Positions 1 to 64,000 of a stretch of DNA of 64,000 nt are shown piece by piece. The stretch's first letter is position 1. Each line of letters begins with the position of its first letter. The notes under the pieces were generated by a model. It saw only the letters and a program-made list of their open reading frames with translations, was not told where the DNA came from and did no database searches. This DNA is from an uncultured Verrucomicrobiae bacterium (GTDB lineage Bacteria; Verrucomicrobiota; Verrucomicrobiia; Limisphaerales; Palsa-1400). The stretch lies in contig CAVPOM010000010.1 in the NCBI GenBank assembly GCA_963707025.1, positions 64,001 to 128,000 of the forward strand, read 5' to 3'. The position numbers and the translations under genes are program-made.

Positions 1-989
1 ATTCGCGGTATGACATCACTGTAAAAGTGAAATATGTCATAAAAGCCTGGAATATCTGAATCTTTGAAAAATCTGAGCAGCACAATCCAGGCTACCCCCT
101 CAACGTGGATGGGCACGTAAACCCGATGCATCAATGCCAGTGCCTTGAAACCCGGGCATTCAGTTGCGGCTGATAAATCTTGATCCTTCAATGGATCAGC
201 TAATGTCACGGTTCCTGTTTGAAACGCCATAGCCGCTTCCCGGCCAAAAATATGACAAAACTGTTCAATCAAATCGCTTGTTTGAGTCGCGCTGCCGCCG
301 AGGAATGAGCGTTGAGTTTTCGAAAGCACGCATTGAGCTTGATGCGTGGCTCCCGCCGCACCAATGCCCATCTTGCCTTTTGCCACGAATAGGAATGGGA
401 ACAGGTTGGTCGTGTGCAAGTTTCCGCGCCCTCGCAGACGAAAATGAGGCGAGTCCTCCAAGATTTTCCAAACGTTGCTGAACACGGCCTCGCAAGTCGT
501 ATCCCAATCCGTTTGTTCAACAGCATTTTCATAAGCTGTCTTGCATGCAGTTCTGTTCTTGGAAGCACCGACCGCCTCCGTCGCCATTTTCAATGATTGT
601 CCAAATTGTTTGCCTTCGTGGGGCGAGTTGAAATCTGGATGGGCGAAAAGCTGGACGAAAGCCAAACGGGCGTTCTCGTCGCTCAAGAATGACGCGCCAA
701 TCGAACGATAGCAGGCAACGACTCGTTTTGAATGCGGGATAAGCACGCCGCCTTCCTCGCAAAATTTCGTCTCGACATGCGGATGGGTTGAGAAGATCGG
801 GCGCCGTGTGTTCGCACTTTCCCAAAGGGTGATCACAGTTGGATCGGGTTTGTTAAGGAAAATCTTCAGGTAGTCGCAAAACGGCAAAAGAAACGCTTTC
901 CTATACAGCCAGTAATCCAGACCAAGCAGCGAGCGCCTAATGAGTGTTTGTCGCTCGACCTGCTGCGAATCTGTGAGCGTTCCCGTCAT
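1..989 (-). CDS. Hypothetical protein, at least 329 aa, runs off the left window edge (absent from the ORF track)
   Basis: Manual translation from ATG 989 (ATGA overlap with the ABC ATPase stop) gives MTGTLTDSQQVERQTLIRRSLLGLDYWLYRK...FYSDVIPR with no stop to position 1. Confidence 0.75.
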   Translation of the reverse strand, partial: MTGTLTDSQQVERQTLIRRSLLGLDYWLYRKAFLLPFCDYLKIFLNKPDPTVITLWESANTRRPIFSTHPHVETKFCEEGGVLIPHSKRVVACYRSIGASFLSDENARLAFVQLFAHPDFNSPHEGKQFGQSLKMATEAVGASKNRTACKTAYENAVEQTDWDTTCEAVFSNVWKILEDSPHFRLRGRGNLHTTNLFPFLFVAKGKMGIGAAGATHQAQCVLSKTQRSFLGGSATQTSDLIEQFCHIFGREAAMAFQTGTVTLADPLKDQDLSAATECPGFKALALMHRVYVPIHVEGVAWIVLLRFFKDSDIPGFYDIFHFYSDVIPR

Positions 990-1699
990 TGTGGGGATTG
1001 GTGTGCCGCATTGTCGCTCACAATCTGCCCGTCTTGCAAGGTGACAATTCTGTCGGCAAACGACTCAACCCGGTTCAGATCGTGCGTCACATAAACGATG
1101 GTCTTCCCCAAGTTTTTCAGTTCGCCAATCAGTTTGAGACAGATGCCGGCGTTCGTCGCGTCCAAGGCGGCCAGCGGTTCATCGAGCAGAATCACTTTGG
1201 CCGGGCGCAGGCTGGCGATTAAGATTGCCAGAATTTGCCGCTGCCCGCCCAACAACGTCTTTGCCTGTTGTTGAAGTCGTTCAGCCAACCCCAGGGGCAG
1301 CAGCAGGGAACGGTGTCTGGCGGCCAAGGCCCTTTTATTCAGGCGGCGGGCGCGCGCCTCATCGTCGGCCACGACCAGGTTTTCAAAAACCGTCATCGTT
1401 GGCACACTGCCAATCAACGGGTCTTGGTGAACGTGAAAAACAGCTTTCGCAATGCCCGCCGGCCGCAACCTGCCTGCCGGTTTCCCTTCGATCAAAACCT
1501 CGCCTTGTTCCGGCACCAACAGACAACTTAAAGCCCGCAAGAGGGTTGTCTTGCCGCTGCCATTGGGTCCCGTGACAACCAGTGCCTGACCGGCCGGAAT
1601 TTTCAGGCATATTCCATCAATTGCCCGGACTGTTTGTCCCCAGCGCGAGAACGTCACCAGCAGATCGTGAACTTCAACAATGTCGTGACCATTGTTCAT
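986..1699 (-). CDS. ABC transporter ATP-binding protein
   Basis: Walker A GPNGSGKT, signature-like LLGGQRQ, Walker B ILLDEP, H-loop VTHD. Confidence 0.95.
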   Translation of the reverse strand: MNNGHDIVEVHDLLVTFSRWGQTVRAIDGICLKIPAGQALVVTGPNGSGKTTLLRALSCLLVPEQGEVLIEGKPAGRLRPAGIAKAVFHVHQDPLIGSVPTMTVFENLVVADDEARARRLNKRALAARHRSLLLPLGLAERLQQQAKTLLGGQRQILAILIASLRPAKVILLDEPLAALDATNAGICLKLIGELKNLGKTIVYVTHDLNRVESFADRIVTLQDGQIVSDNAAHQSPQ

Positions 1700-2606
1700 T
1701 TGAGATCCTCGAGAAAAAGCTGTCCGTTCTTTGTCCCCGCAGCGCGATCACCAGGAGAACGAGAACGGCGGTGGCAAGCTTCAAATCCGTTGCGGCCAAT
1801 CCCATGCTCAAAGCGTAGCTCACCAAAACTTCGTAAACCACCGCCCCCGTCACGGCGGCCAGAAGCACGTATGATTGGTAGGAAAACCACTTTTCGGGAA
1901 CCAGTTTCTCGCCAATCGTCATTGCGGCCAATGCCAGAATCAGCACCCCCTGTCCCATCCCAACGTCGGCAAATCCTTGATTCATGGTTGCCAAAATGCC
2001 ACCCAATGCCGCCAGACCGTTGGTTACAGCCAAGCCGGTAATTACGTTGGCTGGAACATAAACCCCGAGCAGCCGGGCATATTCCGGGTTTGCACCGGCA
2101 GCGCGTAATCGCAAGCCCGGTCGGGACGAGAGGCTGGCTGCTGCGGCGATGCCAACAGCGCCGACAAGGACGCCCAGCAACATGATTGTGCCAACATGGA
2201 ACCGGCTGTTCATAAGATGATTCAACGGCTGAACAAAATCGAAAAGGGATGGCTGGGTTAAAAGACCTATGTTCGATGCTCCCATGATACGAAGGCTCAT
2301 GGTGTAGGTGATTGCCACAACAATTATGCCGGCGAGCAGTTTGTTCAACTTGAACCGAACATGAAAATAAGCCGTCAAACACCCAGCCAGGGCACCGGCG
2401 GTGACTCCAAGGCAAACAGCGATTGGAACAGTCACCCCATTCTTAACAAGGATTCCATAAGTTGCGGCTCCAAGCGGAAAAGAGCCTTCAATCGTAATAT
2501 CAGGAAAGGCCAGAACACGAAATGCCACGGCGAAAGCGATAACGGGCCAGGCGTAGATCAAGCCAGTCACCAGACCAACATCGAGTGGAATGAAGGAATT
2601 CATCAC
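1674..2606 (-). CDS. ABC transporter permease
   Basis: Multiple TM segments; FPDITIEGSFPLG and QGFADVGMG motifs typical of permeases paired with ABC_sub_bind proteins. Confidence 0.9.
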   Translation of the reverse strand: MMNSFIPLDVGLVTGLIYAWPVIAFAVAFRVLAFPDITIEGSFPLGAATYGILVKNGVTVPIAVCLGVTAGALAGCLTAYFHVRFKLNKLLAGIIVVAITYTMSLRIMGASNIGLLTQPSLFDFVQPLNHLMNSRFHVGTIMLLGVLVGAVGIAAAASLSSRPGLRLRAAGANPEYARLLGVYVPANVITGLAVTNGLAALGGILATMNQGFADVGMGQGVLILALAAMTIGEKLVPEKWFSYQSYVLLAAVTGAVVYEVLVSYALSMGLAATDLKLATAVLVLLVIALRGQRTDSFFSRISNEQWSRHC

Positions 2607-3595
2607 TTGATTTCATCGAATACTTTAGTGGCATTGGTGACAACATCGGGCGGCAAGGGGTCGTGCATGAGTTCCGCAGCTTTTTTGTTTAGATAGATTT
2701 GTCCCGATTCAGGCTGGACAACCGGCAGGTTTTTTTCTCCATGCAGAACTTTCACGACGAGTTTCCCGGTCTCGCGCCCGATTTCGTAATATCCAGCAGA
2801 AACAGCCCCGATGGCCCCTTTTTCCACGGAGCCGCTGTCACATGCAAAAACGGGAATTTTGTTCTCAATGCCGGTCTTCACCGCTCCCGCAATGCCTGCG
2901 GCCACCGTGTTATCAGTGGAAATCAGCAGAACGTCCACGCGGCCAACCAAACCAGCCGCAACGCGGTATTCTTCAGACGTGGAGTTCACTGGCCCCTCCA
3001 CCACTTCAAAGCCGAACGTCGGTGCAATCTCTTCGATTTTTTTGACCGCGAATTGAGAAGAGGCTTCACCCGGATTAAAGAGCAGGCCAAGCCGCTTAGC
3101 GTTCGGGTTGATTCGCCGAATCAGCTTCAATTGCTCACCATAGGGGATCGCGTCCGTCGTGCCAGTGACCTTTGGATTAGAGCCATCCAAAGAATCAACA
3201 ACGCCCGCACCGACTGGATCGGTTAATGCGCCAAAAACGATCTCGCCCTTAAACTTCTTCACGATGGCTTGAGCAACCGGGGTGGAAATCGCCACTACAA
3301 CATCAGGATTTCGAGCAGCCAACTCGTCCGCGATGGCAGCAACCTGTCCCATATTCCCTTCCGCGTTGAGCAGGATATATCGCGCCCCAATCCCATTGGC
3401 GTAACCGTCACTCGTGAGTTCATCAATGACCCCTTTCTGGACGGCATCAAGGATTGGGTGCGTCTGGAGAGTGGCGATGGCAATGACCTTTTGATCCGCA
3501 CTGCCTCCGCCGTTGTTGATTCTCTCGAAAATGAATACCCCAGCGACAATGACGGCCACCAGGAGCGCAATCACTAACTTGTTGGATTTTTTCAT
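2603..3595 (-). CDS. ABC transporter substrate-binding protein (ABC_sub_bind, aromatic amino acid-like)
   Basis: N-terminal signal/anchor; HPILD, TDPVGAG, TDNTV motifs; operonic with permease and ATPase. Confidence 0.9.
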   Translation of the reverse strand: MKKSNKLVIALLVAVIVAGVFIFERINNGGGSADQKVIAIATLQTHPILDAVQKGVIDELTSDGYANGIGARYILLNAEGNMGQVAAIADELAARNPDVVVAISTPVAQAIVKKFKGEIVFGALTDPVGAGVVDSLDGSNPKVTGTTDAIPYGEQLKLIRRINPNAKRLGLLFNPGEASSQFAVKKIEEIAPTFGFEVVEGPVNSTSEEYRVAAGLVGRVDVLLISTDNTVAAGIAGAVKTGIENKIPVFACDSGSVEKGAIGAVSAGYYEIGRETGKLVVKVLHGEKNLPVVQPESGQIYLNKKAAELMHDPLPPDVVTNATKVFDEIK

Positions 3596-3608
3596 AGGTG
3601 TTCGTTGG

Positions 3609-5237
3609 TCAGTTTCTTTCGGCAGATGTGATCGTTAAAAAGTCGGTGGTTCGCTGTTTCTGGCGAAAATGTTTTGCGCTGATCCTGCCGTCCGCCTGGG
3701 TTTGCCCGGTCTCGCTGACCAGATATTTTCCGTATTTGAAAACTTTAATGCCAGCAAATTCCTCTTCGTCGTCGAGATCTGTCAAAACGCCGCTAATTCT
3801 CATCACGGCCTTCAAATCAACGATTTTATCGGCGTCGCTGTCATCGGTTTCAAACTGGCTCGCTTCAAGCACTTTGGGTTTGAGTATGCCAATGGGAATA
3901 CCGCCTGTCCCGTGAGCGAAGTGCTTCCCCAACCATTTGAGCACCGGGGCTTGCTTGGCCTCCCATTTGGTGAAGGACTCGAAAATGTCTCGCGGGAATG
4001 TTTTGTTTTTGCGCCAACCAGACTCGAAATGGCTGGTTCCAGGATAAACAACGTGCAACTGTGGAAAGATGGTAATTGTCTTTCCACGACGAGCGGCGGC
4101 TTGTCCCATTTCCTTCAAAATATTCTTGGTCTGTGTGTGGTCTTCGTCTGTTTCATCAGGCAGACCGAATTGGAGGTTTATGTAGCAGCTAACATTGGAT
4201 TCCAAAAGTGCTGGAACCACTTTCCGTTTCAGGCGTTCGAGATAACGCTCTGGATTTGGCGCTTTGTTTAGATACTCCAAATGTCTGGGAACCAGCGATT
4301 CGACGCCGAGATACACCGCCTCTGCGCCCGCGCGCTCCAGCAGCGACACAAGTCCCTCACGATCCATTGACTCAACGCGGGTCTGGCAATCCCACCAGAA
4401 TTCAAGCCCGTCGCGGCGCAATTCAGCCAGAGCACCGCATAGTTCATCAGTTCGGCGAGGCGTGTGAGCAAAAAAATTATCCTCGATGGCAATCCGGGAA
4501 AAACCGAGTTCCACCAACTGGCGTATGTCTTGGCACACCCGGGCCACACTCCGCGCTCTGATCTTCTGATTTGATACCGAACAGAAGGCGCATTTGAGCG
4601 GGCAGCCACGCGCGCTCACATAGGTTACATGGCCGAACTTACCCGGAGTGCCGCTAATACTGTTTCCCTCGAAGGTCAGCGGGATCGAATCCAACTGGCT
4701 TTCATTGAGGAGGGCAGGCGGTTGATTAAAGTTAACTGAACCTTTGTGCCAGAATGCCAATCCGGGGGTAGAACAGACGCGCGGAAATCGGTGAAGAAAT
4801 TCAGTCATCGCGATTTCACCTTCACCGACCACCACGTAGTCAACTGTGTTCTGGTGGTGCGTAAGCACAATTTCAGCGTCAGCACTGGCATGAGGCCCCC
4901 CGAAAACGGTCTTGAATTCCACACCAGGAATCGAAAGCGATTTGAAAGCTGAAGCTGTAGCCAACGCCGACTGATAAGAAGCCGTTGTCGTGGTGATGCC
5001 AACCACCGTCTGGCTTGAAAATGAAATGCGACCTGAAATGTGACTTTGCCGGATCACTTCTTGCAGGCTGGATAACGGAGTTGAACTCAAGTCAAGGAGT
5101 TGCACCTCGATTTTCGGCACATTCGCCTGATTCGCCTGAATGTAATTGGCGAGGCTGATCAACCCTGTGGCAAACCCGCCCAACAATCCGAATTGCGGGG
5201 GCATCACAAGAATCAAAGTTAAATCTGCATTTTCCAT
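3609..5237 (-). CDS. Cobalamin-binding radical SAM protein
   Basis: B12-binding-type GGPHAS...VVGEGE and RGCPLKCAFC (CxxxCxxC); start chosen at ATG 5237. Confidence 0.9.
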   Translation of the reverse strand: MENADLTLILVMPPQFGLLGGFATGLISLANYIQANQANVPKIEVQLLDLSSTPLSSLQEVIRQSHISGRISFSSQTVVGITTTTASYQSALATASAFKSLSIPGVEFKTVFGGPHASADAEIVLTHHQNTVDYVVVGEGEIAMTEFLHRFPRVCSTPGLAFWHKGSVNFNQPPALLNESQLDSIPLTFEGNSISGTPGKFGHVTYVSARGCPLKCAFCSVSNQKIRARSVARVCQDIRQLVELGFSRIAIEDNFFAHTPRRTDELCGALAELRRDGLEFWWDCQTRVESMDREGLVSLLERAGAEAVYLGVESLVPRHLEYLNKAPNPERYLERLKRKVVPALLESNVSCYINLQFGLPDETDEDHTQTKNILKEMGQAAARRGKTITIFPQLHVVYPGTSHFESGWRKNKTFPRDIFESFTKWEAKQAPVLKWLGKHFAHGTGGIPIGILKPKVLEASQFETDDSDADKIVDLKAVMRISGVLTDLDDEEEFAGIKVFKYGKYLVSETGQTQADGRISAKHFRQKQRTTDFLTITSAERN

Positions 5238-5702
5238 GGGCACAATGAGCGTGCTGCTCTGATAACCCAATCGCAGGTGAAGTGCCATGCTGCCGATGCA
5301 CCACAAAAACGATGAAAACGAACAGTTTCCGATGATTTATGCCTGCCCCGATGCCTTCGTGCCGTAACGGTGCGGTTACGCCGTAATCCCTGCGTTACGA
5401 ATTTGACAGCCAAAGAGACGCCCATTCCTTGTAGATTTCTGTCTTTGTCCGACACAAAACATGCGTGACAGAGTTCTCGGATACGACACTGATTTTAGCA
5501 ACGCAAATGCTCCTAAGAACGGCGAAATGCAAGGCTTGCAGGCACCGAGCCGGCAACAACACCCTTCCAAGAAAATCAACTAGAGGTCGTTGTCCGGTCT
5601 GTGTAGACGGGCAACGTCAATTTTCCACCACTCATTGGCATCACAATTGCCATACATGATTTCGCGGTCATCAAACAGTCGAATGCAACGCAATTAGCAA
5701 TT

Positions 5703-6014
5703 ATGGACATTATCATTATCAAAGACGTATTACCACGTTGTGTGACTTGGCGAGACGCTGCGGAAACAGTTCGGCAGAATTTGAATCCCCGCAGGATTGA
5801 GAACAGGGATGGGGTTAACGTTGTAAATGCTGTTTTGTGGTCTGAGATCCGTTCTTTCTTTGAAACATCTGGTCTGAAAAATCAAGACGCAGAGCAGGCA
5901 GTGTTTCAGTTGCGAGATTTAGGATTCATTAAGCATCAGGGAAAAGTGAAGGTTGGGGAGACTCGTTGGTCGGGGTCTGACATTGTTGATTGGGTCATGC
6001 AATTTCAGTTCTGA
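5703..6014 (+). CDS. Hypothetical protein (103 aa)
   Basis: ATG-started ORF with protein-like composition filling the intergenic gap. Confidence 0.55.
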   Translation: MDIIIIKDVLPRCVTWRDAAETVRQNLNPRRIENRDGVNVVNAVLWSEIRSFFETSGLKNQDAEQAVFQLRDLGFIKHQGKVKVGETRWSGSDIVDWVMQFQF

Positions 6015-6158
6015 TTTTGTGCCGTTACCACAAAGACCTCGCACCGATGGAATCAACAACTGGTCGGCATTGCTTGTTTGACCGCTCGGAGTTGTTTGCC
6101 GAGTATGAGCGGCGGCAGCCACCCGCAAGATAATTCATCCTGAAAGTATTTTTGAACA

Positions 6159-6713
6159 ATGAACACGCTACCCACTTTGGAGACGGAGCGATTGGTGCTT
6201 CGCCCTTTCATGCTGCCTGATGCGCCAGAAGTGCAACGGCTGGCTGGCGACAAAGATGTGGCATCTACGACTTCACGCATTCCCCATCCCTACAAAGACG
6301 GAATGGCTGAAAAATGGATTGATTCCCATGCTGGGAATTTTGCTAGGCGCGAGGGGATCTCGCTCGCAATCACCTTGCGCACGGATGGCTCGCTGGTGGG
6401 GGCGGTTGGTTTGATAATTTCCGAGGAAAACTCACGAGCGGAGCTCGGCTATTGGATCGGCAGGCCGTTTTGGAACCACGGCTATGCCACTGAGGCCGGG
6501 CGTGCGATGGTGAAATACGGTTTTCAAGAATTGGGCTTGGAGCGAATCCATGCACAACATTTGAAGCGAAATCCAGCCTCGGGCGCAGTCCTGGCCAAAA
6601 TCGGCCTGAGCCACGAAGGATGCCTACGCCAGCACGTGAAAAAATGGGGGATGTTCGAGGACGTCGAAGTGTGGAGCGCGCTCCGTGCCGAAAATATCGG
6701 TCCGGTCGGTTGA
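6159..6713 (+). CDS. GNAT N-acetyltransferase (RimJ/RimL family)
   Basis: LETERLVLRP, AELGYWIG..FWNHGYATEA, NPASGAVLAKIG. Confidence 0.93.
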   Translation: MNTLPTLETERLVLRPFMLPDAPEVQRLAGDKDVASTTSRIPHPYKDGMAEKWIDSHAGNFARREGISLAITLRTDGSLVGAVGLIISEENSRAELGYWIGRPFWNHGYATEAGRAMVKYGFQELGLERIHAQHLKRNPASGAVLAKIGLSHEGCLRQHVKKWGMFEDVEVWSALRAENIGPVG

Positions 6714-6830
6714 TCTGCTCGATGAAATAAAAACCAAGCTGTTCCGCGCGCAACTTGCACGGAACTGGCGGTCGGAAATGCGTGACTTGGAGAGCATGTT
6801 TTTGTAAAATTGTCAAACCTGAAATCGCTT

Positions 6831-8123
6831 ATGCCTCGATCACGAAAAGAATGGCAAGATGATGTTGACAGCGCGCGCGCGGAAGCAGGAGACGCGTGCG
6901 CTGAATATGCTCAGGCAAAGGGTGAGTTGGAGGCAGCTCGCGACGGGCAGGTTGCTGCTCAGAAGCAAGTAGAGGCGGCGCGGCAGGATGTCGAGTCTGC
7001 GAGAGCCTCTGTTGCGTCTGCCAGAGCATCGTTGGCATCCGCACAAGAGGAACTGCGGCGCGTTCAAGCAGATCGCGAGGCGTCATCCGAGGAAAAAGCG
7101 GCGGCACGGGAAGCCGTCGAGGCGGCGCGTGAAGAACTCAGCAACGCCGAGCGAGAACTCTCCGAAGCGCAGGAACACCTTAATCAGGCCCAGCAAAAAG
7201 TGAGCGAGGCCGAACGCAGGGTCAGCGAAGCCGAGCGCGCTTTTTCAGCAGCCAAACAACGTGTATCCGAGGCGCGTTCTCGGTTGGAGAGCGTCACATC
7301 CTCTGCCGAGGATGGTCTTTCACGAGCCGGGGCAGCTCGTGTTCCCGATGGTTCAGTAAGGTTTTCGAGCCACTTCACAGCGGCGCGCACGCATCGCGAC
7401 GAAGAAACTGATTTCTTCAGGAATTTGGTTGATGAACTCAACGGTGCGCTGGCCGAATTGAACAATGCCACCTCGGCATCCCCACGCCAAGGGCGCTCCA
7501 GCAGTTCTTGGTCTGGCTCGTCCGGCGCACTTTGGGGTGGTGGCTCTGGCGGGGGACTGCCGGACTTGCCTCCTCGGTTTGGCGGGGGCGGGTTTGGATT
7601 GCCGGGGATTTCGGGAGTTGACTTGTTGGGTTGGCCTGATCCCCCGTCTCGGTTCGCTCCTCGCGGCCCTTCCATGCTCGCGACATCACCGCAGAGTTTT
7701 TCTCCGGCTTGGGCACGCCGGGAAGGCAATGAGTTGTCGCTTGGATTCTCCACGGTTGCTCCACCCGGCGCACTTCCATTCTTGGGAACGGGGCCAGTGC
7801 CCACGAGTTCATACTTGCGTCTTGGCCTCGGAACAGCCGGCTGGACCACACCTCTGGGTTTTGGAACGACCCCGTCCTCCTACGCTCTTTCTTTGGGCAG
7901 TCCGACGTTAGGTTTCGGCAAGCGTGGCTACGATATTCTTCCGCAAATTTCGCTCACGCCCTCCAGAGGAGGGCTGGGATTGGCCACAGGCGGTTCGCCG
8001 AGTTCGATGACCGGCGGTATTCAAAGCTTCGATTTGGGCCGTGGCCTCGGCTGGGGAAACGCTTGTGACAATATTGGAGGAGGCTTTGGCGGATTTGGGG
8101 GCGGAATGGGACTGGGTTCGTAG
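6831..8123 (+). CDS. Long coiled-coil protein with Gly/Pro/Ser-rich C-terminal half
   Basis: Ala/Glu/Arg heptads over about 200 aa, then a Gly-rich tail; start ATG 6831 or TTG 6810. Confidence 0.8.
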   Translation: MPRSRKEWQDDVDSARAEAGDACAEYAQAKGELEAARDGQVAAQKQVEAARQDVESARASVASARASLASAQEELRRVQADREASSEEKAAAREAVEAAREELSNAERELSEAQEHLNQAQQKVSEAERRVSEAERAFSAAKQRVSEARSRLESVTSSAEDGLSRAGAARVPDGSVRFSSHFTAARTHRDEETDFFRNLVDELNGALAELNNATSASPRQGRSSSSWSGSSGALWGGGSGGGLPDLPPRFGGGGFGLPGISGVDLLGWPDPPSRFAPRGPSMLATSPQSFSPAWARREGNELSLGFSTVAPPGALPFLGTGPVPTSSYLRLGLGTAGWTTPLGFGTTPSSYALSLGSPTLGFGKRGYDILPQISLTPSRGGLGLATGGSPSSMTGGIQSFDLGRGLGWGNACDNIGGGFGGFGGGMGLGS

Positions 8124-8146
8124 GTGAAAATAATCAGGATTTCAAT

Positions 8147-8934
8147 ATGAGCAACAAAGCAAAACCGGAACTGCCGCAGGCCGTGCAGCAGTTCATTGAG
8201 GATTTGGACGGGGCATTGGGCGACTCCTGGTGGGAATCGTTCTCTTTGGATCGCTCGCAAGGGGCGCAGGAAAGGCAGACAGCGACATTGATCTGGCTGT
8301 GATCGTGACCGATATGGATGCCGAACGCAGCCGACAGGAGGTGTTCCGTGTCTTCGGTGCGAGTGGCGCTTCGCCGGATGCGGTGGCTCTGAGTGTGGAA
8401 AGCTACATGCGGCTGAAGGAATTCTTGCGCGTCGGAGATCCATTCGCTTGGGTGGTCTGCTCCGAAGGGTTTATTCTCAAGGACAGGTCCGAATTGCTTG
8501 GACGACTTCAGCAGCAGTGCCGTGCAGCAACGGGAGACCGGAAGGTCGCGCCCACCGTGGGCTATTTGGAGGGCAAGAGCCGCATGCACTACGCGCAAGC
8601 GATGCAGTCATTGTGGCAATGCCTTTCCAACCTTCAGCTTTGCACAATGGCGGCTGCGCAGGCCGTGGCCGTTCAACATTCCAAGCGGGACGTGCCTGAG
8701 AAAGACCTGGCCGGCCTGGGTGATTGGGGCCGCCTCAAAGAGACATTGCAACAAACCTCGGCTACCCGCCGGGAGATTGAAGCCGTCGAGCGTCTGATTC
8801 TCGCTCATAAGCAGGCGCGAACAAATGCGGCGGAATATGCGGGAAGAGACCTTGTGGAAGCTTTGCGAACTGTTGGTGAACTCTGGGCGAGGCTTTTGCC
8901 TGGCTTCTCCAAATCAACGGGAGACAAAAAATGA
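8147..8934 (+). CDS. Nucleotidyltransferase (MNT/Pol-beta fold) with helical, possibly HEPN-like, C-terminal domain; frameshift near 8228
   Basis: LFGSLARG..SDIDLAV motif; upstream ATG 8147 (MSNKAKPELPQAVQQFIEDL) joins by a 1-nt indel; RLILAH near the C-terminus. Confidence 0.8.
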
Positions 8935-9275
8935 GCGCAACGAACAAATACGGCGAACTGGAGGGCAGTGCATGCCCCAAATGCGGCGATCCAATCAAAC
9001 CGCAATGGGTGGCGTGTCCCGCTTGTGGCGCGACACTCAACAATGGCTCGGGCACTGAAACAAAAAAGACTTCATCACAACCGGATCGGTTTACATGCCC
9101 GGGTTGCGGTGAGAGAGCGACGGCCAATGAGGACGCAAAGTTTTGCGAGACGTGCGCGGCATTCGTCCACGAAGACTGCATGGTTCGGGCACCTGAGCGG
9201 CTAAAAGATGGCAAGACGTATTGCGAATACTATTGTCCGGTGTGCAATAAAATTCTGAATTGTGATGTGAAATGA
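8931..9275 (+). CDS. NKYGE-leader zinc ribbon + C4HC3 RING/PHD-like finger protein
   Basis: CPKC..CPAC, then CPGC..CETCxxxxHxxC..CPVC; ATGA overlap with the upstream gene. Confidence 0.85.
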   Translation: MSATNKYGELEGSACPKCGDPIKPQWVACPACGATLNNGSGTETKKTSSQPDRFTCPGCGERATANEDAKFCETCAAFVHEDCMVRAPERLKDGKTYCEYYCPVCNKILNCDVK

Positions 9276-9304
9276 CACGAGCGGGTCAACTGGAACGGTA
9301 AATC

Positions 9305-9664
9305 ATGAGTGCGACGAACAAATACGGTGAACTGGAAGGCGGGAAATGCCCGGAATGTGGCGATCCAATTAAACCGCAGTGGGTGGCGTGCCCAGAATGT
9401 GGAGCCTCTTTGGTAAAAGGCAGACGCGTCGCAGAAGTTTCGACACCAGCCGAGACACCGAAATCTCTTTTCTCTCAAACTTGTCCTGGTTGTGGAGAGA
9501 AAGCGACGGCAGCAGGTCAAACAGGTCCGTTTGGCTCATATTCACTTAACAAAGGATACCTCTGTAAGAACTGCCAAGCGTTTGTGCATTTTGGGTGTTT
9601 GGTGGACAACGCGCTTTGTCCGGTCTGTGGTTTGGTTGTTGGAAATCTGCTGGTTCCGTATTGA
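9305..9664 (+). CDS. NKYGE-leader zinc ribbon + C4HC3 RING/PHD-like finger protein
   Basis: CPEC..CPEC, then CPGC..CKNCxxxxHxxC..CPVC. Confidence 0.85.
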   Translation: MSATNKYGELEGGKCPECGDPIKPQWVACPECGASLVKGRRVAEVSTPAETPKSLFSQTCPGCGEKATAAGQTGPFGSYSLNKGYLCKNCQAFVHFGCLVDNALCPVCGLVVGNLLVPY

Positions 9665-9666
9665 AG

Positions 9667-10239
9667 ATGAAAGCGAATTACTCAACCACGGGCGATTCCG
9701 CGCTGCTTATGCGACTCGACGACGCTCTCTCGCTGTTTGATGAACCAGTGTGGCGCGAGTTAAAACAGGCTGTGGAGACACCCGAGCAGCCCAAGCCGGA
9801 GACCAGACCGGTGTCCAAGGAATGGTTCCGAGCGAATCCACAGCTTCTCGCCAAAGAGAAGGCGGTGCTCGAAAAACTCCTTTCTGCCTTACCGGAATTC
9901 CCGGGCCTGTTTTATCAGAAGCAGAATCCCACGCTGCTCGGTGCCGCAGGCCTGCTACAGGTCACTGGCGCTACCAAGGTAAAGGTGGAGTTGGTCTTTC
10001 CGGCGGATTATCCGCAGTCTGCGCCGCGAGTGTTTTTCTTCGGCCCGGCCATCAAGAAAGCGCCGCGTCTGTTGCGCGCGGATGGCTCCATCCCCGTTCC
10101 GTTCGGTGCCGATCAGCAGTGGAATCCGGGTTGCAACAGCGGGACGCTTTTGAACTGGGCGTTGGAATGGTTTGAGAGCAACATGGAAGTGAAGCCACCG
10201 CATTCTCAGGAGCGTGGCAATGGGAGAACAAGACGATGA
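9667..10239 (+). CDS. E2/UBC-fold protein lacking the catalytic Cys (UEV-like)
   Basis: VELVFPADYPQSAPRVFF...DGSIPV...QWNP matches the UBC pattern, with Pro at the catalytic position. Confidence 0.7.
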   Translation: MKANYSTTGDSALLMRLDDALSLFDEPVWRELKQAVETPEQPKPETRPVSKEWFRANPQLLAKEKAVLEKLLSALPEFPGLFYQKQNPTLLGAAGLLQVTGATKVKVELVFPADYPQSAPRVFFFGPAIKKAPRLLRADGSIPVPFGADQQWNPGCNSGTLLNWALEWFESNMEVKPPHSQERGNGRTRR

Positions 10240-11315
10240 ATGATTCGTGGACCTTGCCCACTGTCTTCATACTTCGCCAGGCGATGGATGTAATCCGCCG
10301 CGAAGCTCTCGGTTCTGATGTGGAGACGGGCGGAATCCTGATTGGTGCAAGGTCGGGCGATGGAGCAGTGCTTGTCACCCACGCGACCCCTCCCGGCCCG
10401 CAGGCGGTTCACCATGCCTACTATTTCCAGCGCGACGTGGCATATCAGCAGACTCTGCTGAAAAAGCTGCACGAGCAATACGGCGTGCAATATCTGGGTG
10501 AGTGGCACAAGCACCCTCGAAATCTGCCTGTGCCTAGTGGCGGTGATGCCAAAGGCGTGCATGATCTGCTTCATGATCGCGATTACGGTGTGGACGGCAT
10601 CCTCTTTCCCATCATCATTTGTGAGTCGGACTTGGGGTTTCAACTGCACCCTTTCTACGTAACCCGGCTTGATCCCGAGATGCATTTTCATCCCATGAAA
10701 TGGCACGAGATTAACTTGGCGATGGAGCCGGATCGCGCATTCACCCAATCCTTTTTTCAAAGGACCAAGCCTGTCAGTCAGAGGAAGGAAACAACGGAGG
10801 AGGAGCTTTCCGCATCTGCTGGATCACAGCCTGCGCAAGAAGGAGTTTGGAGGAAGCTCGCGAGTTGGATACCACTGCCGTTCTTTTCGGAAGACGGACA
10901 GAAGACACCTGCAAGCGGAGTTTTGAAGGACAAGTCTTCGCAAGACGCGCCGTCTGAAAAGTCACTCCGCTGGTATGAGGCTCAAAACGGACGCTCATTG
11001 CTTGCCAAGGAACAGAGTCTTCTCCGCTCCTTTGGTTTGAAGGCAGAGCCGTTCCTGATAGGCGAAGGCAACTTGTGTTTTTCTTTCCCCCGAACCAGCG
11101 GACGGGAAATTGTGGTCGTGTGTTCCAAGCAACATCCGGCTCGTGCTCCCCAAGTCCTAATTCGAAGCTCGCCGTCTGCGAAGCATCAAACCATACAAGA
11201 TGTGGAATGGACACCGCAAAGCATGCTTGCGGACGTCATCGTGCCCCTGTTAGGGCCGGAAATTCAGTCGCCGGCAATTGTGTTTGCCGATGACTCGGTA
11301 AAAGCGCAAACGTAG
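10236..11315 (+). CDS. JAB/MPN (JAMM) metallo-isopeptidase fused to a degenerate E2-fold domain
   Basis: ETGGILIG...GEWHKHP...PSGGD (E-HxH-S-D); C-terminal WY..LLAKE...HPARAPQV...WTP. Confidence 0.9.
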   Translation: MNDSWTLPTVFILRQAMDVIRREALGSDVETGGILIGARSGDGAVLVTHATPPGPQAVHHAYYFQRDVAYQQTLLKKLHEQYGVQYLGEWHKHPRNLPVPSGGDAKGVHDLLHDRDYGVDGILFPIIICESDLGFQLHPFYVTRLDPEMHFHPMKWHEINLAMEPDRAFTQSFFQRTKPVSQRKETTEEELSASAGSQPAQEGVWRKLASWIPLPFFSEDGQKTPASGVLKDKSSQDAPSEKSLRWYEAQNGRSLLAKEQSLLRSFGLKAEPFLIGEGNLCFSFPRTSGREIVVVCSKQHPARAPQVLIRSSPSAKHQTIQDVEWTPQSMLADVIVPLLGPEIQSPAIVFADDSVKAQT

Positions 11316-11328
11316 AAAGATAAGACTT

Positions 11329-11526
11329 ATGCCAAGAGACAACACCATTGATAACCTGGAGGAAATCGCCCGCCAACTCGATGAACGCAAGCCGGTATTC
11401 GTCAGCGTGGACGGACAGATTCATGACGCAGAAAAACTGAGTCAGGAGGACGCGCATGAGCGTGGGCCTGTGACCCAGTTGAAACCAACAACGTGGTATC
11501 GCACATGGAAAGGAGAAGGATTGTGA
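11329..11526 (+). CDS. Small 65-aa protein, candidate modifier peptide
   Basis: Lies between JAB and E2; its stop overlaps the E2 GTG (GTGA); weak ThiS-like resemblance. Confidence 0.7.
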   Translation: MPRDNTIDNLEEIARQLDERKPVFVSVDGQIHDAEKLSQEDAHERGPVTQLKPTTWYRTWKGEGL

Positions 11527-11984
11527 ATCTCGCGCGCTTGAAGCCAGTCACTTGGTATGCCTGGCACGATAAGATGCCGACGCGGTTGCGGCAGGAAACG
11601 GAGGCAATGCACAGTCGTTTTCCGGATTTCAAGCTGACCCGTGGCAACGATGGCAAGCTCGGTTGGGTGGGAAAGTTGAAATCAAATCGCGGCAATAGCT
11701 ACCGCGTCCTGATTGATTATCCGGAGAACTTTCCACATGAAGAACCAAGGGCGTTCATCATTGAGCCGCGTTTTGTCTGTCAGCACATGTGGAAGGATGG
11801 GCATCTCTGCCTCATGTATCCCGACGGCGGCACTTGGCAGACAAACACGACGTGCGCAACTATGGTTGCCATCGTGGCGGCGTGGATTTTCTCGTTTGAG
11901 AGTCATCAGGCGAATTGTCGAGGCAGCAGCGGCAAACCATGCATGGACCCGCATTGCAAACATTGGCCTGGGAAGAAACTCTAA
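11523..11984 (+). CDS. Prokaryotic E2 (ubiquitin-conjugating-like) enzyme with catalytic Cys
   Basis: YRVLIDYPENFPHEEP...HMWKDGHLCL...W; AAGGAG RBS before GTG 11523. Confidence 0.85.
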   Translation: MNLARLKPVTWYAWHDKMPTRLRQETEAMHSRFPDFKLTRGNDGKLGWVGKLKSNRGNSYRVLIDYPENFPHEEPRAFIIEPRFVCQHMWKDGHLCLMYPDGGTWQTNTTCATMVAIVAAWIFSFESHQANCRGSSGKPCMDPHCKHWPGKKL

Positions 11985-11997
11985 AGACATCCCTACC

Positions 11998-13005
11998 ATG
12001 ACAGCCAACCCGCCCAATAGCACATCGTCGCGAGCGCAATCTCAGTATCCCAAGCCTAGCTTGCAATCGCGCCCGATTCTTGAGCGGTTGTCTAATTCCG
12101 CCGCCCGGACGCTCCGCCCGGATTCGCTTTTGCTTGAGGAACTTTTGACATCACTCAAGAAAGATCAGTTTGTTCTGCAAATGTTGCGGGAGGAGTTGCG
12201 CCGGTATCGGGATGGAAAAGTCTCTCCGGAATTGGTGTCCCGTGCGGCCGTCCGGGTCGAGCAACTGGAGAACGAGTGTGATCTGCTGGGCGCCAATGCC
12301 GCGCTGATGTGTGGGGCAACCGCCAAGGCCACGTTGTTGCTCCGGGGATTGATTCAGAAAGATTCCAGCAATTTGGCAGAATCCAGCCGGCCTTTACTGT
12401 TCAAATTATTGATTTCCATCGCTTGGGTCGTCGAGGATGCTTCCGTAGCCGAGACTTTCCTTCAGCGGGCTGCGACCGAGGATCAGCAGGGAGACTATGC
12501 TCAGTATCTGGCAGGGGTGAATCGGTTGTTACAAGCGCGCGCTGAATTGCGTCAGAAGAAACCCGATGCTGCGGTTAGACTTTGCCAAGCGATGGGCCGG
12601 GAGACTCGACCTGACGATCCACTCCGAATTCTGGCCTTGGAACTGCAGGCGGATGCCTTTCGTCAGTTGGGAGATGAGAAGCGCGAGCAGGACGTTCTGG
12701 AAGATTGGGAAGGTCTTTTGAAGCGACTGCCGAACGGCCCTTGCGACCTGGCTGTTGAAGCGGAGACGACCACCACCGCGCCTGGCATTTCAGGTGGACC
12801 AAGGTCACACGAGATTCTGGAACACTTCAGCCGGCTGGCCTTCCACTTCGAGCGCAATTCAGACACGCGGAATTACGCGAAGGGAATTCTCACAAAGTTT
12901 CTCAACACCGCCCAACATGAGTGGATAGATCCAAATCAACCCGTGGCGGGCACAATTCGTGAACGAATGGCCCGTCTTGAATCCCCACCAAGAAACCTCC
13001 ACTGA
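11998..13005 (+). CDS. Helical (TPR-like) hypothetical protein
   Basis: ATG 11998 just after the E2 stop; all-helical pattern. Confidence 0.7.
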   Translation: MTANPPNSTSSRAQSQYPKPSLQSRPILERLSNSAARTLRPDSLLLEELLTSLKKDQFVLQMLREELRRYRDGKVSPELVSRAAVRVEQLENECDLLGANAALMCGATAKATLLLRGLIQKDSSNLAESSRPLLFKLLISIAWVVEDASVAETFLQRAATEDQQGDYAQYLAGVNRLLQARAELRQKKPDAAVRLCQAMGRETRPDDPLRILALELQADAFRQLGDEKREQDVLEDWEGLLKRLPNGPCDLAVEAETTTTAPGISGGPRSHEILEHFSRLAFHFERNSDTRNYAKGILTKFLNTAQHEWIDPNQPVAGTIRERMARLESPPRNLH

Positions 13006-13035
13006 CGACCGCAAATCCAATTCCGCCCTACCGGC

Positions 13036-13626
13036 ATGGAGATCATTGAACCCAACCGTGCTTTCGGAAGGGTTTCAGACAAAGCTATTGAAGAATTGCT
13101 CAATAAGCTGACGACCATGCCGGGCGCAGCTTACTGCGCGGTCGTGGTCGGCAAGGTAGAAGTCAAGGAACGTCAGTTTCGCGTGGACCGGAAACAAGGA
13201 GACCCGGTAGATCAGTTGCTGGCGGCACTCGGTGAACTCCATGCGGAATCTTCCAGCGGCACGCCTGCCATTCAGCCTGAAAAAACTGGCGTTATCTCGA
13301 AGGGACAACCCATGCAGTGGATCGCGCTGAACCATGAGGAACGCGCACCCGACATTCGCGCTCTTTCCTTCGGCCTCCGGGTGGATCAGGTGGGTGACGA
13401 AATGGATTTGTCGCTGCATCTCCTATTCACCTATACGCCACCGTTGGGGGCCGATGATCGTGACGAACTGGCCGGGCTGCTGCGCAAGAAGCCGGAGGAA
13501 CTTGGCGGCTACCGCGCCTTGGAGGCGGGAGTTGTGGACCTGATCAAGCGGGCTGCTCGACGGGTCGGACAAAGAGCCGGTGGTTCAGTCGGTCGCCAAC
13601 AAAGGAAAGGTCCGGTGCGCTTGTGA
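13036..13626 (+). CDS. Hypothetical protein (196 aa)
   Basis: Operonic ORF with a GTGA overlap into the ATPase. Confidence 0.75.
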   Translation: MEIIEPNRAFGRVSDKAIEELLNKLTTMPGAAYCAVVVGKVEVKERQFRVDRKQGDPVDQLLAALGELHAESSSGTPAIQPEKTGVISKGQPMQWIALNHEERAPDIRALSFGLRVDQVGDEMDLSLHLLFTYTPPLGADDRDELAGLLRKKPEELGGYRALEAGVVDLIKRAARRVGQRAGGSVGRQQRKGPVRL

Positions 13627-16312
13627 AGTCAGATTTCCTCAAGATTTCCTTTCTCCCGGATCTCGCCATGCCGAAATACGGCGCGCGGTATGGTGCATCA
13701 GCGGCAAAGTGTGCCGGCGGCGTCCTTGCGAACATTCTGGGGCTGCTCGAACCCGAAACCGGAGATTGGCTGCTACTCCGCTACTTTTACCAACCAGATT
13801 CAAAGTTGCCCCAAGACCGGCTTCGGTTATTCGTCCGTGTTCATGCCGGGGACAAAGTTGCGGGTAAGTTCCAATTCCCCGGCGAGCATCTTCTGAAGGA
13901 ATTCTATTCCTGGACGCCTGTTGCGCCAGACCAAATCGGTTTGGGTTTCCAGGATGAGTCGGCACCGTTGTTCGTCGTGGATCGGAATGAGGAGTTGCTT
14001 CACGACCCCGAAAAAGACCTTCTGCATTACGCTCCCGTCGCCTTCCTGGAAGATCAGCCTACTCTGGCTGACGGGTTGAATATCGAACGCTTTGTTCCAT
14101 TCGCTTACTGTTCCGTGCCTCGTTGATATCAGCGCCCGGCCCCTGGAGTTAACTGATGGGGTTGGTCAGGCGCTGCTTTCGTTGCTGCGCGATCTGGACC
14201 GCCATGCTTCCGCGTTTGATCCCGAGCGGCGGGACGCAGGCTCCATCGAGGACCTTTCGCGCCAACACGATTTGCTCGCGGCCAGGCATAAGGATTTCTA
14301 TCAGCAGTATTTTGACACGCTGTATTCTGGTCGGATTTGTGAATTCGGCATCCGCGTGATGTCCGCAGACAAACGGGAAGGAGCATTGGTCGCGCGTTCT
14401 TTGGCCGAAGCCCTTGGTGCTGGCGGCAAGGCGCGAGTCCGGGAAAGACCTTCCGGCAAGACCCCGCTTCGCATGGCTGTTCGTGCTGGGGAACACTTTG
14501 TAGAGCAATCCAAGTTGGCCAACGGCGCGGTTTGTTTCTCTGACCGGCTGGCCGGTGTCCCCAAAAAGCTGCAAACAGCAGTTGAGGAGCAGTTCCTTCG
14601 CGCCACGGAGTTGTCGCACCTGTGTTTTTTGGCGGACATGCAAACGGCGGGTCGCATGCTCACATTGCCGACTTCGGATGGGCTTTACCTGCGAACGATA
14701 CGCATCGAAAGCGAGATGCGCGGTGTGCGACCGGGCGGCAAAGAAAAGCAGGGGCTAATCGAGATCGGCACGGAAGCAGAGCGACCGTCCAATCTCGCCG
14801 TTGGACTGGACCAAGCCCAGAAGCATCTTTTCGTCGCCGGCGTGACCGGCAGCGGCAAGACCACGACCATTCTGAATATCCTCCAGCAACTTTGGGAGAA
14901 ACACCAAGTTCCCTTTCTGGTGTTGGAGCCTGCCAAGAGCGAATACCGAATCCTTGCGGACGGCAAAGGAAAGCTGGCAAACGATTTGAGGATCTATTCA
15001 CCTGGCAACGAACGGCTCTCGCCATTCCGCTTCAACCCGCTGGAAGTTCCCTCCGGTGTGACAGTCGAGGAACACATTTCCGCGCTGGAGACCTGTTTCG
15101 CCGGGGCCATCCCAATGTCAGGCGGTCCGCTGCCAAGCCTGATCAGCGAGGCAATCGTGAGATGTTACGAAGAGGCGGGTTTCAGTCTGGGCGACGAGGA
15201 GAGCATAGGCCGACCGTGGCCCACCATGAAGACGCTGGTTTCCTCCTGCGAGGAAGATCATGGAAAATCGCGGTTACGTCGGCGAGGTGAAGGCCAACCT
15301 TCAGACCGCCATTGATGTTCGGCTCAACTCGCTCTGCCAACGCAGTGTCGGGCGCATGTTCTCCTTCAATCATTCGTTCCCGTCGCTCGACGAACTGATG
15401 CGCTGGCCGACCATTTTGGAGATGGACGCTTTGAATCTCGATCAGCAAAACCTCCTGGTGCTGTTCCTACTGAACTCCATCCGGGAACGGCTTACCCGGC
15501 AGGGTCCGGCCAAGGGCTTGAAACATGTGATCGTGCTGGAGGAGGCGCATAATCTCATCGGGGTGCAGAGCGCCAAGGGACAGGTGTTTGAGGATTTCGC
15601 CGACCCGCGTGGCCATGCCGCGCGTTTTCTCGTGCGCATGCTGGCGGAGATTCGCGCTTTTGGTGAGGGAATCATGGTGGTGGACCAATCTCCTGCCGCC
15701 ATTGCGCCCGAAGTGCTCAAGAACACAGCGGTCAAAATCGTGCATCGGACTGTTTCCGAAGACGACCGGGATGCGCTCGCGGCAGCCATGCTGATGGACA
15801 AGTATGCACATGAGGAATTAGCCCGGTTGGAAGTGGGCGAAGCGTTTGCCTACAACGAACGACTCTACCGTCCCGTGCGCGTGCGCTCGCCATACGTTAT
15901 CGAAGGGATGACCAGACCAGATGACCTGTCTCTACAGAAGCATGTGGCCTCGGCTGATTGGTATCAAGCGTCGCAGGAGCGCAGGCTCGATAATTTGCAG
16001 CGCAAGCTGGAACAGCTTCGCAATGCACTGCGGAAGGGCTTGGTTGCATCTCTCCGTGAAGCTAAGCATCCCGAGTTTGGCAAGGATGTCCGGACTTGGC
16101 ACGACTCGTTGCTCGTGCTGGTTGAACAATTTCGTCTCAAGTCAAAACAGATTATCGCTGACGCCATGTTGGATCGGGCGTTGAGTGACAGCGCGACGAA
16201 GATTGGGAATTCCCATCTGGAGCGGATTCGAGAACTGGAGTTGGAGGCAGCAAAACAAATACCCCGGAGGAAATATGCCGCGAAAAAGCAAAAGCGAATT
16301 GCAGGAAAATAA
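13623..16312 (+). CDS. HerA/FtsK-superfamily (DUF87-type) ATPase with long N-terminal region; frameshifts near 14092 and 15256
   Basis: HLFVAGVTGSGKT, LVLEPAKSEY, FNPLE, HVIVLEEAH, VVDQSP across three ORFs joined by single-base indels. Confidence 0.88.
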
Positions 16313-16787
16313 GCAGGAACGCGAAGAGCGAACCGACGCTGAAGAAGAAGTCTCTGCCGAAATCAAAGACGATGCCGATTCTGCCCAATCAGATTGGTCG
16401 GGTCAGGACGATCCGGTGTTGAGCGATACGGCTGATGCGCTGAACGCTGCGGCCGAGGCGCTAAAGTCGGACATCCAAGGGCAGCACGGAGAACAGGCAG
16501 AGAAAGTGGACGAGTCCATCGAGACCCAGCGGAAAGAGGTCAGCGAACCTGCTCGTGAAGACGAATCCATTGAACGCTCGGCGGGTGATGAACTGGATGC
16601 CGCCTCTGGTCGAAACAAACGTTTTGGGAAGAATCTCTCGGATGCTGGCGAACAGCGCCGTGATGCCGAGCAGTTTTTGGCGGAGCTTGCCGAAACTGAT
16701 GAGGCCGATCAGGAACAAAGCAAGGAAACACTCGACGCACATCGCCGGGCCGTCGAGCAGGCGATTCAGAACATCCGGGAGTTTTAG
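16275..16787 (+). CDS. Acidic coiled-coil protein with a WSG motif at residues 41-43
   Basis: GGAGG RBS before ATG 16275; all-helical and E/D/A-rich. Confidence 0.8.
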   Translation: MPRKSKSELQENKQEREERTDAEEEVSAEIKDDADSAQSDWSGQDDPVLSDTADALNAAAEALKSDIQGQHGEQAEKVDESIETQRKEVSEPAREDESIERSAGDELDAASGRNKRFGKNLSDAGEQRRDAEQFLAELAETDEADQEQSKETLDAHRRAVEQAIQNIREF

Positions 16788-16805
16788 AAGGTTCGGAGAA
16801 TTCCC

Positions 16806-17762
16806 ATGAGCAACCTGAACAAATACGGCGAGATCGAGGATGGTGGATGCCCTCACTGCGGTAATCCGATCAAGCCTGATTGGGTGGCTTGTCCAGAATG
16901 TGGCGAGCTTCTGGAGTCACCCAAGCCAGAACCATCTGAGGTGCGAGAACCCGAAAAAAGGGGCGTTCAAACGGTTTCTCCCCAGATTAACCCCCGCCCA
17001 ACACTGTCCGAGGATTTGCGTTGCCGCGTCCTTGCTGATTACCACGAGCTTTCCGACCTGAAGCGCTTTCGTCAGCGCTTCTCATCCATTTCGGGGGAGA
17101 GTCGAGTTGGTGAATGGCAGCGGGCTGCGAAGGTTGGGATGCCAGAAGCTCAATATCTCCTCGCCTGCTGTTATTTCTTGGGAAAGGGTGTTGCCCAAAA
17201 TGACGAGGAGACTGTTCGATGGGTCCGAAAGGCGGCGGAAAGAGGCATTCATAACGCGCAGTTTTTCTTGGCAGTATGTTATAGCAATGGTTTCGGCGGC
17301 TTGCCCAAGGATCAAGCGCAGGCAGACCGGTGGTCAGAGCGCTACCCTATATCCGATTTAAGTGAAGCAGAGTTGGACCGGTGGATAGAGAATGCGAAGC
17401 TGGTGGAAGACTTGGTCTTCAAGAAACAAAAGGGATATTGTTTCATTACAACGGCTGCGGTTCAGTCGCTTGGCCTTAACAACGACTGTCGTGAATTGAA
17501 TCTTCTGCGGGCCTTCCGCGACTCCTACATGCGGGCGACGCCTGCACGGTGCCAGCAGGTCACACTGTATTATTCCCTTGCTCCGCGCATTGTGTGCCAA
17601 ATCGAGTCGAGAGCTGATGCTGCATCAATATGGCGACACCTGTGGTTTGGCCACATCCAGCCTGCTGTCGCAGCCATTGAGAGGGGTGCCCTCCAAAAAG
17701 CTCACAAGGGCTATGCGGCAATGATACGCGAAGCGTCGCGACGATTTCTTCCACCAGCATGA
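16806..17762 (+). CDS. NKYGE-leader zinc ribbon + Sel1 repeats + CFI-box-CTERM domain protein
   Basis: AQYLLACCYFLGKGVAQN..W.RKAAERG (Sel1); GYCFITTA...LRAFRD...YY..AP. Confidence 0.88.
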   Translation: MSNLNKYGEIEDGGCPHCGNPIKPDWVACPECGELLESPKPEPSEVREPEKRGVQTVSPQINPRPTLSEDLRCRVLADYHELSDLKRFRQRFSSISGESRVGEWQRAAKVGMPEAQYLLACCYFLGKGVAQNDEETVRWVRKAAERGIHNAQFFLAVCYSNGFGGLPKDQAQADRWSERYPISDLSEAELDRWIENAKLVEDLVFKKQKGYCFITTAAVQSLGLNNDCRELNLLRAFRDSYMRATPARCQQVTLYYSLAPRIVCQIESRADAASIWRHLWFGHIQPAVAAIERGALQKAHKGYAAMIREASRRFLPPA

Positions 17763-18253
17763 GCGCACTCAACAAATATGGTGAATTGGAGGAAGGCAAC
17801 TGCCCTAAATGCGGCAAGCCGATCAAACCAGACTGGAAGGCTTGTCCAAGTTGCGGCCACAGCTTCGACCGCAAAACAGTAACCGAATCGCACAATCAAA
17901 ACGCGGCTCAAGCGCGGACGCTGCTGAAACAACTCCAAACTGCCGTCAATGAATATTCTGCCCTTGAGGCTCGACGTGGGTTGGCCGAAGAAGCTGTCAA
18001 TCAAATTTACGGTTTGAAAGGTGAAGAATGGCTGGATGAACTGGGGAGGATCGAGCAAAAATTCGATGCATCTTCGAAGCGGATACTGGAGCTGATCGAA
18101 AGGTGCAAATGCCTTTGTCGCGATTTGGAAATTAATCTTGGAATGAGCGTTCGAGAGAGTGCGGAGTTGGAGGGAAAATGTGAATTGCTAAAGTGGAGCA
18201 AACAAGGGGTTCAATCACGGCTTGACTATTACAGAGCAAAGATTCTCAACTAA
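17759..18253 (+). CDS. NKYGE-leader zinc ribbon + helical domain protein
   Basis: MSALNKYGELEEGNCPKC..CPSC; ATGA overlap. Confidence 0.85.
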   Translation: MSALNKYGELEEGNCPKCGKPIKPDWKACPSCGHSFDRKTVTESHNQNAAQARTLLKQLQTAVNEYSALEARRGLAEEAVNQIYGLKGEEWLDELGRIEQKFDASSKRILELIERCKCLCRDLEINLGMSVRESAELEGKCELLKWSKQGVQSRLDYYRAKILN

Positions 18254-18255
18254 AA

Positions 18256-18675
18256 ATGTCAGACCTGAACAAATATGGCGAGCTTGATGAGAGCGCATGC
18301 CCCAAGTGCGGTCATGTTGTTCAACCAGATTGGAAGACCTGTCCTTTCTGCTCAACCAAGCTCGAATCAACCAAGTGCTCCAAGTGCGGACGCCCGCTGA
18401 AGGTAGAATGGAAAACCTGCCCATGGTGTGGTGACAAAGACCCCGGCTTAGGTTCCATTAAAGAAACATGCGTCCGTTGTAGCCAGAGGGCCGATTTGGG
18501 GCCGGTTTATCAGTGTCCAGACTGCGCGAGCGTTGTGCATACCTACTGCGCGACCGTCGGCAAGCGAGTGAGCCAGAGTGGAAGCTACAGTATCCTATCC
18601 CAGTGCGAGGTTCATTGCCCAAGGTGCGGTAAGCTGCTCGGAACACGTGAGGACTGTGTCGAACCGCGCAAATAA
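18256..18675 (+). CDS. NKYGE-leader double zinc ribbon + C4HC3 RING/PHD-like finger protein
   Basis: Two CxxC..W..CPxC ribbons, then CVRC..CPDCxxxxHxxC..CPRC. Confidence 0.85.
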   Translation: MSDLNKYGELDESACPKCGHVVQPDWKTCPFCSTKLESTKCSKCGRPLKVEWKTCPWCGDKDPGLGSIKETCVRCSQRADLGPVYQCPDCASVVHTYCATVGKRVSQSGSYSILSQCEVHCPRCGKLLGTREDCVEPRK

Positions 18676-18685
18676 TGGAACAATT

Positions 18686-19663
18686 ATGAAACAGCGCAAA
18701 ACCAACGATCAAACCCGTTCACGGACAAAGCGCGCCAAACCCGCGTCCGTGAATGATGTCTTTTCCCGTATTCGAGGGATTTTTGAAACAAAGATGCTTT
18801 CTGGAAAAAGGGTGGCCATTATCGGCCTTGGCACTGGCGGGTCGGTATGCGCCGACCAGTTGGCGCGATGCGCTGTGGATCACTTTCGATTGGTGGATTT
18901 TGACCGGTTGGAAATCCACAATATCGCCCGTCATACCTGCGGCTGTAGTGACATTGGCCGGTTCAAGACCGAGGCGGTAGCTGACCGCATCCGGAATGTG
19001 AACCAGCAGGCCGAAGTCGAGACTTTCGAGGAGGATGTGGTCAAGAAACCGGACTTACTCGAAAAAGTCATCAGCGGCAGCAGCCTGGTGCTGGCTTGCA
19101 CGGACAATAATCGTTCCCGTTACGCAATCAACGAAACCTGCCTCCGTCTCGATGTGCCGGCGGTCTATGCCGGAGCGTATGAACGGGCGTTCGGAGGATT
19201 CGTGATGCGGGTCGTTCCAGGGAAAACTCCCTGTTACGACTGCGTGTATGGCGCTCTCCAGCAATCCTTGGGTGCGGCTCCCCACAAGCCTGGGCCTATT
19301 GCCTATTCAGAGTTGGAGGATGCCTCAGAGTTCAAGGCGGAGCCGGGTCTGTGCGTTGATGTCCACATGATCGCGCTCATCCAATCCAAGATGGCCTTGC
19401 TGACGCTGCTTCGCGGGATGGACAGCAAGCTGGAGGATTTCCCAGCCGATTTCCTGCTTTGGGGCAATCGAAAGGAATGGATTTTCCCGGAGCCGCTTTA
19501 CTGCAAATTCGCCAAGACCTCATTCCGGGCAGATTGCCCGACTTGCCAGGCTGCAAAGTTGCGCAACGAAGATCTTGCTAAAGCCAAAGAGGAAGCCCGG
19601 CGGATCATTGAGGGAGCCGCATACGACCCTGCCCTAATGCAGAGTGTCCGGCAGACAAAATGA
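18686..19663 (+). CDS. ThiF/MoeB/E1-family adenylyltransferase
   Basis: IIGLGTGGS, DFDRLEIHNIARH, CTDN, Zn-binding pairs CYDC and CPTC. Confidence 0.93.
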   Translation: MKQRKTNDQTRSRTKRAKPASVNDVFSRIRGIFETKMLSGKRVAIIGLGTGGSVCADQLARCAVDHFRLVDFDRLEIHNIARHTCGCSDIGRFKTEAVADRIRNVNQQAEVETFEEDVVKKPDLLEKVISGSSLVLACTDNNRSRYAINETCLRLDVPAVYAGAYERAFGGFVMRVVPGKTPCYDCVYGALQQSLGAAPHKPGPIAYSELEDASEFKAEPGLCVDVHMIALIQSKMALLTLLRGMDSKLEDFPADFLLWGNRKEWIFPEPLYCKFAKTSFRADCPTCQAAKLRNEDLAKAKEEARRIIEGAAYDPALMQSVRQTK

Positions 19664-19682
19664 GTCGAACCCTTTTCACCGT

Positions 19683-22059
19683 ATGGCCACAGAGACAACA
19701 ACCAATAGTGCGACAGAGGGGCTAGGACAGAGGGATTTTGGCATCGCCGACGGAACAGCCAGTCAAGCAACCAATCCCGTTGCTGCCCAAACTTCGCTTC
19801 AACAGGATTACAGGGAATCGAATACATCCCACCGAGCCTTTTCTGAGCAGTCATCGGCTGCATCATCTTGGGGCGGCCGTGAAACGCTTCAGTGGGCGGG
19901 CCTGCTGCTACTCGCCAGCTTTGTAACGGCGGCAATTGCATTCTGGGGCCGCAAACGCTGGAAAGGCCATCAAGTTGCAACACATCAGGCTCGCCTAGTT
20001 TCTGGCCAACAACAGCCCGAGGCTCTTAGCACCGTCAAGCCGTGGTTGCGGAAAGCCCTCGCGCAAGGATTGCTGATCCAGTTTGGCAATGAAACTGACG
20101 AACAGAGCCGCGCCAGAATCATTGCGGGACTACACGTGCTTGCGGCAAATACTTCGGAGAAGACGGGCATCAAGGTCGCCGATGTAGTTAAGCTTTCGTT
20201 TCAAGATGCTTCTCCCTTGGTTCGGCAAATAATCGTGGATCGGTTATTCAGAGATCCTTCCCCATCTATTGGGAAACTATTCGCAGAACGCCGTGCGATG
20301 GAACCTGATTCCAGCGTGAGGGTTTCAATTACGGATGGCCTGATCAGAGGGAAATTGCCTGAGCTTCAGGCAGCCAAGACCGCCGGAGATTTCGACCGCG
20401 CAAATGAAGTGGTGAGGGAACTTGAAGCTCTAGGATGGGATAGTGAGCAAGCCGCTTCGGAAATTGCTGTGCTTGCTCGTATGCAGCAGGAGGTTTGGGA
20501 ACAAGAACGCCTCGCACAGGATGAGGCAAAACGCAAATCGGCAGCCGCGTCCGCCCATCGCGCAGCCGAAGCGCTCTCAAAACGCAACTGCGACATGGCC
20601 GAAGAATTGGCGATGAACTCCCTCGGCGAAGATCCGCAGAATGAGCAGGCTCGAAACTTGTTGCGAGACTTGCCGCAGTTTCGGCGTGATTTGGACGAAG
20701 CGGAGCGTGCGCGTCAGTTGTCTTGCCGCAAGAGGGATGCCGCCGAACATCGGCAGCAAGCAGAGAAGTTTCTTACAGACCAGGAATACGAAGCAGCCAG
20801 TAGAGAATTGCTCGCATTGCGAGCGCTCGACCCAGACGACGTGTGGGCAGCCCAGAATCTTGAGAATTTGGCTGCCCTTCAGGAGACAGAAGCGAAGTTC
20901 GGAAGCCCAGGAAGCCTTAAACAAGCGGGATCAGCGTATCCGCGAGCTGCATCACGAATTGGAAGGTAAGTGGAAGCGCGAAGAATTTGAGGATGTCGAA
21001 AAAGCGGTTCGGGAACTGATCTCGCTTGAACCTCAAGAGCCGAGACACAGCGCGTCTCTCACTGCTGTTCTCGAAGCTCAACGGATTGCTGTTGCCAATC
21101 AACTTCACAGTCAAGCGAAAGAAGCCATTGGCTCCGGGAAATTTGACCTGGCTGACGAAAAATTGCGCGATTTGCTCATGACAGAGCCGGAGGCCACGAG
21201 GGCTAAAGGGCTTTACAATCAGCTCTCTGTGCTTCGGGAGATGCATAAAGAAGCGAAGGGCCGTCGCAGCGCAACGAGAAGGCAACACCTTGCTGAGGGT
21301 TGGAGGAGGAAAGCGCATATACTCATTGCAGAGGGCAAACATGAAGAAGCAAGAAAGGCCGTTAACAAATTTGCGGCGAGTTCGAGCGATGCTCCGGCTG
21401 CATCTTCCATGATGGTGCAAATTGAAGAAGCAGAGCGCCGCAAGAATGCCAACAAGATCAATCAGAAGGCGGCCCTGTTGCTTGAGGCAGGAAAGTTGGA
21501 CGAAGCCGAAAGCACCTTGCGCTCCTTGCTACCGTATGAGGACAACCCGACGCGCATTGAGGAAGCTTTGAAAGGACTATCCGTGCTCCGTTCTCAAGAA
21601 GCTGAGACGAGACTGCGGGAAACTGAAACGCAGAAAATGGACGAAGCGGCCAAAATGCGGAAAAACGTCATGGCTTTCATGCGCGAAGCTGCCTTCGACA
21701 AAGCTGAGGGTGAGCTGCGAGCACTCTTGGCATTGACTCCAGACGACAATCTGGAGCGACTGCTAACGGACATGCCCGAAGTGCGGCACAAACACCAAAT
21801 GTCCGCCGATGCCGCAAGCGAAGTGGAAAATCTCGCAAAAGCAGGAAAAACCTTCGAGAAGGCGCAGGAATTATTCGCAACAGGCCGGTTTGATGAGAGT
21901 GCAAAACACTTGCGTAAAGCAATTGCACTAGACCCATCCAATGAAAAAGCGGTAAGATTACTACGTCGGGTTTTTGAAATTGATCATTCAGCAGTGTCCC
22001 AGTCATCGCCATCCCGCACCAAACTGGATGCTTACGGCCAGATTGTGGATGGCGGTTAA
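19683..22059 (+). CDS. Membrane-anchored HEAT/TPR repeat protein ending in -DGG; frameshift near 20900
   Basis: TM segment WAGLLLLASFVTAAIAFWG, HEAT-like DASPLVRQ/EPDSSVR, TPR-like ALDP.N..A; two overlapping ORFs; start uncertain. Confidence 0.8.
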
Positions 22060-22078
22060 TCCTACAAATGGAGGCGAC

Positions 22079-23531
22079 TTAGAACCATCGGCGCATCCTT
22101 GAAAACCATTTGGCTGTAGTTCCATCCGATTCCAACGGCGGCAACGTCACCCGCCGAAACCCTCGTTCACAGTGGACGAGCACGCACTCGTGGTCGCGGA
22201 GATTGCGGAGCTTGTGCGGTTTGATTTTGTGTTCCTCGGTTTCGGTGTAATTCACGTTGCGCTTTCCGGCACTGTAACCCCATGAGCGTTTTACCACCCG
22301 CTTTTTGCCGATGAAATCGGCGGCTTGAACGGCATCGGCTTCGTCGGCGGAGCGGAAAATCATCCGGTTGCGAAGATTCAAGGTCAGGACTTTTGATTTG
22401 TCGTTGCCGAGCGGCGGAATAAGCGAAGTCGTGCTTTGCGCGGCGGCGACGATGGTGGCGCCCGCCTCGCGGATCACGTCCACGCAATTGTAATCGCTCG
22501 TGCCGTCTTCGCTGGCCGTCATAAACCGCTGCGCCTCGTCGGCCCAGAGGATGAGCAAGTTGTCTTTCGCGCGGTCGGCCTTGGATTTGTCGAAACGGCG
22601 CAAGGCATGATTGTAATAAAGCAGCTTCAGGAATGTGTTCACATAACGCCGTTCGGTCTGAAACTTTTGCGGCATGGTCGTGAGGATGATTTTGCCCTGG
22701 TCAATCGCCGAAAAATCAAACGTGCTTTCGCCGGTGCAAAACACTTCGGCAACTTCCGGCGTCAGGAAGTATTGCAGATAATTGCCGATGGTTTCGCGGA
22801 CGCCGCCAAATTGCTCGGCAGGTTGGGTGAGAAAACGGTCGAGAAAGTGTGCGTAAACGGCGGCCCGGCGCGGCGTTTCGAGGAGATTTTCAAGATTTTC
22901 CATTTCTTCTTCGAGCAGGTCGCCGATTGGACAACAATTCATACGCGTCGAGCAAAGTCACGGGGCGGTTCAATTCAAAGAGCATTTCGAGCGCGTGCGC
23001 GATGTGGGTCTGCGCCTGGCTTTTGAAAAAGCCTTTGTCCCCGCCCTGGCCAAGACTCGTGGCGGTGTCCACGATAAATTTGGCGTAGGTGGAGAATGGA
23101 ATACTGCGGTCGCCGGTCAGGTTGTAGCGATTCGGCGGCGTCCACTGCGCATCGGTGTCGTTTGCGCGGATTTGCAGATGAATCAAATCGTGTTCGCGGC
23201 CGTAGTGACGCGCCATCGCCGCGAGCGTTTCCCAATAAACGCCTTTTTCGTCAACGCACAACCCGCCCCATGTCGGTTCGTTTTGAAAAACTTGATGCGC
23301 CAGTTGGTTGATGCCGGAACTGGTTTTGCCAGAGCCGGTGTCGCCGGTGATGAGCCAGCCGCGACAAAATTGATTGCGTTTCCACTTCAGACCGCCGAGC
23401 CGCGCGACGCAGCCTTTGCGATTGCGAGGAACGAACAAAAGCCAAACTGCGATGAGCGCCAGAAGAATTCCGCCAGCCGCCAAGAAGTATTGCGGATGCC
23501 GCAACGCGAGCATGAGGTCTGGCGGCAGCAT
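22079..23531 (-). CDS. Type IV coupling protein (VirD4/TraD-like); frameshift near 22925
   Basis: N-terminal TM, ITGDTGSGKT, LWADEAQ, AAQS; adjacent to a MobF relaxase. Confidence 0.85.
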
Positions 23532-23559
23532 TATCGGGTCGAACGGAATGAGGTGAGTT

Positions 23560-23936
23560 TCATCGCCACGCCCTCCCGATGAGATAGCCGGCCAGCAACG
23601 CGGCGAGCGCGGCAAAGATCGCGGCGGCGCGGGTGATTCTCGACGGCACGGTAGCCGGTCGGCTGGCTTCGCAGCAGCTTCCAGCAAGGCCGATGACTGT
23701 TGTTGAAATGTCTGCGCCGCGCCGAGCGAGCTTGCGCGATGTCCGCGCGAAATTGCTCAAAGGACGGGAATTTCCCGGCGGCGAAGTTCATCCCAATGCT
23801 GCTGGTGGATTCGGAACAATTCGACAAGCAATATCACCGCGTCGTCTTCTCGCAGCCGATGTTTATCGCGCCACTCGGCAACGGCCTTGGTGAATTCCTC
23901 GTCGAAGTCCGGCGGCTGTGTGCTGGGCTTGGACAT
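23560..23936 (-). CDS. Small mobilisation-associated protein with C-terminal TM (frameshifted)
   Basis: MSKPSTQPPDFDEEF...; C-terminal AAIFAALAALLAGYLIG in another frame. Confidence 0.55.
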
Positions 23937-24631
23937 CACTTTGAGGGCAGAAGCAGGTTGGCGGCAGATTCAATTTCAGCGTAAAAGTTTCCGCTGCCAG
24001 GTTTGGAGTCGTTGCCGGTCGAGCAGGCTGAACGCGGGATGTTTCGCCGCTGCTGTGATGGTCAGATTCTCGGCGTTAAGCGCCTCGACCAGCCAGTCCT
24101 GCATCCGGGTCATGGTGATTTCCCGTCCGCCGAGCTTGTCTTTGAGCAGCGCGCGGACTTCGCACGATTCAAAGATCGTGAAACTGTCGCTGTGCGCGGC
24201 GTTGCGGACGACGACGTAACTGCACTGGTTTCCGAACTCGTCGGTCAGCCGTTGGATTTGTTCCACGCTGTCCGACTCGTGATTCACCGGCATGACGAGC
24301 GTGAGCTTTGCGCCGAGCGCGGACAGCACGGCGAACAGGTCAATTTCGGCGAAGAAATCAATAAACAGGTCGGTGGACGCGGCGCGGCAATCCATGACGA
24401 CCAGATTTGCCTTTTCCAACGCGGCGAAAATGGCGTCAAGCGTCGCGCCGTTTGGACAAGTCGAGGAAGCGCGTGTCGGGATGAAACCGTTTCAACGTCG
24501 AGTTCTCGTTGTCGCTGTCAATCGCGACATGGGCGATGCCCTTGTCTTTGAGGATACTGGACGAAGTTGACGGCGAAGAAACTTTTGCCAACGCCGCCTT
24601 TGCCATTAAGGATGAGAATCAGTCTTTTCAT
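23936..24631 (-). CDS. ParA/MinD (StbB-like) ATPase (frameshifted)
   Basis: Manual translation MKRLILILNGKGGVGKSFF (deviant Walker A)...IDSDNEN; continues into ORF 23976-24419. Confidence 0.8.
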
Positions 24632-25038
24632 TGTATTGTGGGTTGAGTTTGCGGATTTGGGCGATGCGCGGTCCGCGTGGACGATCTGCGGCAGCCTCGG
24701 AGTTCGGGCGGCTCGCCGGGCACAGTGGTGGCTGGCGCAGGGAGAACGAACTTGGTTTCACCTTGCGGTTCGACGGCGGGAGGCCGTTTCCTGGGAGTGC
24801 GGCGGTGTGGCCGGATGTTTTCGCCCAGCACTTCGTGACAGAAATCAGCAATGGCCGTCTTGCCGGCTGGCAGACAATGTTGCGTGAGCAATTCAGCGAT
24901 GGCACGGTACGAAGCCCGTCTCTGCCGCAACTCGACGATGACATCCTTGGCCGGCAGCAAGTTCTCGAACTTCTGTTGGTGACGCGGCGTAAATTCCGAC
25001 ACCGCTTTGCGGACATTGTTTGGATCAAATGCGGACAT
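24628..25038 (-). CDS. Putative DNA-binding (StbA-like) protein
   Basis: IVELRQRRASYRAIAELL HTH-like segment; first gene of the ParA/T4CP operon. Confidence 0.55.
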   Translation of the reverse strand: MSAFDPNNVRKAVSEFTPRHQQKFENLLPAKDVIVELRQRRASYRAIAELLTQHCLPAGKTAIADFCHEVLGENIRPHRRTPRKRPPAVEPQGETKFVLPAPATTVPGEPPELRGCRRSSTRTAHRPNPQTQPTIQ

Positions 25039-25440
25039 ACGCGGATAATGTCTGGAGATGAATCGTCCGCAGTGCGGACGCGATGCAACCGTGACCCGGA
25101 CATTTGACGGATTCAACACGGTCGCGGACTGTCCACGAACACGGACTGGATACGGTCATGGACTGTGCGCGGCTGCGGACTGGACGCGGACACGGATAGT
25201 TTGCGGACGTGGACTGGTCACGGACGGCTTCGGCCCGGACAGGGACGCGGACAGGGACTGACTGCGGACGCGGCTGCGGGCATGGCCAGGACACGGTTAC
25301 GGACTGGACACGGCCACGGGCGTGGCACGGATGCGGACTGGTTTCGGACTGGACGCGGTCGCGGACTGGACACGGCCACGGCCGGCTGGCCGGGCTATTG
25401 CGCGGACATTCCGCGTCCAAACCGCGACCACTTCGCGGAC
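25030..25440. repeat. Degenerate ~6-bp-period repeat array (GCGGAC/TGGAC/CACGG)
   Basis: Exact repeats CGGACTGGACACGGCCACGG at 25300 and 25362, and CGGACTGGACGCGG at 25176 and 25345. Confidence 0.85.
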
Positions 25441-25481
25441 TCAAAAACCTGCCTCCCGGCAGGAGTAAGGCGTGCCCTGTC

Positions 25482-25736
25482 TTAAACATGATGAGAAACA
25501 CATTGCCTCCCTTGTTGCAGCAATTCATTACGCCAGGATTCCAATTGCGCGGCGACAGTTTCGATGCGTGTAGTTTGTTCAATCGTCCGGGCTTCAATGT
25601 GGCCAGGTTGTTGGTCGTGAAGCTGTGAGTCGGACAATTCGATCATCGTGTTGACGGCGTTGTGATTGATGTGTTCGCCAAATTTTTTGAGCACCTCGAT
25701 GGCAGTGCGAATTTGGGCTGTGGATGGTGTTTGCAT
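25482..25736 (-). CDS. Hypothetical protein (84 aa)
   Basis: ATG ORF, helical, co-oriented with its neighbours. Confidence 0.6.
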   Translation of the reverse strand: MQTPSTAQIRTAIEVLKKFGEHINHNAVNTMIELSDSQLHDQQPGHIEARTIEQTTRIETVAAQLESWRNELLQQGRQCVSHHV

Positions 25737-25746
25737 AATCAGATGT

Positions 25747-26025
25747 TCAGATGCGGATGCCGTGAGATGGTTTGTGCGCGAGTTCTTGCCGGTGTCCTGG
25801 TCGGCGTTTGGAAAGCCACTGTGCCCGTCTCAATTCAGTTGCCGCGACCGGATGTGCCCACGGTTCACTGAATCCGAGTCGGGCGGCTCCTTCCTCGGCT
25901 GCGAGCTTTGTGGGAGCTTCAACCACGGTGCGAAGTGGATCACCCATCACGCGGGCATATTCCCGGTCGGTGTGGTAAATGCCCCACAGTTGGTTGCCCG
26001 GCTTCAGAGTCGCGGTCGTGCTCAT
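25747..26025 (-). CDS. Hypothetical protein (92 aa)
   Basis: ATG ORF divergent from the relaxase. Confidence 0.6.
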   Translation of the reverse strand: MSTTATLKPGNQLWGIYHTDREYARVMGDPLRTVVEAPTKLAAEEGAARLGFSEPWAHPVAATELRRAQWLSKRRPGHRQELAHKPSHGIRI

Positions 26026-26106
26026 GGAGGCAGTTCATCATAATCCGAGGGAGCAATGGTGTGTCAGGCACACAATGACCGCGCACAGTCCGTGTAATGT
26101 CCGGGT

Positions 26107-28959
26107 GTGGTTACGGCAAAGACACAATACAACCTGAAAAACGCGCGGGAATACTTCGAGGAACACCTCTGCGTCGGCGATTACTACGATGAAGGGCAGC
26201 GCGTGGCCGGCGAATGGGTTGGCGTGGGGGCGGAGCGGCTCGGATTGGCCGGAAAAGTCCGCGCCGATGATTTTCTGCGGTTGTGCGAGAATCAGCATCC
26301 AGCCACTGGTGAGAAATTGACCCACGGAATTGAACACCACGCGGATTAAGGATGGTCAGACCGTGGCCAACCGGCGGATATTTTATGACTTCACATTTTC
26401 CCCGCCGAAATCGGTTTCGCTGGCGGGCTTCCTCGGCGACGACGAGCGGATTTTCAAAGCTCACGACCGGGCGGCGCGAGTGGCGTTAAAAAACTTCGAG
26501 GACTTCGCGGCAACCCGTATTCGCATTGGTGGCGCGCGTAGTGAACGGCTGACGGGCAATTTTGCCGCCGCGTTGTTCACCCACGACACCTCACGCGCGC
26601 TCGACCCGCATCTGCACACGCACTGCATTGTTTTCAACGCCACGTTTGACCCGGTGGAAAACCGCTGGAAGGCGTTGGAAAATTACGAACTTCTTGCGCG
26701 CCCGAAAATTTGCCGAGAATGTCTATTATCACGAACTCGCCCGCGACCTTCGGTCTTTCGGCTACCAGATACGAAACCGGGCGCGCGGTGATTTTCAAAT
26801 CGAAGGCATCTCTGAAGAATTGTGCGAGCGATTTTCCAAACGGCGTGGACAAATTGATGCGGCGCTGGCCAAATTGCTGGCCGAAAAACCAGAACTCAAA
26901 GCTGGCAACATTGCCGAATTGAGGTCACGGCTTGCAGAATCAGAGCGAACTCGAAAGCAAAAGACATTGAGCCGCGATGAACTTCGGGCGTTGTGGGATG
27001 CGCAATTGAGCGAGTCTGAACGTGCGTTCATGCACCAGCTTCCAAACCAACCAGCAGTCAAAGTGGAGGAACAAAAACCTGTCAACGTCAGTGAAGCCGT
27101 GCAGTGGGCGGAGGAACATTTGTTCGACCGCAACTCGGTCGTGCTGGAATGTCAGTTGTGGCAGGAGGCATTGGGCCGGGCGCGTGGTGAGGGTTTTTCC
27201 GTTTCCGATCTCAAGGAATTCACCCAGCGGCGTGGCTATATCCGGGACGAAGCGCGTCCAGGCGAAGTGACTCTGCGTGAAGTTCTGCTGCGCGAATGGG
27301 AAATCGTTCAGACCGCGAAAGAGGGCGTCGGGGATTGTCTCCCGCTGGTGTGCGAATCCCCGCCCGGCGAATCCGCAACTCGACAATGAACAACGCCAAG
27401 CCCTCGAATCCTTGCTGCGTTCGACAAATGGCGTTTCTGTTTTTCGCGGCGGTGCGGGCACGGGCAAAAGTTTTGTCCTGCGCGAACTGGTGGAGCAACT
27501 GCGGCAGTCTGGCCGGGGCGTGGTCGTCCTCGCGCCGCAACGTCAGCAAGTCGTGGAAATGGAGAAGGCCGGATTTCCGTCGCCAACGACGGTCGCCAAT
27601 TTTCTCATCAAGCGTGAACTGGCTGACAGCGCCGTCATCGTGGTGGACGAAGCGGGGCAGATTGGCGGGCGGCAGATGTTGGAGCTTGTCCGGTTGATCC
27701 ATGAGCGACACGGACGGCTGGTTCTCTCCGGCGACACGCGGCAACACGGAGCGGTTGAGGCTTCGGATGCGCTGCTTGCCATCGAACGCCATGCCGGCGT
27801 GAAGCCGGTCGAACTGCACAAGATTCGTCGGCAAGACCCGGCGCTCGGTCGTGATGACGAGGAACGCAAGCGCATCAGGCTGTATCGGAAAGCGGTCGAA
27901 GCGGCGGCGGCTGGCAAGTTGGGCGATTCGTTTGAACGCCTCGACAAAATGGGCGCGATTGTCGCGTGTGGCATTGGCGAACAAGCCGACAAGCTCGCCG
28001 ACGAATATCTCCGGCTCGCGGAGCAAAACGCTTCGGCGGTCGTCGTCTCGCAAACTTGGGGCGAAGTGCATCGCGTCAACTCGCGCGTGCGTGATGCGTT
28101 GAAAGGAAAAGGATTGCTCGGCGCGGCAGACTCGGCGGTTCAAGCACTGGAAAGAATTGACCTCACCAACGCGCAGAAGCGCGATGAGCGTTTCTATCCG
28201 CCAGATGCCGTCATTGTTTTCAATCAGAAAGTCCGCAATGCCGAACCGGGCGCGAAAGGCAAGCTGGCGGGCATTTTGAAATCGAGCGTGCTTGTTGAAG
28301 TCGGCGGGAAATTCGTGACGGTCTCGAACCGATTGCTCGACCGCATCACGGTCTGCCAGGCGCGCGAGCTTTCTGTCGCTGATGGCGACCGTCTGCATCT
28401 CAAGGCCAATCGCAAGCTGGCGTCAGGCGGGCGCGTCACCAACGGTGAACTCGTCACCGTGAAATCTGTCCGCGCCGATGGCGGAGTTGAACTGACTGAT
28501 GGCCGCGTCTTGGACAAAACATTCCGTGAATTTCTTCCCGGCTACGCGGTCACGTCCTACGGTTCACAGGGCAAAACCGTGGATTACGTCCTGTTTTCCG
28601 ATTCGACGGTCAAGCCGGCAACGAACGCGCAACAATGGTATGTGACCATTTCGCGCGGGCGGCGCGGCATCCGCATTTTCACGCCGGACAAGCAGCAACT
28701 TCGTGAGAATATCACCCGCTCCGGTCATCGGCCACTGGCGATGGAATTTGCGGCCGGTTCTGTCCCGCGCGGACAGCATCGGCTTTGGAATCGGCTGCAC
28801 GGTTATCTTATTCGCTTCGGTCGTCGAGCCGCCGAACGAATTTTCCGTCTCCATCTGGCTCAACAACATCAACCAAAACATCAAACCATACAAAAACATG
28901 AGCACAAAAACACCCGAATGTTGGGCCAGCGACCCACAGGCACGCGGATTACGCATTGA
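26107..28959 (+). CDS. mobF: MobF (TrwC/TraI-like) relaxase-helicase; frameshifts near 26322, 26695 and 27352
   Basis: EYF..GDYY, DFTFSPPKSVS, HDTSRALDPHLHTH; helicase motifs GGAGTGKS, VDEAG, GDTRQH, SQGKT. Confidence 0.95.
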
Positions 28960-29242
28960 AGTAACGCCAGAGCGTTCACTGTTGTTGCCGCACAATCATT
29001 TCATCTTTGCGGAACTCGACAGTGGCGGCGACGAGCAAAACCTCAAGCTCGTCTTCACCACGCACGAGATTTCCGTTCGCGGCCATCATTTGCGGCGGAT
29101 TGAAACGGTCATGCAGCGGATGGAATTGTCGCTGCTCGCCAAGTTGCCAAGCAATCAGCGGAAGCTCATCACGGAAGGTCAGCCAATGGTGTTGGAGATT
29201 GAGGTGACCGAAACAACTGATGCCGAGAAGAAGGCAAAATGA
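28898..29242 (+). CDS. Hypothetical protein downstream of the relaxase
   Basis: ATG 28898, MSTKTPECWASDP... Confidence 0.7.
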   Translation: MSTKTPECWASDPQARGLRIEVTPERSLLLPHNHFIFAELDSGGDEQNLKLVFTTHEISVRGHHLRRIETVMQRMELSLLAKLPSNQRKLITEGQPMVLEIEVTETTDAEKKAK

Positions 29243-29371
29243 ATCGTTGAGGTAAATTGAAAATCTAAGGAGGAAGCCCCGTTTCCTCAGCAACCAAATG
29301 AGGCGATTTGTCTGGCCGGTTTCCGAGTGCCGGGCATCTCACAAATGACTATGAGCATGTAGCGGGTAAAT

Positions 29372-29863
29372 TCAGATGGAAGCAATACGGTCGTAAATCG
29401 CCAGTAAAATTGGGAACGCTGACGCCGAAAGGATATTGCCAATCAATGAAGCGAGCAGACATTTGAAAATTGACGGTGATGCCAGGTTAGATTTGGCCGA
29501 TGGGACAAACCGGCAAATCAGATAAATCAGGGTTCCCTCGACCACCACCACCAACCCTTCGCCAATTCCTACGGCGAAAGCCGGGCGCATATTTTGTTCC
29601 AGCCAAAGGAATCCCAGAAACGCCGGATATGTGAACAGATGAATGCCGACGAGCCATAAAATGAAGAAGCGTGGTTTTTTTGAACGCCAAAGCATCAATA
29701 AAATACAAACCACCTCCAACAAGATGGCGCAGACGATCAGGAAAGTGATTTCCGGCGTGAGAGGTTTTTCGGGCATCTCAATGGGGTTGGCACTCGCAGA
29801 AGCAACCGGAAGAAATGCCGCAGCGAGAAACGCCAGACGCCGAAAGTAATTTTGCGTTTTCAT
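29372..29863 (-). CDS. Membrane protein
   Basis: Signal peptide plus about four TM segments. Confidence 0.75.
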   Translation of the reverse strand: MKTQNYFRRLAFLAAAFLPVASASANPIEMPEKPLTPEITFLIVCAILLEVVCILLMLWRSKKPRFFILWLVGIHLFTYPAFLGFLWLEQNMRPAFAVGIGEGLVVVVEGTLIYLICRFVPSAKSNLASPSIFKCLLASLIGNILSASAFPILLAIYDRIASI

Positions 29864-31477
29864 TTTATTCCAGCTTTGGCGGCGGCTGCGGGATCAATTT
29901 CTTTGAGCTGATTTGTCGCACTCAGCCGGACATCTTCGTTGGGGTCGTTCAACAATTTTACAAAAATTGGAATCGCCTGTTGGCGCCATTGGGGAAAATC
30001 TTTGCCAATTCCATCCGTCAAATTATTGGCGGCTTCACCGCGAACTTCCGGAAACTGGTTGGTCAATCCCTTGAACAGAATTGGCATGGCGTTTGATCCC
30101 GTTCCAACCGTTGCAAGCATGGCAAACAAGGCGGTGTCCTGATTGGTGCCGTCCATGAGCGACTGCAATGGCGGAAGCGCCGGGTCGGCGTTTTCGCCCA
30201 AAGTGATGAATGCCCTGACGGCATCAATGTTGACTTCGGGAGGCGCGCAGACCAAAGGGTGGTTGCAAATAGACGATTCGTTTAAGCAATGCAGGTATGG
30301 CATTCGTTCCCATCTGCTGGAGTGCCTGTTTCGCCTCTTCTGGAAAATGCACCGTCGTTATCGTGCGACTTCAGCCATTCTCCCAGGCTCTTTGCCTTCA
30401 AAACGGGGATCATCCGAAAACTGGGACTCCATCGGATGCTCGGCCTGGTATTGTTTGGTAATCAATTCTCTGGCCCTGCGAGCCAAGGCCGGATCAGGGT
30501 CTGAAGCCGACTGTTGCATCGCCGCTTGAATCTCCAAATTGGTCGCCGGGTATTGGTTGAGCAATTCTACGGATATTTTTCGCCGGTGGGAATCGGCAGA
30601 CCGAAAATTTTCAAAAACGATGGGCAGGGCTTTGTCCGGCGCGATGGCCACCAAGGTTTTCAGTGCCTGATTAACTGTATTCGGACTTCCATGTTCCACG
30701 GCGTTGCTCAAATCTGGAAATGCCCGCATGGCGTTGGTTCCGAAATTTGCCAAAAACTTGGCGGCCCATGAGGCAACGGTATCCTGTTTGTCTCGCAACG
30801 CTTCAAGCAAAAGCGGTATGGCTAAATCTGGTGCCTGGGTTTGCAGGCCGATGCCCTGCACGGCGGCGAATCGGACCGAACCATCAGGGTCTTCGAGGCA
30901 TTCCCGCATCTTTGCGAGATATACTTCGTCATTATCCGTCACCCACGCGAATTGCTGGGTGGCAAAATAGCGAACCTGAACGCTCTGGTTGGTCAACGCT
31001 TGGGACACGGACTGGCTCGGCGGGTGGACCGACCGCGATCAGACAGCGCACGGCAACGAAGGCGTGCTCCTTGTCATTCAGAAGTTTTGTCAATTCGGCG
31101 ACGGCGGGAGCGGCATTTGTTTCCAAGGCTTCGAAGCCGGCGATGCCAAGTTGCTGCCAATCCTCCGCCGAACGCCAATGCAGGAAATCAATTCTCAGCT
31201 TTTCGCGCTGTCCGATGAGCCAGGTGCTGACGGGGTCTTCCTTTGTTTCAACCAATTTCAATAACACCGGCACGGATTTCTTTGCGCCAATCGCACGAAC
31301 GGCCGCTTGCGCTTCCGATAGACGTTGAGTTTCGTTCAGCGGCGTGTCGTAGCATTGCTGCAACCAACTGCTTAATGACCGTCCCTGATAACGCGGTTCG
31401 CGTGGAAACAGCAGCAGGCTGACGCCGCCCAAAGCCAGAACCAGAGCGATGAAGAAAAATATGCGTTTGGTCTTCAT
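29860..31477 (-). CDS. HEAT-repeat protein with N-terminal anchor (frameshifted, three ORFs)
   Basis: YQGRSLSSWL after the anchor; repeated L.D.D..VR..A HEAT units. Confidence 0.75.
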
Positions 31478-31615
31478 CTGATTTTAATTTCAAACATGGT
31501 TGTGACGCTTCCGCATCATGTTTGCAAGTTGAATGTGACAAATAATGCCGAGTTGAAAAATAAAAAAAGGCGATTCTTCAATGTTTTGAAGAATCGCCCT
31601 GTGTGCTCGGCATTA

Positions 31616-32166
31616 TCAAGTGCTATAGAAATATCCAAGACTGCGAAGACTGGAATGATTTGGGTTTCCAATTACGATGTGGTCGAGAACTTCGATTTTG
31701 AGAAGTTGACCGGCTCGAATGAGGTCACGGGTGATTTTTATGTCCGCTTCCGATGGAGTTGGATCACCGCTCGGGTGAGAATGCGCGATAATGATTGCGG
31801 CAGCACTTGCCATGATTGCCAATCTGAAAATTTCCCTCGGATGACAAAGGATTGTATCCATCGTGCCAATGGACACCAAGATAGTGACCTTTGATGCGTC
31901 GGCGGGTGTTGAGGATGAATACCACCAAACATTCACATTCAGGATTGAAGTATGGATGAGTGGCGATATGCGTTTTCCAATAGGCGGCTGCCTGATCAGG
32001 CGTTTCACAATGTTGCATGGTGTCGGGAGTGGGACATTCCCGTCAATGAAACGATTTTCCATTCCTGCGGTTGAGCCGGGAATTTTACCGGCTTGACGAG
32101 TTGGTTGATGGGTTGCGGAGCGGTTGCGGGGCATCCAGTGGAGATGAGGTTTTCATTTGTGTTCAT
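31616..32166 (-). CDS. radC: RadC-like JAB-domain protein (frameshifted)
   Basis: HPREIFR..IIIAHSHPSGDPTPSEAD..LDHIVIG; N-terminus in neighbouring frames. Confidence 0.88.
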
Positions 32167-32383
32167 GTTTTGCGTTTTGTTCTGAAGGAGCGGGACTGCT
32201 CTCTTCACCCGCCCGGAGAGAGCAGGACCGCTCCTGACAAAACGCACCCGTCTGTGCCCGCGCCGCCGGGCAGCGGAGCATCAGCAACTGAGTGACGGCG
32301 GGCGCAAAGATATTGCGGCCGCTGGCGCGATGTTGCGCGGAGCAACCAGAGGCGCGGGTGCAGACGGGATGAACACAGATGAA
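32152..32383. other. Large multibranch inverted-repeat structure upstream of radC
   Basis: Pairings 32152-66/32369-83, 32171-80/32237-46, 32186-204/32217-35 and 32247-64/32351-68. Confidence 0.75.
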
Positions 32384-32493
32384 GTTCTCGTCAACGGATG
32401 ACGGCAGAATCAGCTATCAAACCGGTGGCGGATTTCCATTCACGGGAGCGCGAAAATGAGCATTCAGCAAAATTGCCAGCAACCCAAAAAATT

Positions 32494-32653
32494 AGTGCCA
32501 GTGGAAGTGCCAGTGATTCCCCGTGAAACCGTCATCATTTTGGCTGAATTTCCAAAGAAGCCTAAAACTTGTAGCCGGTGGTTGAGAACCCACCCCACCA
32601 CCGCGAAATGCGACCAAAAAACGATCAAAAAAGTGCCAGTGAAAGTGCCAGTG
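32494..32653 (+). repeat. Four AGTGCCAGTG direct repeats in two pairs (likely integrase arm-type sites)
   Basis: Copies at 32494, 32506, 32632 and 32644 (12-bp spacing within pairs), next to the att site. Confidence 0.75.
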
Positions 32654-32837
32654 AACGGGTGATAAATGAGTAATTGGTGAGTAGTTGATTGGTATTGGCT
32701 GCGTAATGTCGGTGACTTGACACGCAGATAAAAATGCCTGATTCTATTGGCGTTCGTTAGTTATGAGGCTGTTCGCCTCTGGTGGTGGGGTGGTGGTCGC
32801 GGAGTAATGGAAATTGAAAAAACTTCCAAAAGTCGTC

Positions 32838-32858
32838 CGAATCCCACCCCTTCCGCCA
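32838..32858 (+). other. att site: duplicated 3' end of a tRNA-Ser
   Basis: CGAATCCCACCCCTTCCGCCA = T-arm, acceptor 3' strand, G discriminator and CCA; no 5' half upstream. Confidence 0.8.
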
Positions 32859-32865
32859 GTTGTTG

Positions 32866-32903
32866 CGAAACCCCCGTATTTACAGGGGTTTCCGCGTTTT
32901 TTA
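32866..32903 (+). terminator. Hairpin with T-tract after the att site
   Basis: GAAACCCC-cgtatttaca-GGGGTTTC followed by cgcgTTTTTT. Confidence 0.5.
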
Positions 32904-33023
32904 CGGCGTCGTTCGTGTTTTCGCTCATTTTTCGTTCCTTCGTTTTTTGAATTCTCCGGTGTATAAAGACCGGTGTGTAAGGTTTTTGGCCAAGGTTCTG
33001 CGGGTGGATCTTGCTTGGACTGA

Positions 33024-33148
33024 GTGCCCAACCTGCACCCGGTGTAAGCGAGTAGTTCAGCAAAATCTGCGGCGGCCTGGCATGGTCCAAAAAGATGGGA
33101 GCGCATCCGGGTCACGATGGCTCCAAACTGCTCTGACGTTGGATAACG
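33024..33148 (-). pseudogene. Tyrosine recombinase/integrase fragment
   Basis: RYPTSEQFGAIV...AADFAELLAYTGCRLG (catalytic Arg box); no flanking domains. Confidence 0.7.
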
Positions 33149-33150
33149 AA

Positions 33151-33220
33151 GAGAGGGAAGAGGCGAGGGAGTGGCTGTCCCTGTTCTGGCATGAGGCGGT
33201 GGTGAGGGAGGTTGGGTGAG
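33151..33220 (+). repeat. 70-bp direct repeat, copy 1
   Basis: 66/70 identical to 37684-37753. Confidence 0.9.
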
Positions 33221-33442
33221 GATGTGCTTGGATACTGCCAAGAATGCTCTGCCAATGGAGTTTTCTGCCCAGTCTGGTCATGGTTGGTTCATTCGTGGAA
33301 TCAACGACTTGGTGGGGTTGGGTGGAGAAGGTTGATATTTCGCAGCAGAAACCCTGGCAATCGACGGTCTGGGCGAAGAAAAGGGGTCTCATTTCTGGAA
33401 ATGGCAAGCCTCATGCTTCCAAGGTTGCAAGACAATTGCATT

Positions 33443-33625
33443 ATGAAAATTGAGCCAATCTCGCACAGCAAAGTCCGTCCGAAAACTCCGCCATTGACCT
33501 TTGGTGATTTCGTGGCGGGTGTTTACCACACTTTCGGCAAACGCAGAGCCAAAGGCGTTGTTCATCTCGCCGTGGCAACGCATCTGGTTGAATTCCGCGG
33601 CCCAGAACGGATTGAGATTTTTTGA
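33443..33625 (+). CDS. Small hypothetical protein (60 aa)
   Basis: MKIEP...LTFGDFVAGVYHTFGKRRAKGVV; ATG 33443. Confidence 0.6.
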   Translation: MKIEPISHSKVRPKTPPLTFGDFVAGVYHTFGKRRAKGVVHLAVATHLVEFRGPERIEIF

Positions 33626-33912
33626 AGACTTTACCCTGCCATGCTCGTGATTATCAACATGATCCTTGAACCGGAAATGAATCCATAAAGAGCCTTAACC
33701 CCGATTGTGGCCGACACGCCTTCAATGGAAGTCGTAAACAATCGAGGCGGTTCTCTGTTCTGAAATGAGTTCAACGGAACCGTCAATACACGGCATTACG
33801 GCGGGGTATGTCTTTTTTGGGAGAGCCTCCTGCTTCACCGAGGGTTGCATTCGGTGATGGGCATGGTAGGTTGAATGGACGACGGTGCGTGTTGGTTTCG
33901 GCAGGTTTGCCA

Positions 33913-34702
33913 TCAAATATCGTGCGCACGCTCACCATTGACCGTTCTCCAAGATCGTAAGAACCTCCATGTCATCAGGTCATCATCAGGCAAAATCGTG
34001 AAATCATTGAACCCCCCTGGTTTGATCAACTTCTGGGCTTTCTCTTTCTCCCATTCCCTGGCCAACTCCTTCTCCACCATCGCCTGATAGTTGATTCCGC
34101 CGTTCAATTTCATCTCCCGCTCGTACACGGTGCGGACGGTGTGGTCATAAACCGCAGGGCTGCCGAGGTAGGCGTAACACCTCTCCCGAATCTGCACCAC
34201 ATGCCAGGCCGGCATCCAGCAGCACCTCGTAAGGCGGCATGGCCGGCACTTTTTCCGGATTTTTCGCCGAGTCGTGTTCCACTTCCACCACCCATCCGCC
34301 GTCCACCGCTCTGGCGCGGTATATATTTTGCTTGACAAAACCGGGGCCGCGCGTCAGCGCCTGCAGCAGTTGGATGACACCGGCGGCTTCATTGGTGGTT
34401 GTGGCCCCCATGCGCTGGCGGCTGAGGTAGCGCATGGTGGGCGTGAGCCAGTATCCGGCCCCCTTCCTGGGTTGCGGATTCTCCCGCAAGGCCGTCATGA
34501 GATCGAGAGCGTCGCCTGACGCCGACATCACCGCCCGAGGTTTGGCTGGCGCGTCCGGTATCAGCCGGGCGCCGGGCAGGCATTGCTGGAGCAATTTGTT
34601 CAGTTCGATGGCGTCCGTCCCCGCCGCCACTGACCAGGACTGGGCGGACAAAAGGACAGCCGCAATGAGCAGAAGTATTTTCATAACTTTTTGAGTTTTC
34701 AT
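33913..34702 (-). CDS. Secreted hypothetical protein, probably frameshifted
   Basis: Signal peptide MKTQKVMKILLLIAAVLLSAQSWS; overlapping ORFs 34145-34702 and 33913-34338. Confidence 0.5.
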
Positions 34703-34769
34703 ACTGCTATTTTACTCGAACGAACCTTAAGGGGACGTGAAGATTGGCTGAGTGTCCCGCTCCGCCGGT

Positions 34770-34890
34770 TGCAGCCGGACGGAAAACCCGCGGCAACTTG
34801 CTGCTGGAGAACCTGCCGCTGCGCCACCAACTGGTCCTGAGCCGGATTCCGAGCGACCCCGGCTGATGCCAATGGACCGGTTCCCGGCAG
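34770..34890 (+). pseudogene. Transposase N-terminal remnant
   Basis: Broken NLLLENLPLRHQLVL...RPRLMPMDRF resembles the LENLALRHQL..RPRL..DR start of integrase-core transposases. Confidence 0.5.
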
Positions 34891-35221
34891 GCGCGGCCCT
34901 CCCATGGATGGCAAAAGCAAAAAGTCACTTGACTACAGTTGGAGCGTGTGCGGCCAGAAGAAGCGTCGCATTGTTATGCAGTTTCCATTCTTTTTGGCTG
35001 GATGGATTGCGGGCGCTTTGCCGCTGTGTGCTCAGCGGCCATGCCGACTGGGCGACCGCGCTGGCTTTGGACACTTCCGGCAGGCTGACTCTGGAAGGCG
35101 ACGCCAACGTCTGTGGCAGCATCGGACCCTGCCCGCTCTGCTCCAGCGGCTGCAAAGACGTTACCGTCATTGGCGTGGTCAGCCCCAAGGGCATTGATTA
35201 TTCTGTCAAATATTGAGAAAC

Positions 35222-36469
35222 GTGAAGACCTTCCCACATCTTGTCAACTTTCTCCTGACGATGGCCAGCGCGGCGGCGCAACCGCTCTCCAACCTGGTCT
35301 TCAACGTGGGAACCACCATCCAGGACACCGATCTTCAGAATTGGTCCTACGTTCTGCTGGGTTCCCCGCAAGTTCAGCTTCTCGCCGGCCAGCGCTTTGC
35401 CGTCTATGGCAAAAACGGTTTGCCGGCGGACCCCGGCGCCTTCACGCTGCGCGGCACGATTTTCCAGCAAAGCGACACCACCGCCATCAATAATCTGCTC
35501 AATCAGTCGGTGGCGCTGGGCGAGGATTTGAGCGCGCTCGACGCCGCGCTGGGGTTCTTGTTGCGGAATGTGCCTGGGATCTCCAGCCAAACCCTGCCGC
35601 AAAAAGTCCTCACCGCTTTCCTGACCGCCGCGGGCGACCCGACCACCGCGCCCGCGTTGATGGTGCTGGCCCGCTTGCATCCCGGTTTCAATCTTTGTTC
35701 CGGCCAGGCCTTCTCGGAGGTAATCAGCGCCACCACCACCTACGAAGTGCGCGAAGTTGACCCGGCCAGCGGACTGCCCGACGAGGTGGTGGGACGGGTC
35801 ACGATCATGCCCGGCGCGCCGGTCGTTTTGCCCGCGCCCGGCTATCCCTTCCAGGTCGTGACCAATGCGACCAGCGATCATCTGCGCATCCGGCTGCGCT
35901 GGGGCACGCCCGACGCCTTGCGCCGATTGTCGCTTTTGCAATTCGGGTTCAATGTCTGGCGCATTGCGCTCGCCGCCGCCCTGGCCGGCAACTTCAACAC
36001 CACGCCGCCCACGACCGCCGCGCTGACCTCGAATCCCGATTTTACGCGCGTCAATACTATGCCGGTGCTGGCCATGACCGATTACGCGCCGCTGGACGGG
36101 CCGGGCGGACCGAACGATCCGGCGGATACCTCGACCTGCTTTTTCTCGGACCGCAACGGACGTTCGCCCGGCATCGCGCAATTTCCGCCGACCAACACTC
36201 CGCCGGGCTACCTGGCCGCTCCTTTCAACGATGGCGACCAATTCTATTACTTCATCACCGCGCGAGATGTTCTGGGACGCGACGGCCTGGTCTCGCCGGG
36301 CGGACTGGGCACCGCCTGCCGGAAAAGGCCGCCGCCCGCGCCCATGAATTTACGCGTCTTCAATAAGACGCAGGTCCTGCTGCTGGGCGGAGGGCAGACG
36401 ACGAACCAGGAACAATTGCTGCTGCACTGGGCGTTCCGTTCAGCCCGCCTCCGACCCCGCCCGTGCTGA
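35222..36469 (+). CDS. Secreted protein, N-terminal part (truncated or frameshifted)
   Basis: Signal peptide MKTFPHLVNFLLTMASAAAQ; FN3-like YYFITARDVLGRDG..PPAP. Confidence 0.65.
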   Translation: MKTFPHLVNFLLTMASAAAQPLSNLVFNVGTTIQDTDLQNWSYVLLGSPQVQLLAGQRFAVYGKNGLPADPGAFTLRGTIFQQSDTTAINNLLNQSVALGEDLSALDAALGFLLRNVPGISSQTLPQKVLTAFLTAAGDPTTAPALMVLARLHPGFNLCSGQAFSEVISATTTYEVREVDPASGLPDEVVGRVTIMPGAPVVLPAPGYPFQVVTNATSDHLRIRLRWGTPDALRRLSLLQFGFNVWRIALAAALAGNFNTTPPTTAALTSNPDFTRVNTMPVLAMTDYAPLDGPGGPNDPADTSTCFFSDRNGRSPGIAQFPPTNTPPGYLAAPFNDGDQFYYFITARDVLGRDGLVSPGGLGTACRKRPPPAPMNLRVFNKTQVLLLGGGQTTNQEQLLLHWAFRSARLRPRPC

Positions 36470-36515
36470 TTGACCCACCAACACCAACACCCCGCCGGTC
36501 CTGGCCACCAATGAA

Positions 36516-37598
36516 GTGGTTCTGTCCCACGACGGCACGCTCTTTTACGGACGCCGTTCCCCGGCCAATGGCGGCACGATTTGGGCCATCAACCTGGATG
36601 GCAGCAGCGACACCTGCATCACCACCGGCTTGCGTCCGCGCGCCTCGAGCGACGGCCACTGGCTCGCCTTCTTGCGCAATGGCGATGAAATTTGGCTCCG
36701 CGACCTGGCGGCTGGCGCCGAACGATTGCTCGCCACCGCGCCCGGTCCGGTGACCGGATTCGGATGGGAAACCAACAATACCACCTTGGTGACAGATTAC
36801 GGCTGCGCCATTGGCGACTTGGACACCAACGGCGGATTCACCAGCCTCCTGACCGGCGATTGTTTCAACGTCGCTCCCGCTCGCAGCCCGGATGGCGCTC
36901 ACCTCGCGTTCCACAACCTCAATCCCACCACCGGCGCCGCAGGCATTTTTGTTGATAGCCAGCGGATTGTGGCGACTGTTTTCGGCGCCACCTGGCCGTC
37001 CTGGTCGCCCGACAGCAGCAACCTGGTGTTTTGCGACAACAACGACATCAATGGGGATTCGGGACAAAACCTTTGGATGCTCAATCCCGATGGCAGCGGG
37101 CTGATTCAGATCAGCGACTTCACCGACGCCAGCAACGGCTTCCCCCACGGCGCGCTCTGGTCGCCGGACGCCCAATCCCTGGTCGGCGCGGGAACTGTAT
37201 TTGACACGAACGGCCTGTGGGTCATTCCGCTGCGCGCCGACCGGCAAGGCTGCGACGGGCGGCCCTATCTGCTGCCGACCACTCCCGGCGATCCCATTGA
37301 CTTTGCGGGTTCGATCGCACTGGCGCCGGTGGCCAACGTATTTATCGGCACGCCGCCAGGCCTGTTCATCCGCCAAGACCCCGCTAACGTCGTGGCTTAC
37401 TGGAATACCAACTTCGTGGGGTTTACCCTGGAATCGCAGCCGACTCTGCCGGCCCCCTCCGCCTGGAACCCTGTCGGCGGCCCCTTCTATCTCAACGGCG
37501 CTTGTTTCGAATATTGGGAGGCCAGCACCAATTTGCAGACCGCGAAATATTTCCATCTGCACTACACCGGCGCCGCCGTGGTCCTGAGCCAGCACTGA
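36516..37598 (+). CDS. TolB/PD40 beta-propeller protein, probably the 3' part of the upstream gene
   Basis: PARSPDG, PSWSPDS, ALWSPDA repeats; no signal peptide of its own. Confidence 0.7.
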   Translation: MVLSHDGTLFYGRRSPANGGTIWAINLDGSSDTCITTGLRPRASSDGHWLAFLRNGDEIWLRDLAAGAERLLATAPGPVTGFGWETNNTTLVTDYGCAIGDLDTNGGFTSLLTGDCFNVAPARSPDGAHLAFHNLNPTTGAAGIFVDSQRIVATVFGATWPSWSPDSSNLVFCDNNDINGDSGQNLWMLNPDGSGLIQISDFTDASNGFPHGALWSPDAQSLVGAGTVFDTNGLWVIPLRADRQGCDGRPYLLPTTPGDPIDFAGSIALAPVANVFIGTPPGLFIRQDPANVVAYWNTNFVGFTLESQPTLPAPSAWNPVGGPFYLNGACFEYWEASTNLQTAKYFHLHYTGAAVVLSQH

Positions 37599-37683
37599 CA
37601 AATACAAATAGGCAATGCCTCAAGGCCCCGGTTGAATGCGGTAAAACTGCATCAAACTGGAACTGGAAGGCGGATCGAGGGAG

Positions 37684-37753
37684 GAGAGGGGAGAAGCGAG
37701 GGAGTGGCTCTCCCTGTTCTGGCATGAGGCGGTGGTGAGGGAGATTGGGTGAG
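37684..37753 (+). repeat. 70-bp direct repeat, copy 2
   Basis: Matches 33151-33220. Confidence 0.9.
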
Positions 37754-37899
37754 TTCGTGGTTGGAGAACTTCTCCAGAAAGCGACATGAACGCCGCCTGA
37801 GCTCCCGCCGTGTGCCGGCGACGGGCTGAACCGCACGAAAACCTAAAAGCGGTCATTTGGCTTTGAGAAGCTTTTTTTGCCGTGAGGATTTGGCCCTGA

Positions 37900-40095
37900 T
37901 TACTTATCGACGACTTGGAAGTCACGCGTGGCCCGGATGTCTTCCGAGGAGGCTCCGATCATGATTTGGAAGGTCCCGGGCTTGACGTGAAAGGCATGGA
38001 TGGATTCATCGTAGAAGGCCAGCTTCTCGCCTGGGACGGTGATTTCCACCTTCTTCGTTTCGCCGGGTTGCAGGTGAACGCGTTGGAATCCGCGCAGTTC
38101 CTTGATGGGACGCTTCACGCTGGGATTCTCTTCGTGGACGTAGAGCTGGACCACTTCGTCGCCTTCGCGTTTGCCGCTGTTGGAAACTTCGATGGCGGCG
38201 GTGATGCGGCCGGTTGACGCTATTTGGAGATCGGACAATTCGAGGCTGCCATATTTGAAGGTGGTGTAGCTCAGCCCGTGGCCAAAAGGAAAGAGCGGCT
38301 TGCCGCGCTGATACATGTAAGTGAAACCCTTGGTCACGTCATATTCGTCCTGCGGCGGAACCTGGTTGGTTGAAGCATAGACCGTGAGCGGCATGCGCCC
38401 GGCGGGGTTCACATCACCGAAAATGACATCAGCGATGGCATTTCCGCCTTCCTCGCCTCCCCACCAGGCTTCGATCAACGCTGTCGCCTGCTCGGCAATC
38501 CAAGGCTCGGTCAGGGGGCCGGCATTCATTTCAACAACCACGGTGCGGGGATTGGCCGCGACCACTGCCTTGACCAGTTCCAGTTGATTGCCCGGCAGGG
38601 CGAGCGAGACGCGATCCCGGCCCTCCGCTTCGATATCGAGGGTAGTGCCAACATAAACGATGGCGACATCCGCTTTCGAGGCGGCGGCGGCGGCGGTTTG
38701 GATTTCGTCGCTCTTTTCGGCGGGCGTACGGGCCGGGGTGCCACGTCGAGGCGGTGCGATCTCGCCGCCCTGTACATAAAGAACCTCCGTGCCGGGAGCC
38801 ATGCGGTTTTTAATGCCGGCGAGTGGCGTCACCGCATTGCTCACCCGTCCGCTGTAACCGCCGGCGGTAAAGATGTTCGCATGCGGCCCAATGACGGCGA
38901 TAGTCTTGATTGTAGAACGGTCCAAGGGAAGGAAATTGCTTTTATTGCCGAGCAGAACGATGGCTTCGCGTTCCGCCTGGAGCGACAATTGGCGGTGTTC
39001 GGGGCTGCCGATGACGCTCATGGGAATCTTGCTGAACGGAACCTGTTCCGGCGGGTCGAATTCGCCGAGGCGGAAACGGTCGCGCATCACGCGGAACACG
39101 GCATCGTTCAAGCGGGCTTCCCCCAACTTGCCCTCGCGAACCGCGATGGGGATGTTGGTCATAAATTCGGCGTCGGAAAAATCACAGCCCGCGTTAATTG
39201 ACAACGCGACGGCATCCACAAAAGTCATTTTGCCCGCCTCGTGGCCACGAACCATGGAATTGACGCCGCCCAGGTCGGAGACCACGAAGCCTTGGAAGCC
39301 CCATTGTTGCTTGAGGATGTCGGTCAGCAGGAACGTGTTGATGTTGTTGGGAGTGCCGTTGATGGCATTGTAAGAGGCCATGACGGACTGGGCCTGGCCT
39401 TCGACGATGCAATCATGGAAGTGCGGCAGCCAGAATTCGTGGAGCATCCGCTCGCTGACCGTGGCGGAGAGTTTCTGGCGGTCCTGCTCGACGTTGTTGA
39501 CGGCAAAATGTTTGAGGGTGGCAGCCAGCTTCAGATATTTCGGATCCTCGCCCTGCAGGCCCTTGACATAGGCAACGCCCATCCGGCCGGTAAGAAAGGG
39601 GTCCTCGCCAAAACATTCATTGATGCGGCCCCAATATGGATTGCGGCTGATGTTGATGACCGGGGCGCGATAGATCAGGCCCTTTTTCTGCCCGCGGAAA
39701 TTCGGATCCTGATGCCAGCCGTTGTAGATGGCACGGGCTTCGTCTGAAATGGAACTGGCGACCCGGTTGACGAGGACGGTGTCCCAAGTGGCGGCCAGGG
39801 CAATCGAGACGGGAAACATGGTCGTGGGACGGTCCCAGACCACGCCGTGCAGGCACTGGTTCCATTTGTCGGATTTGATGCCGAACCGCTCGATGTCCGG
39901 ACCGACGTGGTTGAGCAGGATGCCCTTCTCCTCAAGGGTGAGGCGGGAAACAAGGTCGTTGACGCGGGCATTGACCGGCTGGGCGGGATCCAGATAGAGC
40001 GGCTTGGAATTATCCTGGGCAGCAGCAAATGTTGACAGGCACAACCCGAAGAGGCTGGCGAACCACCGCGATAGAATGAGTCTTTCTGGCTTCAT
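37900..40095 (-). CDS. Glycoside hydrolase family 3 (beta-glucosidase/xylosidase) with Fn3-like domain
   Basis: RNPYWGR..E..GEDP, LKHF, VMASYN, GFVVSD, FPFGHGLSYT, DEVVQLY. Confidence 0.95.
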   Translation of the reverse strand: MKPERLILSRWFASLFGLCLSTFAAAQDNSKPLYLDPAQPVNARVNDLVSRLTLEEKGILLNHVGPDIERFGIKSDKWNQCLHGVVWDRPTTMFPVSIALAATWDTVLVNRVASSISDEARAIYNGWHQDPNFRGQKKGLIYRAPVINISRNPYWGRINECFGEDPFLTGRMGVAYVKGLQGEDPKYLKLAATLKHFAVNNVEQDRQKLSATVSERMLHEFWLPHFHDCIVEGQAQSVMASYNAINGTPNNINTFLLTDILKQQWGFQGFVVSDLGGVNSMVRGHEAGKMTFVDAVALSINAGCDFSDAEFMTNIPIAVREGKLGEARLNDAVFRVMRDRFRLGEFDPPEQVPFSKIPMSVIGSPEHRQLSLQAEREAIVLLGNKSNFLPLDRSTIKTIAVIGPHANIFTAGGYSGRVSNAVTPLAGIKNRMAPGTEVLYVQGGEIAPPRRGTPARTPAEKSDEIQTAAAAASKADVAIVYVGTTLDIEAEGRDRVSLALPGNQLELVKAVVAANPRTVVVEMNAGPLTEPWIAEQATALIEAWWGGEEGGNAIADVIFGDVNPAGRMPLTVYASTNQVPPQDEYDVTKGFTYMYQRGKPLFPFGHGLSYTTFKYGSLELSDLQIASTGRITAAIEVSNSGKREGDEVVQLYVHEENPSVKRPIKELRGFQRVHLQPGETKKVEITVPGEKLAFYDESIHAFHVKPGTFQIMIGASSEDIRATRDFQVVDK

Positions 40096-40554
40096 GCTCT
40101 GCATCTTGCCCTCGGGCGTGTTTGCGGCCAAGAAGATTGGTATGCGGAGTCCCAATCGGGAGCTGCCCAGGGCTGCCGGTCGGCAAACTGAATCCAAACC
40201 CATTGCCATCGCAGAAGCCCGCACTCTTGCGCTCGCCACCGACGACAAATAGGCAAGAAAAATAATGCAGCGCCGAGGATTGAAAATCGAATTGTGGTCA
40301 ACTTGTGGTTTGCTCCCGCATTGGCAGCAAATGTGCAGTGACGGATGCCCGTGCCCCCTTCCGGCCTGTCCATCTGCGCAAACCGTGCAGGTTTTGCACA
40401 GTCAAGCGCAGCCTTTGCGCGTCCATATCCGTGTTTTAAGCGAGAAAACAACCCTTTCGCCTGGGGAAAGCGCCGCTTTCCCGATTGGCACGTTAGTTGC
40501 ATAAGAATGGATCGGGTGATGAATATGAACGCAACAACACACGCAGCACAGCCC

Positions 40555-40767
40555 ATGAATACGACGATATTGAATTATCCGGGTTTCCAAACCTTGCCAA
40601 AAGGAGTCCGGCAGATGTTGCTGGTTTCCGAGGCGTACTTTTTCAATGAACCCGCGTCGGATCATCAGGAGCAAAGGGTTGCAGCCAGGCGGGCCAATCG
40701 GGGTTCAAAGGACTTTATGGGAATCCCATTCCTCCCGGCGGGGTTCGCGCTGGATGTGCCAGCCTGA
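40555..40767 (+). CDS. Small hypothetical protein
   Basis: MNTTILNYPGFQTLPKGVRQMLL; start uncertain. Confidence 0.4.
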   Translation: MNTTILNYPGFQTLPKGVRQMLLVSEAYFFNEPASDHQEQRVAARRANRGSKDFMGIPFLPAGFALDVPA

Positions 40768-40775
40768 TGACGCGG

Positions 40776-40890
40776 GACAGCGTTACGAGCATCGGGTCTT
40801 ATGGATTTGCATGGGCGTGGCTGACCAGTATCGCGATCCCTGACAGTGTGACGAATATTGGCAGCAACGCTTTCTCTGTGTGCCGGGCAA
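40776..40890 (+). pseudogene. BspA-type leucine-rich repeat fragment
   Basis: DSVTSIGSYGF...LTSIAIPDSVTNIGSNAF. Confidence 0.65.
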
Positions 40891-41320
40891 CCAACGCGAC
40901 GTTCGCCAGCGGCGTCAAGAGTGCTACGACCGTCCTCTTGGACAGTGTGGCAAGTTGCTTGTCCTTCATCGTTCCAAGGGAGCCGTCTTCTTCGCGGGTG
41001 CCGGGCATGCCAACGTTTTGCCCCGCCGGCGATCACGGCGAAACGATCAGATAAAACCGGATTGGCGCGTTGGTTGAATTATCCGTAATCGTTACAGTGC
41101 CTGCGCCAAATGTGCCATTGGTCAGCACCGTCCACTGGTTCAACGGCAGCGTGAGGTCGCCCGCAAATAACACTTGATAACTTTGTCCAGCTTGGGCGCT
41201 GAAACTGACCTGCCACCCTTCCGCTCCATTGGATATCGCCGGACTGGCAAAAAACGGCCTGACCAACGGCAGAATGTCCGCCGTCAATCCCGCCGGCTGG
41301 GCCAGCGTGTAGTTGGTGGC

Positions 41321-42813
41321 TGAGCTGGACCCCTATTTTTAGACCACAGGTAAGTTTCGATTTTTGCCGGTTTGCTGTAGATAAGAAAGAGCAGACTTAT
41401 GAAAGCAAAACGGAAAAGACACAGTGCGGCCTTCAAGGCCAAAGTGGGATTCGAAGCCCTGGTGGGGCTGAAGACGGTCGCGCAATTGGCGCGAGAGTAT
41501 GCGGTGCATCCGGCGCAGGTCACGCAGTGGCGGGCGACGATTCGGGATCACATGCCCGAATTGTTTGAGCCCGGGCAACCCCGCACGGAGGATCAGGAAC
41601 AGTTGATTGCCCAACTGCATGAGAAGATTGGCCAACTGACGGTGGACTTGGACTGGCTTAAAAAAAAGTCCAGGCAACTGGGGCTTTAACATGTTTAATC
41701 GCTCCCGATCCGCAGCTCAGCGTGCGGCGCCAGTGCGAGCTGCTGGCGGTGTGCCGTGGCAGTTATTATTACCAGTGCTGTCCGGAGACAGAGGAGAACC
41801 TGGCGCTGATGCGGCGGTTGGACCAGATGCATTTGGACCACCCGGTTTATGGCAGCCGCAAACTGACCGTGCTGTTGCGCCGGGAGGGTTTGACCATCAA
41901 TCGCAAACGGGTGGTGCGGCTGCTGCGGTTGATGGGGATCGAGGCGATTTACGCCAAGCCCAAGACGAGTCTGCGGGAGATGGGGCACCAGATTTATCCG
42001 TATCTGTTACGCAATTTGGCAGTGACGGGACCGGATCAGGTTTGGTGTTCGGACATTACGTATGTGCCTATGGCAACTGGGTTTATGTATTTGGTGGCGG
42101 TGATGGATTGGTGGAGTCGTTACGTGCTGGGATGGCGCTTGAGCAACACGTTGGAGGCGGACTTTTGTGTGGACGCTTGGGAGGCGGCGTTGCGGGCGGG
42201 GCGTCAGGCGCCGTTGATTTCCAATACCGACCAGGGATCGCAGTTCACCTCCCCGATGTTTATCGATGCGGTGGAATCGGCGGGGGTGGACGTGAGCATG
42301 GACGGACGGGTCGCTGGATGGACAACCGGTTTATCGAGCGGCTGTGGCGGAGCGCCAAGTATGAGGACATTTATTTGCAAGACTATGGCGACGGGTTGGC
42401 GGCAGGGCGCGGACTGGGCCGGTGGTTTGACGGCTACAACCGGGAACGACCGCACCAGGCGTTGGGCTATGCGACGCCGGCGGACGCGTATTTTGATCCC
42501 GGCACGCATGGAGCCCAACCGGCCAAATGGGAAGCGATGCAACCTGCCAGAGGCAGGAGCGATCGCAGCACTTGACAGAGAGGCAGGCGGCAGGAAAAGG
42601 CTTGAAATCAGACCGCCTGCGGCGGTAGAGTTGAGAACCCTAAGAAAACGGAGAGGGAGGACGGGCAGTGCTCCGCATCGCTCGTTCTCTCTTTTCGAAA
42701 GGGGTTTGAAACACGGAATGAACAGTAGTCAACTACAATTAGTAATGACAGCAATCGGCAAAAGTCGCGCTTATTTCATGCGCTCCGTGGTCTAAAGGAT
42801 GGGGTCCACCTCA
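41321..42813 (+). mobile_element. IS3-family element, copy 1 (1493 bp), 3-bp target duplication GGC
   Basis: TG...CA ends; imperfect IRs TGAGCTGGACCCC..TTTAGACCAC / TGAGGTGGACCCC..TTTAGACCAC; orfA/orfB. Confidence 0.96.
41399..42575 (+). CDS. IS3 transposase OrfA/OrfB (-1 frameshift at A8G 41660-41668; extra indel near 42310)
   Basis: HTH orfA; DDE motifs WCSDITY, NTDQGSQF, IERLW. Confidence 0.92.
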
Positions 42814-45800
42814 GGCATCGGCTCCGCTCAGGGCATATCCGCACACGGTGACTGGAATGTCCGCGCCAGCATTCGGGGCGGCAAAGGCAGCCGCCACCTC
42901 GTTCGTGACCAGGTTCACATCGTCCCCGCTGGCCTCTCCCTCCAAGGCGGCAACCCCGCTCAACTGCGCGTTGGTGGTCCCGTCATACACCTTGGACAGC
43001 GCCGCCAGGCCGGTCACCGTCAATCCGGCCGGGGTGATGCTGGCCGTCAGATTGGTCGGATCCACCACTGCGTAATTGCTGGCCCCCGCCCCGCCCAACG
43101 CCAAACCTGTTACTGTGACCGGCTTGTTCGTCCCCACATTCTTGTCCGCAAAATAGGCCGCGGCATTGCTGGCCACCAGCGTGACGCTGTCGCCGTTCAA
43201 CACGCCTTCCAAACCGGCATTGGTGGCATCCAAAGCGGCATTGGTCGTGCCGTCATAGACTTTGTCCACCGCCAGCAGGTTGGTCACGGCCAAGCCCGCC
43301 GCGGTGATGGTCAGCGCACCGTTGGTCAGATTATAGCTATAATTGGCGTCGCTCAACGTGCCTGGCCCCACGTCAATGGGATAAGAACCGACCGGGCTGT
43401 TGGACATGGCGATGGTGCTCAAGACCGCGCTGCCGCCCAGCACGGTGGGGTCCTCTCCGTTGACAAAGCCCGTGTAGGAGGCCCTCAGGGTCGGAACAGT
43501 GGAGCCGTAGGAGATGGAAAGATCGTTAGCCGTGACGCCCAAGGGCGCTGGCGCCACAGATACATCGCCTGGGACAAAGGAGAAGACGTAGTTGGTCGCG
43601 CTCAATGTGCCTTGCATGACCGAGATGGGATAAGGACTATTGGTTACCGGGCTGTTGGTGGTCGCGGTGGTGCTGACTGCGGCGCTGCCGCTCAAGACGC
43701 TGGCGGTGTCTCCGTTGACGAAGCCGCTGTAGCTGACGGTCAAAGGCGGCAGAAGGCTGCCGTACTGGTTGGTGATGCTCGTGGCCGTTACGGTCAATGC
43801 GGCCTGGGCCACGTTAAAACTCGCGCTCACAGCGCTCGCCAGACCGCTGGCGCTGGCGGTCAACTGCTTGTTGCCCGAGGAATTAATCTGCAAACCGGAG
43901 AATGTGACCACTCCATTTCCCGTGTTGAGTCCGATGTCCAGGTTTGCCGTGCCTAGAAGGGAACCCGCGCCCGACGAGAGCGACAAGGTCACGTTCAAGC
44001 TCAGGTTCAAACCAGAAATGGAACCATTACCATACGCATCCTGGGTGATGACCACCGGCTGAACGCCGAAGGGGGAACCCACGGCAGCCGAACCGGGCTG
44101 CGCGGAAAATGCCAGCCGCGCCACGGTTCCGGGATTTACCTGGACGATGCTCGAAGTTGCGCCCGTCAATGCACCGCTGTTGAAATCTACGCTGATCGGG
44201 ACAGCCACGTCGTGGGCGAGGTTGACGAATGTTGCCACGCCGTTGACGTTGGTCGCGGTCAGCGTGCCCTGCAACACGCCGGAACCGCTGCCGGCGTCGC
44301 GAGCAGCCATGACCACGGTGCCATTGTCCGCGCTGCATAAATTTCCAAATTGATCTTCAACAAGGATGACGGGTTGTTGAGCGAATGGAACGCCCGACAT
44401 GGCGACCGACGATGGTTGGGTCTGAATGACAAGCTGGCTTCCCGCGCCAGCACATACCACCGTGCCGGAAGATGTTGCCAAAGTCAGAGTGCCAGAGGTG
44501 AAATCAATAGTGATGGTTTCGGCGACCTGATAACCGAGATCGGTGAAGGTCACGACACCGTTGGCGGCGGTGGCCGTCAGCGTGCCGAGTAATGTCCCCG
44601 ATCCCTGGTCGAGCGAGGCGGCAACCACCGTGCTGTTGTCAGCATTGCGCAGATTGCCAAATTGGTCCTGCACTTGAACTGCCGGCTGTTGCGAGAACAC
44701 GACGCCCGCCGTGGCCGCGGCGGAAGGCTGGATTTGAAGGGCCACCTGGCTCGCCACCGCGGGACTGACCACGGTGTTGCCCGAATTTATGGCAGCGACA
44801 CCCGAAGCGGTGAAACTGAGCGCGATGGTTTCGGCCACTTGATAGCTCAACCCGCCGAAGGTGGCAATTCCGCCCACGGCAGTGGCCGTGGCCGGCCCTT
44901 GCAGCGTGCCTGTTCCAGTGTTGATTCCTGCGGTGACCACGGTGGAATCGTCTGCGTTGCGCAAGTTGCCGAATTGATCTTCAATTTGAATCACCGGTTG
45001 CTGGGCGAACTCGACTCCTGCGGCCGCGCTGGAAGAGGGTGCGGTCTGGATGCCAAGTTGGGTGGCCGCGCCGACAACTTCCGCGAGAAAACCGAAACTC
45101 GTCGAGCTGGCCGTCACGCCTTGTATGACCGCGGTGCCCGAAACCACCAAATTGCCGCTGGCAAGCGGTGTGCCCGCTGAGGGCTGCACGCTGACATTTT
45201 GCCAAGTGAGCGAGCAGGTCACCCCGCCGCTGCTGGCTGATGCGACCGTGAACGTCAGCTTATTGGCGGTTTGGGAAGTCATGGCCAGGGATGTTCCGCT
45301 GGCCACACCGTTGATATTTAACGAATTGGCGCCTGATCCCCCAACCCGCGTGATGAGCACAGTCGGAGCGGGGCCGCTCGTATTGAAAACGAATCCGGCG
45401 GGCGCCTTAAGAATGATGGTTCCGGCGCCGACGTTGCCATTTTGGATTTCCGTGTAAACCGGCCCGGTTAAATTTGTATAAGCTCCTCCTGTGGCATCGG
45501 CGGAGATGGCGGAGCCGCCCGTGGCCGGCGTGAGCAAACTGCCGGGGCCAAACCCAACCACGAACCAACCGACATCTGCCTGATCCCCAGTATCATTGCG
45601 ATCCAGCGCAGGCTGCGTGGCACTGGTCACCGCCAGAGTGGCGGACCCGACTCCCAGCACACTGCCGGTGGACGCAGACCGCCCGGTGTTTTGGCCGCCC
45701 ACCGGTTGCACAGAGGCAAAAGCCGCCGCGCGATTGGTGTCGAGGCTGAGGAGCGTGACGTTGGTTTCCCCGATGCCGTTGGCGAGGGTCACCGAGCCGC

Positions 45801-48800
45801 CCTGCACGGTGGAACCATCGTTGAGTTGGACGGCCTGCCAGGCAATTTCCGAAATGTCGTCCGGCGCGCCGGAAATGCTGCGGTCAAAAGCCATGGTGCT
45901 GGCCCCGGTCCATTGCGCCCGCAACATCCGCGCGCCCACATTGGCGCCCGAACCAGAAGTGCGATAACCGGTCAGCAAAAAGGTGCTGTTCGTATTGACT
46001 GGCGCCGCCAGCGTGGCGGTGGCCAGCAGGTTGGTTCCAGTGAGGTTTGTCACCGAGCCTTGTTGGACACTGATGCTCGCCGGATTGAGAAACTCAATCA
46101 CCTGCCAGAAAATGACCGGCACGGAGGACGGCGCTGCGCCGACGCGAAATTGCAGATTGCCCGTGCCCGTGATTTCACCAATAACCGGATCGCTGTCAGT
46201 AAAAGCCGTCTCGGCCGGATCCGGCGTTTTCGACCAGGTGACAAACGCTTGATTGGTTGCAGCAAGCGGAGTTAAGGGCACGTTGATGGTCGTGTTGGTC
46301 TGATTGACTTGACCGCGTTGCACCAGGACACCGGCCGAATACTCGACCACATACCATTGAATGTCCATCGTGGACGTCTCGGAAGTGACACGGACAAATT
46401 CCACCGAATTGGAGGACGCGATACACCCGCCGATCATCGAGCCGCCCGGAACGCTGCTGTTGTGGCGCGTGTTGAAAATGAGGAACGCGCTAGGCGGGTT
46501 GACCGCCGCTGCCAGCGTGGCGATGTTGGTGCCGGCACCGGAACTGGTTAATGTGCCGCTTTGCACGTCCTTAATCGCCGCCAGCGCCGCCGCGGTGAAA
46601 ACCAAATTCAAATTGTTTCCCGATTGGCTGAGGAAAAAAGATCCCGCACCAAGAGGATTTTGAAACGCGGAAGTGTCAATAGTGAAAGCAGCGGGATTAA
46701 ACCCGGTGATGCCGCCGCTGGCGCTGGCAATCGTCCAAACATACGTGGCGGTGTCGTCAAAATTCGAGGTGAGTCCGGCGGCGTCGCTCAAATTCAGAGA
46801 AACCACTTTGATGACGAACTTGCTGCCGGCGGTTGCGTTGATCGTGAGCGTCCCGGATATATTCATCCAATCCCAGCCGGGGTCGGATCCCTGCGAGCCC
46901 GCGGCCTGGTTGATCTCCCAGACAAAATTGCCGGCGCCGGCCCACGTTTGCGAGCCGCTGCTCAAGGTCCCCGCACCGCCGGCGCCGGGGGCATTGGTGC
47001 CGCCGGTGTTGACGGCCACGCTTCCCACCGTGCCGTTGCCGGACAAAGTCGCGCCGGAAGAGATCGTCACCGCGCTGCCCGGCAAACTTCCGGTAACCTG
47101 TAAATTGCCGACGTTGATGGTGGTCGCTCCGCTGTAGGAATTCGCCCCGGCAAGGATTTGCGTTCCCGCGCCAACCTTGGTCAACGCCCCGGTGCCGCTG
47201 ATGGCTCCTGAGAAACTGGCGGTGCCGGCACTTCCCACCGTCAATTTTCCGCTGCCCAAAGTCACGCTGCCTGCTCCGGCCAGGGACGCGATGGTCTGGT
47301 TGAAGTTATTCAGATTGAAAACAGCGCCGTTGCTGACGACGAGCGGCGAGGCGCTGGCCAGGCGCGAATTGGCGCTGATTTTCAGCGTGCCCGCGCCGAC
47401 GGTGGTGGCGCCGGTGCAGGTGTTGGCGCCGCTTAAAACCATCGTGCCGCTGCCAACCTTTGTGAAACTTCCCGTGCCACTGATGACGGCGGAATTTGTC
47501 GTGGAAAGATTGTCGCCGCCCGCCGTCAAAGAACCGCTGCCCAAAGTCACCTTGCCCGCCGCTGTCGAGGCCAGCGAACCGACGGTTACGTTGAAACCGT
47601 TTATAGCGAAAGTCGCGCTGGCGGCTGTGATTTTGACGGGGGTGAGGCTGGACAGCCCCTGGTTGCCGCCCAATTGCAAGGTGCCTGCGCTGATGGTTGT
47701 CGTGTTGGTGCAAGTGTTGTTGCCGCCCAAGGCCAAAAGGCCGGTGCCGCTTTTGGTGAGCGCGCCCGCCCCGCTGATGACGCCATTGAATGTATTCGTG
47801 AAACCAGTTCCGGTATTGAAAGTGGCCGTTCCTGCATTGAGGACCATGTTGCGCGTCGAGGAGAAGGAAGCCGTGGTCGTCAGTGTCGCGCTGTTGGAAA
47901 AAGTAAGTGTGCCACCGGGGTTGCCCAAGGCGGCGTCTGAACCGATGGTGATGGTTCCGGCCGCATTCGTTGTGCCCCCCAAATACGAGTTCGTGCCGGT
48001 CAAGGCCAGAGTCTTGGTGCCGATCTTGGTCAAAAAGCCCGGTCCGCTGATGGTTCCCGAAAGTGTGAGCGTGGTGCCGCCCGCGCTGATGACGCCGCCT
48101 TTTGTTCCTAGAACAACCGCCCGCGCGGAAGCCAATGTTTTGGTCGTCGTGAACGTGCCACCGTTGAGAGTGAGCGTGCCGCTGGCATTGCCCAACCCGG
48201 TGTCGGCGGCGACGCTGATGGCCCCGGCGTTGATCGTGGTGCCGCCGGAATAGGTGTTGACGCCGCTCAGGGTCATCGTCGCAGCGCCGGCTTTGATCAG
48301 GCTGCCTGTGCCGCTCATCGCCCCGGAAAAAGTCGTGGCGGCGGAGTTTCCAACGCTCAGCGTCCCGCCGCCCAATGTCACGCTGCCTGCTCCGGCCAAC
48401 GAGAGAATGGTCTCATTGAATCCGTTCAAATCCAAAGTCCCGCCGGCATTGACCGTGACGGCGGACGCGCTGCTGGCACCTCCAGACACGCTGAACTGCA
48501 CCGTGCCGCCGCTAATCGTCGTCGTGCCGCTGTAAGTATTCGCGCCGCCCAATGAGAGCAGCCCGGTGCCGACTTTGACAAACCCGCCCGTCCCGTTTCC
48601 AAGGACGCCGTTGAAAATAATGACGCCGGCGTTCGTGAACGTGGTTTGCAGAGTGGAATTAATGATGTTCGCCTGCAAAGCGAATGTGCCGGCGTCGCAG
48701 CCAATGGTCGAGTTCGCGGCGAGCGTGATCGTTCCGTTCCAGGTATTGCTGCCGCTGACGCTTCTCAGCGCCCCGCCGCCGCCGATGCCGTTCCCGCTCA

Positions 48801-50205
48801 GAGTCAGGTTTTCCCCGGTTACGACAATGCCTCCTTGCAACTGCAGGGCGGCGCCGCTGGAAACGGTCGCGCCGGAAGCCGTTGCGCCCAAAGCCGCGCC
48901 GTTTAGAACAGCGAGGACGCCTGCGCTGACAGTGGTTTGTCCGCCGTAGGTGTTGACGCCGCTGAGCGTATTCGTGCCCGAGCCGGTTTTGGTCAGGCCT
49001 CCCGTGCCACTGATAACGCCGCTGATCAGCATATTTGAAGTGCCGCTGACAGTCAGAAGATTGGTGTTATTGTTGACATTGCCGGCAAAGACGATACTGC
49101 CGGAGGTTGCGCTCCAGGTTTGGTTCGCTGCCAGCGCAATCGCATTGCTGATGGTTTGAGGGTTCGTGCAATTGTTGACCACTCCGCCGTTGCCGATGGT
49201 CAGCGTGCTGCCTCCGAGCACAAATCCGCCGGCGGTGTTGTTGAAAGTCAGCGATTGAATGGCCCAGGCCGCATCCACGTTGGGCGCAAGTTGGTTGGTT
49301 CCGGCCAGGACGATTGCCGCCGTTCCATTATTGGTTGGGGCGATGCCTCCGCTCCAGTTCAGGCCGGTGCTCCAGTTGTTATCGCTCCCATTGCCATTCC
49401 AGGTGAAGGTGGCCGCTTGGGAAGAGGCGTACACCAGAAGGCTTGAACAGACCGCCAGGAATCCATGCCTGATGATGCTGTTGGTTGTGGAACGATGTAT
49501 CATGGGTGTCCGATGGTCCTCAGCAATCAAGGGCCGTGCTTCGAGCCAAATGGAGGTGCAAGTTCGGTGCTGGCGATGCGTTCTGGAGCCTCGGCACATC
49601 ATTCTTCTCATAGTTCTTGGGGCCAACTACAATTAATATTGGACCTTTTGACGGGTTGCCCCGTCAATGCGTGTCCAGAATTCAGCCAACTCCGTTATAT
49701 ATCGGTCAATAATGATTTTACCTTAGTGGATTTCCCGGATGAGCCATTAGCGGAATATCCGATGCATCTCCAAGCCGCTGATGCGCAATACATTAGGTGA
49801 TGCTGCTCGCCTACAGAATACCAGGAGAGGGCGAACCAATGTCTGCATCATCAGCAGTATTTACCGGCGGGGGACAAGATAATTCGCGACCAAAAAAAGC
49901 GGATGTGAGGCCAGCCCTATTGGGAGGCCGTGATCGCAGGATCACGACAAATCAAGCGTCAAGGCAGGATATGCGTCGAGGTGATGAAATTGCGCATGGG
50001 TTTGATATGGACAATGCCATTATTGAAATTGGAGCGGGTTGAAGGGAATCGAGCTCTCGTCTCACCTCGAACGGCTTCGGGAAAGACGATGAGCGGGATG
50101 AGGAGGATGCAGGATGTCCTGCCCCGGACGAAATCGAGCACGATCCAGATGGCGTCGGTGAATATAAGCCTTGCGCGGGCATCCACCCTCTTGTCCCGCT
50201 CGCCC

Positions 50206-50668
50206 ATGCCTTTCATTCTGTCTTTGGATCAGGGGACAACCAGCTCCCGGGCGATTGTCTTTGAGCATGGGGGCGCCATCCGCGCCGCGGCGCAAAAGGA
50301 GTTTCAACAAATTTTCCCCCGAACCGGGTGGGTGGAGCATGACCCGCGCGAGATCTGGTCCAGTCAGCTTGAGGTCGCCCGCACGGCGCTGAGGCGGGCC
50401 GGGATCAAAGCGGGCGATCTGGCGGCCATTGGCATCACCAACCAGCGCGAGACCACCGTCCTCTGGGACCGCGCCACCGGCGAACCGGTCCATAACGCCA
50501 TCGTGTGGCAGGACCGGCGCACCGCTCCCTTCTGCGATGAGCTGAAGCGGGCCGGGCATGAGGACCTGATCCAGCGCAAAACCGGCCTGGTCATTGACGC
50601 TTATTTCTCGGGCAGCAAAATGCGCTGGCTGCTGGATCATGCGCCCGGCGCACGGGAGCGGGCGCGCG
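50206..50668 (+). pseudogene. glpK: Glycerol kinase, 5' fragment only (about 154 codons)
   Basis: [42 protein letters not shown]; similarity stops abruptly. Confidence 0.9.
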
Positions 50669-50849
50669 TTTTCCAGAGGTCTCAAGTTAAGAAATGCCCC
50701 CTGCCGGATGGCGTTGCATTGCGTGTGCCGGATTCGCCGGCGCCATTAATATGTCAATACTATTTATCTCCGGGTCCCGCGCCCGCCGCGGCCAAATCTC
50801 AACCGCGGCCGAATGACGGCGCAACCGGGCGGTCCGGCGGGCGGTGCAT

Positions 50850-53800
50850 TTAACGCATGACGAGCCGGTAGTATTGCTGCAAACCGGTGGCGTTGACGGT
50901 ATAGGAATGCTGACCCACGGTGCTGAGAATATCAGCGAATGGGGAAGTCACAGAACCGGCGGTCTGCAGGGTGACCGCCGGATTTCCTATCCAGGTCAGG
51001 GTGACGGTGCCGTTGGTGACGGGACCGATGTTGACACCGCCGATGAGGTTGCCCGCGCCGGAGGCTTGAATGTTAAACGAATTGAAGTTGACACTCCCGC
51101 CGCCGCCAAAATACTCGAACAACAGGCCTGCGGCCGTGATCGGCCCGCCCAGGTTATGGGCCGGCGTTCCCCCCAGCAACACTCCCGCCGAGTTTGTAAA
51201 GGTGAGAGTCTGCCACAGCGACGCGGTGTTGGTGTAGATTTGGGAGAAGGAAGTATAATTAGCCGCCGTGCCGCCAGGCGTCAGCAACGCGATGGCGGGA
51301 GTGTAGCTGGCCGTGAGCAACGGATTGGCCGTGGCCGCATACCATTGCCCGCCCTGCTCGATGGCAAAGGCCACGGTGACGTTGGTCCACGCGCCGTCGC
51401 CCTGGGCCATGGACGTGCTAAACTGGATGCTGTTCACCGGGTAAAGCGCCGGGTCAAAGGCGATGAACGGCAAGCCCGAGTAACCCGTGTCACTGGTCGT
51501 CGAGGCGTAAAGGACGGCGTTGGTGTAGCCGCCTTCGTAAGCATAAGCCGCCGCGGTGCCCGACTGGTTGTCGGCGGCGGCGCCGTTGAGCTTGAACAAG
51601 CGGGTGGGAGTGTCCGCCTGGAGCGTCCAGCCGACATTGGTCAGGCTTAGATTCCCGGCCGGCAGCGAATAAACCGGGAACGATTCGTTGTAGATCAGGC
51701 CCAGCGGCGGAGGGATTACCGTCAAGATGGGTGATCCGTAGGTCCCGGAATCAGGTACCGTTGGTGCCGCCCCCGTTGACGGCCCAGCCGCTGTAAACTC
51801 CTGCCTCGCCGCTCTGGACATTTTGGAGCAGGATCTCCGTGTTGGTGGCGCTTGTAATAATGGAGCCGTCGGCGTTGGTTCCATTGGCCAAAACAGTGCC
51901 GCTTAGGAACGCGCCGGGAGTGGCGTTCAGCTCCCAGCTATTGGTGAACGGACGGGTGCCGGCTTCTGTAAAACTGAAACCCACTCCGCTGCCGGCATAA
52001 ACCGTCTGAGGATAAGGCACGTTCGGCTCGGAGGGGAAGCTCGGCGCCACGGGCGGGGTTGAATTGGTTACCAACATAAAGCTGTCCATGCTGTATAAAG
52101 CCAGGCCGGTGAAAACGAAGACCACGCCGGCCCCGGTGATGTTACCGGCCAGATTGGCCGAGGCTGCCGAGCCGATGGTCGCCGAACTGCCGCTGAGCGT
52201 CAGCGTGTTCCACCCGGCGGCGGTTGGGTCGAATTGCAGGCCGTAGGTGGTGTAGGCGGCGGGGGTCCCTCCCAACTGGATGGCGGAGGTGCTGACATAC
52301 CAACTGCTTCCCCCCGTTTGCACCGCCCAGTACAAGGAGGCGTTGCCGGCATTGGCCTGCGCGGCAATGGTGGCGCGAAAAGAGACGAAGGGGTAATTGG
52401 CCGGGGTTATGGCGGTAAAGGGAACTCCGGACAGCCCGGCGACATCCGTGTTGGTGGCGGCGTAAAAGGCGGTCGTCTTGGCTGCGGTTTCATAGGCATA
52501 GGCGGCTCCGGATTCGTCCAGACGGTTGGGAATGTCCCCGGCGGTGGTGGACCTCCATCCGACGTTGTTCAACGACGCGGCGGCGGGGAAGGGTCCCACA
52601 AAGGGGAATGTTTCCGCGTATAGAATATTATTGGTGAGAGGATTGACCGTCAAGGTGTTGGTGGTGTAGTTGGTGCTGTAGTCCTGGCCGTAGAGGTTGC
52701 TGACCTCCACCGAATAAGTTCCCGCGTCGGCGGAACTGACATTGGAGATGGTGAGCAGATTGCTGCCGGCCCCGATGATAAAGGACCCGGTTCCAGTAGC
52801 CCCGTTGACCAGAGTAACCGCGGAGCCGCCCGCTGCCGGATCAAATGTCCAGGCGTAATCCAACAAGGGTGTGCCGACGTAGGCATCCACCGCAAAGGAG
52901 GCGGTTCCCGTGGCAAAGGCGGTCTGGCTGAAGCCCGGGGCATCAATATTTGGCGCCACGTTACCCGGCGGACTGACCAGCGGCGCCGTAATGGTAAGAA
53001 GGTTTTGATCAACGCCATACCCGGTGGTGGTGGTGGAAAAAGTCCCGGTCGCCGCGACGACGCCAATGCCCTGGATCGGACCGGTCAAAGGGGCGGCGGC
53101 CGGACCGCCAATGGTGGCGGAGGTGGCGCCGAGGGTCAGGGAGTTCCAATTGGCCGCGGCGTTATTATTTGTATAGAAAAAGGAGTTCTGGGTCCAAATG
53201 GCATCGCCCGCGACGCTCGGGCTGTTGTTGGTGAAGGGGTTGACGGCGACATACCATGCCCCGCCGACTTCAACGGCAAGATAGTTGGTCACATACCCAG
53301 GGGGGAAGACGGGGTTTCCGCTGGCTTCGGACTCCAGGTTGAAGGTCAATCCCGCGGGATAAAGGCTGGGATCAATATCGGAAAATGAGGAGTCGCCCTG
53401 GCCTCCATTGCCGGAGGTGTCGGTCGTGTAAACAATCCCGACGGCGTTGGCTGTGTCTGCGGACTCATACATGGCGCGAGTGGACGCAATCACACCGGTC
53501 GTCACGTCCAGGGTCCCGGCGGCCACGCCGAATATCCCGGTGTAGGCGATGCCGAGTCCAGTCCAACCCACCTCAGCCAGGGTGGTGGGCGCAGCGCCGC
53601 CGCCGGCGGTAAAGGCAGCGCCCCAGTCTTCTGAATAGAGCACCGCTGGGGGCGGGGGCGCAGGCAGAGTCGCTGAAATGACCAGGGTGCTGTAATCCCA
53701 GCCACTGAAGCTGGCGTCAACCACCAGGCCAACGCCGGTGATCAGCCCGGACAAATTCTGGGCTGGCGTCGAACCGATGGTGGCGCCGGAGCCGGGCGCG

Positions 53801-54312
53801 TTAATGGTCAGGGTATTCCAGGCGGCGGCCAGGTTGGTATAAGGCATGCTCACGTTGATGAAGTTGGGATAGGTGCTGCCGTTGGGCAGGAGATTGGTGG
53901 AGACATACCACGACCCTCCCTGCTGAATGGCAAAATAGTTGGTGGCGAAGGTGCCCTCGCGGGCGATGGAAAAAGTCAAGTTGTTGGTGAACACAGTCGG
54001 GTCAATATCGGTGAAGCTGGAATCACCGTCGGCGCCGGCCCCGCTGCCGTCCGTCGTGTAAAAGATGCCAAACTGCCCAGGGGCCATGTCTTCGAAATAA
54101 ACGACGTTGGGCGGGGCGCTGAAAATGCCGCTATACGGGCCGCCCGAGGCAGCGCCCGCCGGCAGAACCGCCGTCCAACCCACCTGGCTCAAACTGATAC
54201 TCCCGGGGTGTTTGACCGAACCCCAATCCTGGACGTAGAGGTTGGTGGTGATTTGCGCCGTCGCGACCGCCCAAGAACCAAATAAGAAGAGGAGAGACAG
54301 TGATTTTTTCAT
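50850..54312 (-). CDS. Secreted protein with four ~200-aa repeats and Ig-like domains; frameshift near 51755
   Basis: Signal peptide; repeated L..VGW / F..IDP / A...GG.WY / W.TLT / ITG.G; DAGTYSV Ig motif. Confidence 0.8.
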
Positions 54313-54360
54313 AATTGGAATGGATTGGTTTGACAGGTTTGGAACAAAGAAAGCTCGCCG

Positions 54361-55137
54361 CTATTGGTATTGATTCATCCATTGCGGCCAGCGGGCCGGA
54401 GGGGAGCTGACCCATCCTTGAAACCAACTCAAAGTCCAAAGCTCCTTTAACCCGACGCTGCGGACGGAGGAATCGAGAAAGGCCATGTTGACCGGTCTGG
54501 CGCCAGGATGCCTGGGGAGGGCAAACTCATCCAGGCCGTTTCCGGTTTGCCAGCCTTGCGAGGTGGGCGGCGCATCCGCCGGGGTGGGATTGGTGCCGTC
54601 CCACATGCCATCCCCAAACACCGGGGTGTTGTTCAGCTTGTTGAAGTCTGAAAGTTTGGTGCCGTACAAATTGCCGTTGAATTCGTAACTGCCCATCTCC
54701 CCTTGGTAACCCCAAGCTTCAATCGGATACGCACCCACGCCCATGATTCCCCAAGAGTAGAAGGTCCAGTCCATATCATCGGCAAACATGGTGGCGGCCG
54801 GAAGGGAAGACCGAAACAGGTTGGCGGCCGGGCACAGACAGATGTTGGTGTTGTTGTAGTAAGGCTGGCAGGCGCCCATCCACACCGAGGTGGGCACCCC
54901 CGGCGTCCAACCCACCGGCATGGTGTCCTTGTTGTCATTGGCATACATGGCAAAGGCCACTACCCACTGGTGCAGGTTTGACTTGTCTTGGGTGCTCTTG
55001 GCCGCCAGTTTCGCCTTGGCCAGAGTCGGAAGCAGCAGCGACGCCAAAATGGCGATGATGGCAATGACCACCAGCAATTCAATCAGCGTAAAACCCCATC
55101 GCAACCGCGAAGCGTTTTTTGGTCTTAACATAAGCAT
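54361..55137 (-). CDS. Prepilin-type N-terminal cleavage/methylation protein with H-X9-DG-like C-terminus
   Basis: [40 protein letters not shown]. Confidence 0.92.
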
Positions 55138-55520
55138 CGTGGATGCCGGATCAATGATTCCGATTTCGTATTGTTTTGTCAAGCCGCCGATCGCGACCTG
55201 GCGACAACATCGCGTTCCTGCGCTTTCAAAGGCTATTTGAGGATAATTTTCCCTTTTTCCCCGGCTTTGTCCAGCCTCACAACTGTATGGTTCTGAGGGG
55301 GCGGGAATTCCCGGCGCCGCCCCGGCCATGCCTCGGGACGGAGGCCTCTAAATTCTTGCCGCGCGTTGGAATTCAGCAAATAACCCTCCGCCGCGCTTCT
55401 TGTTGGAGCCTTGGACCCTGTCGCCGATTCCCAATGGTCTGCCGGAATCCGATGCGTCCGCCCTGAACCCGCGCATTTGTGAGGCTTGGCAGGGAACGGA
55501 TTCTTTGCGAAGATCAATTC

Positions 55521-56987
55521 ATGTTCCATCAACGATCCAGCCGGCAAAATTCACCCTCCGCCGAAAACCAGCATTCCTACAGGCAATTTTCGCCCGCAAG
55601 TCGAAGCACGCGCCCGCACGGCGTCGGTCGCGCCCTGGTCCTTTGGCTGGCGCTTGGTGCCTGCCTGGCAGCGGCAATGGCTCGCGCGCAAACGGCGCCG
55701 CCCAGTTCGAAATTCCTGCTGGGGGCGGACATCTCAGCCCTGGCCAGCGGGCGCGGCGGCCGGGGCTTTGGCGGCAGAGCGCGCGGGAATGCCGCCACCA
55801 ATACTGCCGCAACCAACACCGTTGCCGCCGGCACCAACGCGGTGGCGGCCGGTGGGCGGCGCGGAGGTCCCGGCGGTTACCAGGAGAACGGCCAGCCGGG
55901 CACCGAAATCAGCATCATGATGAACCACCACTGGAACGCCTTCCGCCTGCGCGTTTTTGTGGACCCGGTGAGGAACGCTCCGAACAACAGCTTGTCCAAC
56001 ACCATTCCGCTGGCCAGACAGATCAAGGCGGCCGGGGCCTTGTTCCTGCTGGACATTCATTATTCGGACACCTGGGCCGATCCGCAGCACCAGGAGACCC
56101 CCTTGGCGTGGCAGGACATTGACGCAGACCACACCAATCAGTCCCTCAGTCTGCGCGAGTTTCAAGACCTGCTGACCAACAGCGTGTCCGGCTACGGAAC
56201 CTGGCCGGCGGCACGGGTGGAACGGGACATGGCCGCCTTGGAAAAACGCGTCGAGCAATACAGCAGCGATGTCATCACCCAGCTCCAGCAGGCCGGGGCG
56301 ATGCCGGACATGGTGCAAGTGGGCAACGAAATCACCGGCGGCACCCTGTGGCCCTTCGCCCACGTCAAGGTCCCCCCTTCCGCTGTCAAACTGGATGCCG
56401 GCAGAATTCAAGCCCTGCCCGAGCCTTACGACGACAACCGGCAATGGGACCATCTCATCCGCGTGATCAAGGCCGGGGTGCGCGGCGTCCGCTCCGCCGC
56501 GGGCCGCCCGGTGCCAATTGTCATTCACATTGACTGCGGCGGCGACTGGCCGGTGACCAAATGGTATTTCAATCACCTGACGGAGGCGAAGGTGGACTAC
56601 GACATCATCGCCCAGAGTTTTTATCCCAACTATCACGGCACGCCGGACCTGCTGCAGCAGAACATGGTGGAGTGCGCCCGGGCCTATCACAAGCCGTTCC
56701 TGGTGGCCGAGACCGGGTATGCGAAGACCGGCGGAGACGAGCTGATGACGCGGAGAAAGTACAATTTGTGGCCGGGAACGCCGCAAGGCCAGTTGCAGTT
56801 TATGGCCGACCTGGTCAACACGGTCCAGCGCGCGCCCGGCGGCCTGGGAGTGATTTACTGGGCGCCCGAGGGCGCCTTGTGGAATGCCGACGGCAGCCCC
56901 GCGCCGGCCATTTCCGTGCTCGACAATTTGTCGCTGACCAATGCCCCGCAGAGTCATCTGCCCCCCGCGCCCGCGTCCGGGCCATAA
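55521..56987 (+). CDS. Glycoside hydrolase family 53 (endo-beta-1,4-galactanase-like)
   Basis: GADIS, RLRVFVDP, LDIHYSDTWADP, VQVGNEI, SFYP, VAETGY. Confidence 0.93.
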   Translation: MFHQRSSRQNSPSAENQHSYRQFSPASRSTRPHGVGRALVLWLALGACLAAAMARAQTAPPSSKFLLGADISALASGRGGRGFGGRARGNAATNTAATNTVAAGTNAVAAGGRRGGPGGYQENGQPGTEISIMMNHHWNAFRLRVFVDPVRNAPNNSLSNTIPLARQIKAAGALFLLDIHYSDTWADPQHQETPLAWQDIDADHTNQSLSLREFQDLLTNSVSGYGTWPAARVERDMAALEKRVEQYSSDVITQLQQAGAMPDMVQVGNEITGGTLWPFAHVKVPPSAVKLDAGRIQALPEPYDDNRQWDHLIRVIKAGVRGVRSAAGRPVPIVIHIDCGGDWPVTKWYFNHLTEAKVDYDIIAQSFYPNYHGTPDLLQQNMVECARAYHKPFLVAETGYAKTGGDELMTRRKYNLWPGTPQGQLQFMADLVNTVQRAPGGLGVIYWAPEGALWNADGSPAPAISVLDNLSLTNAPQSHLPPAPASGP

Positions 56988-57184
56988 ACCGCGGCCCATT
57001 GCGCTGCAACCATCAAGGCAAAGCAATGTCATGCGCCAGTAATGCCTGGCAGGGCGGGTCCCGAATTATCGGGACCCCACCCTGGCATTCATGCCGCATT
57101 GCTTTGCCTCGCACCCGCCGGCGCATTTGGGAACTGTCGAAATTGGTGATGCGAAGGTCGTTTCCAGAGGATATGCTCGGCTCC

Positions 57185-60100
57185 ATGCGCGCAACTTCTT
57201 TGATCCGGCCCTGGCGCGCGGCGCTTTACGGCGCATTCGCACTGGGCGCGCCCCTGGCGCGAGCCGCGCAGGCGCCGGGGAGTCCCTCTTCCGCGCAAGT
57301 CACCACGGTGCGCCAAATTCGCCGGCTGGCTACCCAGACGCCGGAGGCCAGCTATTCCTTCGCTCTGGACGGGGATGTTTGGTGGGCCAATCCTGCGCAG
57401 GGAGAATTGGTTTTGAAGGATGACTCCGGCGCGGAGGAATTGGAAATGGACCTGGCGGGCCAGCCTTTGGCCGCCGGACAAAGAGTGCATCTGGAGGGAA
57501 ACGGGACGATCACCCCGACGGGTTCCGGTTTCCGCCTCGGGGCCAACGGGCCGGTGGTGGATAACGACGGCGTTCATGGGATGGTGGAGAAATCCGGCGC
57601 TGTTTTCTTGAAGGCGGGACGCAATCCGATCCGCCTGGAGTGGTTCAATGGCGTCGAGAGTTTTGGCTTGGAGGCGCAGTACCAGGGGCCGGACCTCTCC
57701 CGCCGGAAGATCGCGGACTCCGCCCTCTTTCGGCTGCAAACCAATCCCGCCAGCGGGGTGGGCCAGTGGGTCAATGGGCTGGATTTCAAATGTTGCCAAG
57801 TCTCCGGCCAGGCCCTGCCTGATTTCAAACAATTGCCCGCCCTGAAAACCGGGGTGACCGACAACTTCGATCTAAGTGTGATGACGCAGCCGGAGCATGT
57901 GGGCCTTTGTTTCACCGGATTCCTGGATGTTCCGCGCGCGGGCCTTTACCGGTTTTACCTCAAATCGGACGACGGCAGCCGGTTGTTCGCCGGCGAACCC
58001 TCGCTCCAGGCCACGGTCCTTGGCCGGGTGGCGCTGCCCAAACCTGAGCCGTTGTTCATCGGTCAATCTTGGCGCGACGGCGACAACGGCCTGTGGGTCG
58101 AAGTGACCGGAAAGGTAACTTTTGCCAGTCAGAAGCCTGACGGGTTGAAGCTGGAATTGAGCGCCGGCGCCGGACGGCTGCGCGCGGAAGTCGCCGATGA
58201 CCCCGGCCTCTCCCCCGCCCTGCTCTGGAACCGCCACGTCCGCGCCACGGGGTTCTGCCAGGGCGTCTCCAACGTGGACGGCCAGGGTGTTCCCGGTGTT
58301 TTGCTCGTCCCCGGCCGCTCTGAAATCGTGCTGCTGCCAACCCCGGCGGAGGCGGCCGAAAACAGGGACACCAACGCGCGCGGGCTTCCGCTGCTGGTCA
58401 CGGCGGCGGAGGTTCACCGCCTCAAGCGGGAGGAAGCCCGGCGCGGCTATCCGGTCAGGATCCGCGGCGTCATCACCTCGGTTCTGCCGGAGCACCAGGC
58501 CTTCACCCTGCAGGATTGGACGCGGGGACTTTATATTGTTGACTTTTCCGAAAGCCGCTCGCGCCCGCCCCGGATCGGCGAGTTTTTGGAGGTGGAAGGC
58601 GTGACCGATCCGAGTTTGTTTGCGCCCGTGGTCAATGCCCGGCGCGTGCGCGGGCTGGGCGCCGGGGAGATGCCCGAGCCGGTCCATCCCACCCGCGATC
58701 AATTGCTCAACGGCAGTCTGGACGCCCAATATGTGGAAATTCAGGGCGTGCTCACTTCGGTCCAGGAGGATGGCGTCAATCTCCTCACCCCCGACGGGAG
58801 AATCAAAACCGACCTCCGTGTCCCCGGCCTCCAACCCCAGGATCTGGCCCGTTATGAGGATGCGCTGGTCCGGGTGCGGGGATGCCTGTTCGCCACCTGG
58901 GATTATTTGACTCACCAGGTCCGGATGGGAGAGATCCGCGTTTACGGCGCGGACATCACGGTGGAGCAGCCGGCGCCGGCCGACTTGTTCTCCACGCCCA
59001 GAAAGACGGCGGCCCAACTGCTCTTGTTCGATCCCCAGGCCGGTATTTTTCAAAGGGTCAGAGTCTCCGGCCAAATCATCCATGTCCGCGGGCCGGAATG
59101 TTTCATGATGGACGGCCGCCGCGGGGTGCGCTTCATCCCAAAACATCCCGCCGGCCTGGCCGCGGGCGACTGGGTGGAGGTGGTCGGCTTTCCACAATTG
59201 AGCAGCGCTTCCCCCGTCTTGCGCGAGGCGGTGGCGCGCCAGACCGGCCACGCCGCCCTGCCCGCCGCCCGCGCCCCCGACCCGGCCGATTTGATCCGGT
59301 CGGACCTGGATTCAACCCTGGTGCGAGTGGAGGCGTTGCTTGTCAATCATAGAAACACCGGGGCGGAGCAGGCCCTGGAAATGCGCGTGGGCCTGCGCAC
59401 CTTTTTAGCCTGGCTGCCCGGCAAGGAGCAGGACGTTCGCGCCATACCGGAGGGCAGCCGGCTGGCCTTGACCGGGACCTACGCCAGCCTGGGCGGCAGC
59501 CGGCCCGGCAGCCAGGACGTGGCCTCTTTTGAGTTGCTCCTCAACTCGCCCGCCGACATCGCGGTGCTGGCCCGGCCGCCTTGGTGGACGCTGGCAAGGC
59601 TGTTGGTCATCCTGGGCGCGCTGGCCTGCGTCCTGGCCGTCACCGTCCTCTGGATTACCCAACTGCGGCGCAAAGTCGAGCAGCGCACCGCCGAACTTGA
59701 AGTCCAAATCCGCCAACGCCAGCGGGTCGAGCAACAGCATGACCATGGAGCAGGAACGCGCCCGCATTGCCCAGGACCTGCACGATGAACTGGGGTCCGG
59801 CCTGACGGAAATCAGCATGCTGGGGGCGCGGGCCCGTTCGGCCTCCGCGCCGGTGGAGAAGCGGGGCCGCTATCTGGAGCAAATGGGCGAAAAGGCGCGC
59901 CAGATGGTTACCGCCCTGGACGAGATTGTCTGGGCCATGAACCCGACGCACGATTCCCTGGCCTCGATGGTCAGTTATTTTTCCCTGTATGCCGACCGCT
60001 TCCTGGGCTGGCCAACATCGCCTGGCGCTTCGAGGCGCCGCCGACCCCGCAGGACCAGGCGGTGGATTCCCGGCGCCGCCACCAGTTGTTTCTCGCCTTC

Positions 60101-60352
60101 AAGGAAGCGCTGACCAATGTGGTGCGCCATTCCGGTGCGACGGAGGTGCGCCTGAGCATCCAGGCCGAACAGGGCCACGTCCTCCTGACCATCGCCGACA
60201 ACGGCCGGGGGCTGCCTCAGGGCGGCCAGACCGAAGAAATGGACGGCGTGGCCAATATGCGGACCCGCCTGGAAAAATTGGGCGGGCGCTTTGCAGTCAA
60301 CAGCCAGGCCGGGCGCGGCACCGTCGTTCGCTTCGATCTGCCGGCGCATTGA
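57185..60352 (+). CDS. Sensor histidine kinase (PA14-like and repeated extracellular domains, HisKA_3); frameshifts near 59740 and 60008
   Basis: SDDGSRL; TM segment; ERARIAQDLHDELG; KEALTNVVRHS; DNGRG. Confidence 0.9.
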
Positions 60353-60363
60353 ACCGCAAGCCT

Positions 60364-60997
60364 ATGACCAGAATTGCCATTGTTGAGGACAACAGAGTCA
60401 TCCGCGAAAGCCTCATGGAATTTGTCCAGGCGGACGCGGAATGCGAGTGCGTCTTCGCCTGCGCGACCGCGGCGGAAGCCCTCCAGCATGATCCCCCGGC
60501 ACCAGCCGGAAATTGTGCTGATGGACATTCAATTGCCGGACATTTCCGGCATCGAATGCACCGCCCAGCTCAAACAGCTGCTGCCCTCCGTCCAGATCAT
60601 CATGGTCACCGTCTATGAAGATACCGAACGCATTTTCAAGGCCTTGCGGGCGGGGGCCTGCGGCTATCTGTTGAAGCGTTGCACCCCGGAAGAACTCCTG
60701 GCCGCCATCCGCGAGGTGCGCCAGGGCGGCGCGCCCATGTCGCGCGAAATCGCCCGCAAGGTCATCGCTTCCTTCCAGGAACCGGTGGCCGTCGCGGCGG
60801 AAGTGGAGGGCCTGTCGCCGCGCGAGCGCGAAATCCTGGAATTGCTCGCCGGCGGATTTCCCAACAAGGAGATCGCCGACCGCATCGGCCTGACCGACGG
60901 CACGGTGCGCTGGCATCTCCGGCATGTTTATCACAAGCTGCATGTCCGCTCGCGGACCGAGGCGGCGCTCAAGTTCCTGTCCGCCAAGGCCGACTGA
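60364..60997 (+). CDS. NarL/LuxR-family response regulator; frameshift near 60488
   Basis: MTRIAIVEDN, LMDIQLP, GYLLK, LSPREREIL..NKEIA. Confidence 0.92.
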
Positions 60998-61078
60998 CCT
61001 TGCCGGCAGGCCAAAGCCCTCATACCCGCAGTCGAAGGAATCCACCAACGGGCGCGAATTGCGCCAATCCTGGGTGAA

Positions 61079-61132
61079 GTGGTGGAGTAACGGAGTGGTG
61101 GAGTATTGGAGTGATGGAGTGATGGAGTGATG
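61079..61132 (+). repeat. Short tandem repeat, (TGGAGTGA)-like, in an intergenic region
   Basis: ggagtaac ggagtggt ggagtatt ggagtgat x3. Confidence 0.75.
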
Positions 61133-61245
61133 AGCACGGCGGCTGCAAAAAACACCTTGATTAGGGGAATTATATACAATCTTACACCGCCGCCAGCCGC
61201 CTCCAAACCGGGCAAAGCGTTGACCGAAAGGACGTTCCATGAAAT

Positions 61246-61512
61246 TTAAGCGGTGGCCTTCGGCAGTTCGGGGGCTTCTGGAAGGAATAAAATCCGGTAT
61301 TGGAATTCATGTTCGACGGCTTGACGTATGGCAAGACCGAGGAACGGCAGCCCATCATCTGAGACAATCAGCCAGGTCCCTGCATTCAGGATTTCGACAC
61401 CTTTACTGGATGATGAGTCATCTTCAACGGCTTCTACGATCTGCCACCATTTATGTTTTCTTTTATCGTCGGAATCGGACGGACGTTTCACAACAAAGAG
61501 GATTGAGTTCAT
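61246..61512 (-). CDS. Hypothetical protein (88 aa)
   Basis: ATG ORF downstream of the R-M gene. Confidence 0.55.
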   Translation of the reverse strand: MNSILFVVKRPSDSDDKRKHKWWQIVEAVEDDSSSSKGVEILNAGTWLIVSDDGLPFLGLAIRQAVEHEFQYRILFLPEAPELPKATA

Positions 61513-61865
61513 GTCCCGAATCAGAGGGCCAAGAGGCGGGGGATGTCAAGCGGTGAAACCGTTACGGCTTGCGTCCCCGTTTCTTTGGCGTGGCTGGCAA
61601 CAACGGGGCGGTGAATTTCTCATAAAGCGCAAAAAGGAACCCCACACGCTCCCGGTCTGACCGAAACGGCTCCGGGCGGTAGCACTGCTCCACGGCACGA
61701 TCAAGTTCCGTGTGGGCTTTCGACAAGGCGGGAGGCATGGTGAGGGGGTCGTACAAATCAGCAATCGTGCCCGTGCCTCTCGGAGGCAAATGCGGCTCAC
61801 GCGCTTCAAGAACGATTTTTGCTTTACTATTTATTCGGTCACGCTGGCTATCGGTGACAATCGGC

Positions 61866-63359
61866 TGAGGTGGACCCCATCCTTTAGACCACGGAGCGCA
61901 TGAAATAAGCGCGACTTTTGCCGATTGCTGTCATTACTAATTGTAGTTGACTACTGTTCATTCCGTGTTTCAAAACCCTTTCGAAAAGAGAGAACGAGCG
62001 ATGCGGAGCACTGCCCGTCCTCCCTCTCCGTTTTCTTAGGGTTCTCAACTCTACCGCCGCAGGCGGTCTGATTTCAAGCCTTTTCCTGCCGCCTGCCTCT
62101 CTGTCAAGTGCTGCGATCGCTCCTGCCTCTGGCAGGTTGCATCGCTTCCCATTTGGCCGGTTGGGCTCCATGCGTGCCGGGATCAAAATACGCGTCCGCC
62201 GGCGTCGCATAGCCCAACGCCTGGTGCGGTCGTTCCCGGTTGTAGCCGTCAAACCACCGGCCCAGTCCGCGCCCTGCCGCCAACCCGTCGCCATAGTCTT
62301 GCAAATAAATGTCCTCATACTTGGCGCTCCGCCACAGCCGCTCGATAAACCGGTTGTCCATCCAGCGACCCCGTCCGTCCATGCTCACGTCCACCCCCGC
62401 CGATTCCACCGCATCAATAAACATCGGGGAGGTGAACTGCGATCCCTGGTCGGTATTGGAAATCAACGGCGCCTGACGCCCCGCCCGCAACGCCGCCTCC
62501 CAAGCGTCCACACAAAAGTCCGCCTCCAACGTGTTGCTCAAGCGCCATCCCAGCACGTAACGACTCCACCAATCCATCACCGCCACCAAATACATAAACC
62601 CAGTTGCCATAGGCACATACGTAATGTCCGAACACCAAACCTGATCCGGTCCCGTCACTGCCAAATTGCGTAACAGATACGGATAAATCTGGTGCCCCAT
62701 CTCCCGCAGACTCGTCTTGGGCTTGGCGTAAATCGCCTCGATCCCCATCAACCGCAGCAGCCGCACCACCCGTTTGCGATTGATGGTCAAACCCTCCCGG
62801 CGCAACAGCACGGTCAGTTTGCGGCTGCCATAAACCGGGTGGTCCAAATGCATCTGGTCCAACCGCCGCATCAGCGCCAGGTTCTCCTCTGTCTCCGGAC
62901 AGCACTGGTAATAATAACTGCCACGGCACACCGCCAGCAGCTCGCACTGGCGCCGCACGCTGAGCTGCGGATCGGGAGCGATTAAACATGTTAAAGCCCC
63001 AGTTGCCTGGACTTTTTTTTAAGCCAGTCCAAGTCCACCGTCAGTTGGCCAATCTTCTCATGCAGTTGGGCAATCAACTGTTCCTGATCCTCCGTGCGGG
63101 GTTGCCCGGGCTCAAACAATTCGGGCATGTGATCCCGAATCGTCGCCCGCCACTGCGTGACCTGCGCCGGATGCACCGCATACTCTCGCGCCAATTGCGC
63201 GACCGTCTTCAGCCCCACCAGGGCTTCGAATCCCACTTTGGCCTTGAAGGCCGCACTGTGTCTTTTCCGTTTTGCTTTCATAAGTCTGCTCTTTCTTATC
63301 TACAGCAAACCGGCAAAAATCGAAACTTACCTGTGGTCTAAAAATAGGGGTCCAGCTCA
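61866..63359 (-). mobile_element. IS3-family element, copy 2 (1494 bp), target duplication GGC
   Basis: Near-identical inverted copy of 41321-42813. Confidence 0.96.
62104..63281 (-). CDS. IS3 transposase OrfA/OrfB, intact
   Basis: orfA 62991-63281; orfB 62104-62958 with a complete DDE. Confidence 0.94.
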
Positions 63360-64000
63360 GGCCAAGGGAAATTGTTGTCACACTATTGTGTTGGAGTATT
63401 GATAACGGCTTTCCAAGCGACCACCTTTCACATCCAAGCCATGTGCATAATGGATGACAAAACTCCGAAATGGAAAGGTTGAGCGTTGGGGACAATCAAA
63501 GAACTTCCATTAGCGACCACCTCAGATTTAAGAAACCCCAAAGGGAGATATTGTCTTCGTTCGGACGAAACCTTCGGAAATAATAAGTAGTCATCATTTG
63601 GCTGTCTATCCTCGCCGACAGACGCGGGCGTTGATGCAAGCTCGATAGTTGGCGGTTTCTTGCTTGCCGCACGGAACCTGCGAACTGCCTCGACTCGTTC
63701 CAGAATTGGAGGACAACTCCGAATATCATTCGGCGACGCACGTTCCAGCCAAAGCACCCACCGCTTCGTGCCGTTGAGAAACTCATCCCCACCTGTAAAT
63801 GGCCGGATAACATGCTCCGTGAACGGATACCCCTGAATCAGTTCCTCCCTTTCCTTTGCATCCAGAATGAAATGCCCATCGTCCACCAACTTTGTTCCGA
63901 AAACCATTTCAGGAACCCCGCACAGCGGCCTTGCCCGGTAGAGAACGACGATATTTTGCGCGTCCGTCAAATACGGACTGATATTCTTGACAGAAAACGA

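Follow-up and report, generated by a model that had tools for sequence, protein, structure and literature searches.

The window, that is, the whole 64,000-nt stretch of DNA that we analysed, carries an operon in which predicted ubiquitination-like conjugation enzymes lie among five short cassette genes (ORFs are named here by their first position). The features are as follows:

6831..8123, + strand: conserved coiled-coil protein with a Gly/Ser-rich tail
8147..8934, + strand: Pol-beta-type nucleotidyltransferase, with a frame break near 8226
8926..9031, + strand: 106-nt repeated head, reference copy
9300-9405, 16801-16906, 17754-17859 and 18251-18356: other copies of the 106-nt head
8931..9275, + strand: cassette 1, leader, zinc ribbon and C4HC3 finger (by pattern, PHD profile and model)
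9305..9664, + strand: cassette 2, leader, zinc ribbon and C4HC3 finger (by pattern)
9667..10239, + strand: inactive E2-like protein with Pro at the catalytic Cys position (E = 2e-11 against the family E2 profile)
10236..11315, + strand: JAB/JAMM peptidase fused to a truncated E2-like domain
11329..11526, + strand: 65-aa candidate modifier (helix, hairpins and KPxxW[YF])
11523..11984, + strand: E2, catalytic residue Cys96, with an H/C/C/C cluster at its C-terminus
11998..13626, + strand: conserved protein outside the named families (split into two ORFs here, a single gene in relatives)
13623..16312, + strand: HerA/FtsK-family ATPase (three frames here, one gene of 888-895 aa in relatives)
16275..16787, + strand: conserved acidic protein of 170 aa, for which no family was found
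16806..17762, + strand: cassette 3, leader, zinc ribbon, Sel1 repeats and CFI-box-CTERM domain
17759..18253, + strand: cassette 4, leader, zinc ribbon and a helical tail of no named family
18256..18675, + strand: cassette 5, leader, two zinc ribbons and C4HC3 finger
18686..19663, + strand: ThiF-family E1 with no crossover-loop Cys and an invariant Tyr207

Since rpoB and rpoC of the same assembly are likewise in many pieces, we rejected the reading of the frame breaks as pseudogenes. The nucleotidyltransferase matched Pol-beta/MntA-type models only, and no cyclase model matched it.

The C4HC3 pattern that an earlier note had described in ORFs 8931, 9305 and 18256 was confirmed in all three. Its ligands follow C-x2-C-x(12/23/11)-C-x2-C-x4-H-x2-C-x(18/6/22)-C-x2-C (ORFs 8931/9305/18256, respectively), and the fingers occupy 9096-9245 (aa 56-105), 9482-9628 (aa 60-108) and 18469-18627 (aa 72-124). 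When the 6.96 Mb genome was scanned in six frames, only 4 C4HC3 matches came back, 3 in these ORFs and 1 on contig C4, indicating that the cluster of fingers is not a product of chance; a profile of the finger domain recovered exactly ORFs 8931, 9305 and 18256 (E = 1e-21 to 9e-18). The same note had called the loop sequences unrelated, which holds for the loop between ligands 6 and 7 only: elsewhere they are partly alike, with the start of loop 1 common to 8931 and 9305 (81% over 32 nt) and an [FV]VH core present in all three fingers. Across the finger family the core is fixed, loop 2 spans 6-30 residues, ligand 5 is His in 57 and Cys in 5 of 62 members, and most members have C-P-[VI]-C at ligands 7-8. 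A search of 400 further genomes from the order, with 15 candidates scored per genome, did not find the finger, and Atlas leads for the finger were only 0.89-0.90. As weak evidence, no long fusion of a finger to E2 or E1 occurred among 5 matches of 427-2000 aa.

In look, the three fingers are closer to PHD fingers than to classic RING ligases. Pfam PHD (PF00628) reached 23.9 bits (cut-off 24) over the full model (1-47) and matched 5 of 7 members; Prok-RING_1 (PF14446) gave the domain alone 21.5 bits, below its 29.1 cut-off, with weak matches in 4 of 7 members, and the 30.3 bits of whole 8931 against that model were reached only when the head ribbon was added. Sequence matches in the PDB were mostly PHDs, and the top PDB-sequence and Foldseek rows are PHDs, although Foldseek gave no match at E 0.001 and fold scores were low overall (Z <=3.3). 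The model (residues about 50-112) aligns over ~50 residues with both RING and PHD chains at tied and low scores (Z 2.2-2.9). The family carries an aromatic residue two before the His in 61 of 62 members. A Trp two residues ahead of ligand 7 is a PHD hallmark, and the finger family has Trp there in 10 of 62 members and any aromatic in 23 of 62. In RINGv/RING-CH fingers the spacing is C-x-C-x7-H; our family shares the RINGv ligand order C4HC3, but all members read C-x2-C-x4-H/C, a spacing like that of PHD and Prok-RING_1. Thus, from the PHD/RING-variant assignment made earlier, a predicted binuclear PHD/RING-class finger is retained on the strength of Pfam PHD and the model alignments, and RINGv membership is not supported. 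A fold of simple tandem ribbons, which the earlier note had named as the outcome that would undo its proposal, is not what the model suggests; the finger is predicted to adopt a cross-brace PHD/RING-class fold.

The finger ORFs are 3 of 5 paralogs that begin with an N-terminal MSxxNKYGE(L/I) leader. The 106-nt head common to ORFs 8931, 9305, 16806, 17759 and 18256 (62-81% identity) encodes this leader plus a separate zinc ribbon, and pairs of window heads differ by 6-15 synonymous changes over 33 codons. Among 52 distinct heads the leader has K in 50, G in 49 and E in 52, counts that are partly circular because the set was anchored by a pattern. The genome has 5 leader matches, every one of them inside this operon; in four other genomes the leader pattern gave 20 matches, and the only 2 at gene starts both directly follow E1. 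In L011, L014, L016, L017 and 5 finger proteins the leader is present but the ribbon is not, and 31 of 61 finger proteins have no leader, some of these being joined to TIR or kinase domains. Neither the archaeal L018 genome nor the Chloroflexi L019 genome yielded a leader gene, though their loci have E2, and the leader is therefore not universal. Tails vary by locus (finger, ankyrin, Sel1, CFI-box, membrane). Close relatives retain the E1, E2, inactive E2, JAB and HerA core and exchange the cassette tails: core DNA is 81-95% identical to that of L004-L006, and the alignments stop just past the leader and restart at the inactive E2. Cassette 2 recurs in another sample (12 differences in 318 nt), and one contig that lacks cassette 1 retains cassette 2. 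Because the finger is interchangeable with the other kinds of tail, the shared leader is a likelier candidate than the finger for the constant tie to the machinery.

Turning to the enzymes, E2 Cys96 is invariant in 15/15 sequences, and the protein groups with CBASS E2 models (PADLOC, PF26395, PDB 8hsb). The JAB/JAMM motif E...HxH-x7-S-x2-D is intact in ORF 10236, whose truncated E2-like tail was matched by hhalign at 78%. In the E1, Tyr207 (crossover, Bub-like) is invariant in 6/6, and the stretch that separates the zinc pairs holds no invariant Cys. The proposal of diversified E3-like factors beside one active E2 is upheld as to their diversity, their tie to the operon and the catalytic Cys of the E2, but not as to a classic RING-E2 contact. 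The operon represents a rare bacterial ubiquitination-like type. The E1 family was found neither in 400 other genomes of the phylum nor in viral contigs (which gave 6 weak ribbon-type matches), and the E2 gave weak matches only, in 2 of 40 relatives, and was not found in plasmids.

The 11329 protein is the likely modifier. Its model is a small, ordered domain, its family occurs as an E2 fusion in other phyla (L010-L014 and L016-L018), and in L009 and L019 the candidate terminates at KPxxWF. In sequence this candidate does not resemble ubiquitin: no Ubl family matched the operon ORFs or 11 small-protein homologs. The conserved end is W[YF]. The Atlas gave no lead for it. A split ubiquitin, with the leader completing a beta-grasp, was dropped as without support by sequence. 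The leader bears a modest likeness to a hairpin of the small protein. For 7 of 13 small proteins no more than 50 of 1000 shuffles reached the score, but for the window's own protein 425 of 1000 did, and one control of six (E1) also scored, with 9 of 300.

We tentatively favour, with slightly less than even confidence, the reading that the fingers are variable target-binding modules on interchangeable adaptors, recruited to E1-E2-JAB by the leader and not by a RING surface. JAB would trim the 11329 protein, or its E2 fusion, at a putative site after KPxxW[YF]; the E1 would adenylate the trimmed end and may hold it on the invariant Tyr; and Cys96 of the E2 would receive the modifier and conjugate it to a target. 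The leader, resembling the hairpin of the small protein, may dock the adaptor on an assembly of E2, inactive E2 and modifier, while selection would fall to the hypervariable tail (finger loop, ankyrin, Sel1 or membrane sensor). What it selects, be it target or signal, would probably come from an invading element, in a presumed defence role. The swapped tails, the constancy of the leader, the C8 relatives described below and the Bub precedent count for this reading. Against it stand the modest hairpin likeness, the loci and finger proteins without a leader, a double E2-like protein in L014 that has no finger, the aromatic end of the candidate modifier, the low fold scores, and membrane tails with outside domains, which would suit a sensor more than a receptor for substrates. 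A broader proposal, which we put forward as rather doubtful, is that recombining cassettes form a modular E3 layer steering a non-ubiquitin modifier with a Trp-Tyr/Phe end, via a Tyr-E1 and a Cys-E2, onto targets, an F-box-like logic reached independently in prokaryotes. F-box/SOCS-box receptors also set a small constant module on variable proteins, a likeness to the cassettes by logic only. In the available parts of the literature, characterised bacterial pathways are described without an E3 (Bil, PMC10557695; E1E2/JAB-CBASS), RING-containing operons are described as uncharacterised (PMC10557695), and a pairing of E1-Tyr with E2-Cys was not found for bacterial ubiquitination-like pathways. 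With five adaptor candidates, one tag and three PHD-like fingers, the operon is a compact test of how an E2 gains specificity.

The cassette proteins might alternatively be substrates, an unlikely reading in which the leader Lys or the N-terminus takes the modifier and thereby activates sensor or effector tails, the fingers acting as sensors. In nearly all heads the Lys keeps the same spacing from the start, the membrane, TIR and kinase partners resemble signalling modules, and the Bil E2 is proposed, in the accessible part of its description, to find targets without an E3 (PMC10557695). However, the Lys is replaced by Arg in L014 and by Asp in P0067, and the leader Gly and Glu are conserved as much as the Lys, which fits a structured docking hairpin.

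It is improbable, in our estimate, that the fingers each work as a RING-type E3, making direct contact with the 11523 E2 and stimulating transfer. C4HC3 is the arrangement reported for prokaryotic RINGs (PMC11354881, in the part available), the ligand spacing equals that of Prok-RING_1, C-P-[VI]-C stands at ligands 7-8, and the NSE1, KAP1 and APIP6 RINGs are among the structural rows. There are also C8 relatives: L016/L017 have a C8 finger of equal spacing fused to two truncated E2-like domains, and P0022 combines leader, finger and a C8 domain exceeding the Pfam RING cut-off. On the other side, at the positions that we take to be the E2-binding marks of a RING (Ile site, helix Trp, linchpin, central helix), the family has Gly at the Ile site in 59/62, the helix Trp in 0/62 and the linchpin Arg/Lys in 14/62, although the Pro-hydrophobic pair at ligands 7-8 is present, and the 8931 model has a beta-hairpin (loop 2) at the place of the RING helix and no helix. 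RING-binding E2s carry Ser-Pro-Ala where this E2 has W-x-T-N-T-T, and unrelated tails can stand in for the fingers. With the E2-binding residues and helix missing, classic RING-E3 action is unlikely, and an E3-like adaptor role via the leader is the likelier.

A role of the leader in export or sorting by the HerA/FtsK ATPase, with cassettes as polymorphic cargo and the conjugation genes as a side module, seems very unlikely: HerA plus two helical proteins are conserved in L004-L006, and L019 has WXG100-like and YukD-like genes (both under cut-off) nearby, but in Acidobacterial loci the leader genes adjoin E1 and HerA is missing within up to 10 kb each side, 16275 has no WXG100 match, and the zinc-ribbon and membrane tails suggest a cytoplasmic leader. 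Scarcely credible is that the finger motifs are tandem simple ribbons or debris without a link to the E2, for although the best whole-protein Pfam matches were DZR/zinc ribbon and fold scores are low, those matches owe most to the head, the domain taken by itself fits PHD best over the whole model with its ligand 5 kept as His or Cys, and cross-brace fingers align with the model along its entire length.

Returning to leader-recruited adaptors, the operon resembles the Prok-RING_1/tri-ligase Ubl operons (e.g., FtsH ternary systems, PMC7159879) in finger ligand spacing, in uniting E1, E2, JAB and finger in a single operon, in the modifier-E2 fusion and in a conflict-system layout of constant plus variable parts; it differs in having several fingers as swappable cassettes, and no beta-grasp Ubl, MoxR, vWA or FtsH was found here. 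Effector-associated domains (PMC7159879) are also small constant modules that recur across many variable proteins, perhaps with one copy on a core component, but are mostly helical domains, whereas the system in the window uses an 11-residue leader. PHD fingers (PF00628) share the C4-x4-H-x2-C spacing and the aromatic two before the His; the window fingers, by contrast, have a long variable hairpin and are bacterial, with no histone context. Bub offers a precedent for a Tyr-type E1 and for JAB cleavage of a modifier-E2 fusion, and type I (6E) Bub is alike in its E1 crossover Tyr without Cys, its JAB and, in many loci, a modifier-E2 fusion; in the part of that account available, however, the Bub E2 uses Ser where ours retains Cys, and no such cassettes are described (PMC11601596). 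No BubE or beta-grasp Ubl was found here, and the candidate modifier has an aromatic end in place of the C-terminal Gly that available descriptions give for Bil, Bub and E2-CBASS modifiers. Type II CBASS differs from our operon, which has a short Pol-beta nucleotidyltransferase, a separate E1 and no CBASS effector that we could find, yet E2-CBASS (PMC12948482) is alike in its E2 models and nearby nucleotidyltransferase, and the E2-binding tail of CdnG, a helix plus a small sheet, recalls the anatomy of the 11329 protein.

The C4HC3 pattern claimed by the earlier note was found in ORFs 8931, 9305 and 18256 (named by start coordinate; pattern at 9096-9245, 9482-9628 and 18469-18627), each of which is small and unbroken. 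A six-frame scan of the 6.96 Mb assembly gave four matches genome-wide, three of them in these ORFs. The fourth lies in a small ORF with a hydrophobic segment at its C-terminus (G000:C4:365705-366067, elsewhere in the host genome) and appears by sequence to belong to a different finger family, since the family profile gave no match. Together with 16806 and 17759, the three ORFs form a set of five paralogs (cassettes) that share a head, MSxxNKYGE(L/I)E (the leader) followed by a C-x2-C-x10-C-x2-C ribbon. At the DNA level this head is a 106-nt repeat in five copies, any two copies differing by 6-15 synonymous codon changes, and the five leader matches in the host genome are all these paralog genes. 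The operon reads, in order:

6831, +: coiled-coil protein, first in the operon
between 6831 and 8931, +: Pol-beta nucleotidyltransferase
8931 and 9305, +: cassettes
9667, +: inactive E2, Pro in place of Cys
between 9667 and 11329, +: JAB, metal motif intact, fused to a truncated E2-like domain
11329, +: 65-aa protein, the candidate modifier
11523, +: E2, Cys96
between 11523 and 16275, +: unnamed protein, then HerA/FtsK ATPase
16275, +: acidic protein
16806, 17759 and 18256, +: cassettes, before the E1
18686, +: E1, then TPR genes

The fingers neighbor an E2 that is probably active, as had been proposed: Cys96 of 11523 is invariant (15/15) and lines up with the catalytic Cys in E2s of known structure. 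Past the operon, a split coupling protein, a relaxase-helicase, HEAT-repeat genes and RadC (window positions 22079-32134) are what remains, or form part, of an adjoining conjugative element; given the coupling-protein, relaxase-helicase and RadC genes downstream, the operon is likely carried on a conjugative island. Upstream lie a B12-binding radical SAM gene (3609-5306, -) and a GNAT acetyltransferase (6159-6713, +), neither finding a match in those relatives' loci that were checked for GNAT. Several core genes have broken frames, most likely through assembly errors, because the breaks are single-base differences from intact relatives and because rpoB and rpoC (G000:C6 region) are likewise split (10 and 12 matches across frames). 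Such errors are pervasive in this assembly and bear on other findings from the same genome.

An E2 alignment led to 12 metagenome loci and 4 genome loci (L012, L013 and L017 were read as one sequence). In L004-L006 the core is kept at 81-95% DNA identity; alignments to the window break off past the leader and restart at 9657-9734, and four genes there have other C4HC3 fingers as cassette tails, further tails including ankyrin-like repeats, membrane segments, CFI-box and helical domains. A contig from another run joins 8936 to 9311 and lacks the first cassette. In the Terriglobia and Bryobacteraceae loci and in L014, the JAB is followed by a double truncated-E2-like protein, which carries a C8 finger of the same spacing in L016 and L017 and no finger in L014; next come the small-protein-E2 fusion, the E1 and a ribbonless membrane protein with the leader at its N-terminus. 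The Bathyarchaeota locus holds fusion, JAB and E1 only. The leader pattern gave 20 matches in four genomes (Terriglobia/Bryobacteraceae, Bathyarchaeota, Chloroflexi), two at gene starts, both after E1; a third has a Met four codons upstream, yet lies 395 codons inside a long frame, and no match in the archaeal and Chloroflexi genomes fell at the start of a gene. The Chloroflexi locus (L019:629-9298) has WXG100-like and YukD-like genes near modifier and E2. The system is rare, with the E1 in 0/400 other genomes of the phylum and the finger in 0/400 of the order.

We tentatively favor reading the cassettes as adaptors, with predicted interactions: the leader would dock the adaptor, and the finger would be one among variable tails for recognition. 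That the cassettes are instead substrates is possible but less likely. A defence role may be inferred from the location on an island, the patchy spread, the turnover of tails, and what CBASS and Bil do.

A domain-only finger profile, searched against 1.84 billion representative proteins, returned 66 proteins, 21 with the leader by pattern. Altogether 85 proteins were examined and 5 eukaryote-like matches dropped; of the rest, 61 proteins carried 62 domains (two rows mis-cut by the pattern). C-P-G-C occurs in nearly all, loop 1 is 11-12 residues in 50, [FY][VI] precedes ligand 5 in 61, ligand 5 is His in 57 and Cys in 5, loop 2 spans 6-30 residues, and C-P stands at ligand 7 in 60. The leader is on 30/61 proteins, a count inflated because some were found with leader-containing queries, five of these having no ribbon; in other proteins the finger is placed behind TIR, kinase or helical domains.

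Pfam scored the finger at 23.9 bits for PHD (cut-off 24, whole model covered) and 21.5 for Prok-RING_1 (cut-off 29.1), and PDB sequence matches were mostly PHDs (E 0.002 or worse). AlphaFold2, run with 22 sequences, modeled 8931 with no helix and with loop 2 as a hairpin (mean pLDDT 81.6, finger 83-96). In a structural search, residues about 50-112 aligned with RING and PHD chains (KAP1, APIP6, NSE1, VIN3) at low, tied Z scores of 2.2-2.9, while Foldseek gave no match at E 0.001 and ranked PHDs first. From profile, model and structural search together, the finger likely belongs to the cross-brace class, the fold not separating RING from PHD. The "RING/PHD-like" label survives to that extent; its E3 side fares worse. 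RING determinants include the Ile site, Trp and linchpin, and three of the four considered failed (Gly at the Ile site in 59/62, Trp in 0/62, linchpin in 14/62). A Ser-Pro-Ala loop marks RING-binding E2s and is missing from 11523. RING kinship is favored by P0022, a finger protein whose additional, similarly spaced C8 domain scores above the Pfam RING cut-off; still, a classic RING E3 seems doubtful. Export cargo is an improbable role for the cassettes. Plain tandem ribbons, which the same model and searches make unlikely, we regard as scarcely credible. The head ribbon (window 8931-9044) modeled nearest RanBP2/NZF fingers (Z up to 3.3, a lead only), several of which bind ubiquitin, and might bind the modifier.

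None of the operon ORFs scanned matched a Ubl family, and sequence searches gave no named relative of the 11329 protein, whose homology is to the N-terminal part of fused E2s. Across 11 homologs the Trp of KPxxW[YF] is invariant and the Lys nearly so, two homologs ending exactly there; the L017 fusion model places an ordered helix-plus-short-strands domain ahead of the E2 (pLDDT 71-93, residues 1-50). In 11/13 homologs the segment most like the leader was the small-protein hairpin, and in 7 of the 13 its score was reached by at most 50 of 1000 shuffles; the window's own copy did not show this, and one control scored about as well. The stand-alone E2 N-terminus (window 11523-11560) carries its own KPxxWY, repeating the end of the modifier; E2 homologs P0008/P0009 lack this second copy. 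Divergent from the JAB in L017, a small ORF (L017:7043-7258, -) has the small-protein helix and full leader motif without terminal KPxxW[YF]; it is possibly a decoy or regulator. The E1 has no crossover Cys and an invariant Tyr (6/6).

Prokaryotic RING/E1 operons were surveyed chiefly by Burroughs 2009, 2011 and 2012, where this family may already be recorded, in the text or in a supplement. No occurrence of the leader motif turned up in the 7 papers matched by a narrow two-term query, which is no proof of absence from print. The portions consulted of PMC7159879, PMC11354881, PMC1779556, PMC10557695, PMC12948482, PMC11601596 and PMC11601603 do not describe this operon type. According to the portions of PMC11601596, the Bub JAB cuts a Ubl-E2 fusion, and the Bub E1, like the operon E1, has Tyr instead of the crossover Cys.
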